Assembly (NCBI GenBank): GCA_050084515.1
Contig: CM114271.1
Coordinates: 34,844,001-34,908,000 of the forward strand
DNA from: Blasia pusilla
Taxonomy: Eukaryota
DNA: 64,000 bases
Direction of reading: 5' to 3'
This document shows, piece by piece, positions 1 to 64,000 of the stretch. Numbering within the stretch: position 1 is the first letter of the stretch; each line of letters begins with the position of its first letter. The translations under genes were made by a program, and so were the position numbers. The notes under the pieces were generated by a model. It searched no databases. It worked only from the letters and a program-made list of their open reading frames with translations, and was not told the origin of the DNA.

Positions 1-2719
1 CGTTCGGAAGACACGAAAGCCTAGACTAGGCTTGCTTGTCTGCAGAAAGTTTGTACATTAGTTAGTCAACATCTAGATGATATTTCGATTACTTGTTATG
101 TCCGCAGTATCTGCAGATCTAGACGATGAGCACATACAAGGTCTGTACTTATAGGCAGAGATCTAGATCTGATACTAGATGACAGGTACATGTAAGATTC
201 CTCTTGAATCAAATGAAGACTAATCGAGGCCCGTCTCGATCATACCGACGTTTCTGCAATCACAGTCAACCAGTTCCTGCCAACCACATCTATGTGTACA
301 TCTATACCGCGTGAATGGATGATTCTTACCTTGGACATGGGAGTGACTCCCGAGTCCATATTCGAATGATCCTTGGGCCCTGGAATTTTGGCTGAAATGA
401 AATTATGAGCCTGCAATAGGCGTAGCTTGAGTCTAGCTCCTCGGAACCCCGTGATGTCCAGCTCTGGTAACGACTGCAAAGTACATGACCACGTCCTTGT
501 CAGTAACGAGTACTCTCCAAGTAACGTTCTGGTTTCCTAGAGATCCAACTTGGTCGAAGACGTTGGACCCGATCAATCGATCGAGTCCATGTCGACCAAC
601 ACGTTTATTACCGGAGGCGATCTAGATTCTAGGTTGACCAAAACAACTATTAGACTACTATAATTTGGAAGGAACGGAAGTAGAGTAGCTGTGGCTTCAG
701 TCGTGGGTGGAATGTTCTTCCTGAAATCCTCCCCCCCCCCACTCGCCTTCAGTGCTTCAAAACAGGTACTATAAAAGATCATGAGGAATTTCTCAAATAC
801 GTCTCACCCTATGGATGCTTTCAATTAAGTAGGTAGCTAGTGCTACTTCACTTTGTAGGCCTGCAGAGTATGTAGAGGGCTAGTACGTTTGACACATGGT
901 ATAAGTTCGGAAACACTTGCGAAGGATCTGCATCATAAATAACGAGGCTACCGTGCCTGGTCTGACATTTCCACATGCCTGCGGTCAAAGTCTCAAAAAT
1001 CGATTTCCCTCGTCAGACAGTTGCGAAGAGAAATGAAAGAATTACCTGGAGGGCCACAGGTGAGCGCACTAGCGCTAAAGATCTGATCCAACTCTCGAGA
1101 GCGGTGTTGTTCCAAGGCTCAACTCAGGCACATTTGCACTACTAGCTTCGCGCTTGAACTCCCCCGCGTAAATACCCCGCTGCCTTACGATATCTTCCCC
1201 AAAGGGGTCCTCACAGACCTGCTACCTCAGAATTTTCCCGCATCAGATCCTTCGCCAACATCTGCTTCAAGACATCCATGCCATGAAGGCCTAAGACTGA
1301 CCTGCCGTCCCCCAGCAAGACGTATACTTCGCCCGGCCGGCCCACGGCAACCTAAGCTGAACACGGATCCTCCGATCTGCATTGACCTGCAGTCGCTTGC
1401 ATGGCAGTTACAAGCCAGTGCGGCCTTTCTTAAGTAGCCTCCAGAGATGCTGCAATCTTTCCTGCCGATGGATATCCGCGGTCTAGATCTCGACGAGTAA
1501 AAGCAGCGGGGAGCAAAATGCTTAAATGGCAGAGCATGGGAGATCTAGAATTTATCTCGAGATCAAAACTCCCCGAACTTGCTTGCGAGATCTTGATCTC
1601 AGATTTTGTCCGGGCTCATACGCTGAACAGCTGTCCGCCTGCTACAGGCGACTGTGGAGTGGGCCCCGCTCCCGTTTGACTGGCTTGCAGCATTACAGTG
1701 ATCTACCTGATGTAGACCACATTTCGGGGTCAACATAAACTAATGAAATGTCTGCAGTGGCAGATCTGCGCTCGCTGTTCAAGAGATTTGGCGGAGCGCA
1801 TATTTCCTATGATGCGGAGTTGAGACAATTGTCTCAACTCCGCATCGTCTCGCGCATGCCCAGCATCTTCAGCCCATCGTGCTGGAGCCGGATCTCGGAG
1901 CGCAACCATGACCAGTTTTCTTCAATTCTTTTACCCAGGGCAGCTTCGAAAGGAGGACCGGTGCGACCACGAAGCCGATCACCAGCCCTTCTGTTGCGCC
2001 GCCACACACTTCCCGGGCCGGCTGGGTGACCCGGCCAAGCGACGAGGGTGACCGCTAGCGACAGTCGAAAGCATACTCAGCGCCCGCGCACGTCCCACGC
2101 GCCATATTCATATGGAAATGACGTGACAACGTTAATTCCGTATATATACCCTAAATATACCGGTATATCCTTCAGGATATTGTTTATTCCCGGAATTCGT
2201 ATAGGCCGTTGACTGGTGCCAGATGCCACGTTGCGCTGCTTGCGCGAGGGTCGCTACGTCATTGTATCCTTACGCAATACGTTGGTGTTTTTTAGCACAA
2301 GGTGAAATTAGGGTTGCAGTTTGGCTACTGCACCTGAAATTCGTCGGACAAACAAGGGAAGAGGAGCAGCATTGGGCATGTTTCGGGGGAGCGTACAGAC
2401 AGCGATCGATTGATCTTACAAGGTGTAATGCAGCTGTGTTGGCACGGGACGTACGGCAAGGATGCGACTCTGAGGTTTGATAATCTTTATAATGATCTCA
2501 TTTTGAGTTTCGGAACTCCCACTCTGGCTTTGTGAGGTTGCCGAGAATTGAGGGATTCGCTGAGCAATTCGTTGTGTTCGATTTCATCTTTGAGAGTTCG
2601 TGATGGTGAAGAGGTGGTTCATGAGCTTTTTAACCCCAAGGTCGATTGTGTCTTCAGCGGCCGACTGTGGTAGAGAGTTGTCCCGGGTTCAGGGCTGGCA
2701 GCCACCGGTTGGAAGATAG

Positions 2720-5700
2720 ATGACCATGACGAAGCAGTGGAGAAGCCTGGTGACGTTGTATTCTGCCCTTCAGGTTTTATCTAAAGACTTGAATGCCGCG
2801 CTTACCATGGAGTACTTGGAATGTTGAAAGAATTTTTCGAGGATCTACCGAGACGACTCATATACTATCAGCCTAACCTGAAAGTTGTATGCAGAAAGGC
2901 GCCATATGGAGCACGGCACGAAATTTTGCTAGTGTTCCATCCGGAAAAGCAGGGGAGAGGATCAGAAGTCCGCTGAGTAGGCTGGCTGTTGAAGGAGTTG
3001 AGAGCATTGTCGCCGTAGCTTCTGGAAAGGGTGGAGTTGGAAAATCGACTACTGCAGGTTTGCACTTCCTGGATTGCAAACATATTCTTACATCGTGTCC
3101 TGAACCGTGCGGGTAATGTTGTCTCCGACGGTCATTGTTTATCATGTATTTTCCCAGGCTACCACATTTTCTGTTAGGGTTTCACTCGCTGAGTTATCTT
3201 GGGTCTGGCATGTTATTCTGGATGGATTGATTGCATTTGCTTGATCCATTCGCAGAATAAATGGCAATCTGCGAGTCGCCCTGGTTAGTGCCGGTCACAA
3301 ATTGTAGATAGAACGAAAGTAGCAACATGTTATCAACTCTTATTTTGGACTGACACGCAAGAGTGTTGCAACACTAGTGAATCTGGCGGTGGCTTTGGCA
3401 TTGGAGTGTAAGCTCAGGGTGGGTCTGCTAGATGCGGATGTGTATGGGCCTTCAATTCCAACTCTCATGAAGCTTCAGGGCCGTCCTCAGTTGAATTCAG
3501 GTCAACTTCCTTGAATTTGTTACACTCTTGGTCTGAACAAGATTCTAGTCTGCATTTGGTTGCAAATACTTATCGTCCCAAGCTTAATATGTCACTTTTC
3601 CTTCAATCCAGAGTCCAAAATGCTTCCTCTGGAAAATTTTGGAGTGCGGTGCATGTCAATGGGGTTTTTAATGGAGAAGGACGCTCCAGCGGTGTGGAGA
3701 GGGCCCATGGTAGGAAAATTATTTTACTTTACCTTCTCTCTTTACTGTTGTCTGCTTTTTAATTGGGCTTTCTAGCTGTTTTCACTCATCGTAAGAAAGA
3801 TCATGGTGTTGTTCTTCGTAAGGCTCTAATTCACCTCTTCATTCATGCCTGTTTATCTCAACAACTCAGTATGTTGATACTGAATTGGACTTGCATCCGC
3901 TGATGGACACGTAGCACAATTGTAGTCCTCCAGGAGTTTATTGCGCTGTTTTGGGGATTTCTGGTTTTCCCTTAACTTTTTGAAAGCTAGGGTTTAGGTT
4001 TCTCGGTTCTCATCCCAGTTCCCCAGAATCATGCCATTAATTAAATAATTTCAGATTGGATCTTCTTCTGAATCGACTTTCTTGAGTCATTTGTTCAGCT
4101 TTAGTAAGCTTTTTTTCAAGAAAGTCTAGAGAGATCAGCCTTTCAACTAGTGGGGCACCACTCTCCTAATGATTGAGATTTTGTCTTGGCATTTCTCGTG
4201 TCCAAATCCGTAAGTTCTCCACCTTACATTATGCGTGTTGAAATCCCTCCTTGAATATTTTGTAAATCTTGTTCGACAATTTGGTCTTCATAAATTAGAG
4301 GTCTAAATTTATCATAATAGAGAAAGTCACTGTTGACACATTCCTTACTTCGTGGTGGAGCTACTTTTGTGATGAGTTTCCATTTCAGTGGGGAACTGGC
4401 ATTGCAGGTGATGAGTGCGTTGGAGAAGTTAATGAGAGGAACTGAATGGGGTAAAATAGATGTCATGGTTGTCGACATGCCTCCAGGGACAGGTGATGCC
4501 CAAATATCCATATCTCAGCGGCTTCCTCTTGCAGGTAATCTTTTGTAATTATCTGTGACCTGTATTACTGGAGATGTTATGCACTTGAAAACTGTGACCC
4601 TAGTTATGGAGTATTTAGAAACGTCGTACATGTCTGAGGCTTCAAATGCAATGACTGATTGTTCCTGTTCGGCTGTTGGCATCGAGTTTCCACGTGCAGG
4701 AGCCGTGATTGTATCAACACCTCAAGACCTTGCTCTTGTCGATGCCCGGAGAGGGGTAACAATGTTTCAAAAAGTGGACGTTCCTGTACGTTCTCTCTCT
4801 GACCTATCTAGATATTGGGAATTTTTTATGTCAATTCCCTGGGTCTATTCCCCAATCCAGGGCACAGTAGATGTGATGGTTCAAGACTGTATGAGCAGAA
4901 GAACGAAATCAATGCAGACCCCTGTGTGTGTATGATGCAGCCCAAGGTTTTCACACTATGTTGGTGTGGAAATGCAAAATCAGTCAGGTCTGATCCTTCT
5001 GATTTAAGTAAAAGCCCCATGATAAGAAGTCGACGGTTATTGCCCTTGGTTATGGTAGAGGACAAATGCTAAGGAACCACCCGTGTACATTTTCCATGAA
5101 TTTAGACAGGTATATAAATTTCTGTATATCCTCGTTAGGAGCTCGAATTTGTACTGTCACTACAGGTCTTAGTGGTTGTTACATCTCATCCAGTGCAGTT
5201 GAGTTAATTGATGCTGAAAATCCAAGTTCCAGGACTCAGACTGATATGGAGTATTAGCATTAGTCAATTCTGAGACCAAAAACATCTGTTAAATCATAAG
5301 TTATGGCTGGGCTCTTTTTACTGTTCTGTGGCATCCGTAGAGGTAGTTGAGTTCAACCTAACCTCTCCTGTGAAGTCTCGATCTTATCCAATATTATTCT
5401 GCTCACCATATGAGAATGAAGGAAATTATATGGACAAGAGGTCCGTGTTAGTATGATGATCCTCAGGTTATGGAACTGCAGATTCTGGGACTTATTGAGA
5501 ATATGAGCTATTTCTGTTGTCCCAAATGTGGAGAAAGATCAAATATTTTTGGTCATGGAGGTGCTCATTTGACATCAAAAGAGATGGACATGGAGTTTCT
5601 GGGAGAGGTATTTGCTAATTTCCATATGAATTAATCCTGAAGTAAGCCACCTCAAATTTCTTTTTCAAGTGATGTAGATTTTTGAAATTGTTCTGACTAG

Positions 5701-5902
5701 TGCACTTTGGTGACTCTCATTGCAGGTGCCATTGAATATTGCTATTAGAGAGACTTCAGATTCGGGTACACCAATTGTGTCATCATCACCTAATAGTGAG
5801 ATAGCTAGTGTTTACAAGGCTATAGCAAGACGCATTCAATGTAAATTAGTAGAGGGCTTATCGTCTGATAGGACATTGGGACCTCATATCGTCATCAAGT
5901 GA
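2720..5902 (+). CDS. INDH: Mitochondrial Fe-S cluster assembly P-loop NTPase (Ind1/NUBPL, Mrp/NBP35 family), 8 exons: 2720-2773, 2895-3057, 3378-3500, 3612-3709, 4408-4534, 4700-4785, 5482-5607, 5726-5902
   Basis: Spliced translation gives [67 protein letters not shown] and [12 protein letters not shown]. All introns are GT-AG with consistent phases. The N-terminus is basic/hydroxylated, like a presequence. The start codon (2720 or 2726) is inferred. Confidence 0.93.
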
Positions 5903-8900
5903 GCATTATTGAACTGTGAGCTGTTGCCCAAGAAGCATGGTGGTCTCTGTTCACATCATGACTCGGCGATGGCGCGAGAGTGCCTGCTGGGATCTATCCT
6001 TTTCCCTTTGGTCTTCATGTCAGGTTACTAACCCAAAATTTATGAGCCAGTTTTGTCGCAACTGGTGTCTTGTTACGCCCAGTCCAATTTGCAGCTATCC
6101 ATGGGTTGAGGGTTACAGTAAACTATGGCGGCATTTGCAAACTTGGATTATTTTTGAGGATTTCACTGAATTGTCGACATGCTTTAGAAGGCCTTCTAAG
6201 AATGCCTTTACCATCTGGTTTGTATGAAGATATAATCACACTTGTGACCTTGGCATTGTCCTGAATGGTCTTCGAGCAACTGCGCACAGTCTTAACTGCT
6301 TTTTAGGAAATTTGATGAGCATGGAATTTTCTAGGAGCATATACAGTCTGGAACCTGAAATCTCCATGTAAGCAACTCTAAGGACCCTACATGATACCCA
6401 AGTGAATTAAGATCAAGTTGACAAGGGCGTCATTGATACAAAGCTTACACTGCCCACACCAACCATAGTGGAGCCTTCACACGGATGGAACTCCATGAGA
6501 GCCAAGAATGAGGTGTCTGAGTGAATAACATGTAGATGACCCATGGAAAGAAACTTTGCATGTGATTTATTGTGAAGGATCTTATCATGTCGCGGTACCG
6601 TAGGTATGGTAGAAAGAAGGGAATTCTCAATCCATGATTAGTCCGTGCCAGTAACTTTTGGTAGTATAGGATTTATGGTATGGATCTATGTTGCACATAT
6701 GCATATAAGAAACATTTCCTTGAAGGACCTAATCTCCTCTAATGTAAGAGGAGGTTAGGTCCCCAATCTCCTTGATCTTGTCAATCTAGATGTGTATAAA
6801 CGCAACGATGGAAAATATTTATGGTCACTAAAGGATAAGAAGTAAATTCTACCACGTGCCTAATTTAATGAAGTGTTAAATTGAGATGCAAAAACTTAAG
6901 GAATAAAAAAGAATCTGCCCTCGCTGGTGCACAGCACGGCAACGAACGATTGTTTAAAGGAGAGATGTTCTCAAAATGATGAGGCCAATAATAAAATTTT
7001 AGACATAAGAAACTCAAAATTGCTAAACTCTTTCAAATCGAACAAAATTCAGAAATGGCGTGCTTTTATGCACACAAGGACACACTCATTTGTAAATTTT
7101 TTAAAGAGCCATCCAAGAGAAGCCCACAGGAGAAAACAAATCTGAACATATCCGGATTGGTGCCCAAACCTTGGTAATGAGCTTCAATTGCGAGGTTCAT
7201 CGCTCGTTCGTACCATTTGTTCATCCAATTCAGTCAAGACCTGATTGTCCAGGTCGGCCGCGGCTGTGCCTCGTTTCAACGTTTGCGTGACCTCATGGTG
7301 AGTTGTGCCTCTGCTGTTTAGCTCTTAGAAACCAAAGCTAGAGAGACCTTTCAAAATATTCCTGTCTTCGACTATCTTCAGGACGTATTTGGGGACTCAA
7401 TGCTTCCGACGGATCCAATCGTGAACTGTGTCCAGTCCATTTCACAAGTTTTGAATCCTTCCCAGTTTTGCAAGTTCAGAGTCGCTTCTGCCGGTTACCT
7501 TCGGTTTCCGGCGTACTGCTCTCCTCATTCGGTTATTTGGCAAGTTTACCTTCTCAAGTTTCCCTACCATCGAAATCAATTATGGCGCAATCGTTGGAAT
7601 CGTATCGATTGAATGGCAGGTGCATTTGCACTGAATTATAAGCAGAATAACCAGTCCGGTTTACAGGAGAGGAGAGCCACAGCAGCACTACAACAATATC
7701 CCACAAATTGCTCTAAATTGTGAGGTTTCCATCCGTTCTCTCCCATGGAGTAACCTAATCGAAGGAGAGACCCTTGCCAATGGGTCGCATGCGTGGAGGT
7801 ACGTTGAAACTTTTGAATCACACGATCAGGATGGTGTGATTCACGAGAAGTTCCCCTCTCGCCGTCTTCTGTTTTCTTCCATTCGGTAATTTCACTTCGT
7901 TTTCCATTTCACCTTTCATTTTCGTTAGGCTGCGCCACACGTCCCTCGGAAAGCAAACCCCGCCTAGTCGTACCAGGTCATAGAGTTCGTGACGAAAGTG
8001 CTTGACGCCAGCTGCAGCAGTTGCATCAGACATAAGGTAGCCCTGGCACTATGTTTCTCTAGGCTCTCTCTTGTTTAACAACCCTTTGGCGTGGGAGATT
8101 GCACTAGCACCAAGTGCTCTTAGTCTGAGCAGATTTTGATTCACCTGGCGAGCGAGGAACAATCTGGAACTCGGGGCCAGTCATCTCCTGTCCATTGAGG
8201 GGCGTTTTAGTCGTCGGTTTGGAGGGTGCGCTTGCGAAGTTGAGATGATCAGTTGTTTCGATTTGTGCAGTGGAGGAGGAGCATAATGATTCGCTGGGAG
8301 TCCAGAACGTAGGGATCAGGCGTCCATTGTCGCTTGTCTCTTCCCCGGGAGGTGCCGCTGCGGAGGAGATGAGGAGCTGTGAGGAGTCGTGCAGAGAACG
8401 ACGAGCAGGAGTGACAAGGATCTTCGTTTCGTTTCTACTCCTGTGTAATGCGGCAGCCGCACCGCACTGCAGTTTCCCGGTGAGGATCCAACCTTTCATT
8501 TGATGGCTGCCTGATGGATCAATGACATTTTGGAGGTAGATGAATTGCATTCGCGAGAGACCGGGATCTGTTGGTTCATCCACAGCTTGCGAACATGGAA
8601 TTGAGGAAGGACAGTGAGAGAATTTTAGGTCACTTATTATTGTGTGACGGTGTCAATATCCCGCGTCTGGGTTTAAATTAGAGAGGCAAGATACACAACA
8701 CTTACAAAACCTGATCTCTAGCAACTCTCACACGACTACCATTTCCAACTACTTCTCTCAATCCGCACTCCACACTTTTCTTCTTTACGCTGCACCTAAC
8801 TAGTCCCTCACGCAAGAGGTCGTACTGCTGAGGCGCCTCCCTCGTCCGTCTAGAGATCTTCATACCTTTCTCCTCTCTCACGACTGTATCATCTACATCG

Positions 8901-9066
8901 CTGTCTGCACGAGGCTTTTGAAGAGCTAACTATACAAGTTGGTCGCCTCCAGCAGCAGCCCTGCAGCGATGAGCTTCACTAAACCTGTGGGTAGATTTGT
9001 ACAACTGGGTAGATATGCAAACAATCCAACGTGAGATACTTTTTTACAAATGGCGGAATATTTCGG

Positions 9067-10017
9067 TCAAGCCGAGGGGGATTCTGTGCCGTCATGAAGC
9101 GCACAGCAGACAGTGGCCTTGTTGTGTCCTTCATAAGTCCGGATGGCATCGCCAGTGGACAACTCCCACAGCTTCGCAGTCCAGTCGGAAGATGCTGACA
9201 CTAAGAACGCACCATCGACCGAAAACACACAATCCCACACCCATTTCCTGTGACCCTTGAGCGTCCGCTCCAGGGTGAATCCATCCACCTTCCAAATCTT
9301 CAGCGTATGATCGGAACTGCAGGTCGCGAGGTACCTATTGGGTTCACAAAATTCTGGTGACAGGAGACATTTGAGAATGTAGGACTTGTGCGCTTGGAGC
9401 TTGTGGAGCGGCTCGAAGTTGGTCATCATCTGGCTGCCCCTCAGCAGACGCCAGACATAGCAGGTGCCCAGGTTGTTCGCTGCCACGACCAAGCTGCCAT
9501 CCCACATGACAGTGAGAGACCGGATGGGAGTGTCCACCTCCGGTACGAGCTCACAGCTGCACGAATTAGCAGTGAGATCCCACACTCGAATGTTCCCATT
9601 CTGGTCTCCCGATATGAGCTCTGTTTGATTAGGATGCAGCACCACGGTGTTGACAGCTCCCCTGCTCTCGTACTCGCGTTGGCATCCGGGGGCGCGAAGG
9701 TCCCATATCTTCACGGTTCCGTCCTCAGAGCCTGAGTACATCCACTTGCCATCGCACTGGAACCCCACAGCGGTGACATTACCGGTGTGGGTGTCGTAAT
9801 TGAGCACCGGCTGCGGCTGGTTGGAGTTGATTTCGTACAGGCGGATGTGAGGATTGCCCGCGGCTGCCAAATACTGCTTGTCGGGAGTAATCTCTAGCCT
9901 GTTCACCTGCGAGTCCGTGTATTGCAGCGTGCGGTAGCACCGACCACTCGTCGCCTCCCAAAATCTAATTGTGTGATCGTACCCGGCTGTGGCTAGTACC
10001 ACCGATGGGTGCGGCAT
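9067..10017 (-). CDS. LST8: TOR complex subunit LST8 (WD40 repeat), single exon, 316 aa
   Basis: Uninterrupted ORF reading [22 protein letters not shown]...[32 protein letters not shown]...[23 protein letters not shown], which is characteristic of LST8. ATG is at 10015-10017. The upstream extension in the ORF track runs through a (GA)n microsatellite. Confidence 0.95.
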
Positions 10018-10022
10018 TGGGC

Positions 10023-10048
10023 CTCTCTCTCTCTCTCTCTCTCTCTCC
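10023..10048. repeat. (CT)n/(GA)n microsatellite in the LST8 5' leader
   Basis: Run ctctctctctctctctctctctctc immediately upstream of the LST8 ATG. Confidence 0.9.
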
Positions 10049-12193
10049 AAAAGGAAAGCTCGCCTAATGACCTCTCTCTTCCTGTTCTCTGCCACCAAAC
10101 CCACGATCCCGTCCCCCCACTACTTTAGGGTTTCCGACAAGCGGGATTTGACGACAGTAGCGAGCTACTCTTCACGCATTTTCTCGTCTCACGGATTCGT
10201 GCCCTGTCCTAGCGAGCGTCCCAGGGAGCGGGCCTCCACAGCACGAACGGACAGATGGCGGGATTGCGTGGTGTAGCTCTACGCAATTAGCCAATGACTC
10301 CTGTCGAAATCACAAACATTCTTCTCCCGTCGCGCTCGAGAGAGAGTCGCAGCGTTGTCGTCGACTGGTGGATAAGCCGAGGAACGCAATCAATCTCGAT
10401 TGAGATTGACTGCGAGAGGGGGAGACAACGAGAGAAAGATAACGAAAGAACTGATCGCCAGACCGGCTATATGCCCGCTGAACGGACGAGCCGAATTCGT
10501 GTTTCTCTTCCTGTGCTCTCCCACGCATCCCAAACCGCATCTGTTGCGAGAGCCCCAGAAAGATCGAAGCCCTTCTCTCTCAACCAGACCCACTCGACCA
10601 AACCAACTCCCCCTCAACTCTGGGCGGCCCCGCAGTTCCTAATCCCTCAGACCGGGATCTCTCGCACTCCTCCACATCGAGCGTCGTCTCGTCTAGGACG
10701 TCAGTCGTCTCCACCTCCCGCCAAAACCCGCCCCAAGTTATGCACAGCGCTGCATACATTGCCTCCCAAGATTGCCACCACCCCGACACCCTCTCTGTGC
10801 TGGATGCGCTGACTTTAGGGGGGACAACAAGGGCCGGATGGGAGTTTGGTCGGAGAAGACAGCCGCGGGAGAGAGGAAGGGCATCTTGTTAGTACATGCA
10901 CAATATCTAGGAGATTTGGCGTGTGGAGCCGCCGAGGAACACAACGTGGTTAACCACGATTTCTTTCTAAATCCCGGTTAGTACCTCGGTTGCGGACTCA
11001 GCAACCAATGCTCCGGATTATGGACTCTGTTTAAATTAATTATTCATTTTTTTAGTGATAATATCCATTTTAGTATAAAAGTTCTTAGATTGAAATTGAA
11101 TATTGATTTAAAATATTATATAAATATTGAAGTATATGAAATTTTTCTTGATATCTACATCCACTTGTCATGCATTCTATTCCAAATATTCCAAGTTTTG
11201 AGTAATGGAAGTTCCTGCCTATTCATATAAATTAGCCAGTGCTTGGGATCGGTCTAGTTGTGTGCAAGAAAAAAAAAAATTTAACTCAAAGTCGCTCGTC
11301 CTGTTGTGTGAAAAAAAATTAAGAAACTTTCGAAGAATTGTTTTTAGTCATTGCAAATGAAGAAATGATTCTCCTATAATAATATAATAAGCTAAATTTT
11401 TTCATGAATATAAAATTCAAATGTTCATTTGTATCCAGGGTGGTTTTAAGGTGAATACCTATTAAATTTGTGGTCTGATAAATATCATTTTATTTTTGAA
11501 ATAATCAATAGTTTTAAATTGAAAAGGTTTTAACTTTCTCTAAAATGAAAATAAAATGCATAATCTTCTTTTTTAGGATTAGTCCAAGTCCATAGATGTT
11601 ACTTTTTTATTCTTCTTTAACTCAATTCCCTCTCTTTAACTCAATTCCCTCCCTCAAAATGCACGTCTTAATCATAGGAGCCCCTTAGAGGAAAGTGCCG
11701 ACCTTATTTAATCTAGAGATAGAATATTTTTATATTTTTTAATCTAATGAAAAGTATATTTTTATATAAAATAAAATAGATTTTATCTCTAGATTAGATA
11801 ACCCCAATCTCTCAATTATGATACAGAAAGTACCGTAACGTTGCCCAGAGTACCATAAATAGTCCGAAAGGAGGATTTTGTACAGCGGTTTGAACTGATA
11901 GTAATGTGCACTGCATTACGTACTCTCTTTGTTATGTCTTCCTTCCTTCCAAGTCTTAGTTTCAAATAATATATTACAATTTTTAAGCCTTTCTTTGTTC
12001 AAGTCTTCAGCGGCCAGCTCCTTTCCTTATACAAGAGCACGAAATGGTTCTCTTAAACATAGCGAGAAGAGGGGACGGAGCGGATCGGCCCCTAACTTTG
12101 AGGGCACCTTCCCATGCGTCTCTGGGCACGGCCAGCAACAGCAAACAAGATCTATGTGTTTCAATCTAAATCTGACGAGCATGATGCTGATTG

Positions 12194-15100
12194 ATGCAGA
12201 AGCAGTTTTCTCACAGGAATAAGCATGTGGACGGATGGCTTGCAAGCAGAGGGGAGACACGGGTATCTGATGACGGTCGTGGAAGACAATGGTCTAGAAT
12301 TCACAAACTTTTGAACTCTCAAAGAAATTCAAGTGATTGGGAACTTGAAAAAGCTGAGGCTCAGGTGGAAGAGGTGAGTGCCCCAACCCTTGCTGCTTGC
12401 CAACAAGCAGGTCCTCGGTCCTTGGCCTGGACTCTTCCAGTTACTTGCATGATTTTCATGAGTTTTACACCAGCAGACCGTAAAAAGTATCGCATACTTC
12501 TTCACTTAAGCACTTTCTGGCTGTTGATCTCAAAGTTCTGAACACTGACCAGTAAGTTTTTGAAACAAGGAAGTGAACGAATTATAGCTAGCTCGTACAA
12601 TTGTCTAGTGAGTTGTTCTACATTGGAGTTATGTGAGGACTGTATTTTGCCAGAGTTCATACGTCAGTTTCCTAATCTGAATAGGGAAGCTGGAAGAATT
12701 CCTGACGTTTGATTTCAACTTACCTTACAGACTGAGGAGTTTAATCTCGATGCCAATAATGATTTACGAATTCCTTGATTGCAGTTTACAAAATGGATTT
12801 CGGCGATTACTCAGCAGCCTTCATTTCCTGAAAGAGTCTCAGTAGCATATGTGCAGAGACCTTGGTGGAGAGCTGATGGTTCACAAGCTTTGAGCTCTTT
12901 CGCTTCTAATGATCTGAGACAAGGTGACACCATCCTCCATATACCAGTAAGTTTCCCTCCTTCGTTGTGTAATCTCTTTCTTATCCAGTTCTACTACTTC
13001 CTCCGAGAGCTTAATACTCTCTGTGTGCCTCTACTTTAAGGTCGTGATTCTTGTGCTGTCCCTCGTTTCACTAGCTCAGAGAATAACTCAACAGCAATAG
13101 AACTCGTCATTAGTGAGTTCCGGATTTAGCAAGTGGATACTTTGTGAAGAGATGACATCGAAGGTAAACTTCACAGGATACGGGAATGAGGTGCTTGCTC
13201 CTGAAAGTACTCCGTGATAGTCCAGTTACACGGCTTTCTGATTTCAGAAGTGGTATTAACTAAAGACACGGACTGGACAAAATTTCAGTAACTCTATTTA
13301 CTCGTTACCTCCAGAACTGAAGATGCGGGGAGTGTCGCTAGCTGATGGGATGACTGTTATTAGTTTGCTGCAATCATATATTCTAATGCATTTTGGGAAG
13401 CGTAATTAGCCTCTCCTACTCTGAAAGCTCTCCAAATCTTCTCGGGCCTCTGGGTAGATGGCAGCATGGTGTGACGCATCCTTGACAAGATTCTCCCATG
13501 GACGTCACGAAGTCAAGAACACCCCCTACATCTGGCTGTTTGAGTATGAATAGCCAGATGGGACCGTCACATGCCATCTAGCCTTGGCCAGATATCATAC
13601 CCGGGTGTGTGAACTTTGGCTGTTCTCCCAGGTTACTTCCTCGAAATCCAGTAGTGGAGGGTCTCATTGGTTATGCTCCAGGACTAATTGCGCTTGGAAA
13701 AAGGCGAGACATTCCCCAAAAAATATCCTTCACTGACAAAAAAAGAGATAGAGAGTCCAGCCCAGAAGCTTGAAATCTTGCCATGAAACGTGCAATGTCA
13801 ACACATATAATTGGAAAGGGCCTCTTAATCTATTTTTTCTGTAATCTCTTATCTATTTTTTCCCTGCATTAACTGCCATCTTTGTGGAAGGAGGCATTCC
13901 ACTTGCAAGCACTTCTGCAGATTTAGTGCAAGACCGTCAAACACGGGATTGGACAAATTCACTAAGACTGTCTAATACTTGTGCAATTAAATCTTTCCAT
14001 GTCACCATCACTGAATCCATCACTCTAAGGATCGTTGGTTTGAAACAATCGTGTGCAGGTGGGACTTTGTATGTCAGATATCTGGACAACTGAGGATCCA
14101 AAATCCCTTTATGGCGCTCCATGGGAGGTCAGATTGGCTACAAAGCTTCTTAGAGAACGGTGCGCTCTTCTTTTGTGTGATCGTACATGACACTTGTTAG
14201 ATGTAAAACAACTGTAAAATGTGTGAAAGACTTTCACATGAAAGGACGACTTATTTGAGACTTGAACTATACTTGAATTGAGGGCTTTCCAGATTTACTA
14301 CCGAGGTAAACAACTTAAATGAAATCTCTACTGGAATGTCCTTTAATCTGTAGTCTCTAATCTAAGCCTTCGTATGGTATCGTATTTCAATGTAAAACAG
14401 GTCGAAAGGATCGAGGTCACAATGGGTTTCCTACATCAAGTTACTTCCCAGCTTTGTTCCCCTCCCTATGTTCTTCTCTGATCTGGTACAGCATTATAGA
14501 CAAACGATTTTCACCTCTGATGTTGTCTGGAATGTGCATGGCCAAGTTGCATGGAGTCTTGAGGTCTCCATGCATTCCTCGTATCTTATGGGTACTCAAA
14601 TTAGCTATTAGCTGTTTGGTAAGAGTTTTCGTTTAGAAGGTTTGACATCCTCAATCTATTTCCTACAGGAAATGATCAACATTCAAGACCGCATCATAGA
14701 AGAAGAGGTATATCTGGTAAGGAAGTATGCAAGAGCAACATTCCAAGCTCTTCATGCTTCTGAGACCGCGGGGGCAAAGTTTAGTGAATATGGTAATTTT
14801 TTCTTCTCAGTTTATTCCACCTCTCACTTCAAGTATGGGCTCATCCCGAAGCTCGGTATGCCAGATTGTCTAAGTATTTGAGGAGGAGCTTTTCGTGGTG
14901 GCAACTGATCTGTTGTTCTCTACAATGTGCAGTTTGGGCCTTATCAGTAGTGTACAGCTCAGTGTGTCAGGTGGATGAGACCGATGCAAGACCAGCATCA
15001 ATCTCTGCGCATTACCTTGTGCCATTTTTCGGCTCCAATTTCAGAGTTAAAGATCAAGGTTTGGTTCTTGAAATACCTCGCCCACATCATGGAAATAGCT

Positions 15101-18100
15101 CCCTGGGACTATATTACTGGATGATGTATTTCACTTGGCAGGCAGTCGGATGCTCATACTCCCCATGCCTCCTCCTCCTTCAGACAGTTCCACCAGGAGA
15201 AAAGAGCAGATCTTGAATCAACACTGTACAATACTCAGAACTCGGAAACTATTGTCTCTCTGCCTTAGTCTAATGACCCTGGAGGATACCCTTGGACAAC
15301 AATTGAGCGTTTTCATCATCTGTTTTGCGAATCTTGAGTACATTAAAGCCTCTCCTCTCCTGCTGGACTGGACCTTCAGACCTCGAAATATAAGAGTGCA
15401 AGATCTGGGGCCTTATCATAGATTAGCTACTCTACCCAGTAGGTGAAGCATAATGCAAATATCACGTGAAGAGTTGTTGATTATTACAAACGAAGTAGTC
15501 ACTTCGCATTGCTGACACAACTCTGCTCATACCACAACAGAAAAACAGTATGATTTAGTAGACACTGCGAAGTTTAAGCCACAGGGATCTTGGACTCCCG
15601 GATGTGAAGACCTGGGGGAGCTATCAAGGCATGATTAAACATATCAAAAGTGTTCCCAGATGAAACTTTGAGGTCCAGACTGTGACACCAGGCAGTAAAT
15701 ATAGTCACACACAAACCTATGGATTGTTGGCATCTCATGACTGCAAAAACCTCGATAAACCTACCCATGAGCTGGACTGCAGCAAAAAATTTATCCTACT
15801 TTAAAAGAATCAGGACTGTAATTTTCCCCGTAATTTGACTTAATTGAATTTCTGCGCTGATGAAGACAGGAATTGTGTGGTGATCAATAAACAGTGTACG
15901 TAGAACATGTGGATGAAGGCTTGAAGATTGTTGCGCGCGATGTAACTCGAGGAACACCCCTTGCTGCCGAATACATATCAAGCACATTGAGGGACACCTT
16001 TATATTTCGTGGTGAGGCCAAGTGGTAATTTCCATCCCACGAGGTTAAGTAGAAGTCTCTTGGGTCTAGAAACACTTCAGCGGGTCTTCATGTCGCCATA
16101 CTACTTCAGGTTTTTATGATCACACAGTCCTCACCCAGCCACCTAAGTTGGCAGTCTCAAAATCTCAATGCAAAGTTCTCATAACCTCTTGAGGAACCGA
16201 GTCCTATAATCCAAACCTAACATAATCATAGGGGTCTACAAATACTGATGATATTATACTTTCCAACTGTTGTGCAGGATTCGTTCCAAAGATCAGCCAC
16301 CAGGAAAAAATTACTCTATTTCGTGATGTGCTGGTATGCTCTTACTTCCAGAATCCATCTATACCGAACGACCAAGTTGTTAGTAGGAAGTGTGTCCATG
16401 CGGAACACCTGGAGATGAGAGATGTGTGCAGACTTTTGATCGTGCTTTAGGAAGCTTCAAAGGATTGAGCTTAAGGTTTCCATTACCTCGATATTCACCC
16501 AGTCATGGCAAGTTGGGTAGCCACCATGATCATCACCACAGTCATCCTGTGCTGATGAATTGAACTGGATTGTTAACAGACCATCTCGATCAAGTGATAG
16601 AACCTCTCACATCAGAGTATTTCTCTTGAATTTCATGTATGGTCCTTAATGATTCCAACTTTTTCCTGTTTCCATCTGGTAGGACTTGGTTGATTGGTAT
16701 TCATCTGCACATGGTGCTGTAAACAACAACAGATATTTGACCTGGAGGCTTGCACGGGACACTGTGAAGACTCTGGATCGTCATTCTCAGCAACTAAATC
16801 CTCAGCTGATTGCAACTGGAGCAGAGTTATCCATCGGGGCTAATGGCTTTATTCACCCTTACGTGATCTCCATCTTGGCAACACTGAATTATGCCAAGAA
16901 AGTTATTGTTGAGGAGACAAGCGTCCAGGCTTTCACCACAATTGATTTAATCACAGGAAACGGAACAACCCCTTGGGATGGGGTTCTGACATCTATTGCC
17001 CTAGAAACCACATCTCGTTATAGGTGGAATACGATGGACTGCAAGACATCTCTAAATTCTTCCTTTGAGCTAGCGTTTTCTTCAGCAAAGGCACTTATTC
17101 AAGATCGCCTGTTGAACATTTTAGAAGGATTCTCAACTGATCTAGAGGAGGACCAAGTTCTACTGAATGTTGCGACCTGGGAGGGTTTGAATGAACTTGA
17201 GGATGATCAGTTGCCCTGCCCTTCATGTCGCTGGCAAACAGAGCAAATGAGCTACCATGACAACCTTGCTCTTCAGTTTCGGTTCTCTATGAAAACTTTC
17301 ATCTCTGGAATGGCTTATGAAGTCACTTGTGGATCGGACAAGAGGCAGAGTTCCATTCAAACTCAGGAAGCTGACTGGCATGACTCTAAAATGAAGACAT
17401 TGGGCACTCGTGAAGAGAACAGTTCTTTGCAAGAGGTAGGTTGGACACTCCTTGCTGTAAAGCTTCATATACAGCTGTGAAATTCTTATGGCCCCTGGAT
17501 TGCATCAGATTTTCTCATGGGAAACTTCTTATGTAATCCTTCAAGGTGCATCTACTGGACTGGTGAATCTAACCTCCTAAATAAGGCCACACCAACGAGG
17601 CTGGTAGTTACAGTTGAATGCACCAATTTCATAAGATGAGAAGAAGTTGCATTTTCCTGGCATCTGAATGTTGTAAGTTTCTGATTCCTACAATAGTTCT
17701 TGAAATGGTGTGAAGGGCATGACTTGATGATATCAGGAAGACTAGCAATCAAGGAGATTATGGTATCAGCCAAGGGTGAGCATTCGCTCCGAGAAAAAGT
17801 CCGTGGAGTAGTAGCTTTGAAAGATATACATCAAGGCGAAACTCTCTGCTCCTTGCCTGTAAGAGGACAACCAACTTTGACTTTCCTCTCCAAGTCAAGC
17901 TTAGATGTTCTTCTATGTTGATACACTAGAATCTCCTTGGCCTAGCCTTACTCCTTCACTCGATGTGCGCATAAGATCTCATGTTTCCTCTGCTCAATCT
18001 TACATGACTTGGTAGAGTGATTTAGCAAGGTATTCAAAGAGCCGTCTAGTACGTCCAAGCGTTAGCATCAGGTCCCAGACGCTGTCTCAGTCATGCAGTC

Positions 18101-20891
18101 TACCTGATCAAAGAAGAAGAAATCCTGATTAGAGAAAGTAGAAATTCTCTAAGCAAGTATTGAAATGCAGATGGATGTTGGCTTGTTCAACAATGACTCA
18201 AGCAGCGTTGACAATCCTGTGGATGCATGGGATTTTGCAGCTGCCCGGCTCCTTCGTGAGAGGTTGTAGCTTTTCCTCCAAGACTTACTTTTCTGAAAGA
18301 AATTAAATCTGTTCAAGCCAGAAAAGCATATTCCTATTCATGAGGATTAAACGGTTGATGAATCCAAATTCATCACATGTGTCTAAATTGGATGTGCTCA
18401 TTGCGCAGAGCTAAAGGGAAGGAGTCAAGCTGGGCTCCATACATAGCAATTCTTCCAGAGCACCTCTCAACACCCATTAAATTGCAGTCTCGGGTGAGTA
18501 AGTTCAGATGTTTTAGGTAAGCATGAGCTGATGTTGGACCTTAAATTGGGAGGTGGGGTACTGAGGTTCTACACAGTCTACAATAGATACCTTTGACGTG
18601 TCCCTCTGTTGTCCAAGCAGGAAATCAGGGAAGTCCAGTGGTGGCCCGTAATGAGAGAGCTGGTGCAGGTCCGAAAAGCTATACGTGAGAGCTTTTCCAA
18701 ACTGAGCAGAGCAGAAGTGGCGTGGGCAGAGTACAGTGAATATGGTAAGTCCATGTATAGGGGAATCCGAATATTCGAGGGTTAATTATGAGCATTTCTA
18801 CTTTTCAATCATATCAGTGCCCAGCACTGTTTTGATTGAAATTGGCCTTTTAAGGGTAGAGAATTTCTCGATGTGATGAGGACAAGGCAAGTGATCCTTT
18901 GGACACCAGGTCCCACCTGAAGTCAGCAGACTGATGCGGTGATCCCTTTCACCACATTACATAAAACTTCAAGTGGCGGATCAACGAGGCACTTGAAAGT
19001 TGTTGTGGTCATGATTTTTCTCTCAACCTGTAATCTTGTCTTGGAAAAAATGGATTTACACCATGCGTCTGGAATGTCAGTCGCCAAAGACGGCAGTAAT
19101 TAAGAGCTGTAAGAGTAGTTTAGTAGCAGCCAAAGAGACGGATCGTATGGTGGATCTTATCTGCTTTGGTGGCACCTTGTCTTATAATCTACAATCGGCA
19201 TGCAGAGTGGGCAGTCACGATGGTACACAGTCGAGCATTCACACTCCCTGTCAAAGCTGATGAGCAGTATGATCAGTACGTACTTATGCCGTTCATGGAT
19301 ATGATCAATCATCACTATCGTTACCAGGTGATAAACTGTCCACTAGAGGTTTTTCAAGTTTAGATGTCTATCCTGAACTTGCAAGCCTTCAATCTGCAGA
19401 GCATGCTAGTAGAAATCTGATGCTTGTTTGTGGATCCAGGCTGACTGGATGTCTCAGCCAGTGTGGGATGGCAAGCTGGACATAATCGCTAAGAGAAATA
19501 TTAAGAAGGGCGAAGAGTTGTTCGCCTCATTCGGCCCTCGATCCAACGACAACCTCTTTCTCTACTACGGTACTACGAGTTTCATACACAAGTCATAGGG
19601 ATCATTAGTGCTCGCAGTTTTTGAGTAAGAGTCTTACCAGGAGAGAGATTTCATCGAATGTACAAGATCGAGTACCCTGCTGATGCGCGGTATTCGAAAT
19701 TGAGCCGTGTAATTTGAGGAGGATAAAGAACAAAGTTAGCTATTTCTATTTCGTAAGACTGGAGGTTTTGTATACTCTCCTTGTTAGGTTGATTGTACCT
19801 TCGTTGATTCCCTACCTCACCAAACTCACAACTTCTCACTTGGGACTGCAGGGTTTGTGCTGGAAGACAATCCTTTTGATTCAGTGCAACTATTCGGATC
19901 ATTTGAGGTGAGGAATCATTCCTAGTCTTCAGCGATCATGTCCAGTGCAGATCCAGCTTTCCTCTCGTCCGTAATCTCCTGAGGAAGTCCGCACCTCTGT
20001 GCTGGTCGGTCATGACAGCCATTTTTGAATGGAAGTTTCCAACCGAAGACTCATGCTCACTACAGCAATCTGAGTGATGGCCTGGTCGGCTCCTTACGAT
20101 TCTCATGTCTATCTCCATTTGTCGTCCCAATTATGCAGGAAGCTCTGAATTGGTTCTTGCAACTATGGACCAGAAATTGTGTGAATTCCACCGAAAACTC
20201 CGTGGCAGAATCTCTATGCCAACAAAAAAGCTGGCAATCGCATTGGTCCCAAGTTAAGCACACAGTGGAGGAGATCAGCAGTGGAAGTGGTGCGCAGGGC
20301 AGAGAGTGGGCAGAACTGTTAACTTACTGGGCGGATTTGGGGTTTCAATTCCTTCCGTACCAGCCAGGTCCCACGATATATCCCGGTGGCATCGTTGACC
20401 CAAGCTTTCTGGTCGTTTTCTCTTCTTTCCATGAGGTCATACACTCTCTGAGGAAGCACAACGAAATCGACTCTGCATGGCCAGATCCTTGCACGGAGTG
20501 CAGCAACAACACAGCCATCGGCTCTTCGGCAATCCGACAGTTCTTCGCGTGCCTAGACAACCACCATCCTCCAATTCGAGGACTCCTGGACGGCCACAGC
20601 TGCGAAGCAACGCTCACTCAGGTTCTACTCACAGAGCAGATGCTCCCACGCCCAGCGCTCATCGCCAGAATCTCTGTTGCTCTCAGATGTTTGGAAATTT
20701 TGGCTTCACTCCCCACTACGATCGACGAAGACCGTGAACTATTGAAGAAACGCGATTGTAACCCTGACGAACCTCCTCCCTGCGGAACGACACAAACCCT
20801 CAACCCACTTCTGCAGTTGACCACACGCTACAGGTACCTGAAAAAGCTACTGCTCAGAGCTCCGATTGACAAGCTTCTCGCGCGAGATTGA
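12194..20891 (+). CDS. Multi-exon SET-domain protein lysine methyltransferase (Rubisco LSMT/SETD3-like) with two tandem SET + substrate-binding modules
   Basis: Module 1 exons read FTKWI..ASNDLRQGDTILHIP (12785-12946), PWEVRLATKLLRER/SKGSRSQWVSYIKLLP (14078-14485), WALSVVYSS..YLVPFF (~14932-15058) and GFVP (~16278). Module 2 exons read FLKWC..GVVALKDIHQGETLCSLP (~17697-17858), SSWAPYIAILP, WAVTMVHSRAF..LMPFMDMINH (~19207-19328), IAKRNIKKGEELFASFGPRSNDNLFLYYGFV and a last exon with LPTTIDEDRELL..RYRYLKKLLL. The start exon and some internal exons are uncertain. Confidence 0.8.
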
Positions 20892-21975
20892 TCGCTCGGA
20901 TTTCTGACGAAATTGGGCAGATCTTACGGCGTCCTTCCTTCGGATCTCCTGCTTCCGTGCGCTGAGATATCCAAACGCTTCTGCAAAAGCAGGCGAAATT
21001 CGATGGCAGAAAATAAGAGTCAGCCGACGCTGTAGCATCCTTCCCATCCATGAAATCCCGAGGATCCAACCAAAAGGATTTTCCCCCCCCCGGTCCTATG
21101 GGTATGCAGAGGTCCAAGTGAAGTGAAACCAACTTTCAAAATTCGAAGACCACCGCCCAATCTGTCCCCGATTTATCGCGGCAGTCGTGGAGGAGACATC
21201 TTACGAGGTACGAGCTTTTGCTGAAATCTATGATGACCCGGACTCACGCCCTGGCTCGAAAAGCTGATTACGGCCCCTACTAAATTGCCTAAAGTTGCGC
21301 ACTGAATTGTGTTGGCGACACGTCTTCAAAGCAGGCAGAGGACGTAGAGGGTTTACGTGTCGCTCCGCAGAGTTCTGGCAAGGGCCGGCATTCTTAGAAA
21401 AGCTGGCTAGAAAATGTAGAGAATTCTCGTAATAAATAACTGAAAGTTCTGGAATTCGCTAGACTGGAATCGGTTCCTATTGGAAATTTCCGGGTAAGTT
21501 TAAAACTACCCGAGCCTTGTACTTCTCTTCCTCGAACATAGCCTTCGTTGCAAAGAGAAATCAGCATCAATGGTCTTTCTAAGTCCAACTTTAACACGGA
21601 AAGAAACTTTCAACTTTGCATTTTTTCCTTGGGGTTCTTCATTCTTTTACTTCCTTCACATTTCATGCGATATGTTTCGTAATAGACACATGTGGATGGA
21701 GGTGTGGCACATTTGGTGTATGTGACATGATCTACTTAGAAAGCATTGAATTCATGGCATTATTTTCCTTATACACAAACCTAGTAGTCTTGGTTGCACA
21801 AATTCAATTGTCCATTCTATTTTGATTTGACTACTATGAACATGAGCATTCTAGGTTGTTAGATTTTTATGAGAGAGCACATCTTAGCCCCCAACCTAGA
21901 GCAACCAGCGAGTTGATCCGGAAAACCTAGTAGTCTTGGTTGCACAAATTCAATTTGTCCATTTCCGTGCAACTT

Positions 21976-22483
21976 TGTAACCCCCTCAATGTTTCGTTCT
22001 CTCTTTGTAGATCTCTCACACAATCTCTCACAATGTGCTCTCTCTCTCTCTCGTCAAACCAAATCCATTCTCTTAATGAAAGACGTGGATTACACAAACA
22101 AAACGAGGAGGACCATAGATCCGTCGTGTTCAAACTCTCTCTCTCTCTCTCTTGGAGGTATACCCTTATCCTTCTCCCAAGTTCTCTCCAGGGTAACCTA
22201 TGCTCGAAGGTCCTCTCCTTTGCTCCAGACCTAATATAGCCTCTGATGTAGCACGTCAAGCATTACTTCCTAAAGTGGAAAATCAACTATATTCAAAATG
22301 GGAACTTCCCAAAAATAGTAAATTTTTCTACATGACTCCAAATGAGGATAAAACGAAGGGGAAATTAGCTCTCTAAGGTTATTCGTGGCCTCAACACATC
22401 ATCCTCGACCTCTTGAGACTGTCTTCCACTACTTGCGAAAGTTCTCTACTAGGTCTCACCGATCTATCCTAAAAGACGTGATA
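21976..22483 (-). mobile_element. Diverged solo LTR of Gypsy family B
   Basis: Colinear similarity to 40991-41518 and 50722-51281 (tcaaaccaaa..., ctctctcttggaggtataccc, aacctatgctcg, acttcc..aaagtggaaa, aaacgaaggggaaa, gatctatcctaa..cgtga). It starts tgtaa and ends cgtgata, with no internal domains nearby. Confidence 0.75.
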
Positions 22484-23315
22484 TTGCACGGGCCTAACCG
22501 TAAGCAACAAAATCGGTGCGGGCTCAGCTAATCCGGATGCCCCCTACTGGCTTGGCGGACTTGGATGTGGGCCGCGGGTGTACGAGCCCACACGGACATA
22601 TCTACACGATCTGCGAACACGGACTTTGTCCATGTGAACTGATCCAAACTCTAACACCAAGTCTTGAGGGAATGTAGCCGGACTTCAAAAAGTCAACATA
22701 AAAAGGTGGATGTCTCTAACATGTATCCCTTTAGGGCCCAAATACTCTTCCTCTAAAAATAGTCGTATTGACTTGAAAAAAAAATAAACATTCCAACCTC
22801 TTATGGCTTCTTTCCCTCTTCTAATGAAATTCTGGTCCTATTTTCCTATCTCCATATTTTATTTTCACTCATGTTCAATATTATTTTCTTCATTAGAAGA
22901 TGAAGAGGATTTTTTTCTAACATATTTCAAAACATTTTATGTTTTATCATTCTATTCTATTCCTATCCATTAATTTGTATGGTTTTCGTTAATAAAAGGT
23001 TAACAATTAGTAAAATGTCGATCAACGATAGCTTCCTCTTACATAGGTCAAGAGGGCATAAATGAATTAAGAAATTTTCTTTCCATTTGGGCGTAAAGGC
23101 CCAAACGCTAGTAGGCTCGTCATGCGAGTATTTGCCATTTTTTAAATTAAATGATTTAAGTTATCCATCCTCAATCCCAAATCGTACCCTGTCCCTGTAA
23201 TTGATCCGAAGCGTACCCTCTAAACTCAGACGGTACAGCCCAAAAATAATTGTACATCGTGAAAGACCTATGTCGAAACATGATCGGAACATGTCACTAA
23301 TCCAAGGGGCCACAC

Positions 23316-23505
23316 TCATGAACCACGTATTCCGGAAGTAAAGTTTATTACGATCGATGATAATAAGAAAAATATATTCCCCTTCCCGGCCATGTTTTAG
23401 TCCACGCAAATCATGAACCACGTATTCCGGAAGTAAAGTTTATTACGATCGATGATAATAAGAAAAATATATTCCCCTTCCCGGCCATGTTTTAGTCCAC
23501 GCAAA
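23316..23505. repeat. Perfect-looking 95-bp tandem duplication (2 copies)
   Basis: tcatgaaccacgtattccggaag...ttttagtccacgcaaa occurs at 23316-23410 and 23411-23505. Confidence 0.92.
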
Positions 23506-24210
23506 GTGAGGATTTGTCAAGATGCGCACATGTTTCCCTTTCGTACAGGACTTCTCCCAGTCTGCTCTTCTCTTCCATCCGCTCGTTCTACCCAGAGTTG
23601 CCCCCATCCAATCTTATCAGCCGGCATGAGTGCACGCCTGATCTAATTTCGACTCTTCGGTTGGATACCTACGAATCCGACCCTCACCTCACCTCGTAAA
23701 CCCCGACTCCATTAATCAAGTCGATTTCAAAGCGAAGAAAAGGATTCTCAGTACTGTTGAAAATGCTCTCATCAGCAAGCGACATTTTGGTGGGAGTTGA
23801 AATCCTACATGTGGTAAAGAGCAAAGATTATCCGATATCACTATCTACTTACATGTAATAACTGAAAGGAGTAGCTGACAGAGTGTTCTACTTTCCTCCG
23901 TTCATTGATCCTCTTCGCCTTCTTCCATACCTACAGACGCTGTGATCTTTAGGGTGTACGGGCGTGCATTTATGCTTCACTGGTGATTTCTAAAACAGTC
24001 GGAGATCCGGAATGACCTACGAGGCGTTTATTCGCTCGAAAGTATGTATTTTCTGTGTTTGCGCTGCACGCCGGTGTGCTGTATGTATGTATATACGCTT
24101 CACCAGCTGCGTTTAGGAGGGGACGGATACATAGGTATGCAGGGGAGGAGGATGATCTAGGGGAGTGGAGTGGACAGAGCAACTTGATGATGGAATGGAG
24201 CTCCTCGTTT

Positions 24211-27200
24211 CTAGCACTGGAAGCATTTATCGAAGAGCCCGAACGTATGAATTTGATCGATGACGTTACGAATGCTGGCGTAGAATCCGAAACTTGTGCC
24301 CAGCACGGCGATGGCGACCGCAACACAGATATTCACCAGAACCATACCGCGCCATCCTGGTATAAATCTCGCCGACTTCTCCGCAGCGCTCTGCACAAAC
24401 CCCACATACCAGAAGATGTCACTGACAGGATTCCACCGACCCAACGACCACACAGGTTTCGATGCAGTGTACTCCGCATATGCATTCATATGCTGCATGC
24501 GCTTTAGAGCTCTAGCCTCTATGTCATCCGTGTCGAATCCGGAAGCCGGTTCACTTCATGAGAGCTCCGACTGGGTTTATAATGTCGGTAAGTCTGGTAC
24601 GTGTCCCACGACTCCTCTAAATTGCTACAATTCGCTCCGTGCCGAGTCTGCAGAGTGCAGACTACTCGCGGAAGTAGGCGTTATGTAGGACATCTGCACG
24701 TTAGAGACGAGAAGCACATCGATCGTCGAGAATCAGGTCATTGCAGACAAGGTCCTGGGTTCTGGGATTCCTCGCTAGACTCTTTCACACTCCCTCGAAG
24801 GACTCCCGACCGTTACCGGAGCAGCACACCATCGATTGCCGCGAGACCATTCATTCACAGCACGGCACAGCACAGATGATGCCTGCAAAAACCCCCTTCA
24901 ATCCCTCGAAACCACTACTACCGTTGCGGCCACCTGGGAATCATCACCTCAGGCACTCTCAAGCCTACTGCTTCAACGCACAGACTTTCGCTACCATCCA
25001 ACCCGATTCCCCCCTACAACTCAGAGCCTAAGCGGATCTGCTCACATTGTCAACACCTCGCACGGATATGGCTGTGATCCACGGTCTTATGATCGCACAA
25101 GGGTCCTCAGGGAGTCCATACCTGATCAGTCGTGACCTTCACAAACGTATTATATTTAGCGTGGAAGACGTTGGAAAGGTGGAGTCCACTTCACTCACAA
25201 TCGGTCAAGGCGGATTTCGTTGGATGCTCCAGTTCCTCGGGCAGAGGTCGCATCAGACTGGCTAATGCACGTGCGTGACCACCACGCCATTGGCTACAGA
25301 CATAGGAATTGGAATCGGAAAGAAATCTGTTGGCGTCTTCTCTTTGGTCCAGGAACTACTCTTTCAGAAAACGCCCGAGCTCCGCTTGACGTGTTATTTC
25401 TTCCCGATGCTTGATCTCCGCTAAACAGGTCGTCAGGATTCGATCCCGGTCCTAATCCCACTGCCATATAATGCTCGTCGTGTTCCCTCATCTGCTTTAG
25501 AACTCTATACACAGTTAGCAGCTCGCAAGGCGCTTGCTTGCGAGCCCGGACAATTCTGGTAGAAATGTGAACGACCTCAGGGAAATCTAGGGGGGGTCAA
25601 TCTTATGAGAAAGTGACTCGAACTAGAGGTGATCCGTATCACTACGAGATTAGGTTCTAGTCGAATGGCAGAAGATGACGATCTCTTCCTTAAATCGAGA
25701 AAAAAATCTCGCTTCTGATTACGTCAGTCGAAGCGCTTCGCGTCTACTCTGAAGGTGAACATACGCCAGACTTTATGCCCGCTCTCAGGATAGACCCGTC
25801 AGTTCACAAAATGGCTCAAGTGACCGCCTGGTCAAAGGATTCGCCCTCCTCCCAAACTTTCACATCGCTGTTGTCGAAAGATCCATAGCATAGATACCTC
25901 AATTCAACTCATCGCGAAAGAGTGAGTCCTTCTGTGCAACATTCCAATCTTTCCCCTTTGGCGTCAAGCGGCCCGCCAAACTATACTGACCTCACAAATG
26001 CGACGACGCAAGGAGTGGAGATTTGACAGCCCGAGGGAGATGAGCGGTTCAAGGACACTACCTATTCCAGATACGGATATATAGTAGAAGCTAATAACGG
26101 CTGAGTGTTCTAAGTGAGAGCCTCTTGGCTATGATTCCAAGAAGTATTGTATCATAAGACACAATTCTAATGTCCATGAAGTTAATACAGTCGTTGGCGG
26201 TGATTCCAAGAAGGGTCAGACGCTAACAGGCTATTTTAAACGTCAAGTTAATACAACAGTCGCACAGGCGATTCGAGAGAGTCCCAGTCGTAGAATTCTC
26301 AACTTATCGATATGGGACGCACGTGATCGGAGTTCCGTATTCGATCTTGGTCGTCGGATCTCCTGTCGTTCGCAAACGGTGTCGGGACCAATCTCAATGA
26401 GGTCATGCCCGTCTCTCTTGAGACTTGACTCGCCACTCGGCTTTTCTGCCTTGATTTTCCTGAATTACAAGAAAGGAGGCCGTTTTCTCATATCGAGACA
26501 CTTCGTCAGAGGGGATTAAAAACAGTCCCGGTACGGGCCATTCCCTGATCCCAACGGCAACCGCCAGTACCCCTATCGGCTATCAAGGCGGACGTACGTA
26601 GTACCTGGGGGAGTGTTAATCATAACGGTGACTGGATTTGACTCATTTGGTTTGGGCAATGGTCACGCGACGCCACTGGGTGACTGTGAATGTGCCTGCC
26701 GGTCTACGGTCAAGCGATCATAAACCCGCACACTGGAGCGAGGGAGGGATTGGAGTCGCGTGACTCGCGTCGCCCGCCGTCGGGCGGCTTCACAGCCTTC
26801 ACTAAAATAGTGTTAAATGGTCGATCCTATACGCCCTCCACGAAGGGCCGCGCCCTGTCTGCCACTGACAGAAGTCACGTGATCCAGGGCCGGGGTAGTT
26901 ATTCTCCACTCGCTGGGTCAGTTCTTTTTTTCTTCCCGCCCGGAACTTTAAGATTTCACCAACATAAAGAACCCTTTTTATCCATCGCGTTGTAGGTAAT
27001 ATTTCAAATTGCGGTAGAAAATCTGAGTTTTCGACCGCAATCGCCCGCCACAAGTCGACCGCCGACGTGCTCCGATCTTGCAAGCAGTGACGGAACAGGA
27101 AGAACTTTGGAGTACGCACCTGGCGAGCTTGAGGAGTCCAGAAGACGTAGAGGTAGGCGACGCAAGGGAGCACGAAGGTGTTGACGCTCATGATGGCGCC

Positions 27201-30200
27201 GAAGATGCTGTTGAGAGGGCCGAAGAAAGGGGCCGCCAGAGACACGAACCAGAGAACGGCCGCCACCGGCAACCGCATCACCACTCGAAGGGGGAACCAT
27301 GCCTGGTGAATGCCGAACAGCTTCTCCCACATGAAGTACAGCGGCATCACGTACAGAGCGAAAGCCACGGCCTGTGCATCAATTCCACAGCCTCGTTTCA
27401 GTCGATACATATACGCATACGTAAGATCTCCTTCGAATACAACTCACCACTGTTTGTTTAGGGCCTTTACTACTGCACTCGGGAATTCGCGCACTTTACC
27501 CATCGACTTCAGAATCCAGACTTCCGAGGCCGACGTGGCGAGCGAGCTCAGAACGGGAAAGTTCTTTCCTGTAGTGACGAAATCGGTAATATGACGTTCG
27601 ACTTCGCTGAGATTTGGGGAATACAGAGACGGCGCACTGCCGTACAGATTCGCTGAATCGGTTCAGAACTCAATCCATGTAAGTCGAGGCTTCAAGCCTT
27701 CGAAGTTCGGGGGGCACGCTAATGTCATTACACCATGTGGAGTGTTGTGGGCTGTTGGCTGTTGGTCATGCACGAGATCCGAAAAGGCTTCCATGCGACG
27801 AGTTGACAACCTAACCCAAGCCCGACAAATACTTGACCGGGGGATTCAAAGCTCATGTTAGTTAAACAACTAGGACGCTGTAGATCATATCCCCAAATGC
27901 GACCTCTTATGCTCCAGTACTCTCTCAGAAACGAAAGGCTGTGGAGATGCGCACACATCATAACCTCAAGAAACCTACCAGAAGTTGAGCACAGGACACA
28001 TACGAACGAGAGAGACACTTCGGCCCGACATTCTAGGGATATCGATGCTGGAAGCTAAAGATGACATAGAGGATTGGAGATCTTAACTATACACTTCACG
28101 ACTACGTGTTCGTGAAACGTACTGCGATATGACCTTCAATTTTCACACCGCTCAAAAGGACAAGAACTGAAAGAAACACTTCCATTACGAAGTGTGGCTG
28201 AACTCGAAAAACTCTTGGCCTCAATCATGCACAGTTCCACGCTTCTAGAAGAGAAGCGTGTCCCAACAGAGAGGCTTGAGGTCGGTCTGGTCTAACCTGA
28301 AGGTGGGTGAGACGAGCTGGAAAGTCTTACCCACCCTCAGGTGAGACCTACTGGCAGTTAAAGGCCCGACCCATTCAAAATAGGTTCCCACAAGATTCAA
28401 TTCTGGATCCTGGTCCGCATGAAGGTATAGGATTGGGATGTGGATAACTCGATTGTTTATGCCTCCGGTGGGAATGGAAAAAGTAGAGCACACACGGCCG
28501 CGATTCTCACAGCCAGGACTCAGGAGGACCTCGTATTTGGACGACATGTGGCAGGCGGTCTGAGGAATTCCGCCAGGTTCAATGAACACAGAAGCGGTGG
28601 GACCCATCCTACTTGCTCTCCTGTCGTCCAAGAGCGAGTCTTCGCGGGAGTCAGTCGAATGTTCAATGTGGAGACTGAACTCTTTGGATACTGTCGACAA
28701 TTAATTCCTTCCGCACATTCGGGCGAACGCATCATCCTGCGTGGTCCGGACGTCTACGTACCCCGACGCTAATTAACACGACGGGCCACAGTGATTTCAT
28801 TCAGTGCAATGCGAAAGTGTCGGGAGCTGGTAACTAGGACGCACCTGATGAATAATCATGAAGATGAGGGCGGTGGTACGAGCGTTGGAGACCGGTAGCA
28901 CTGAGAGTGCATTACCGTGATCGAACAGAATATCGCCGAACGCCCAACTCATAGCGATGCAGTGGGGCATGGTGATGCTGAGAATGTACAGACTACTCCA
29001 CGCGTAAACGGCTTTGTACTTGCGAGGCTGCCACATCGCGTGCATGATCTCACTGTCGAATCGGACATCCAAGCCCAGGGATTCATCAGTACAACGTATA
29101 CGTTTGCTCTCATCTCGACACCGTTACGAGGCACATGAAAGAACATCAAATTCCCACGCCTGAACAATTCTCGGTCCCAAGAACCCGAGATCTTCGTCCG
29201 GGCGAGGCCTACTTTCGACAAATGCTAGGTAGCTAAGCCCTGAGCCCTTCGAGGTGCAAGGGCATGGAACACTGCAACCGCTTAGACACAGTACAACTTC
29301 CGCACTCCACCACTACGATCTTCACACTGACGACCCCGTCATTCTCTCCTTGTGATCATTGTCCACGCTCTGCTGTGATACTTACACAGTGATAGAATGA
29401 CCACCAGAGGCAAACAAGATGTTGGTTGTTCCGGTGAAGAACTGCACGAAACTATTTGGGCCAGTATGCTTGACTCCCTCCGCCTGCACATGCTCCATCG
29501 CATTACTAGTTGTGAGTTCTCTAGACTCGCAGTGCTCGACGACATGGATTTCTAGTCGACAGTCGACCATAAGCTGCTAATTCCTGAGAGGCATTAGTAA
29601 GCGGAGGAGAGTAAAGTCCGAACCAAAAGAATACAGGAGTGTGAAGGCATGTTGACAAAGGAATCGTGTGCGGATTATCCGTCTGTACCTGTCCGTGTCG
29701 GAGAGCAGCAATGAACATGTACCAAGCTGTGTATGTGGTAGTGAGGGTCCCCAAAAACGAGAGGATTCTGAAGTTGTGGAAAGAAGGCAAGAGTACCGTC
29801 AACATTGACACTCCCCCGAAGACCAGAGCCCACTGCTGCTTGTCCAAATGGCTGCTGATGTAATAGGCATTGCTGCACATCCAGAGCAGATCATCCCACT
29901 AATGGAAGCTCAGGATCCACAGGCCGGCATGATACCACACTACTATGATCATACATGACTTCAGTGAGCAGTCCTGCTCAAGAATTGTATTTAATACACA
30001 GTTGGCATCCATGAAACATCCTTGCAACTGTACGATTGATCGGATGAGCATGACAATTTGAACATTGGCTTCCTTTCAGCACCTGGCGCAAGCAGTAATC
30101 TGCACAGTGGCCACCGCCGACATGGCAAGGACGTTGAACAGGAGAACGACGCGCTTAGTCCAAGGTCCCACCAGAGCCCCCAGCACCTCGTGGTACTGCA

Positions 30201-30890
30201 ATCGCGGGATCATACGACGCACATATCAAACACGTTCAGAAGTGATGATCTGTTTCCAACCAGCCTCTCATCGTCCTATGTTCAATCGCTAAATCCTTCC
30301 GTGGAAACAGAAACGACTGTAGAAGGACGACTCTGTACATGAAAAAAATTCTTACTTGAATGACGTGATTCTTGAAGTCGATGCCCTCTCTCTCCCTCCG
30401 ATGTCGAAACTCTAAGTACAGGCGCGCGAGCAGGTAGCAAGTCCAGACACCACAGGTGACATAGAAAAGGTGGAACACAATTCCGAACTTGATTCCCATC
30501 TGAGCGTACGATGTCGGCATCGTCAGAATTACTTGCCCCACCTGCAACAGGCACACGCATCCGCAGTTCAATTTCTAAAGCACATTCAGGAATCGAAATC
30601 CACGAAGAAACTTCGGATTCATCACTGAGCGGAGTCAAATTCATCGCAAGTACATGTTCGAGAATTATTACTTGAGCTGCGGCAGCAGTGAACCAAGCAT
30701 CGTAGACGGAACCGCCGTGCCATATCAGCTTGTGGAATGTATCTTTGAAGTTCGCAAACCCACTCACACTTCCGCCCCTAGTCACGTCGGTTACCCGAGG
30801 ACCGGATTTCTCCCTCCCATTCGACTCTGAAGAGTTAAAATTCACTGCCTTTGGGTGCGCTTCGAAATCTTGACCTTCCGATGACTCCAT
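24211..30890 (-). CDS. AUX1/LAX: AUX1/LAX auxin influx carrier, 8 exons: 30890-30672, 30541-30356, 30195-30083, 29872-29689, 29483-29386, 29052-28844, 27371-27120, 24390-24211
   Basis: Spliced translation contains WHGGSVYDAWF, QVGQVILTMPTSYAQMG, FKNHVIQ, LPSFHNFRILSFLG..TTYTAWY, FFTGTTNILFASGGH, EIMHAMWQPRKYK, PLYFMWEK, PFFGPLNS and a C-terminal QIHTFGLFDKCFQC. Junctions are GT-AG and in phase. Confidence 0.94.
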
Positions 30891-32481
30891 CTCCTGAAGT
30901 CCTCCTTTCGTGCTCACGAAAGCTCCCCCTCAAGAAAAACTAGCTCGCAGGCAGAACGGAAATCTCGCAATCGCCTCCGGAGAAAGCACAGTTCAACTCA
31001 GGATCACCATCGCAGCGAGTCGATTGAAACCTTGCTCAGCGAAGGACGAAAACTGGAATGGTCACTCCACATTTTCTACTACTAGAGCAGCTTTCTTCGT
31101 TCCTGCAACATTTGAGTGGTGAGCCGGCGACTCCAACGCTTCACCTCAACATACAATTCACCTAGCCAGCACTCACCAAATTACAACACTTCGTGCAACA
31201 ATTCATTCCACAGTGGGCAAGGTGTTTGCTAACGCGAGGCAATACATCACACATACGTAAAACGAAAGGTTCGTTAGGCTTCATCTGCACAAACGAAATC
31301 GAAGTGGTCGCTTATGGACTCACAATCACTGCTTCTTGTAGTCAGAATCTTGAAGTCTTCTCAGCGTCGGTTGTGATACATGGGGGCACCCGAGAAAGAA
31401 GAGCACGGTAAAGACGACCACTTGAGCTGCGCGGTCAAGCCCACGAACGAGCGTCCCAGACTCCAAGCAACGAAACGCAACGGAGAGTCTCGCGATCTTA
31501 AATCTCCAGTTCCCTGATTTATTCAATGGCCTTCTCGAGTCATAATCGCAAGCATACCGACAGCAGGGAGAAGACAAGAACGTGCTGATATCCTGACGCT
31601 GCCTCTCTTCTCCAGTGTCTCCAACCACGCCTTCCAAGCATCCGCATATGATAGCAACACACTCCACCCAAACGACTGCTGTCCGAATTAACCCCACTCT
31701 CTGCAGCCGACACACGCACTGCAAATGCCCTGGAAGATAGATCCACGATTCCACTCTGCAGTGCCTGCACGTAACTGCAGAGCCGAGCAGCGTTTAGAGT
31801 TCTCAGGGGCGGTTGACTGAACTCCGCCGCTTTATTTATTACATCCTTCGTTCTCATGCTGGACTCCGGTCGCCAAGTTATCATCCATCTCCGGCGACGA
31901 CTACCATCTGTAAGACGCGTAAAATTACGTTCCGTAAATTTATTTATTTATTAAACTATTTTTCCTTCCCCGTCCATTAATTTTAGGGAATATTCTCGAA
32001 GAACGTTTTTATCCTAGATCAGATGCTAGTATTTAAATATTGTGGTCTTTTAAATAATGAACACTTGTATTTATTATTAAGATAAGGAGTTGTTGTTTTT
32101 TTCACTTCGGAGTGCTGATTCAGGCCGTTAAGGAAGCAGGAGTTCCGGGATCCCGTAATCTAAAGTCAACCACGTGCGGTTGCCGTAAGAAAATCCCTCT
32201 ACTCCGTCGGGTACATGTACTCCATTGAGTTTTCAGTTCGTCGGTTCCTACGTTCGGAGAGTTTTCCCAGGGAACCAATACGTGACTGGTCTTTTCACCT
32301 TAATCTCTACTCTTGAGGGAGAGTGCCCTCTCCCGTGCAAACAGACGGGCTTTTGATACATGGCGCTTTGGGCCAATCAGGCAATCGCATGCTACGTTTA
32401 TGACACGTGTTCTTCACATTACTCTAAAATTGTTTGACGGGCGGGACACTTTAAGATTTTGTGGCAATGTCCTATAACGGA

Positions 32482-35400
32482 TTTTCTTTAAATATATATA
32501 TCCATTTTATTATAAAATAAACTTTAAAAGAAGACAAAGAAAGATAATAATATCTCAAAAGGGGAGTTAAAAAAAGCATAAAAGAATGCAAAAAAGAAAA
32601 TGGCAATTAGTCAACACAAACATCGACTCAACGAGCTACACGATTGATAGTCGGAAACAAATCTGACAAGAACACGAATGGTTGGTCAGACGTGAATGGA
32701 CGACGAGGCGAGCGACCCCCCACCACCTCCGCACGACGTATCAATGCCAATGCTTGTGCACGTTTTAAGGCTAATGAGATGCATTGCTGAAAATAAGTAG
32801 TAACTACAAAGAGAGAAGGACTACGGGAAGGGGCAAGGTGATGATTCTCGAGGGCGTGGTGAGCACATGTTTTCAAGAAAGTATGAAAGGACACATGTAA
32901 ATGACCGAATACTTCCATTGCAAAAGGAATAAATCCATCAATCGCATGTCTCACAACATAACTTAACTCCTTGATTCTTGCTGCACCTTCGGCCGCCAAA
33001 CCTTTGGTATGTGCGGCTTGACACACCAAGTCAGAACGTGTTGGATCCGCAACCACCACATCACCTAGTGTCCGGAATCCACCTCGAGACATAACAAGAT
33101 CCATTCTCTGATGAGAGGTTGCTTGTGTGGTTGAAGGTAGGACATGGAGTTGCTCTTGCCCAACGATGTATCCTGCAGTACGAGCCACCAATGCTACCGC
33201 CTCTCTAATGATATCATGTGTGGCCGTTCGTTCTCCACCATGTGCACATCGGAGAATATGGATACCCTTCGCATCAATGGGATCCCTGCATACAGAATTC
33301 GGCACACCTAACAGAGAAGGATAGGAAAGTCCAAGACGAAACCGCAAAGTTGTCGAGAATATACTTCGAGGAAGACGAAATGGAAGAATAAGAGGATTTG
33401 CAGTAAGCCACGCCCCCGCTTCGGTACCCGCACATGAACGCAGACGAGCTCGATGAGCGTCAGAGGATGCCTCGGAGAGAATGCTGAAAAAGTTGATTTG
33501 ATGCAGATTCTCATAGATATGCTCTTAAAGTCGTTCAAGCCCTTCCGTAATCAATTGACTGAAAGGGGGTAGAATTGCTTGTGTAGAAAGAGGAAGAAGA
33601 GCTCGTGCAGATCTAAGTTATTGCTGAAATAACAAGTCCCCCTCCTCTACATGGGCGATATAATCCATCAAGATAGGTGCATCTCCTTGGAGAAACCTTG
33701 AAGCCATAATCGGTGCTACCAACGCCCAACTCCCCAAAAAGGCTGCGGGAGCAAATGCGATTGTGAAGGACATTCCCACCCCTCCAAAAGAAATAGGCAA
33801 GATAGCTTCTCGTGAAGCAAAGACACCATCCTCTCCCTGAAAGGTATTCGGGCCAAGAAGTTGATCAAAAGTTGCCAAGATAGAAGCATCAAAAGAGGCC
33901 AACTGATGTAAGAACCTTGAAGTGGGAGGACAAGTGCGAAGAAGGTAGGAATGACGTCGTAGAAAATATTGGGAGAGAATCCCATAAGTCACTTGGGGAT
34001 CCCTTGGATGAGGTAACAAATGAAGCCATTCCACGTCTTTCAAAAGGGCCTCATCCAATAACTTTGAGACATAGTCGATGAAGCCAATTGGGACCCCAAG
34101 AACTCTAACCCCTTCAATGTAGATGGGAAAATCAGGAGAAGGTGGGATGAATGTTGAGGGAAGGCATGAAGGAGGCCATACTCCACATTTACTAGGTTGG
34201 ACTTTAAGATTTAAGAAAGAGAGTTGCTCCACGAAATGGGTATAAGTAGGACCCACTTCAGAAGCAGGACCTATAATGTGAGTGTCATCAACAATAGAAG
34301 GGAAAAGACAAGCTGGAAATTCTTGCGCTGATTCTAGAAGGGCACAAAAGTGGGTAATGGCAAAGAGTGGGCCACCCATGGGATCACCTTGACGTGTGCC
34401 ACAAGCCGATTGTAGAATACTCTATTCTCCGGAAGTAGCATGATGGGAATAGTTAATGGGCGTATCATAGGCATAGGAGGAGCGAACAAATGGAATGAGG
34501 CTCGCAAGTTGTCCTCCTGCACAATGTAACTCCTCAAAGATGGTTGCACGAGAAACTGAATTGAATGCGTTAGCCACAGCAACTTGAATTGCTACCTAAT
34601 CTGGATGAATATCAAGAGTGGAGCGAATCCCATGCACCATAGCCTCACACCCTCAAGGAGTTTCCACTCCAAATTGATGAGGAAATAAGTGGGCACTAAA
34701 GTGAGGAAGAAATTGCAAGCATAGGGATCGACTAACCAAGCGGTATAAAACCTCTCCAATAGCCAAAGGGCGCACATCTAAAGGAGGCTTATCGATAGCC
34801 AACAAACGACAAGCCCCTAAGAGCCTAGAGATAGAGAATGGAAGACAACTTGCCGCCATATGTGCATACACCTTATATAGAGATACAAAGCCACTTGTTG
34901 AATCTTCCGGGATAAAACAATCGCGGAGATGCTCAAAAACCATCCTTGATAGCCCGCTTGCTGATAAGCGAGGAGTATGCAGAAAAGCCCTTGTGAAAAC
35001 CTCCAAGTCAAGGTCCATTGTATAGTGTTCCACAAAAGGTGGAGCATTGCCACTTGAAGGAGGGTGAAGAGCTTCTAAGAGAGCCACTGTTTCCACACTT
35101 GGAACTGCCGGAAAAGAGGACCCAATGCTCCAGCTGCACGTGAAAACTCACCAACCTGCCCCAAAAGTAGACTTCGTTGAAGGCGTTGTTGTATTGATGG
35201 CCTCCCATTATTGGCATGTTGAGAGGAATGAGCCGCAGCTAAGGCCTCTGCTCAAAGTACATGCTCATTTTGAAGATTTTCCCAATCTCTAGACATAAGG
35301 CATTGAATACGTGTGGAGGTTTCACGATGACCCGTCGCACCACCCCTTGGAGGAAGGACTAAAACCCATTGTGGGAAGAGTAATAGGAGATACCAAGCAT

Positions 35401-36647
35401 TGATTTCTAGGGAATCACGCGCTAACCTTTCTAATGGGAAAAGCAAAGCTTGTTGGGTGATGGAGTAAAGAGCAATAGGAATGCAAGTGTAGAGTCTAGG
35501 ACGAGGAAGACTTGGATGGAAAGAGCGAAGGAGATCAATTTGGCTTAACCATGTCCAAGATGTTGTTGTGGGGAGTGCAGTAAGAGGTGGTATCGGGTTA
35601 GGGATTGAAGGCCCATGCATGGATCGACAGTACCGCCAATGTCTTTTGATCCCATTAGGAGCAAACTCCTTACCACAAGGTATGCAACGAACCTTTGGTA
35701 CAAATGGAGAAGTAGAAGGGTTACAAGGAGAGGGAGTGGGAGGTGCAAGAGGTGGTGATGGACGACGATGAGGGGGTAAGTAGGTTGGGGAAGGAGGAGG
35801 AGGAAGAGGGGATATTCGGGTAGAATAGATAGGAGTTGGAAGCAAGGGCATAGATGAGATATGTGGGGATGGAAAAATAGAAGGATTCTGTAATAATGGA
35901 TCAAGATTAGGCTCAATAGGACAAGACAAAGAGGGGAGAAGAGGAGAATCCGAAAGAAATGCAACGAGTGTAATGGGTGTATTAGCATCTGGAGGAAAAT
36001 GGCGAGATCTATGATGAGGAGGTGAACCAGGGGGAGATGTTACGGCTATAGGAGGGCGTGTAAAACCAGATAAGCGAGTAGATGGAGAATCCAACTCCAT
36101 CTCTGATGACATAGAAGCAAAGGTAGACAAGGGAAGACATGTGAAACGTGGCTTGGAGAAAGCTTGAGGATAACGAGGAAACAGTGGCTCTCTTAGGCGA
36201 TACCGAATTTATGATTGAAAGTGACTATAAGAAAAATATATAAACCAATTGAAAAGGAAAAGTGATCTATATGGTGTCAGAAGAGATGGCTCAAGAATAT
36301 GAATTTCTAATGTTCTTAAGGAGATGGAAAATGTACGCAGGGGCGAAACAGTAAGGTAAGGAGTTGAAAGAACAAGGAAGACTTTTGAGAGGAATTCACC
36401 TAAAACAAACCTGTACACGAAAATAGGCGCCTAGAGAGAAGGAAGAAAAACTAGAAAACCTATTTGATATGAAAAGAACGAGCTCGGCAAGGTGATCGAA
36501 ACAAGCCAAACACGTCCAAAATTAACACTCCATAAAAAAATTATGAAAGAAATAGGAAACACCAAAAAAGAGGATGTGAGGAGTAAGTGAGCCACCCACC
36601 AATGATTGCTATGAGGGAATGAGTTCATAATGTTGGGTCCAGCCCGT
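32482..36647 (-). mobile_element. Degenerate non-LTR retrotransposon with RT and C-terminal restriction-like endonuclease (RLE; CRE-like)
   Basis: N-terminal Pro-rich region with zinc finger CIPCGKEF..IKRHWRYC (35252-36130). RT motifs RPLAIGEVLYRLVSR, PHQFGV, NAFNSVSR, QGDPMGGPLF, IVDD and VLGVPIG. RLE motifs HILRCAHGGERTATHD, RMDL, DVVV, KELSY and FIPFAMEVFG (32628-33347). Several frameshifts and stops. AATAAA on the minus strand at 32506-32511 is followed by an AT-rich tail. Confidence 0.85.
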
Positions 36648-37922
36648 TGTCATGTCGAGAGTCTTTCTTTGAGCAAGGGCGGGCCTTCTAGCTGCGGTCG
36701 ATGCGGTCGATGCAAGGTGAACTCTCTAATAAGTTCTCCTTTTTCAATACAAAATTATGATGTACACTCTCCATTCTCTCACGACAGGTATCACAAATGG
36801 AAATGTCGAGACGATCACTTCTTCGTAACATCAGACCCCAAAATTCCTAACTATAAAATCTCTATAAACTATTTTACGCTTGTACACGAGGAAGATAGCA
36901 CAACTAGTGTTAAACCCTACTTGAGCAGGCCTATTGACATCCATGGATCGCTATATAAGGACATACAAAGTACAATCCCATGTCCTTCCATATGTGACGA
37001 TAGGAAGGATCACCGGAGTTGGAGATTGCATGACCCGATTCATGAACGCCTCCCCAAAGTGATAAACTAAATACCGAGTGAACCAGTGCCTATCTACAAA
37101 GAGTACCTTGACATGGTATGGATTGAGGAAAGGAAAGTCCGGCACAACTCTTGCTCCACCCCTATCCATGCTTGACAGACATTCTTTTCTCTCCTCAAGA
37201 ATGGATTTTGGCGGAATTATTCTCCCAAGAGGGGTAATCCACTCTCATGGGGGAAGTAACAAGCCAAAACATTCACTATTTTAGTATGACTAAACTCCTC
37301 TAAGGTGACAAACCTCTCATCTCCACACACACACACACCACACTCTAGAAACCTCTCGAAGAATAGACCATGATCAAGTTACTCTCCCAAGAGGGGTGAT
37401 CCACTCTCATTGGAAGAGTAAGCAATCCCAAAGCCATACACTCAAGAGAGACACGAGAGACTCAAGATGTGGAATAGAAGGTGATGAACCCTTGAAGGTC
37501 CCTCCTCTTTATATACTCACAAGGGATCCACAAGAGTACGAAATAGAGCTTATCTTATCTTGTGCCACATGGATTCCTCTCAAGACTTAGCCAATCACAT
37601 TTTGACACAAGTAGATTTCCTCTTATCTCATCCAAAATATCCTCTTTTACCCACATGATATTTTCCAAATTACCCCAACTAACCTAGCCACCAACCAAGA
37701 CTATTTTTGCTTTTCATTAAAGCAACTACTTTACTTTTATAAAGTCATTTTTTTATTTATTACCTCCTTTTCTAAAGTTGGGCCCGTATAAAAGAGGCAC
37801 CATAAAGAGGTTTAAACATAAGAATTTCCTTTTTCTAAGCCAATTTATTTAATACTAATGAAACTCTATCTAACACTTAATGACGAAGGAATTTACATAT
37901 TGGTTGATTTTACTATACGATA
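36648..37922 (-). repeat. 3' LTR of Gypsy family A (~1.27 kb)
   Basis: Termini are TGTCAT...ACGATA. It is highly similar to 59376-60647. A minus-strand polypurine tract GGTTAGGAGGGGGTGAA lies immediately adjacent at 37923-37939. Confidence 0.88.
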
Positions 37923-38015
37923 TTCACCCCCTCCTAACCTGCACATCCTCCGGTATGTGCCAAAACATCGTGATTTCTTGCTATAGACTTATTTATATTG
38001 TGCCTCTAGACACAT

Positions 38016-40965
38016 TCAATCGAAATCAAGAAATCCTTCACGTCTATGGAAAATCTTGACCCTTTTTCCTGCAATGGGCAGCTTGAGAATCGTGCCATCT
38101 AGTTCACGTAGTTTGTAAGTGGCATTGTCAAAAGCAAAGACTACAAGGTATGGACCAAACCAACGACGTGCAAACTTCTTAATTGTACTATGCTGGTTGT
38201 TGAGGCTGTTGTCGTGCACCAAGACCCAATCTCCTTCTCTTATCGGCTCCTTCCGAAGTCGATGAGTTTTGTCAAAGCGCTCCTTATTTTTCAACCTTGC
38301 TTCCTTCATTTTGACTAAAGCTTCTGTAATATCTTCTTCCCGCCGCTCTAGCTAATGCATTCGAAGTGCTAAGAGCTCTTCCCTATCGAGCCCGTCTTCC
38401 CACGGCAAACCCATCCAAGTGGGTATATCTCCTTCTGCTGGCATAATCGGCTTTTGACCTGTCATCAACTCTGTAGGCATGAACCCTGTAACGGTGCTGT
38501 GAGTGGTTCTATCAGCCCATAAAGCAAATGGAAGTAATCTAGGCCAATGAGCATAACGATCTCCACACGCCTTTACCAATGCTTGAATGATTAGTGGATG
38601 TCCCCTTTCGCTCTTGCCGTTTGCCTCCAGATTCATGGAGGTTGTTAATCTCAATTGGACTCCATATCTCTTGAAGAACTCTCGTGCTTCCTCCGCATTC
38701 AACTCACCTCTATCTGCACGGATTCTCCCGACACTCCCATATCGAGCAACAAAAATCCTCTAGAATAAAATGACATATAGGCTCTGTTGTTTTAGCCCGT
38801 AAAGCCCTTCCTTCTACAAAGTTGGACAACTCTTCTCGTGCTAGGACCAGGTAACGCATTCCCCAAAGACCTAGTGGCATAGCAACTAGATCTATAACCC
38901 ATTGATGATGAAGAGACAAAGGATACGTGGGTTTAAGTCCATCTCTCACCCTGATTTTTGATTGAAACTGACATTCAACACACGACCCAACATATCTCTC
39001 AACATCCTTATATAGGCCTTTCCACCAATACCTCTCTTTTATCTTGGTGAAAGTTGCCCAAGTACCTCTGTGACCTGCCCATAAAGAATTGTGGAATTCT
39101 TTGAGCACTTGCATTTTTGTCCCATTGTCATCCACCACCCTCAAGGGCATTCCATCTTTCCTCTTTGGCCTTTTCCAAAGATACCCATCTTGTAGTAGAT
39201 AACCATACGCCTTATGCCGAATCTCCTCGAAGAACTTGTCTGTCCATCCTCCGTCTCTTTGCAGAGTGCTTAAATAGCGCCCAATTTCTTTTAACCTACC
39301 CTCATACAAATTCTCTTTGAAGGCTAGGACATCCTCTATGCCACCTCGTTCTTGAGATAACACTTGCCACACATGTACATCATCCTCATCTATCTCAATT
39401 TCCTCCATATCTTCTTCTTGACTAAATCTAGCTCTAGACAACATGTCAGCTACTGAGTTCTCTTTCCCAGCTATATGCTTCAATTGTGGATTCAAGGACC
39501 TAATGTAGGCTATCCAACGTAGCATGGCTATATCTGGAATCGTACAATTCGCAATCATACCCAACAGAGGTAGACAATCAACCTCAAGCAATACATAGGC
39601 TCCCATAAGATACTCCTTCTCAGCTTTCATTGCAGTTACAACTCCCCAAAGCTCCCTCTTTACCTGAGGATACCTCCTTTGTCGTTCCGTGAGTGTACGA
39701 GCTCCAAACCTTGTTGCAAATCTTCTTCCTTCCGCGTCATCCTGCCCAACTGCCCACCCGATAGCAATAAGGCTAATGTCCACTGTGATGATAATAGGTC
39801 TTCCGCATTTGTAGCTCATTTGTCGTAGAACTGGTGGCAACTTCAATGCCTCCTTCAACTGCATCATTGGTGCTCTTTGCTTCTTCTCCCAAGTGAACTT
39901 CTTCTTCTTTCTCAACAACTCATACAAAGGATCAGATATGTGGCCAAAATGAGGAATCCACACTTGATAGAACACACAAGCTCCTAAAAACCTTCTCACT
40001 TCGGTGACGTTTTCGCATTCTCGTATCCTCCCAATGACATCAACTTTTGCTGGATCTCGTTTTTGGCCAAAATCTCCACAAAGATGATCCACTACCACAA
40101 TTTGAGGAACCCCAAAGCTACACTTTTCTCCAGAAAGAGTAAGATTGACCTCTTCTAGTCTTGTTAGGATCATATCCACATCACGAATATGATCAGACAC
40201 AAACTTTCTACACCCATATTTCACAACCCTCTCAATCCTATCTTCTATAGCACACCCCTTTATAGGAATATCATCTACAAAAGGAATGGTTTTCTCAGGA
40301 ATGAACTCTCTCAAGATCTTATTCATTGCACTCTGCATGTGAGCGACAGAATTTGTTGCTCCTTGAGGTAATGTGCACATTATTACAAGCCCAAGTGGAG
40401 TGCCCATAGTGGTAATATCTCTACTCTCTGTAGCTAAATGGAATTGATCATATCCCGAGTGCAAATCTCCTATAGAATAGATAGCACGGGTTGCAAAAGC
40501 TTCTGCGACTTCATCTATTCTAAGCCCCGCTCCCATATTTCGAATGGTTACCTTATTTGCCGATTGCATATCTTGAATGATCCCGAGAGCTCCTGATTTC
40601 TTCGGCACAATGAACCATCGACTCGAGTAAGGCCCCATAGATGGCTCTAAGATACCCATCTGCATCTTCTCCTTCAATAACTCAATCAGCTTGGGAATCA
40701 TAGCTCGTGGTACTGGTATGGGTTTCAAATCCCAAGGTGCATGCGGAACTGTGAAAATTACCATCGGTGCTACCACACTCGTGTCTACACAACCAATTTC
40801 TTGTGTAGTAAAAGAGAAAGCCTGACCATGTCTCCTTAACATCTCCCGAAAGCTTTTTCTTTCAATTTCTGTGAGAAACTCATCCCCTCCGATTTGCAAA
40901 CGATCTAGTGTCTCTTCTGTGAACTTGTGTCCTATCTTCTTGACATCCCGCAGACTTGGCTCCAT
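38016..40965 (-). mobile_element. Ty3/Gypsy family A pol (RT-RNaseH-integrase), 5'-truncated, with frameshift and stop in the integrase
   Basis: 751-aa ORF with LPQGATNS, FVDD, VRRFLG, RRYPQVKRELWGV, NSVADMLSR and HNSLWAGH..CVEC. Downstream ORFs carry NGKSER, ALWADRTT and RRWFGPY. Domain order is RT-RH-IN. gag and PR are missing because the sequence switches to a family B LTR at ~40990. Confidence 0.92.
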
Positions 40966-43900
40966 TGATGCACCTTCTACTTATCTCCAATAAAGTAAGA
41001 TCCAATCTCTCTCTCTATACCATCTCACAACACAGCTCTCAAAGGTGTGCACTCTCTCTTATGTCAAACCAAACCCACTCTCCTAATGAGAGGCTTGGGT
41101 TACACTCACAAGGCAAGGGACCATAGCTCCGCCGCCTTATGCCAAGAGGTTCAACAAAGAGAGAAGGAGCTCTCAAGCTCTCTCTCTCTCTCTCTCTCTC
41201 TTGGAAGTATACCCCCCTTCCCTCTCCCAAGACCTCTCAACGATAACCTATGCTCGTAGGTCACCTCCTTGGCTCTTGACCTGATGTAGCGGGTCAAGGG
41301 CCACTTCCCAAAGTGGAAAGTCAACTATCCCAACATGGAAACTTACCGAAATAGTAAGTTTCTCTATATGGCTCCAAATGAGTCGAAACGAAGGGGAAAC
41401 CTGCTCTCTCAAGTTTCCCGGGGCCTCAACAGGTCATCCTCAACCTCTTGGGCCTATCCTCCACTACTCGTGCAGACGCTCTGCTAGATCCCACCGATCT
41501 ATCCTAACAGTCGTGACAACTATCGTGCGCATACACATCGCTGTCATCGAACACATACACAAACACATACGATGCCATGCTAACTCATGGCATCCATACA
41601 AAGAGGCGAGAAGTACCAAAATATCTCCAATCGCCCCCTTAGCTGGTGGTTAGGTTCCTCTAACTCCCAATAGCCATCTATCCCTACCTACCATGACATA
41701 CATCTCTAAGACGCTAAGACCAAAAAGGTCGGGTGCTCATGTGGCCCCATCGTTAGTCGCCTTCCTGTCATCCATGTCACAAAAAAATTCGGAATTGAAA
41801 CCTACCTAGTATCTCCTCTATGTACATCTGGGACACATCCATCGTCCTCGAGGAACCCCAGTGAGAGATGGCGTCAGGCATGCCATATGCCAACCTCTCG
41901 AACATCCATCACCAGCATCGTGGCCGCACTACGAGCAGAACCACACAGCATACAGCGCAAGCCTGCAGGAACTACTGTTGAGCTCGGATCTATTGTACCA
42001 TCAATATTAGGAAGGTGACATGATGCACAATTATGCACATGGTCCTTCCATACCATACCATCGCGTCCCTCTGGCAATCGCCAAGTTCTCGAAAGCCATG
42101 GGCATCACTCTCCGAAACAACTCAGCCCTCTGAGAACGTGCTTGCATCCATACATCTAGGTCATCAAGGTCCAGCACCTCACCAACATCTCGACAAATGG
42201 CCGTAGGTAAATCTGGCTCTCGGCCATAAAGTAGCAAGTACGGTGAAAAAGACGCTAAGGATGCCTGCTTGCTGACTTTGTATCCCATCGCCAACCACGA
42301 CAACTGGAGGTCCCAATCTCCTAGCTGACCTCTCTGTAAGCCATACTTGCGTAAACCCCTCTTCACCGTCTGCACAACTCTCTCCGCTAATCCATCCGCC
42401 TCAGGACGATCTCGCAAAGTCGGGCGGTGGTCAATCAGCGCCTGATCACACAAGGCTTGGAACTCACCGCAAAACTCCGTACCCTGGTCTGTCAACACCT
42501 CAGCCGATGCACCATAATGACTCAGTACTCTGTTAAGGAAGGCATAAGCTACTCCCTCACTCGCTTTGTCAGAAAATCAACCAACTCAATCTACTTTGAG
42601 AAGTGCTCGACCATCACCAACACATAACGACTGTGACGCTCCGTAAAAGGCAAAGGTCCTGCAAAATCCAAACTCCATCTATACCCTAAGCCCATGATCA
42701 GTAATGGATGCAACTTTGGAGTCGGAGCATTGAACGATGCTCGGACCCGATCACACACCATGCACCTAGCAACAAACTGTTGAACGTCAGTCTGCATGCC
42801 TCGCCATCAATACTGAATCTGGAGCAAGCTGTACGTCCGCTTCACCCCAAAGTGACCCAACTCCTCGTAGGCATGGTGCACTAGTCGTACTCTCTGCTAG
42901 GGATGTAGCACTACGCGTACTCTACCATCCTCCCAAACCCTCAAAACATGTGTCCCCTCCCAATGGAACTGTCTGGCCCGCTATAGGATCCGATCCCGCT
43001 CTCTAGCACCCACGGTGCTCACAACACTGCCAGTACGAAGGTACTCCAAGACTACTCCATCATCATGAATATCTCAGCCACCTGTTGTCTCCTCATTAGC
43101 CTCGGGATCCAAGGACTCTCCACTAGACCTCGCCATCAAAGTCTCCACACTCTGGCTCTCCATAGCCAACATGCCTAAATAGGTTGACGCGTGCCATCCT
43201 GACACTGACTTCTCATCACTCTCTCCATGCCATCGAGCTCCAGTCGCATCTCATTGACTCAAGCATGGGTTACGACTCAACCCATCTGCATCTTGGTTGA
43301 ACGTCCTAGGTCTATGTACCACATGAAAATCATACTCCTGCAACAACAGAGCCTATCTCGCAAGCTTCCCTCTAAGCTTTTCGGACTCCATCAACCACTT
43401 CAGTGGTTGATGACCAGTAATGATGGTAAAGGGATTGCCGAATAAGTAACACCTGAAATGCGCGACAATCCACACTGTTGCCAAGCACTCACCCTCATAC
43501 GAGATGTACTTTGCCTTTGCAGAGTTGTTCGAGCGGCTAGCATAAGCCACCACAAACTCTCTACTCTCATCATCATACTGGGTGAGCACCGCTCCAAGCC
43601 CTAACATGCTCCAATCAGTGTGCGACTGGAAAGGACGCCCCCTGATCGGCCTCCTCAAGATGCGCGCGGACGTCAATCTATCCTTGAGCAACTGAAATGC
43701 TCGCTCTTGCTCATCCCCCTAGTGCCGCTTGTGATCCACCTTGGTCAGCAAGGTTAGCGGCTTCGCAATCAAACTGAATCCCTTGACGTACCGCCAATAG
43801 AAGTTTGCCAATCCCATGAATGGGCAAACACGACTCACATCTGTAGGGCGTGGAATGCATGAGATAGCCTCTACCTTCGTCTACTGAATACCAAGGCTCC

Positions 43901-45049
43901 TTGGGTATTTCGTATGACCCAAATACTCAATCTGGTCATAGAAGAACTTGCACTTGCCTGGATATAGCTTCAGCCCATGTAATTGCAATCATCGAAACAC
44001 CTCCTCTAGATGTCGCTCATGCTCCTTAACCGTGGCGCTAAAGACTATGATGTCATCAATATAACACCTAGCAAAATCCAGACTTGCCAAGATCCTATCC
44101 GTGACCCTTTGAAACTCAACCGAGGTGTTCTTTAACCCAAATGGTAAGAACCGCCACTTGTACAAACAATCCTTCCCGTGAGGATCGATGCCCCTAAATG
44201 TTGTCTTCTGCCTATCCTCCAATCTGATAGGCATCTGATGGGATCCAACTTGCAAATCCAATGAATTGAAGACCTTTGCATGACCAATTGCATCAAAGAT
44301 CTCCTCAAGGGAGGGCATGGCATACCTCTCGGACTTCATCTGCCGATTGATAGGTCGGTAATCCCCACACATCCGCCTATCCGTCCAATTGCCATGCACA
44401 TCCTTCTTGGTGGGCATGACATTGGTAGATGCATACTCCCCATACGACCCTCTCCACTAGTCCTGCTCCGACCAAGTCCTGGCTCCTACTCTGAATCAGA
44501 GCCCTCTCCATATCACTATACCTATAGGGTCGTCGGAAGATCAGCGTATGACTCGACAACTCAATGCGGATCCCTGGTCCTTTCAGCGTACCCAATTCCT
44601 CCATGCTAAATGCAAATCAGCTCATATAACTCCTGAGGAACTAATGTATCCGGCGCCGCTCTCCTCCTGTCAACTTAGGGCCCATATCTGGCTCCAAAGT
44701 CTCCATCGTGACTACAGTAGGACTCTCTGGCGCGGGTATTGGTGGTTGCTATGGTGCAAACCTGTCTCAAACAACAACACTTGGCCGCTCTCCTGCAACT
44801 AATTGCAAACTTTGATCTCCTCCACGTGCAGTGCTCGGAACCATGCTCGATGTTGTGGCTATCATCTCTTGGCATACGTGCAAAACATCCCAAGAAGTCC
44901 AAGGGTGTCCCTCCCAATCTCCCCTGGTGTGTAGATCTCCTCGGGTCTCACCCCCAGCAGCTGCCTCCACCGTCTCGGTAGGCATGGGGCTCACCAACGC
45001 AACCGCTGTGATCTGTCGTGATCTCATACGGCGCTGCTCAACCACTCCC

Positions 45050-46000
45050 AAATTGAGGATCCATGTCAAGCAGTTTAGGTCCATGGCTTGACCCAAGACA
45101 TGGCGTCGTGATGCCTCTGACGATAGTGATGGTACTACCGTCACTCTTGTGGGAAATCCCATCGCTCGCTCTGTCTCGTTGGCGTTGGGCTCCACCAACA
45201 GTTGAACCTGGTCATCCGAAACCAAGCTAGGGCTGGCCTTCTTTTATGCATAGGAAGCGGGAAAACTCACAAATGTGGGCAAGGCTGCCCGCGTATGCCA
45301 ACACTGTTGACCACAGTCAACAGTGTTCGATCATCGTGCCTCACTAAGTGTGATCGACAACTTGGATCCAGAATGGAATCCACTAACAAATGGGAGGGGC
45401 GCTCCACTCTCGGATACGCCCTCTGTAACACCGCATGGGCCACCAAGTTGGTCCACCATAAACGTGGGCGATGGGCTCTAGAACCTATCCTCGCCGCATC
45501 CAAAAATATTTTTTGGCCGATCTAGGCACAAACTTGATGAGCACTTGTCACTACCCGTGACCTGGAGTCTCCTAAGATCGGCACATTCTCCAGAATGTAG
45601 GTTGGAGAATGAGATTGGTGCTCCTGCAACTGCCGTAAGACCCTCAACATCTCCCAAAACAACCTGGACCGAGTGTCAGCCAACCCGCTGCCTCATCCAA
45701 CACTCGATTGGCCCTGACATGGCCAACCGGAAATGACCAAAATAATGGTCTCTACCCGCTCTAAGTCCTACGCCCCCAGCAACAAAATATCCCTCGGTAG
45801 GGAACTTTGGTACCCCTGTACCGCGGACGCAGACAATAAGTTGGGAAAACGGAGGCATAACTGCGCCACATGTCATAGTGAGACACGCCTCGCAACATCA
45901 TTACTCTCCACATATAAGTATTGTTGTACTCGCACTGTTGCCTGCAAAACAAGAGCTAACTCGGTGCTAATTCTTCCAAAGAGATCTAACACTCGAATAC
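45050..46000 (-). pseudogene. DNMT3-like C5-cytosine DNA methyltransferase domain inside the pol of family B copy 1
   Basis: Motif I IRVLDLFGRIST, motif II YVE, motif IV LVISGWPCQGQS (catalytic PC at 45717-45722), motif VI YILENV (45582-45590), motif VIII AHRPRLWWTNL, motifs IX/X ETERAMGFP..SRRHVLGQAMDL. Interrupted by stops and frameshifts. Confidence 0.9.
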
Positions 46001-46787
46001 CCTCCTCCGAGGTACACCACACAATGGGTGTGGTATCCAAGGGTGTCATCATAGCACTCCTTGCTACCTTGGGTTCCTGAGACCCGTCACGCTCCGATGC
46101 AAATGCCTCGCTCCACGCGGTCAACACGTGCTCATCTGCCAATTGTCGAAGCTCCTTAGTCGAGCCCCACAGCGGCACCTCTCCTCCACGGAATGATGTA
46201 GCTACCATAACACTCCTCTCCATAGAAATGTCAGGAATGGCAGTATCCTCTGCATGGACATGTCCCTCAATCAAATCACTAGGCCAAGTGATGGCACTAC
46301 TAAATGCTGCTAAGGTCGTCATCTTTCCTGGCTCTTGCTCGATCACTGCACCTGTGAATCGAACGGATAATGAGCTAAGGCGCCCATCACCTGACTCCCA
46401 TCCTGGTCTGTAGGATGTTGACTCCTCCCAGTAATCCACAGAAAATCCCATCGGGTATAACACTGCTCCACCAACCAAGACGTCGAAGGACTCTTCATCA
46501 GTCAATATCGCCTTGGCTCGCACCACGGACTCATCTATAGGATATCCCGGGTGAATCCTCACCATGACCTCATGTCGGGAGATATACTGTGTGGTACTCG
46601 CTCCACCCAAGGATGTATGTATCCGGAATGGACAACGCTCCACATCGACTCTCGTCAAGCCCAACTCTCTAAATGACGCTTTCCCCAACATCAGGGGTTG
46701 CGCTCTTCAATCCAACAAGACGCGCTGCGGACTAAAAGCTCTACCTCCAGGACTCACCAAGTGGAAGACCTCTCCTCGGTTATCCAA

Positions 46788-47433
46788 CAACACAACTCCA
46801 AGAGAAGCCATGGCATGCTCTATCGCGGGTCTAGCGGGCATCTCCGCCATCCTTGCAGTCGCAGCCTGCCATGAATCTCACGTGGACGCCCCGAGCATCC
46901 GCTCCAAGGGCAGGTCCATCACCTCCTCTACAATCAACTCTAAATGTGATGCAGGAACTCCAACTCTACGCTCACATAGTGAAGCGACCACCAAAAAAAG
47001 CCTCGACGGCGCTACCCCCAACGTCATAACATCAGAAGCAGAAAATAAAGGAGTGCGGTACACAACGATGGCCGCCCCAAAGAACGTGCTTGACACATGC
47101 CCCTCATGAGCAACACAACTCCAAGAGAAGCCATGGCATGCTCTATCGCGGGTCTAGCGGGCATCTCCGCCATCCTTGCAGCCGCAGCCTGCCATGAATC
47201 TCACGTGGACGCCCCGAGCATCCGCTCCAAGGGCAGGTCCATCACCTCCTCTGCAATCAACTCTAAATGTGATGCAGGAACTCCAACTCTACGCTCACAT
47301 AGTGAAGCAGCCAGCCAAAAAGCCTCGACGGGCGTACCCCCCAACGTCATAACATCAGAAGCAGAAAATAAAGGAGTGCGGTACACAACGATGGCCGCCC
47401 CAAAGAACGTGCTTGACACATGCCCCTCATGAG
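46788..47433. repeat. 323-bp tandem duplication in the gag-protease region of family B copy 1
   Basis: caacacaactccaagagaagccatgg...gacacatgcccctcatgag occurs at 46788-47110 and 47111-47433. The ORF track shows near-identical ORFs. Copy 2 has only one unit. Confidence 0.92.
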
Positions 47434-50400
47434 CATAAACAAAGGAGTCGTCGCACTCGCTTCTCCCATCGCCCTCCGTGCCTGCACACCAACAACATCA
47501 CTAACTCTCCAGGAACTTTGATGAGGACCCATCGATGGGGTCGTCATTGCTTCGGACAACGTGAAAGACTAAGGAAGCCTAGTCTCTTTTCTGGCTTCCC
47601 CTCGCTATGGATCCAACTCTGCGGCTACTCCACCCATCACAATTGCGGCGGCCTCCATCTGGGAAACCGTGCACATCCAACAAGGATCCTCCATATCTCT
47701 GGCTGCTCCATATGATGTCGATGCCACGGATCCGACATCAGGTAACCTCAATGCCATAGCGGCAATCTGCTCATGTAGCTGTTGTATCTGAGCAGCCATC
47801 CTAGCCTCACGTCCGACGTCTCCCTCGGCGCGTCTAGGTGGTGGTACTCTATCTCCTCCACGGGCAGCTCCACCACCCTATCGAGCAACTCTAGCTCCTT
47901 GTCCCCCAACGGGACCACCTGGTGCACGATCTCTAGGCTCATCCCGACCGGCTACTCACTTTGGTGCCCTCTCTGGCCCTCGGTCCGGACGTAACTCAGG
48001 ATGTAAATTGAAACACATGGCGTGTGTATCACCATACCTCTAACAATAGTCACACAGATAACCTCCTGGTGCAGCACCATCTCCTCCTCCATGGTTGAGG
48101 CACACGTCCATAACCCCAAGGAGTGCAATCGCGCTGATGATGGGCTCCACCACATGACCAAAAAGTAATAGTAGGCGGCTGCTATTGAGCCGCATATGAA
48201 GGCGCACGTCTCTGTGGAACCGCCTCCTGGTATCCTCCTTGAGCTCATGGTGCCATTGTCGACCAATCTTGGAGTCCACGTTGCTACACAAGTGGTGCAG
48301 CCAATCGTGACTACTCTCGCCCAGAACCCATGGTGGCTATGCTCTCCTCCGCCATGTTGCACTCAATATTCTTCCTAAAAACATCTCTCAACGTAGGGGA
48401 GGTGTTCATAAGAAGCACCCCCTCCCGCACCCGTGTCCACAGGGTCAAGTCCAGCATTGCGTACCATGATTGGATAGCCTAAGCCTCTATCACCCCCTAA
48501 GAGACGTTGATCAACCGGCGCAAGCGAGTGTAAGCTTCACGCAAAATCTCACCTGGGCGCCTCTGGAAGTCGTGGCTACTCTCCAACTTCTTCGTCCGTA
48601 CCCCTTGGTAGCTCGCCCTCAACTCGGCAAAGAACTCAACCACAGGGTTGAACTTGGGACGAACCAAACAAGACGGTACAACTGCTCTAGTGCAAGTGAC
48701 CCCTCCTAAAATATCACTAGTGGAAGAGGAAGTAGCCTCTCCTAACTCCTCCTCCTCATCTGGGAACGGATCCGTCCATGACACATAATATGGGTCATAG
48801 TAGAGCCTCCACGTCTCGATCTCACCTGCATATCTCTAAGAGAACTCATGGTAATCGTCCATGGGCACCCCCTCTAAATGCTAGAACATACCGTTCCATG
48901 CTGTTAACGGGTTAAACTCTCTAGAGTTCCTAGCCCGCTGGGAGTCGCACGAACTCCTAAGCCCTGCTATGAAATCATGCAACTCAATCGTGCCTACGGC
49001 ACCTAAAAATCTACGCGGTCCTCTACCCCGATCATCCATCTCGTACGCCCAACTGGTAGGACCACTCACAATGTGTGGCGATGTGCTCACAAACTCCTCT
49101 ACACCCTCCCCCTTGTCTGACGATGAAACAGTAGGAGGTCGAGGTGGAGATCCTCAGAACCTCGCGCCACTCCGCGTAAAACCTCCAGAGCTACTCTCGG
49201 GTTCACCACCTTGCCTCTCAAAGTCCCGAACGGACGCCGTGATGACCCCGTGCCCCTCTCACCCGATCACTCTCAACCTCGCAAGTAATCCCTCAATCAC
49301 TCATCCCAAACATGCGGCACTCGATCTACACTCTCCTTCCCCGAGACGTGTAACGTGTAGCAACACGCGGCGTGGTGCGGCAAATCGACCAAGGCTATCA
49401 TCTCATCGCCAACCTACCCTAAACTCCGGACATCCCACACAGGTCTATGTCCCCTAAACCACATACATGAATGATGCTCTCAGCATCCACACAACCCAAT
49501 ATCCCCAAATAAACTACCCAAATCCCATAATCCCTCACACGTGCAGAGTAAAGGACCAGAATGGGTAACTTGAACATATTTTGGTGTCGCTCCTCAAAAA
49601 ATAAAAATCTCGACCCCAACTCGGTCGTGAAGATAACTTTTCTAATCAGCAAGTCGTACTCCTCTCGTACTGACGCTGCTCAACCTCCTTGATGTGCAGT
49701 GCGGGTCGAGCGGTCGGGTGTGGCATTGGCGGCATGGAACGGCTAAAAACAGCGCGGCACTCAGGAATAGGGGGCGGCACTCGGCGGCATACCCTCCTCA
49801 ATCAGCAATTCACACGCTCTGCTCCTTAGTGAAGGAGCGATTGCGCGATCGAGACAGTGAGGTGCGGCCACGAGCGGCACGGCGCAGCAATCGGCGACAC
49901 ATTGTGGCTACGGGCGTCACGGCACGGTTCTCGATCATTGTCAAGCGGCTAGCAATCACAACAAAGCAACATGAAATCAAAACTCAAACACCATAACCGG
50001 AGGTCATGTGCCATCACTAGTTGATGACGACACTGCGATGACGATGGCGGCCAAAACAAAGTACATGGTGGCGAAGCAAGTAAGAGAATCAACGAACGTC
50101 GTGGAAGACCCTCCACTCGGTAATGGCGGCAATGGAAACGGACGGTGGACCATTGACGGTGATGGTTGACCATCTATGGTAGACCGTTGACGATGACTAT
50201 GACGGAGACGGCTGGTTTAGGGTTTGAACAATTTAACTCCAAAAATCACCTAGCAATGGCAATTTTGCAAGATTGATCATAACTTTTTGCTTGCAACTCC
50301 AAATTGCACACTATTTATTGCACAACGTGCACAGCATCATGATCTACAATAGCATTAAAAAATATTTAGAATCAAACATTTTTGTAAAAACTGACGGGGA

Positions 50401-51939
50401 CTGTCGTAAAGCCCAATGTCTCTTTCTCCTACACAAAATTTGGCAGCGCTTCCGCGCTGATTTTCCCCAACAAAAATATAAAACCTTTAAAAATACAAAT
50501 CATCAAGCTATATGGTGCTCCCAAGAGCGCCGACATGGGGCAGTCCGCCCCCATAATCAATCCCTATCAGAAATTGGGCAACACTTCCGTGCCACACTCT
50601 TCCACACAAAAAATCGGCAAATGCAAAGAACAATCAAAGCAACCCTTGCTCCGGTGAGCACTCCCATGAGCCGCTGAATGGGGAACACGATCCCCAACCT
50701 GCAAAAAAAGCGAGTGACCAGTGAGTTTCCCCTTGAAGCTCTCTCACTCTCTCATTTCTCTCTTTGTAAAGTAAAATCCAATCTCTCTCTACACCATCTC
50801 ACACCCTAGCTCTCAAAGGTGTGCACTCTCTCTCATGTCAAACCAAACCCACTTTCCTAATAAGAGGCTTGGGTTACACTCACAAGGAGAGGGACCATAG
50901 CTCTACCGCCTTATGCCAAGAGGTTCAACAAAGAGAGAATGAGCTCTCAAGCTCTCTCTCTCTCTTGGAAGTATACCCCGTTCCCTCTCCCAAGCCCTCT
51001 GAACAGTAACCTATGCTCGTAGGTCACCTCCTTGGCTCTTGACCTACTCTAGCGGGTCAAGGGTCACTTCCCAAAGTAGAAAGTCAACTATCCCCAACAT
51101 GGAAACTTACTAAAATAATAAGTTTCTTTATATGACTCCAAATGAGCCAAACGAAGGGGAAACCTTCTCTCTCAAGTTTCTCGGGGCCTCAACAGGTCCT
51201 CCTCGACCTCCAAGGCTTGTTTTCCACTTCTCGTGCAGCCGCTTTGCTAGATCCCACTGATCTATCCTAATAGTCGTGACAAGGTTCAACAAAGAGAGAA
51301 TGAGCTCTCAAGCTCTCTCTGCTTGAGGTATATCCTTCTCTTCTCCCAAGCTCTCTCCATGGTAACCTTTGCTCCCAAGTCACCTCCGTGGCTCTTGACC
51401 TCATCTAGAAGGTCAAGGTCAACTTACCAAAAATATAAAGTTGATCATATACTCAAATGGTACTAACCTAAAATAGCAAATTCCTCAATATGACTCCAAA
51501 TGAGCCGAAATGAAGGGGAAACCTGCTCTCTCACATTTTCCGGGGCCTCAATAGATCATCCTTGACCTACTGAGCCTTTCCTCCACTACTCACAAAAGTG
51601 CTCTACTAGATCTCATCAATCTATCCTAAAAGATGTGACAGTTGTCGTGCGCATACACATCGCTACACAACATACATCATTGTCACCGAACACACACAAA
51701 CATGCACGATCCCATGCTAATTCATGCCATCCAAACAACGAAACAAGAAGTACCAAAATATCTCCAATTACCCTCCTAGTTGGTGGTTAGGTCCCTCTAA
51801 CTCCAGATAGCTATCTATCCCTATCTACCATGACATACATCTCTCAGACGCTAAGAGCAAGAAGATCGGGTGCTCATGTTGCCCCATCGTTAGTCGCCTT
51901 CTTGTCATCCATGTCACAGACACAAGTCGTAATGTAGAA

Positions 51940-52095
51940 CTACCTACTCTCTGTACATCTGGGACACATCCATCGTCCTTGAGGAACCCTAGTGAGAGGT
52001 GGCGTCAAACATGCCATATGCCATCCTCTCGAACACCCATCACATACTAGCATAGTGGTTGCACCACAGGCGGAACCACACAACATACACCGCAA
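51940..52095 (-). pseudogene. PHD finger at the C-terminus of the family B integrase (copy 2)
   Basis: CMLCGSACGATTMLVCDGCSRGWHMACLTPPLTRVPQGRWMCPRC has the C4HC3 PHD pattern. A frameshifted homolog lies at ~41820-41960 and a remnant at ~63430-63515. Confidence 0.92.
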
Positions 52096-55000
52096 GCATG
52101 CAAGAACTATTGCTAAGCTCAGATCAACTATATCGTCAATTTTTGGAAGATGACATGGCACACAATTATGCACATGGTCCTTCCAAACCATAACATCGTG
52201 TCCCTCCAAGAAGAGAACACCGGATGGCGAAACCTCACGCACTCTCAAGATGGTGCGCCTTGTAGTCATATCCAACGTCGTGGATGCCGTCTGCTGCAAG
52301 TAGATATAGTCTCCTTGATGAAACCTCCGGATAGTAGGTCGATAACCACCTCCTCAAATAGTCGCATACCTCAACGTATCCCGATGTTGCGCAATCGCCA
52401 AGTTTTCAAACGCCTTGGGCATCACTCTCCAAAACAACTCAACCCTCTGAGATTATGCTCACATCCATACATCAGGGTCATCAAGGTTCAACACCTTACC
52501 AACATCTTGACGAATGGCCGCTGGTAAATCTGGTTGTTGGCCATAAAGCAACAAGTACGGTGAGAAAGATGCTAAGGATGCCTGCCTGCTAAATCTTTAT
52601 CCCATCGCCAACCACGGCAACTGAAGGTCCCAATCTCCTAGGTGACCTCTCTGCAAGCCATACTTGCATAGTCCTCTCTTCATCGTCTGCACGACCCGCT
52701 CCACTAGTCCATCCACCTCAGGATGATCTCACGAAGTAGTGCGGTGGTCGATCATTGCCTGATCATACAAGGTCTGAAACTCCCCATGGAACTCTGTACC
52801 CTGGTGTGTCAACAGCTCAGCTAGTGCACCGTAATGACTTAGCACTTGATCTAGGAAGGCATACGCTACTCCCTCACTCGCTTTGTCAGGCAATGCAACC
52901 AACTCTATCCACTTCGAGAAGTGCTAGACCATCACCAACACATAACAACTATGGCGCTCCGTCAAAGGCAAAGGTCCTGCAAAATCCAAACTCCATCTAT
53001 AATCTAAACCCATGATCGCAAGTGGATGGAGCTGTGGAGTTGGAGCATTAAACAATGCTCAGACTCGATCACATACCATGCATTTGGAAACAAAGTGCTG
53101 AACGTCAGTCTACATGCCTCCCCACTCCAATACTGAATCTGGAGCAAGGTGTACGTCTGCTTCACTCCAAAATGATCCAACTCCTTGTGGGCATGACGCA
53201 CCAAACATGCTCTCTACGAAGGATGAGGCACTACATGCACTCTACCATCCTCCCACACTCGCAACATATGTGTTCCCTTCCACCAGAACCGTCTGGCTTG
53301 CTGTAGGATCCCATCCTGCTCTCTAGCACCCACTCTACTCGCGACGCTGCAAATACGCCGGTACTCCAAGACCACTCCATCATTTTGAATGTCTCGGCCA
53401 CCTGTCATCTCCTCACCCGCCTCTGGATCTAAGGACTCTCCATCAGACCTCGCCATCGAAGTCTCAAAAATTTGGCTCTCCATAGCTAACAAGCCCAAAT
53501 AGGCTTACGCATGCCATCTTGGCACCAACTCCTCATCACTCTCACCATGCTAATGAGCTCCAGTCGCATCTCGTTGACTCGAGCATGGGTTATGGCTCAA
53601 ACCATCTACATTGTGGTTGAGCATCCTAGGTCTATGCACCACCTGGAAGTCATACTCCTGCAACAAAAGAGCCCACCTCGCAAGCTTCCCTGTAAGCTTT
53701 TCGGACTCCATCAATCACTTAAGTGGCTAATGATCACTAATGATGGTAAAGGGATTGCCGAATAGATAACATCTAAAATGTACGACACCCCACAGTATAG
53801 CCAAGCACTCACCCTCATACGAGCTATACTTCACCTTTGCAGCGTTGTTGGAGCGACTAGCGTAAGCCACCACAAACTCTCTACCATCATCGTCATGCTA
53901 GGTGAGCACCGCTCCAAGCCCCAACATGCTCTAATCGTTACGCAATTGGAAAGGACGCCCCCCGATCGGTCTCCTCAATATGGGCACGGACGTCAATCTG
54001 TCCTTGAGCATCTAAAATGCTCTCTCTTGCTAATCCCCCCAATGCCACTCCTGATCCACTTTGGTCATCAAGGTTAGTGGCTTCGCAATCGAACTGAAAC
54101 TCTTGACGTACCGTCGATAAAAGTTTGCCAATCCCATGAATGCACGAACTCGACTCACATGTGTAGGGCGTGGAATGTTTGAAATAGCCTCTACCTTTGT
54201 CTATTGCACACTAAGGCCCCCTGGATATATCGTATGACCCAAGTACTCAATCTGGTCGTAGAAGAACTTGCACTTGCCTAGATGTAGCTTCAACCCATAT
54301 AACTGCAATCGTCGAAACACCTCCTCTAGATGTCGCTCATGCTCCTCAACCGTGGCGCTAAAGACTACAATGTCATCAATATAACATCTAGCAAAATCCA
54401 AACCTGGCAAGATCCTATCCATGACCCTCTGAAACTCAACCAGGGCATTCTTTAACCCGAATGGTAAGAACCGCCACGGGTACAAACAATCCTTGCCGTA
54501 AGGATCGAAGCCCCAAAATGCCGTCTTCTGCCTGTCCTCCAATTTGATAGGCATCTAATGGTATCCGACTCACAAATCCAATGAATTGAAGACCTTCGCA
54601 TGCCCAATCACATCAAAGATCTCTTGAGGGGTGGGCATGGCATACCTATCGGACTTTGTCTGCCAATTGATAGGTCGATAATCTCCATACATCCGCATAT
54701 CTGTCTAGTTGCCATGCACATCCTTCTTGGCGGGCATGACAATGGCACATGCATACTCTCCATGCGACATCTCCACTAGTCCTGCTCCAACCAAGTCATG
54801 GCTTCTACTTTGAATCAGAGCCCTATCCATGTCATTGTACCTGTAGGGTCCTCAGAAGATTGGCGTGTCACTTGACAATTCAATGCGGATCCCTGGACCC
54901 TTCAGGGTACCCAAATCATGCATACTAAATGCAAAAAAGCTCCTATAACTCCTAAGGAATTGGTGTATCCGACGCGCTCTCCTGCTGTCAACTTAGGGCC

Positions 55001-55339
55001 CATATCTGCCTCCCAAGTCTCCATCGTGACTACGGTAGGACTCTCCAGCGCAGATGTCGGTGGTTGCTATGGTGCAACCTCGTCTCGGACAATAGAACTC
55101 TCATCTCCATGTGCAGTACTCGGAACCACGCTCAATGTTGTGGCTATCATCTCTTGGCGTTCCTGCAAAACATCCCAAGAAGTCCAAGGATGTCTCTCCC
55201 GATCACCCCTAGTGTGTCGATCTCCTTGGTTCTCGCCCCGGCCCCAGCCACTGCCTCAACCATCTCGGTAGGCATGGGGCTCACCAACGCAGCACCTGTG
55301 ATCTATCGTATTCTCAAATGACGTTGCTAAACTATTCCT

Positions 55340-56290
55340 AAGTTGAAAATCCATGTCAAGTAGTTCAGGTCCATCGCCTGACCCAAGCAATGATGTCGTG
55401 ATGCCTCTGATAGTGACTGTACTTCCATCACTCCTGTGGGAAATCCCATCGCCCACTCTGGCTGATCGGCGTTGGGCTCCACCAATCTCTGTACCTCGTC
55501 GTCCCAAACCAAGCCAGATCCGGCCTCCTTAAATGCATAGGAAGAGGAAAAACTCACAAATGTGGGAAAGGCTGCTCGTGGCATGCCAATCTTGTTGACC
55601 ACAATCAATGGCGGTGGATCATTGTGCCTCATTGCCTGTGATCGACAGCCCAGATCCAATATAGAATCCACCAACAAATCGGTGGGACGCTCCACTCTCG
55701 CATAAGCCCTCCGCAACACCTCATGTGGTACCAATTTGGTCCACCGAAGACGTGGGCGGTGTGCTCTAGAACCTACACTCGCCGCATCTAACAACATTTC
55801 CGGGCCGATCCACGCACTCACCTGATGTGCACTCGTCACCACGCGGGACCTCGAATCGCCCAAAATCGGCACATTCTCCAAAATGTATGCTCGAGAACGA
55901 AGCTGATGCTCCTCTAAATGTTGCAAGATCCGCATCATCTCCCAAAACAACGTGGACAGAGTGTCACTTAACCCGCTACTTCGTCCAACACTCGATTGGC
56001 CCAGACACGACCATTCAGCAATGACCAAGTCTATGGTCCCCACCCGCTCCAAGTCCTACGCCCCCAATAATAAAATGTCCCTCGGTAGGGAACTCTGGTA
56101 ACCCTGAATGGCGGACGCAGACAACAAGTCGGAAAAATGGAGGCGTAACAGCGCCATATGGTGAAGTGAAGCGCGCCTCACAACATCATCAATCTCCACA
56201 TACATGTACTGTTGCACGCGCACTCCAACGTGCAAAACAATAGCTAATCCAGTGCTAATCCCTCCAAAGAGATCCTACACCCGAATACCC
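55340..56290 (-). pseudogene. DNMT3-like C5-cytosine DNA methyltransferase domain inside the pol of family B copy 2
   Basis: GIRV*DLFGGISTGL..YMYVEID, IDLVIAEWSCLGQS, LFWEMMRIL, YILENV, LDAASVGSRAHRPRL and EWAMGFPTG..SRHHCLGQAMDL. Confidence 0.88.
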
Positions 56291-58634
56291 TTCTGTGGGA
56301 TGCACCACACAATCGGGTTGGTGTCCAAAGGGGTCATAGCAGCACTCTTGGCTACCTAGGGTTCTTCTGACCCGTCACACTCTAGTGCAAACGTCTGGCT
56401 CCACGCGATCTGCATATGCTCAGTGGCTAAGCGTCGAAGCTCCTCAGTCAAGCCCCACAACGGCACCTCTCTTCCACGAAAGGATGCGGCTACCATAACA
56501 CTCCTCTCCATAGAAATGTCAAGAACGAGAGTATCCTCTACATGGACATGTTCCTCAATCAAATCACCAGGCCAAGTGATGGCACTGCTAAATGCTGCTA
56601 AGGTCGCCATCTCTCCTGGCCGTCGCTCGATCATTGCACATGTGAATCGAACGGGTAATGAGCTAAGGCACCCATCACCTGACTCCCATCCTAGTCTATA
56701 GGATGTTGACTCCTCCGAGTAATCCACGGAAAACCCCATCAGATATAACACTGCTCCACCAACGAAGACGTCATATGACCCTTCATCACTCAGTATTGCC
56801 TTGGCTCGCACCACAGACTCATCTGTAGGACGTCCCAGGCGAATCCTCACCACGACCTCCTGTTGGGTGATATACTGTGTGGTACTCAATCCACCCAAGG
56901 ATGTTTGTATCCGGAATGGACAACGATCCACATCGGCTCTCGTCAAGCCCAACCCTCTGAATGACGTTTTCCCCAACATCAGGGGTTGCGCTCTTGAATC
57001 CAACAAGACGCGCTACGGACTAAAAGCTCTACCTCTTGGACTCACCAATTGGAAGACGTCTTCCCAGTTATCCAGCAAAACAACACCAAGAGAAGCCATG
57101 GCACGCACTATCGCGGGTCTAGCGGGCATCTCCGCCATCCTAGCAGCCGCAGCCTACCATGAATCTGACATGGACAACCCGAGCATCCGCTCCAAGGGCA
57201 CGTCCATCACCTCCTCTGCAATCACCTATGAATGTGATGCAAGATTTCCAACTCCACGCTCACATAGCGTAGCGGCCAACCAAAAAACCTCGGCGGGCGT
57301 ACTTCCCAACGTCATAACATCAGAAGCAAAAAATAAAGGAGCGCAGTACACAACGGTGGCCGCCCCCAACAACATGCTCGACACATGCCCCTCCTTAGCA
57401 TCAACAATAGGAGTCGTCACACTCGCTTCTCCCATCGCCCTCCGTGCGTGCACACCAACAACATCACCAACTCTCCAAGAACTCTGAGGAGGACCCATTG
57501 ATGGGGTCCTCATCGCCTCGGACAACGTGAAAGATTGAGGAAGCCTAGTCTGTTTCCTGGCTTCCCCTTGATGTGGATCCAACTCTGAGGCTGCTCCACG
57601 TGTCATAATTGCGGCGGTCTCTATCTGGGCAACCCCGCATATCCAACCAGGATCCTCCATATCTCTGGCTGCTCCATATGATGTCGATGCCACAGATCTG
57701 GCATTAGATAACCTCAATGCCATGGCGGAAATCTGCTCTTGTAGCAGCTGTATCTGAGCAACCATCCTAGCCTCACGCATGGCATCTCCCTCGACGCGTT
57801 TAGGTGGTGGGACTTTACCTCCTCCATGGGCAGCTCCACCACCATGTCGAGCAACTTGAGCTCCTCGTCCCCCAACAAGACCACCAAGTGCACAATCTCT
57901 AGATCCACCTGGATTGGCTACTCGCTCTGGTGCCCTCTTTGGCCCTCGGTCTGGACGTAACTCAGGGTGTAAATTGAAAAATCTGGCGTGTGTGTGACCA
58001 TACCTCTGACAATAGTCACACTGATAACCTCTTGGGGTAGAACCATCTCCTCCTCCATGCTGAGGCACACGTCCATGACCCTGATGAGTGCAATCACGTT
58101 GATGATGGGCTCCACCACATGACCAAAAAGTAATCGTAGGTGGCTACTATTGAGCTGCATATGAGGGCGTAGGTCTCTGTGGCACGGCCTCTCAATATCT
58201 TCCTTGAGCTCGTGGTGCCACAGTTGACCTATCTCAAGGTCCACGCTGCTGCACTAGTGGTGCAGACAATCGTGACTGCTCTCGCCCATAACCCATGGTG
58301 GCTATGTTCTCCTCCGCTATGTTGCGCTAATGTTCTCGGCGGTCCTAAAAACATCTCTCAACGTAGGGGAGGTGTTCATAAGAAGCACCCCTCCCGCACC
58401 CGTGTCCGCAGGGTCCGGTCCAAGCATCGCATATCATGACTTGATAGCCTGAGCCTCTGTCACCCCTTGAGTGACGTTGATCAACCGGCGCAAGTGAGTG
58501 TAAGCCTCACAAAAACTGTCACCCAGGCGCCTCTGGAAGTCATGGATGCTCCGCAACTTCTCCGTCCGTACCCCTTGGTAGCTTGATCTCAACTCAACGA
58601 AGAACTCAACCATGGGGTTGAACCATGGGGTTGA

Positions 58635-58685
58635 ACTCGCACTAGAGCAGTTGCAACTAGACGATGCAACTGCTCTAGTGCGAGT
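58635..58685. repeat. Perfect 21-bp inverted repeat with a 9-nt spacer, preceded by a 13-bp direct duplication
   Basis: actcgcactagagcagttgca / tgcaactgctctagtgcgagt, with aaccatggggttg x2 at 58608-58633. Confidence 0.9.
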
Positions 58686-59375
58686 GATTCCTCCTAAAAC
58701 ATCACTAGTGGAAGAGGAAGTAGCCTCTCATGACTCCTCCTCCTCCTCATTTGGGAACGGCTCCGTCCATGACACATAGTGTGGGTCATAGTAGAGTCGC
58801 CATGCCTCAATCTCTTGGGCATATCTGTGGGAGAACTCATGGTAATTGTCCATGGCCGCCCCCTCTAAATGCGCATACATACCGCTCCATGTTGTAAATC
58901 AGTTGAACTCTCTAGAGTTCCTAGCCCGCTATGAGTCACACCAACTCATAAACTCTGCAATGAAGTCAAGTAGCTGTATAGTGCCTACAGCACCTGAAAA
59001 CCTATGCGGTCCTCTACCTCGGTCGTCCATCTCGTACGCCCAATTGGTAGGACCACTCAATGTGTACGGTGGATCACTAACACACTCCTCTACACGCTCC
59101 TCCTCGTCTGAAGACGACACAAAAGTAGATCGAGGTGATCTCTCATGTGGAGGCCCTCGAAACCTCGCACTACTCCGGGTAAATCCTCCAGAGCTACTCT
59201 CAAGTCCACTACCTCGCCACTCAAAATCTTGAAAGGACGACATGATGGCCCTCGTGCCCCTCTCACACGATCACTCTCAATCTCGCGGGTAATCCCTCAA
59301 TCACTCAAACTAAACATGCGACACTCAATCTACACTCTCTCACTAAGACGTGTGTTGTGCAACAACAAGCAACGT

Positions 59376-60647
59376 TGTCGTGTCGAGAGCCTTTCTTCGA
59401 GTAAGGGCATGCCTTCTAGCTGCGGCACACGCGGTTGATGCAAGATGAACTCTATGAGAAGATCTCCTTTTTCAATATAAAATTATTATGTACACTCTCC
59501 ATTCTCTCACGACAGGTATCACAAATGGAAGTGCCGAGGCGATCACTACTTCGTAACATCGGACCCCGGAATTCCTAACTATAAAATCCCTATAAACTAT
59601 TTTATGCTTGTATACGAGGAAGATAGCACAACTAGTGTTAAACCCCACTTGAGCAGGCCTATTGACATCCATGGATCGCTATATAAGGACATACAAAGTA
59701 CAATCCCATGTCCTTCCATATGTGACGATAGGAAAGATCACCGGAGTTGGAGATTGAATGACCTGGTTCATGAACGCCTCCCCAAAGTGATAAACTAAAT
59801 AGTGAGTGAACCAGTGCATATCTACAAATAGTATCTTGATATGGTATGGATTAAGGAAAGGAAAGTCGGGCACAACTCGTGCTCCACCCCTATCCATGCT
59901 TGACAAACATTCTCTACTCTCCTCAAGAATGGGTTTTGGCGGAGTTATTCTCCCAAGAGGGATAATCCACTCTCATTGGGGAAGTAACAAGCCAAAACAT
60001 TCACTATATTAGTATGACTAAGCTCCTCTAAGGTGACAAACCTCTCATCTCCATACACACACCACACTCTAGCTTGAAGAATAGACCATGGTCAAGTTAC
60101 TCTCCCAGGAGGGGTGATCCACTCTCATTGGAAGAGCAAGAAATCCCAAAGTCATATACTCAAGAGTGACACGAAAGACTCAAGATGTGGAATAGGAGGT
60201 GATGAACCCTTGAAGATCCCTCCTCTTTATATACTCCCAAGAAACCCACAAGAGTACGAAATAGAGCTAATCTTATCTTGTGCCACATGGCTTCCTCTCA
60301 AGGCTTAGCCAATCACATTTTGACACAAGTAGATTTCCTCTAATCTCTTCCAAAATATCCTCTTTTACCAACTTGATATTTTCCAAATTACCCCAACTAA
60401 CCTAGCCACCAACCAAGCCTACTTTTGCTTTTCATTAAAGTACCAACCTCACTACTTTACTTTTATAAAGTCATCTTTTATTTATTACCTCCTTTTCTAA
60501 AGTTGGGCCCGCATAAAAGAGGCACCATAAAGAGGTTTAAACATAAGAATTTCCTTTTCCTTAGCTAATTTAGTTAATACTAGTAAAACTCTATCTAACA
60601 CTTAACGAGGAAGGAGTTTACACACTGGTTGATTTTACTATACGACA
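59376..60647 (-). mobile_element. Solo LTR of Gypsy family A inserted in the 5' leader of family B copy 2
   Basis: Termini TGTCGT...ACGACA, near-identical to 36648-37922. The flanks ACGT/AAGT look like a degenerate 4-bp TSD. Removing the insert restores colinearity with the empty site in copy 1 at ~49360-49385. Confidence 0.88.
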
Positions 60648-62524
60648 AAGTGGTGAGGCAAATCAACCGATCTATCGTCTCATCGACAAATGATCCTCAA
60701 CTCTGGACATCCCACACAGATTTATGTCCCCTAAACCCATACATTATCGATGCTCCTAGCATCAGCACGAAACACAATATCCCAAATAACTTCCCAATAC
60801 CTGCAAATCCCTCACACGTGGAGGGTAAGAGACCAGAATGGATAACCTGACAATAATGTCGATGTCGCTCCTCGGCAACTGCAAATCTCGACCCCAACTC
60901 GGTCGTGGAGACAACTCCTCCAACTACTCCTCTTGTACTAACACTGCTCAAACCTCCTCGATGTGCGGTGCACGTCCAGCGTTCCGGTTCGGCGCTAGTT
61001 GCACGGAACGGCTACAAACGGCATGGCACTCGGCGGCATACCCTCCTTAATCAGTAATTCACACGCTATGCTCCTTAGTGAAGGAGCGGCTCCGCAATCG
61101 AGACGGTGCAGTGCGGCCACGAGCGGCATGAGCGGCACGGTGCGGAAATCGGCGGCGCGTTGTGGCTACGGGCGTCACGGCACGATACTCGATGGTCGTC
61201 AAGCGGCTACCAATCATAGCATAGCAACATGAAATGAAAACTCAATCACCATAACCTGAGGTCACCTGTCATCAATGGTTGATGACAAAACTACCATGAC
61301 GATGGCGTCCAAACCAAAATATATGGTTGCAGCGCAAGTTAGAGAATCAACGATGGTCGTGGAAGACCCTCCACTCCGTATTGGTGGCAATGGCAACCAA
61401 AGGGTGGACAACAGCCGAACGCGGCTCTAAGCTACGCTAGGCGGCGGCAGCGGCCGACGGTGGACGGTTGACGGTGGACTATTGATGGTGACAATTGATC
61501 GTTGATGGTGAAGGCGGACCATTGACGATGATGGTTGGCCATTGATTATGACTATGACGGCAATGGTCGCCGCCGGCGCGGCGGCTGGTTTAGGGTTTGA
61601 ACAATTTAACCCTAAAAATTACCTAGCAATGGCAATTTTGCAAGATTGAACATAAATTTTTGTTCACAACTCCAAATTGCACACCGTTTGTTGCACAGCG
61701 TGCAAAGTTTCATGATCTACAACAACGTCAAAAAATTCAAATTTGGAATTGGATATTCTAGTAAAAACTGACGGGGGCTGTCGTAAAGCCCAATGTCTCT
61801 TTCTCCTACAAAAAACTCGGCAGGGCTTCTGCACTGATTTTTCCCAACGAAAATCTAAAACCTATGAGAACAAAAATCAGCAAGCTAATAGCCTCCAAAT
61901 ACCTATAACACAAACCAACATGGATGGAAATAAAGGATGCAGCTTACGCAACGTTGACACGATGGGATAGATCTCATATTGATACTATCGAATGACTATT
62001 ATAACTTTAAGGCATGTGCGGGGACACTTGGATATCTATAGTGGGCTCCAAAAAGGACTAGAGATGGAGCCACTAGGACGAGGGATGTAAAACCACTTCT
62101 ACATATAGTGGCTGTAAAGAGTAGTACTTATTATGGTATGACAAGTTACTTGAGGTAGAAGTATCCTTTCTTATTATAGAGCTTCTTTAGTGGATGTTAG
62201 TTTGAGACATGCGTAAAAATTGTATGATTGCATGGAGAGGAAATGAACATAATGGAAGATAAATTCCTATAAATATTAATCTTAAAGAATTTTTTGAATG
62301 TGGTAGGTGAAGTATTCAATGCCAAGTATAAGGAGGCCTTATGTTAGATAGGAAAATTGGCCATAAAAGTTGTTGGTGTGCAATTTTGATTTTTTTTGGC
62401 CTTTTATGGGGAATTAAGTTTCTTTTATGTTGTGTTGTAGCATCCAAAACTTGGAGAATCCTTGATGCATTTGTGTAGTTCTATCTATACGGGTGACTTG
62501 AGTTTTAGAGTGTGCAGATAAAGA

Positions 62525-62885
62525 TGTCTCGACTTTTCTAGTAGATCGAAAAGGATCCATAGGTTACTTTGGAGGAGGTCGGAGGTCAGCCTTTGGAGGT
62601 AGAGGATGGACTATTGAGAACAAGGGTAATCTTAGAGAGCAAGTTTTCCCTTTTTTTGGCCTATTCAGATCCATATTGAAATATCTATTTTTTGGTTAAA
62701 TTCCACTTAGGAGCATAGTCAAATTTCTATTTCTGAAAGTGGCCCTTGACCCGGCCCCTATTGTTGATCAAATACCAAGGAGGTAACTTGCGAGCACATG
62801 TTACAAAGGAGAGAGGGAAGGGCAGAGGGTAGTGGTATATCCAAGGAGAGTGAGTTCTAGAGCTCATTCATTCTTTGTTCAACCT
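62525..62885 (+). repeat. Diverged family B LTR fragment in inverted orientation
   Basis: Its reverse complement aligns by eye with 51282-51640 (aggtt.aacaaaga..gaatgagctct, ggtcaaggg.cactt, ggaaa.cttgctctct, ..aaag...gaca). Confidence 0.75.
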
Positions 62886-63520
62886 CTCCCAAGGCTCCCT
62901 CCTTGACTCTCGGTCAATAGTAGAAGGTCAAGGGTCACTTTCAAAAATATGAATTCAAATATGCTTATAATAGGAATTTACTTAAAATAGTGAGCTCCTT
63001 GGTATGACTGTGAATGACCCTGAACAAGGGGAAACTTGCTCTCTCAGGTTATCCTCGACCACTTGAGGCTATCCTCCAACCTCCTCGAAGACAAATCAGG
63101 GATTCTTGTCACTTTGCTATAAAAGATATGACAACTATCATGTGCATACAAATCGGTATCATCAAACATAAACAGATAGACACAAAATACCATACTGACT
63201 CGTGACATCTAAATACAAAGACAATTGTATGTGTACCAAAATATCTCTTAACGTCCCTCTCGTGAGTGGTTATATATCTCTACCTCCAGATTGTCATCTA
63301 TCCCTACCTACCATGATGACACTAAGAGCAAAAAGGTTGGGTGCTCACGCGGCCCCATCATTGATTGTTTTCTTTTCATACATGTTACTAATATTAGTCT
63401 AGATCTATGACTACCTTGTATCTACTTTGTGTACATCTCGTGCACATCTATCGATCATCCCTGAGGAACCCTAGCTAGAGGTGGTATCAAACATGCTATG
63501 TGCTACCCCCTCTTGGACAT
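62886..63520 (-). mobile_element. Third, older family B remnant (partial LTR, 3' UTR and PHD fragment)
   Basis: Similar to 51370-52030: ggtcaagggtcactt, ggggaaacttgctctctca, tgacaactatc, taccaaaatatctc, ctatccctacctaccatga, gggtgctca..gccccatc and tgtacatct..gaggaaccc..gaggtgg. Confidence 0.75.
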
Positions 63521-64000
63521 TCATTATAGATCAATTTTAGCAAACAGCTTGGACAAGCAAAAAATGGAAAACGCCCTTGCCCAATTTGGGAGGTGGGTCG
63601 AGTCTTTTCTCGTACACTATCAGCGGACTATTTTCAATAAATTCAATGGTTGGTTTAGAAAGCTGAGAAGAAATACACTACTAGGTTTCTAGTTAAATGT
63701 CATTTTAGGGAGTTTTAGCTCTAGTGGCCAACTGTGAATGACAAAACCAAGGGTTCACAAGGCGGGAAAATCAAACAATAGGCAAGAATTGGCGCCTTTA
63801 ATTGCCACAACCATTCCAATAACTTATAGAGAAATTACTCTTGAGGTTGGAAAAATACCACCAAATAGCAATAGTCGTTGAAAGATAGGGGACAATAATA
63901 GATAATGTGGCTACTATTGAGAAGATCTACAAAAGTCATTAGGTCAATCCAACTACAATTTTGCTTGGAACAAAATGCTTCATCTACCCTAAAGCTGATC

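Follow-up and report, generated by a model that had tools for sequence, protein, structure and literature searches.

Cytosine methylation is the main weapon of the host against transposons, which makes a transposon with its own de novo methyltransferase a paradox. The only case described in the plant lineage comes from a charophyte alga, in which, according to the accessible part of PMC5890265, the element has few copies and its enzyme was inactive in the one assay tried. A 64,000-nt stretch of the genome of the liverwort Blasia pusilla (hereafter the window) raises the question of whether such an element also inhabits a land plant and what its enzyme might do there. A preliminary description had read in it a Ty3/gypsy retrotransposon with a DNMT3-like methyltransferase (MTase) between protease (PR) and reverse transcriptase (RT), and the motifs, Pfam matches, and colinear relatives bear this out. 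The window contains two old, inactivated, head-to-tail copies of a liverwort member of the "Gypsy-DNMT3" lineage, and we hold the identity of the element and its layout as described below to be very probable. The best overall explanation is likely a Gypsy-DNMT3 element in which a Gag-PR-MTase frame ends at a leaky stop and the MTase acts on cDNA, the parts of which are graded separately below.

Two decayed copies of a Ty3/gypsy-type element

The two copies, A and B, lie on the minus strand and are 84% alike. Their domain order is Gag-PR-MTase, a conserved in-frame stop, and RT-RNase H-integrase-PHD, which contains the Ty3/gypsy order of Gag with CCHC, putative aspartic protease, and RT-RNase H-integrase. 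Copy A begins with a 516-bp 5′ terminal repeat, A1 (50767-51282), which is 88.7% identical to 40991-41519 and fits the A-coding-B-A-B repeats of the relatives L010 and L037. The gag region (47989-49186), located by tblastn with segments of ORF1 of the relative L001 and colinear with the Marchantia gene model P0052, includes a CCHC zinc-knuckle remnant near 47989-48054; Pfam places zf-CCHC in L001 and in the gene model P0059. A putative aspartic protease (46431-46853) is 47% identical to the L001 protease segment bearing LDSGAQ and reads VLLD*RAQPLML, with D-stop-R in place of D-S-G at the active site. Support for the protease in relatives comes from the D-S-G motif and from a sub-threshold Asp_protease_2 score in P0059 (23.6 vs 24.3 bits), and in the PDB phmmer found nothing meaningful for the protease region of L001. 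Next comes the DNMT3-like C5 cytosine MTase domain, a pseudogene (45034-46052) with motifs I, IV, VI, VIII, IX, and X in order and 57-59% identity to the L001 MTase, and then the stop, TAG CAA CCA, between the MTase tail and the RT (44749-44751).

Downstream of the stop, homology to the pre-RT region starts at 44715 and continues through the RT (43875-44715 in total; RT domain 44414-43875; RVT_1 E 1.3e-15 on ORF 43989-44456; tblastn with L001 segments), with the RT Pfam domain beginning ~600 bp past MTase motif X. RNase H (43311-43754; RT_RNaseH_2 E 2.8e-28; tblastn) and an integrase with an H2C2 zinc finger and an rve core (42031-42944; Integrase_H2C2 and rve fragments; tblastn) follow. Past the integrase lies a degenerate PHD finger (41874-42010), recognized by self-blastn homology to the PHD region of copy B and by the ORF text LRCMLCGS.., with no Pfam match of its own. 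The copy closes with a polypurine tract (41631-41640) and the repeat B1 (41520-41630), together 41520-41640, in which aaccaccagctaagggggcga matches the conserved ACCACCAGCTAGGGGGGCG ahead of B1 in L010 and L037, and with the repeat A2 (40991-41519) and a 9-nt remnant of B2 (40982-40990), which self-blastn and the sequence itself show to be truncated by a neighboring element (40982-41519 in total). Copy B has a putative protease with D-S-R at the active site (56719-57120; tblastn; reads VLLDSRAQPLML), an MTase pseudogene in a single frame (55336-56334; DNMT3A phmmer E 1e-8), the equivalent stop TAG CAA CCA (55067-55069), RT, RNase H, and integrase (52825-54734; RVT_1 E 1.5e-21; tblastn), and, at the C terminus of the pol frame, a PHD finger (51955-52089; PF00628 E 6.5e-11 on ORF 51940-52353). 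Its 5′ region is interrupted by a 1.27-kb foreign repeat (59378-60650, strand unassigned) that is 91.5% identical to 36645-37920 and not present in copy A.

A plain pair of direct LTRs around the internal region was not found; L010 and L037 have A-coding-B-A-B repeats instead, and copy A retains A1..B1-A2 plus the B2 remnant. DNA reads whose joints lead from 40991/40982 to 41631/41621 (393 in the first row, 170 in the second) show that family members continue from A2 into B2. The window copies lack intact outer ends. In the two elements whose ends were read, L037 terminates in TG..CA and is flanked by AATC on each side, and the flanks of L010 are AACA and AATA. A simple LTR-int-LTR-int-LTR tandem produced by unequal crossing-over was considered and rejected, as the 3′ A repeat of copy B is cut at ~373 bp, where the full A1 of copy A takes over; a nested insertion into the A repeat with a later deletion would account for the junction.

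Both window copies are dead pseudogenes. The copy A MTase carries five premature stops (45873, 45768, 45693, 45522, and 45244) and a 1-nt deletion near 45294, its RT contains an additional base at 44450 that is missing from copy B and from many reads, and its integrase has lost 1 nt at 42577 that 1216 of 1705 DNA reads retain. Copy B has stops at 56275, 56056, and 55327, the first two within the MTase frame. Since the copies share a stop (LLLGA*DLERV) and the G-to-R change in the protease, they may have descended from a source that was already defective.

Identity of the methyltransferase and its place in the element

The claim that the MTase is in frame with the protease holds: a minus-strand ORF of 277 aa (45873-46706) passes from the protease region into motif I without a change of frame (..EEGIRVLDLFGRISTE..). 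All of the motifs listed in the preliminary description could be read in six frames from copy A in canonical order (SGWPCQGQ, ILENVP, RAHRPRLWW, ERAMGFP, and LGQAMD). Motif I in this copy is LFGRIS, with G changed to R relative to FxGxG, the other motifs being present and ordered, and copy B has kept motif I and has a degraded motif IV (AEWSCLGQ, SCL); in the family consensus, motifs I (FxGxG), IV, VI (ENV), VIII (RxR), IX, and X are all intact. Pfam scored the domain only in the read-through of copy B and in intact relatives, with no MTase match to the separate short ORFs of copy A. The reconstructed domain of copy B, read through with X at the stops, matches PF00145 significantly (24.1 bits vs a gathering cutoff of 22, E 2.8e-5), as do the intact L001 (49.0 bits) and the Marchantia models (35-45 bits).

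Sequence and predicted fold both assign the element MTase to the C5 cytosine methyltransferases of canonical motif order and DNMT3-like type. A profile built from 17 family members matched DNMT3A (5e-16), DNMT3C (9e-14), and DNMT3B (1e-13) in the PDB ahead of DRM (1.8e-7 to 5e-5) and of DNMT2 and M.HhaI (~1e-4), and DNMT1 was not among the matches at E ≤ 0.01. The model of the intact L001 domain, with a mean pLDDT of 60.9 and poor confidence in the tail and at residues 225-284, the expected target-recognition region, was searched with Foldseek, and the best 50 matches listed were all DNMT3A, 3B, or 3C (E 1e-14), with TM scores by target of 0.69-0.74 against isolated catalytic-domain chains and lower against longer chains. 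These comparisons with solved structures indicate that the MTase is nearer to DNMT3 than to DNMT1, DNMT2, DRM, or the bacterial enzymes. The mammalian DNMT3A, 3B, and 3C are thus its best matches in sequence and fold and share with it the canonical motif order and a short VIII-IX region, but the identity is only ~20-22%, motif IV is GWPCQG in the element and GSPCN in DNMT3A, and neither of the DNMT3 domains PWWP and ADD was found by Pfam in L001 ORF1 or ORF2 or in the Marchantia models.

Could the MTase segment be foreign to the element, as a host DNMT3 pseudogene or a chance chimera between transposon fragments? Both copies are broken, and the individual short ORFs of copy A find no Pfam match by themselves, as such an origin would allow, but both copies, 38 metagenome loci, and bryophyte gene models of four genera all repeat the same order and frame. 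The MTase is colinear and in frame within the element in the Marchantia, Calypogeia, and Sphagnum models, and colinearity with both window copies was seen for models of Marchantia and Sphagnum, among others. L001 has gag (2xCCHC)-PR, MTase, and RT-RNase H-integrase in one frame, and Pfam reads CCHC-PR-MTase in P0059 and MTase-RT-RNase H in P0053. Rather than a separate out-of-frame insertion missing from most members, the MTase is therefore an in-frame, family-wide domain. Its DNA read depth (1634 and 1265 in two bins) amounts to 53-83% of that of the adjoining PR (1975) and RT (2400) bins, and the MTase and RT trees agree. The dN/dS of the MTase is 0.15-0.17 between subfamilies, far below 1, and 0.5-0.9 within one, which indicates that the domain evolved under purifying selection between subfamilies. 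On this evidence we reject a pseudogene or chimera and give such an origin next to no probability. The comparisons instead indicate that selection has kept the MTase in the element since before land plants and Zygnematophyceae split.

The conserved stop and the possible role of the enzyme

The preliminary description had placed the MTase within pol. Its location between protease and RT stands, but the domain forms the C-terminal part of a Gag-PR-MTase frame that is separated from RT-RNase H-integrase by a stop at the same site in 29/29 sequences. In all of these the RT continues in the same frame past the stop, and in 27/29 the next codon is CAA. The type I (tobamovirus-type) leaky-stop signal, UAG CAR YYA, is fitted by the UAG CAA CCA of the window. 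As in those viruses, the frame downstream of the stop encodes a polymerase. The full motif is present in 5/29 sequences, namely both window copies and L001 (UAG CAA CCA) and L030 and L031 (UAG CAA CUA); most relatives differ from it, in that the stop is UAA in 11/29 and 22 of the 27 sequences with CAA have C, not A, as the last base of the third codon (CCC or CTC), CAA CCC being the commonest. Nor is the stop universal, as one relative cluster, P0082, has MTase-RT-integrase in one uninterrupted protein.

These patterns suggest that the conserved stop is leaky, which we consider rather probable. A stop that is not leaky is possible, if somewhat unlikely, and would imply that RT-RNase H-integrase is reached by reinitiation or from a spliced or subgenomic RNA, or that the stop marks one defective master. 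The prevalence of YYC over the YYA of the viral signal would agree with this, as would the fact that the sampled copies are all, to varying degrees, genomic fossils. Against it, the stop is common to three subfamilies whose MTases are only ~57-60% identical in protein, the frame of the RT and the CAA codon are maintained as described above, and the Marchantia models P0051 and P0052 end shortly past the MTase; a defective master, moreover, could not have founded subfamilies that later came under purifying selection.

The most likely mode of action, as we infer it, would start from the arrangement in intact relatives, one long Gag-PR-MTase frame followed by the UAG or UAA stop and then RT-RNase H-integrase-PHD in the same frame. 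With a leaky stop, Gag-PR-MTase would be the major product and the fusion with RT and integrase the minor one, and the protease would free the MTase inside the particle in Gag-like amounts. The enzyme would then methylate new cDNA in the particle or the preintegration complex, so that the new copy would enter the genome already bearing cytosine methylation, and the PHD finger attached to the integrase would recognize histone tails and so guide the choice of target. Within this scheme, self-methylation of cDNA as the role of the MTase is a tentative proposal, held with less than even confidence.

Two other roles compete with it. The main substrate of the MTase might be host DNA or the copies of the family already resident there, either to damp transcription of the family and so control its copy number or for CG shielding from other silencing, which we regard as unlikely but worth weighing. 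Depth in raw DNA reads, from runs with the same species label, shows that the family is very abundant in the host, and the MTase bins of three stranded RNA runs have 31-81x sense vs 0.1-8x antisense coverage, the strand sign of a minus-strand host exon being the same as that of the element reads. The RNA reads, whose similarity to the window is mostly 85-95%, stem from other members of this very abundant family; it is these members that are still transcribed in the liverwort, which does not imply that any copy is intact. A family hugely abundant yet transcribed in sense would suit action on host DNA or resident copies, and synthesis at Gag level would supply far more enzyme than one cDNA requires. 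The CpG observed/expected ratio of 0.69-0.71 in both copies vs 0.95 in a nearby host gene region, together with the 135/787 differences between copies A and B that are CpG to TpG/CpA, also has the pattern expected of methylated DNA, but such decay is expected of any host-methylated plant transposon and so does not single out the enzyme that the element encodes.

A DNMT3L-like module without catalysis, serving to bind chromatin or to recruit or control the methyltransferases of the host, seems to us improbable. Purifying selection would be equally compatible with a binding role, and a place in the Gag-level frame could suit a structural or stoichiometric one, but the family alignment shows either no change or at least 90% conservation at the Cys of PCQ, at ENV, and at the R-x-R of motif VIII, and DNMT3L-type proteins have lost such catalytic residues. 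In the accessible part of PMC5890265, the retrotransposon DNMT of Klebsormidium nitens produced no de novo methylation in yeast, which would favor a non-catalytic module. The authors considered the result inconclusive; human DNMT3B was likewise inactive in the same assay, which makes the negative weak.

Relatives and the position of the methyltransferase

The closest published counterpart in architecture is KnitGypsy-Dnmt3 of K. nitens (de Mendoza et al. 2018, PMC5890265), a type named "streptophyte Gypsy-DNMT3" in a 2026 preprint (10.64898/2026.05.21.726589). Both elements have Gypsy-type domains with a DNMT3-related, non-rearranged MTase inside the polyprotein, no introns, DIRS-like A-coding-B-A-B repeats (PMC5890265, Fig. 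4c legend), and a low substitution ratio (Ka/Ks < 0.2 in the text of PMC5890265 vs the between-subfamily dN/dS given above); that text does not give the domain order, a stop codon, or a PHD finger for KnitGypsy-Dnmt3. They differ in host, a charophyte alga vs a land plant, and in abundance, with few copies in K. nitens according to the accessible part of the same paper vs a very abundant family here. Because no K. nitens protein occurred among the 30 relative clusters looked up, nor Klebsormidium among the named matches, the kinship that we propose is one of architecture rather than of a tree. SymbioDIRS-Dnmt3 of Symbiodinium, as far as the accessible part of PMC5890265 describes it, likewise has a DNMT3-type domain in a retrotransposon polyprotein and A-coding-B-A-B repeats, and its enzyme showed de novo CG methylation in yeast, but it is a DIRS element with a tyrosine recombinase, whereas the family here has a DDE integrase (rve, H2C2) and, as far as two elements show, TG..CA ends, with 4 bp repeated at both sides of L037 and, less exactly, of L010.

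Relatives were also found in chlorophytes, whose polyproteins have the order RT-RNase H-MTase-integrase-PHD, as in the "pol" of Scenedesmus sp. PABB004 (KAF8056149.1) and in models of Cymbomonas tetramitiformis, Haematococcus lacustris, and Chromochloris zofingiensis. Their MTases are homologous to that of the element (the best 150 profile matches listed all have E < 1e-59), they match it in type of RT, RNase H, and integrase, and in 5/6 of those scanned the integrase is succeeded by a PHD finger, but the MTase sits between RNase H and integrase rather than between protease and RT. Among the listed matches with readable domain order, all of them transposon-borne, 94 are of the chlorophyte type vs 12 with the bryophyte order. 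The bryophyte/Closterium order forms a single clade in the MTase tree (SH-like support 100), and one change of domain order suffices in this tree and in the RT tree alike, which indicates that the position of the MTase changed once in green-plant evolution. We speculate, with rather low confidence, that green plants harbor one ancient integrase-PHD gypsy lineage with its own DNMT3-type enzyme, and that in the branch to Zygnematophyceae and land plants the MTase changed place a single time, leaving its site between RNase H and integrase for the Gag-protease frame, where it precedes a leaky stop and would therefore be made in capsid-like amounts. In the present liverwort this lineage would have reached its very high copy number and stayed transcribed, as a possible contributor to de novo methylation of its own cDNA and perhaps of the host genome.

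The preliminary description knew of no characterized land-plant family. No description was found of a land-plant gypsy element with a DNMT, nor of readthrough in such a family, in literature that lay mostly outside subscription journals and supplements, and a classification of plant LTR elements (PMC6317226) nowhere mentions methyltransferase, PHD, or readthrough. Uncharacterized gene models of the family, however, already stand in the annotations of Marchantia, Calypogeia, and Sphagnum, bryophyte copies may already figure in the supplementary trees of PMC12344493 and PMC5890265, and the kind itself is in print for a streptophyte alga; the land-plant member is the new part. Gypsy-DNMT3 elements are thereby extended to land plants as residents of both liverworts and Sphagnum, with an enzyme that forms part of the Gag-protease frame and precedes a conserved stop, in a family that can reach very high abundance and remain transcribed. 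If this is true, the role of transposon-borne DNMTs becomes testable in a genetic model plant, since Marchantia polymorpha carries annotated but uncharacterized members of the same family. Counts of "DNMT3 genes" in bryophyte genomes also need care. That the host is a liverwort is seen in its LST8, which is 95% identical to that of Marchantia paleacea, and the GC content of the window is ~47%.

Layout and decay of the two copies

Reading the window as stop-to-stop ORFs, in six-frame translation and by self-comparison, we found two homologous Ty3/gypsy-type elements on its minus strand, copy A (~40982-51282) and copy B (~51282 to 61887), which share 84.3% identity across 5004 aligned bases. The preliminary description had an ORF pass from the protease region into motif I of a C5 cytosine methyltransferase (MTase), followed by the other motifs in order. 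This observation was correct, as copy A has such an ORF (45873-46706, minus), the motifs SGWPCQGQ, ILENVP, RAHRPRLWW, ERAMGFP and LGQAMD follow in that order, and copy B holds the entire domain in one frame (55336-56334, minus). Both copies are pseudogenes. In copy A, five premature stops and the loss of 1 nt near 45294 disrupt the MTase; copy B is interrupted by stops at 56275, 56056 and 55327, and its motif IV is degraded. Because both carry the stop LLLGA*DLERV and both have Arg for Gly in the D-S-G motif of the protease, the sequences suggest descent from a source that was already defective. Differences between the copies are transition-rich (ts/tv 2.0), 135 of 787 being CpG to TpG/CpA, and the observed/expected CpG ratio is ~0.7 in both copies versus 0.95 in the nearby host gene region. 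A 324-bp tandem duplication in the gag-protease linker of copy A (46788-47112 and 47111-47435, 96.6% identical) is a single unit in copy B.

The ends of the element are split direct repeats, which in two metagenome loci of the family, L010 and L037, run in the order A1, coding region, B1, A2, B2; B1-A2-B2 is also visible in L034. A conserved polypurine tract, ACCACCAGCTAGGGGGGCG, immediately precedes B1, and the outer ends are TG..CA with 4-base flanking repeats that are exact in L037 and one base off in L010. On the minus strand of the window, self-comparison placed A1 of copy A at 50767-51282 and A2 at 40991-41519; B1 lies at 41520-41630 with a ACCACCAGCTAGGGGGGCG-type tract just before it, and only 9 nt of B2 are left where the neighbouring element starts. 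Genomic reads join 40991 back to 41631 (393 and 170 reads in the best two rows), so other copies run from A2 into B2. The same A-coding-B-A-B layout with Gypsy-type domains is given for KnitGypsy-Dnmt3 of Klebsormidium nitens in the Fig. 4c legend of the 2018 paper (PMC5890265). At the junction of the two window copies, a partial copy B A2 (~373 bp) lies beside copy A A1, and the pair 50921-51281 / 51282-51640 resembles a 360-bp tandem repeat of 76.6% identity. Upstream of copy B, at 62581-63524, a third fragment of the family 3′ end lies in direct orientation (62898-63524, ~66% identical to 41264-41909) beside an inverted A-repeat piece (62596-62887). Copy B, too, may thus lie within an older copy's A repeat, a hint that new insertions of the family go into its own terminal repeats.

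The methyltransferase domain and its place in the element

Several lines of evidence bear on what the domain is. With X at its stops, the copy B MTase scored 24.1 bits against PF00145, above the Pfam gathering score of 22, and its best PDB sequence match was DNMT3A (E 1e-8). A profile of 17 family members searched against the PDB returned DNMT3A (5e-16), DNMT3C (9e-14) and DNMT3B (1e-13) ahead of plant DRM (1.8e-7 to 5e-5) and DNMT2 and M.HhaI (~1e-4), with DNMT1 absent at E <= 0.01. An AlphaFold model of the domain from the intact relative L001 (438 aa; mean pLDDT 60.9, pTM 0.67; poor at residues 225-284 and the C-terminal tail) matched solely DNMT3A/3B/3C chains among the best 50 matches listed (E 1e-14), with a TM by target of 0.69-0.74 against isolated catalytic-domain chains. 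Unlike DRM, whose motifs are rearranged, the family keeps the canonical motif order. The domain is DNMT3-like by these sequence-profile and predicted-fold matches to solved structures. Throughout the family, the catalytic Cys, ENV and R-x-R show little or no variation, and a non-catalytic role for the MTase is quite improbable.

The preliminary description had also placed the MTase within a Ty3/Gypsy element, between protease and RT, and proposed PF00145 and dN/dS as checks; natural intact relatives served here in place of a frameshift-corrected consensus, and its placement of the domain held. At the protein level we recovered 45 near-length relatives and another 15 that are longer; those with a species name belong to Calypogeia fissa, Sphagnum species, Marchantia polymorpha and M. 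paleacea, and by tblastn their gene models are colinear with both window copies. Pfam order was CCHC, protease, MTase in one relative (P0059) and MTase, RT, RNase H in a Marchantia model, and in copy B tblastn placed gag, protease and MTase in a shared frame (58323 to 55231). A metagenome contig scan gave 38 family loci. The nearly intact L001 has gag with two zinc knuckles and an LDSGAQ protease, then MTase, then RT-RNase H-integrase, three segments in a single frame with two single stops between them; since the stop between protease and MTase was not found in other loci, we attribute it to decay. Over 304 MTase codons (Nei-Gojobori), dN/dS was 0.15-0.17 between subfamilies, where dS of ~1.7 is near saturation, and 0.5-0.9 within one subfamily, the pattern expected with selection on an active lineage and decay of copies after insertion. 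Judged from sequence, the MTase domain belongs to the element. In L014, from around 10916 onward, integrase C-terminal and PHD sequence comes straight after motif X; with RT and RNase H lost, this locus represents a copy that was deleted internally or recombined.

About 1% of a genomic run was mapped on the window at >=85% likeness. Summed depth in copy A bins was 784-2400x (MTase 1634x and 1265x, protease 1975x, RT 2400x) against 0.6x and 0x in two host-gene bins, so this is a very abundant family, in which the MTase is present in most members; copy number can be read as an order of magnitude only, because single-copy depth is below 1. In the MTase bins, three stranded RNA runs reached 31-81x for fragments whose first mate is on the plus strand, as against 0.1-8x for the opposite strand. 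A minus-strand host exon shows the same sign, which identifies these transcripts as sense. Most RNA reads are 85-95% like the window and thus come from other copies. Copy A frameshifts are missing from many reads, at 42577 in 1216 of 1705 DNA reads and at 47442 in 892 of 1155.

A conserved stop and the proposed action

A stop separates MTase from RT at the identical site in all 29 sequences selected for the downstream WEP..GPKL anchor (27 loci and both window copies), and RT then continues in the same frame. The stop is TAG in 18 and TAA in 11; CAA follows in 27 of 29, and then CCC (20), CCA (3), CTA (2) or CTC (2). Copy A (44749-44751, minus) and copy B (55067-55069, minus) both read TAG CAA CCA, which in full matches the tobamovirus-type UAG CAR YYA signal known from plant viruses; most relatives match it only partly. 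The stop is common to subfamilies with MTases just ~57-60% identical, and two Marchantia models terminate shortly past the MTase; the exception is a relative cluster, P0082, without the stop. On this conservation we read the stop as programmed and probably leaky; a stop that is not leaky is rather unlikely. If it leaks, Gag-PR-MTase would be the main translation product and an RT-integrase fusion the minor one.

The architecture, selection, abundance and transcription of the family are established, and from them a mode of action may be proposed. With a leaky stop, the protease would free the MTase inside the particle in Gag-like amounts, the enzyme would methylate newly made cDNA, and the integrase-linked PHD finger would read histone tails. 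The 2018 paper proposes cDNA self-methylation, reports CG methylation in yeast by Symbiodinium DIRS enzymes, and gives no signal in yeast for the K. nitens Gypsy enzyme, a result its authors termed inconclusive (PMC5890265). Action on host or resident DNA instead of cDNA seems to us unlikely.

Spread in green plants and window neighbours

Elements of this kind are already known from KnitGypsy-Dnmt3 (de Mendoza et al. 2018, PMC5890265). A 2026 preprint (10.64898/2026.05.21.726589) terms the type streptophyte 'Gypsy-DNMT3', and DNMT3s within streptophyte retrotransposons are mentioned in a paper of 2025. In the literature covered, with most subscription journals and supplements outside its scope, no account of a family from land plants turned up, and a plant LTR classification paper (PMC6317226) makes no mention of methyltransferase, PHD finger or readthrough. 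Bryophyte copies may already stand in supplementary trees of earlier papers. New, as far as can be told, are the members in land plants and the abundance they reach, a Gag-PR-MTase frame closed by a conserved stop, and a single domain-position change across green plants.

A profile search over 1.84 billion cluster representatives gave 413 matches at E <= 1e-30, the best 150 all below 1e-59, many of them polyproteins of 1000-3456 residues. Named members of 30 clusters examined were chlorophytes (Scenedesmus sp., Cymbomonas tetramitiformis, Haematococcus lacustris, Chromochloris zofingiensis) and Zygnematophyceae (Closterium spp.), with no Klebsormidium among them. All six chlorophyte-type polyproteins scanned with Pfam have the order RT, RNase H, integrase, five with a PHD finger after integrase. 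Three of them scored for PF00145, in each case between RNase H and integrase, and the others have their profile match at this same position. The MTase thus sits between RNase H and integrase in the chlorophyte type, whereas in the bryophyte/Closterium type it precedes RT. Purpose-built HMMs placed it after RT or before integrase in 94 proteins, before RT in 12, and alone in 117. A FastTree built on 100 MTase domains unites all 13 rows with the MTase ahead of RT (window, loci, Marchantia, Calypogeia, Closterium, plus three proteins without a name) in one clade with SH-like support of 100, and one order change suffices, which none of 500 shuffles equalled; an RT tree of 47 rows likewise needs one, with weaker support (80). 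Because each tree needs only one change, the MTase co-evolved with the element and shifted position once, in either direction, the trees being unrooted.

The neighbour at 38016-40980 (minus) is a different Ty3/gypsy element, whose 756-aa open frame encodes RT, RNase H and integrase H2C2; on its 5′ side it is truncated exactly at the end of copy A. Its sense RNA (77-250x, DNA ~230x) is the highest relative to DNA depth in the mapped stretch, so per copy its family looks more actively transcribed than that of the DNMT elements. A 1.27-kb repeat (36645-37920 and 59373-60645, 91.5% identical; DNA ~900-1075x, sharp RNA read onset at 37650-37673) adjoins this element at one site and at the other is a foreign insert within copy B (59378-60650); it is possibly the LTR of the neighbouring gypsy family. 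Long ORFs at 32628-36208 (minus) belong to a non-LTR-like retroelement (DNA 330-630x, modest sense RNA) that departs from its family majority at many positions. Exons at 26800-30930 (minus), read from ORF text, belong to an AUX1/LAX-like amino-acid/auxin permease gene, a call based on WHGGSVYDAWF, presumably an AUX1/LAX-type motif; its first bins have ~1-1.5x sense RNA in two of three runs. An intronless LST8-like ORF (TOR complex subunit) at 9070-10017 (minus) places the host among liverworts near Marchantiopsida: it is uninterrupted over 316 aa and is 95% identical to LST8 of Marchantia paleacea, 93% to the Riccia sorocarpa protein (partial coverage) and 86% to the next best, Amborella.

Follow-up and report, generated by a model that had tools for sequence, protein, structure and literature searches.

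The closest described counterpart of the element reported here is KnitGypsy-Dnmt3, a DNMT3-carrying Gypsy element from the green alga Klebsormidium nitens (de Mendoza et al., 2018; PMC5890265), whose type is named 'streptophytes (Gypsy-DNMT3)' in a preprint (10.64898/2026.05.21.726589). Hosts silence transposons chiefly by cytosine methylation, which makes a de novo methyltransferase borne by a transposon counter-intuitive, and the idea that such elements methylate themselves was put forward by de Mendoza et al. (2018). In the yeast assays described in that paper, SymbioDIRS-Dnmt3 gave de novo CG methylation and the result for KnitGypsy-Dnmt3 was inconclusive (PMC5890265). We have analysed a 64-kb stretch of DNA (the window) that contains two Ty3/Gypsy copies with a DNMT3-like domain. 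Both are dead, and very probably they inserted independently and belong to a single Ty3/Gypsy family in which a DNMT3-type methyltransferase is part of the standard gene set. As a DNMT3-bearing Gypsy element has already been published (PMC5890265), this conclusion, although we hold it to be right, is not new in kind.

Both copies lie on the minus strand, head to tail and colinear over ~9.5 kb, and are 84% identical (3,208 aligned bases of the protease-DNMT-RT region). Each has the domain order gag-protease-DNMT-RT-RNaseH-integrase-PHD, that is, the Ty3/Gypsy arrangement in which gag and an aspartic protease precede RT, RNase H and a DDE integrase. Copy 1 is a complete element with both LTRs, running from 51281 to 40991; copy 2 runs from 61887 to 51282, has lost its 5' LTR and has a 3' LTR shortened where copy 1 starts. 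The features are as follows.

50767..51281, minus strand: 5' LTR of copy 1, which begins TGTCAC.. and ends ..TTACTTTA
49051..50766, minus strand: leader of copy 1, ~1.7 kb between 5' LTR and gag
47094..49024, minus strand: gag of copy 1, decayed (tblastn with Marchantia P0006)
46011..47093, minus strand: protease-like region and linker of copy 1 (tblastn with P0006/P0007)
45040..46010, minus strand: DNMT3-like domain of copy 1, with DLFGR, GWPCQG and ENV; five stops and one 1-nt deletion
44749..44769, minus strand: probable natural end of ORF1 (gag-protease-DNMT) in copy 1, ..PSVVV-TGA, then AP-TAG
42031..44694, minus strand: RT, RNase H and integrase of copy 1 (Pfam RVT_1 1.3e-15, RT_RNaseH_2 2.8e-28, rve 1.4e-4; tblastn)
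40991..41519, minus strand: 3' LTR of copy 1
60650..61887, minus strand: 5'-truncated leader of copy 2, without 5' LTR; homology to copy 1 stops at ~61887
59379..60649, no strand assigned: insertion in the copy 2 leader, private to this copy, of a solo LTR from another Gypsy family
56299..59378, minus strand: end of leader, gag and protease-like region of copy 2, including ORF 56356-57012
55330..56298, minus strand: DNMT3-like domain of copy 2 in a single frame with two TAG (56277, 56058); DLFGG, EWSCLG and ENV
52090..54974, minus strand: RT, RNase H and integrase of copy 2 (Pfam RVT_1 1.5e-21; tblastn)
51955..52089, minus strand: PHD finger of copy 2, at the C-terminus of the integrase ORF (Pfam PF00628, 6.5e-11)
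51282..51640, minus strand: 3' LTR of copy 2, truncated after ~375 nt and adjoining the first base of the copy 1 5' LTR
62525..63524, no strand assigned: more diverged member fragments, comprising a third copy's 3' end (PHD end, 3' UTR, part of the LTR) to which an inverted LTR piece is joined
21998..22481, minus strand: solo LTR of the same family as copies 1 and 2, 75-78% identical to their LTRs over the whole LTR length

The assignment of gag and protease was made by tblastn with P0006/P0007 and from Asp_protease and zf-CCHC matches in relatives. The window's own protease-region ORF gave no Pfam match; relatives of P0006 and P0007 carry Asp_protease_2 / gag-asp_proteas in the region that matches the protease-like segment of copy 1. 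The gag region of copy 1 contains a 323-nt tandem duplication (46786-47085 / 47109-47408; repeat family D1). The first 256 nt of its leader (50511-50766) have no counterpart in copy 2, yet genomic read cover is ~974-fold at 50755, which marks this stretch as family sequence and not as a unique spacer. A model of LTR-less units with a 256-nt spacer was dropped when multiple alignment showed 50767-51281 to be the copy 1 5' LTR; likewise, in a supposed '360-nt tandem duplication' in copy 2, the second unit and the following ~155 nt are this same LTR. Local alignments of 5' against 3' ends were weak and inconsistent, with scores of 58-65 against shuffle maxima of 43-54, at non-matching places. The solo LTR in the copy 2 leader is 91.5% identical to 36645-37920, and the alignments to copy 1 on its two sides overlap by 5 bp (49372-49376). 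The fragments at 62525..63524 resemble the LTRs at 62-63% identity over alignment columns and 66-67% in blastn matches. A search for an initiator-tRNA-type primer-binding site with at most two mismatches gave four matches against 5.6 expected, none of them at an LTR edge; no polypurine tract was recognised in the copies, and no tRNA genes were found within the window.

The junctions between protease, DNMT and RT are intronless, as the first-pass annotation had read them, with contiguous domains and no intron-like gaps in either copy. In copy 1 the RT part continues in the same frame after the probable ORF1 end, which we placed by comparison with Calypogeia P0002, which terminates ..SLEVVV, and with the ORF2-type proteins P0183-P0187, which begin just before RT. 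No intact copy was found in the window or among 80 metagenome loci from relatives, where the longest stop-free stretch is 545 aa. All 80 being decayed, it is from database gene models that ORF1 of intact relatives is predicted to be Gag-protease-DNMT and ORF2 to be RT-RNaseH-integrase-PHD.

Judged by its sequence, the domain is a DNMT3-type C5 cytosine methyltransferase. Pfam PF00145 matches the copy 2 ORF at 55327-56055 (E=3.3e-5, 23.9 bits against a cut-off of 22), and all 29 of the 29 solved-structure matches are DNMT3A, 3B or 3C (best 1e-8). Motifs I, IV, VI, VIII and X stand in the normal unrearranged order and are conserved among relatives in the alignment, and Pfam placed neither a PWWP nor an ADD domain next to the catalytic one. 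On the minus strand from 56298 to 55330, copy 2 reads ..V-stop-DLFGGISTG.., ..VIAEWSCLGQSSVGRSSGL.., ..ILENVP.. and ..GSRAHRPRLRWTK.. in one frame, with its two TAG stops and zero frameshifts. From 46010 to 45040, copy 1 reads ..VLDLFGRISTE.. and then ..VISGWPCQGQSSVG-stop-GSGL.., the stop being a TGA at 45695; four of its stops lie ahead of the 1-nt deletion (~45294) and one TAA beyond it. Translation thus bore out the contrasts drawn in the first-pass annotation, namely DLFGR in copy 1 against DLFGG in copy 2, and GWPCQG followed by a TGA in copy 1 against EWSCLG in an open frame in copy 2, so that catalytic or SAM-binding motifs are hit in both copies (motif I in copy 1, motif IV in copy 2). 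The suggestion that the two copies together rebuild an intact enzyme does not quite hold: in the stretch from motif I to motif IV both have a TAG at the same codon (copy 1, 45770; copy 2, 56058; ..LLLGA-stop-DLERV..), which leaves the combined frame not fully open. Intact relatives have Pro at this codon.

In live members the DNMT would be produced at the C-terminal end of the ORF1 polyprotein and would then methylate cytosines de novo, most likely in the element's own cDNA or new insertion, and the PHD finger of the integrase would probably read a histone tail and so bear on the choice of insertion site. We offer this mechanism as a whole, with its ORF1-borne DNMT, self-methylation and PHD reading, only tentatively, and regard it as somewhat less probable than even; enzyme activity of the DNMT in this family is itself presumed from sequence. 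A quite unlikely alternative is that the domain has been kept but is no longer a DNA methyltransferase, serving instead as a DNMT3L-like regulator or decoy, or acting on RNA. Activity has been demonstrated for no Gypsy-DNMT3, the yeast assay of the Klebsormidium element included (PMC5890265), and the domain sits in ORF1 beside Gag, the usual place of nucleic-acid-binding proteins. Against this, an alignment of 10 sequences, seven of them relatives from outside the window, shows hardly any variation in the catalytic Cys of PCQ, in ENV and RxR, in the glycines of motif I or in motif X. Retention of those catalytic motifs is not expected of a catalysis-deficient regulator such as DNMT3L.

The comparison of dN/dS between the DNMT and RT regions that had been proposed with the first-pass annotation gave values that are not near 1. 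Between copy 1 and copy 2, dN/dS (NG86) was 0.30 for the DNMT (bootstrap 0.22-0.40) and 0.28 for RT-RNaseH (0.21-0.38), values that derive from a single pair of decayed copies and so mix selected and neutral phases; off-frame controls gave 0.5-1.6. Purifying selection on the DNMT was thus probably as strong as that on the RT before insertion, which indicates that the element made use of the domain and took it along when it moved. Differences in the DNMT fall 57/40/95 by codon position (p=4e-6). It is very unlikely that the low dN/dS and the excess at third positions reflect neutral decay under a methylation-driven mutation bias at GC-rich third positions. The decay is indeed strongly skewed to C>T and G>A, most stops being CAG>TAG, CGA>TGA or TGG>TAG/TGA, and DNMT transitions outnumber transversions by 120 to 72. 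However, the excess persists when G/C-class sites alone are taken (changed fraction 0.266/0.222/0.399 by codon position, p=5e-4) and likewise at A/T-only sites (0.094 at the third position against 0.033 and 0.036), it is seen among transversions (19/19/34), the adjoining protease-linker is flat under the same mutation regime (0.219/0.221/0.221), and off-frame readings of the same DNA give 0.77-1.59. For RT-RNaseH, in which the copy 2 match has 13 stops, the composition-controlled test reached only p=0.04.

The reading that the copies arose when a single element, dead beforehand, was duplicated in tandem or segmentally, which would make them uninformative on transposition of the DNMT and which the first-pass annotation had itself raised, is extremely improbable, for although they are head to tail and colinear and have stops at the same codon in three places (one in the DNMT), the copy 1 LTRs pair at about 91% (330/364, 90.7%, and 139/151, 92.1%) whereas the copy 2 LTR is only 75.0% (270/360) like the 5' and 77.5% (279/360) like the 3' LTR of copy 1, no flank homology is seen and similarity ends at the element ends, the three common stops are about as many as the 3.5 that chance would give at stop-prone codons (20 stops per copy in 114 such columns), and dN/dS is about 0.3. 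The lesions are mostly different, as had been claimed: copy 1 has 31 in-frame stops and copy 2 has 29, and each frameshifting indel is confined to one of them. The solo LTR in the copy 2 leader, being private, also speaks for separate insertions. LTRs, private lesions, unshared flanks and dN/dS together support the earlier proposal that the methyltransferase-bearing element transposed as a unit. Under the preferred reading of two independent insertions, the lineages of the two copies would have diverged before insertion, while still functioning elements, and each copy would have decayed to ~30 stops after it.

That the DNMT is a family-level domain, a further claim of the first-pass annotation, is upheld by the recurrence of the protease-DNMT-RT order in relatives, by congruent DNMT and RT trees and distances, and by read depth with no sign of a DNMT-less subfamily. 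The best protein matches are from Calypogeia fissa (60%), Marchantia (55-56%) and Sphagnum, and a representative library gave 124 clusters at E<=1e-30. Among the 80 metagenome loci, found with the narrower alignment A3 as A2 was too diverse for a locus search, the protease region lies upstream in 43 of the 44 with upstream DNA and RT within 1.5 kb downstream of the DNMT in 36 of the 43 with downstream DNA, counts that are biased towards carriers because the loci, like part of the proteins, were retrieved through the DNMT itself. Of the proteins whose RT is at least 44% identical and is preceded by 450 aa or more, all 16 of 16 carry the DNMT. Across 72 polyproteins DNMT and RT distances are correlated (r=0.78, a value reached by 0 of 999 permutations), and the 18 members with the DNMT ahead of RT form one clade in both trees (support 0.985 and 0.999). 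A PHD finger stands at the integrase end in 17 of the 27 long relatives scanned; the named members of a putative PHD-integrase Gypsy clade are from Scenedesmus, Closterium, Marchantia, Calypogeia and Sphagnum, and no paper describing the clade was found in the literature searched. An A-coding-B-A-B layout is complete in four of the 15 long metagenome loci examined (L036, L056, L058 and L072), and the A pair is seen in three more. In the family of the window copies, joints in genomic reads connect the end of the LTR with the segment that precedes the 3' LTR, and a 10-nt remnant survives in copy 1 (40981-40990, after its 3' LTR), which repeats the start of the segment ~122 nt upstream of that LTR.

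Raw-read runs with the same species label were used to measure depth in bins of 667 nt, reads at least 80% alike being counted. The DNMT domain is repeated at >1,000-fold read depth (1,310 and 1,551 in the DNMT bins of copy 1, 1,195 and 1,179 in those of copy 2), which falls without a dip between that of the protease bins (1,030 and 857) and that of the RT bins (1,716 and 1,659), a comparison that diverged DNMT-less relatives would escape given the 80% threshold. RNA reads cover the DNMT in sense, assuming the usual dUTP-type library, since three RNA runs gave 39-65 with the first mate on the plus strand against 0.9-5 on the minus strand. A broader reading, which we consider doubtful, is that a bryophyte-type genome holds a sense-transcribed DNMT3-Gypsy lineage at >1,000-fold depth within a green-lineage-wide PHD-integrase clade, in which DNMT3 and RT would have diverged together after a single ancient capture and the domain would have changed place once, from RT-RNaseH-DNMT-integrase to Gag-protease-DNMT ahead of RT.

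The term 'Gypsy-DNMT3' is scarce in the literature searched, where the underlying case is one alga; the literature searched on Marchantia or liverwort retrotransposons, including the available text of PMC11982613, yielded no elements with DNMT3, and Marchantia is absent from three text supplementary files of PMC5890265. The window, whose genome is moss- or liverwort-like, and its relatives extend Gypsy-DNMT3 to bryophytes, in which DNMT3 function is actively studied, and add co-inheritance of DNMT and RT over a broad green-lineage clade, two positions of the domain and the accompanying PHD finger of the integrase. On the broader reading, and if intact members are active, a transposon DNMT3 made in Gag-like amounts could supply bryophyte cells with de novo methylation, and could lie behind some Marchantia genes that now bear a cytosine methyltransferase annotation. 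In practice, several proteins of Marchantia and Calypogeia that are labelled DNA (cytosine-5)-methyltransferase or hypothetical are products of transposon ORF1, and as such should be left out of any tally of host methylation genes.

Compared with KnitGypsy-Dnmt3 as described in PMC5890265, the window element is likewise of Ty3/Gypsy type, its coding region includes a DNMT3-type domain that is intronless and non-rearranged, and it shares the conserved key catalytic residues (here in the relatives, motifs I and IV being mutated in the window copies) and the unusual A-coding-B-A-B layout (here in metagenome relatives, read joints and the copy 1 remnant). Purifying selection between copies is described there with Ka/Ks <0.2; the value here, 0.30 with an interval of 0.22-0.40, lies well under the off-frame controls but exceeds 0.2, and it comes from a decayed pair with neutral changes mixed in. 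The window element differs in that the host of KnitGypsy-Dnmt3 is a charophyte alga whereas the nearest relatives of the window element are from bryophytes, in that its DNMT ends ORF1 before RT where the paper speaks of 'the Pol polyprotein ORF' without giving an order, and in the PHD finger on its integrase, which the available text of PMC5890265 does not mention for KnitGypsy-Dnmt3. SymbioDIRS-Dnmt3 of Symbiodinium also has a DNMT3-type domain in a retrotransposon polyprotein, is under purifying selection and is old, but it belongs to the DIRS class, with a tyrosine recombinase and without a DDE integrase, and represents an independent capture in a dinoflagellate (PMC5890265). The EpiLTRs of Cymbomonas and Euglena are similarly LTR elements with a cytosine methyltransferase and a chromatin-targeting domain, although their DNMT groups as sister to DNMT4, and an adenine methyltransferase and a chromodomain are present in them as well (10.64898/2026.05.21.726589). 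Chromoviruses, which are Ty3/Gypsy elements, have a chromatin-reader module at the same C-terminal end of the integrase, theirs being a chromodomain and that of the window element a PHD finger (PF00628). Finally, with cellular DNMT3 (DNMT3A/3B/3C and plant DNMT3) the window domain shares the type of its catalytic domain, as the structure matches indicate, but it is fused to Gag-protease, has neither PWWP nor ADD by Pfam and is present at a read depth of more than 1,000-fold.

The two decayed Ty3/Gypsy elements, copy 1 and copy 2, are arranged head to tail within a minus-strand retroelement nest at ~40.9–63.5 kb of the window, with ~84% identity across most internal regions (two long blastn matches at 83.6–83.8%). 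In each, gag and a protease-like region are followed by a C5 cytosine methyltransferase (DNMT) domain, then by RT, RNase H and a DDE integrase that ends in a PHD finger (51955–52089 in copy 2). Pfam matched PF00145 on the copy 2 ORF at 55327–56055 (E=3.3e-5), and RVT_1, RT_RNaseH_2, rve and PHD on adjoining ORFs. All 29 of 29 solved-structure matches of the DNMT were to DNMT3A, 3B or 3C (best 1e-8), and motifs I, IV, VI, VIII and X are in ordinary order and almost invariant among relatives; the domain is DNMT3-like. The motifs described in the first-pass annotation were found as reported, namely DLFGR and GWPCQG in copy 1, with a TGA at 45695 six codons after GWPCQG, and DLFGG and EWSCLG within an open stretch in copy 2. 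The copy 2 DNMT (56298 to 55330) is a single frame with two TAG stops; in copy 1 the domain is interrupted by five stops and has lost 1 nt near 45294.

Our initial reading of the pair as a tandem duplication without LTRs was dropped after multiple alignment of the 3' ends. The family LTR is ~530 nt (TGTCAC...TTACTTTA), and the following features bear on the ends of the copies.

50767–51281, minus strand: complete LTR of copy 1, matching the LTR at 40991–41519 with 90.7% (330/364) and 92.1% (139/151) identity
51282–51640, minus strand: copy 2 LTR, ending after ~375 nt exactly at the start of the complete LTR
41520–41646 (copy 1) and 51641–51768 (copy 2), minus strand: segments just upstream of the 3' LTRs
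59379–60649: solo LTR of another Gypsy family, private to copy 2

The complete LTR is only 75.0% identical to the adjoining copy 2 LTR, and from these identities and junctions copy 1 is a whole element (51281 to 40991), complete with two LTRs of its own. Both ends of copy 2 are truncated, the 5' end at ~61887 and the 3' end inside its LTR. A 256-nt stretch considered as a spacer was rejected, as it is family sequence with ~974-fold genomic read coverage at 50755. LTR divergence is 22.5–25% between the copies versus ~9% inside copy 1, so divergence of the two source elements predates the insertion of copy 1. Nor was there any flank common to both copies, as would be expected from segmental duplication of one dead element.

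Other family pieces in the window are a solo LTR (21998–22481) and, at 62525–63524, the 3' end of a third, more diverged copy, which meets an inverted LTR piece at 62885/62886. A different Gypsy element (36645–40980, minus strand; LTR 36645–37920) carries an unbroken 756-aa RT-RNaseH-integrase ORF (38710–40980), without gag-protease, that starts 10 nt past the copy 1 3' LTR. RNA and DNA reads over 40523–40974 nearly all differ from the window, as do 209 of the 213 genomic reads that cover 40523, and thus come from other copies.

A duplicated dead element should also share its lesions. With Marchantia proteins as reading-frame guides, 31 in-frame stops were counted in copy 1 and 29 in copy 2, mostly derived by CAG>TAG, CGA>TGA or TGG>TAG/TGA, with only three at the same codon. 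Among 114 codon columns stop-prone in both copies (20 stops per copy), coincidences were at chance level (3 seen versus 3.5 expected), and all frameshifts were private to one copy. We see no sign that the copies' shared ancestor was already disabled. Lesions are mostly private, but the copies together do not quite rebuild an intact enzyme as proposed: one same-codon stop, a TAG at 45770 (copy 1) and 56058 (copy 2), lies in the DNMT, so that its frame is not fully open. CGA>TGA stops number 6 in copy 1 and 1 in copy 2, and CAG>TAG stops are slightly more frequent in copy 2 (7 versus 5). Across the whole nest (38000–62000) the GC skew takes strongly negative values (–0.13 to –0.25), and C>T and G>A changes account for most stop codons. 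Copy 1 also has a 323-nt tandem duplication (94% identity; 46786–47085 and 47109–47408) in the gag-protease linker, where copy 2 has one unit.

The first-pass annotation had called for comparison of dN/dS between the DNMT and RT, and the two proved closely similar.

NG86 dN/dS between copy 1 and copy 2, with bootstrap ranges
DNMT: 0.30 (0.22–0.40)
RT-RNaseH: 0.28 (0.21–0.38)
N-terminal gag: 0.36 (0.23–0.54)
Gag C-terminus: 0.73 (0.52–1.01)
Protease-linker: 0.59 (0.40–0.95)

Off-frame readings of the same DNA gave 0.5–1.6, from which the gag C-terminus and protease-linker were indistinguishable. By codon position, the DNMT showed 57/40/95 differences (p=4e-6) and RT-RNaseH showed 75/59/116 (p=3e-5). 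Because decay is biased GC>AT, the test was repeated inside base classes: at G/C-class sites the changed fraction was 0.266/0.222/0.399 for the DNMT (p=5e-4), 0.218/0.220/0.292 for RT-RNaseH (p=0.04) and flat for the protease-linker (0.219/0.221/0.221). Part of the divergence therefore arose with DNMT constraint comparable to that on RT.

Reads under the same species label were compared with the window at 80% likeness; ~1 in 100 reads of genomic run X12 were sampled and 216,478 matched.

Genomic read depth
DNMT bins: copy 1, 1,310 and 1,551; copy 2, 1,195 and 1,179
Protease bin: copy 1, 1,030; copy 2, 857
RT bin: copy 1, 1,716; copy 2, 1,659

Depth does not dip over the DNMT, and a large DNMT-less subfamily is therefore not indicated at ≥80% likeness. 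Only 396 genomic reads were ≥99% alike; if these are the locus's own, coverage would be ~3-fold and the family would number a few hundred copies. Where the window differs from the family majority, it has A/T for G/C at 1,027 positions and G/C for A/T at 605, an excess that fits deamination decay of copies 1 and 2. Three RNA runs gave 9,054, 9,742 and 10,008 matching reads with an orientation bias of ~10–50 to 1, which, assuming the usual library type, means minus-strand RNA, sense to the elements. RNA coverage of the DNMT bins was 39–65 versus 0.9–5 in the opposite orientation; most RNA reads were <95% alike and thus derive from other family members.

Protein similarity is highest to Calypogeia fissa (60%), Marchantia polymorpha (55–56%), M. 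paleacea and Sphagnum species, and named members include Closterium and Scenedesmus. An exhaustive protein library search gave 1,157 matches at E≤1e-3, of which 124 reached E≤1e-30. Two layouts occur among the 27 long matches scanned: the DNMT lies before RT or directly after the protease in three (P0029, P0033, P0050), in 23, RT/RNaseH precede the DNMT-matching stretch and, where the sequence reaches it, the integrase, and P0018 has the DNMT alone. A PHD finger ends the integrase in 17 of the 27; Tudor-like (P0030) and G-patch (P0077) domains were also seen. Of the collected proteins whose RT is ≥44% identical to that of the window and is preceded by ≥450 aa, 16 of 16 have the DNMT; at 40–44% RT identity, 9 of 24 have it. 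Removal of identical sequences reduced 77 polyproteins with both domains to 72, across which DNMT and RT p-distances correlated at r=0.78, and at r=0.94 among 18 DNMT-first members, values reached by 0 of 999 permutations in each case; these 18 group as a single clade in both FastTree trees (support 0.985 and 0.999). Because similarity to the window DNMT or RT was the criterion for collecting the polyproteins, and because related sequences lack independence, we take this pattern to show congruence rather than to be a formal test. In metagenomes, 109 relatives were confirmed and 80 loci kept, all 80 decayed (longest stop-free stretch 545 aa); the protease region was present in 43 of 44 loci with ≥1.5 kb upstream, and RT lay within 1.5 kb in 36 of 43 with ≥1.5 kb downstream.

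Intact relatives (proteins P0002, P0006, P0013 and P0183–P0187) have two ORFs, the first of which ends with the DNMT. ORF1 is Gag-protease-DNMT (e.g. Marchantia P0006, 1,278 aa; the Calypogeia protein P0002 ends ..SLEVVV), and ORF2, ~1,040 aa with a Met start, is RT-RNaseH-integrase-PHD. At the corresponding position (44749–44769) copy 1 reads '..PSVVV-TGA', and RT follows in the same frame with TGA and TAG between, an arrangement that would fit stop read-through or re-initiation. Some public gene models (Marchantia P0007, P0008, P0186) join DNMT to RT with the ORF1 stop region spliced as an intron, and several ORF1 products are annotated as DNA (cytosine-5)-methyltransferase or hypothetical protein. 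All of these genes belong to the transposon and not to the host.

An A-internal-B-A-B arrangement of terminal repeat segments is typical of DIRS-like elements; the window family resembles them in this, yet nonetheless has a DDE integrase. The arrangement was found in 4 of 15 long metagenome loci (L036, L056, L058, L072; A ~330 nt, B ~115 nt) and is noted for KnitGypsy-Dnmt3 in a figure legend (de Mendoza et al., 2018; PMC5890265). In the window family, a ~120-nt segment immediately preceding the 3' LTR recurs directly after that LTR. Several hundred genomic reads run from the end of the LTR into this segment, and the 10 nt past the copy 1 3' LTR (40981–40990) repeat the segment's start.

Separate insertions, constraint comparable to that on RT and the recurrent protease-DNMT-RT order among relatives bear out the earlier view of the DNMT as a stable, family-level domain. 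We infer the activity and target of the family's predicted methyltransferase. Our literature search found no paper on DNMT3-bearing Gypsy elements in liverworts or mosses. DNMT3 is carried by Gypsy elements of Klebsormidium nitens, under purifying selection and with an inconclusive activity assay, and that of Symbiodinium DIRS elements was demonstrated to methylate CG de novo (de Mendoza et al., 2018; PMC5890265); 'streptophytes (Gypsy-DNMT3)' are cited as known in a 2026 preprint (10.64898/2026.05.21.726589). Chromoviruses carry a chromodomain at the integrase C-terminus, whereas here a PHD finger is found instead. DNMT3-bearing Gypsy elements are thus already known, and what is added here is some anatomy, namely the position of the DNMT in ORF1, an integrase with a PHD finger, and a wide green-lineage clade.
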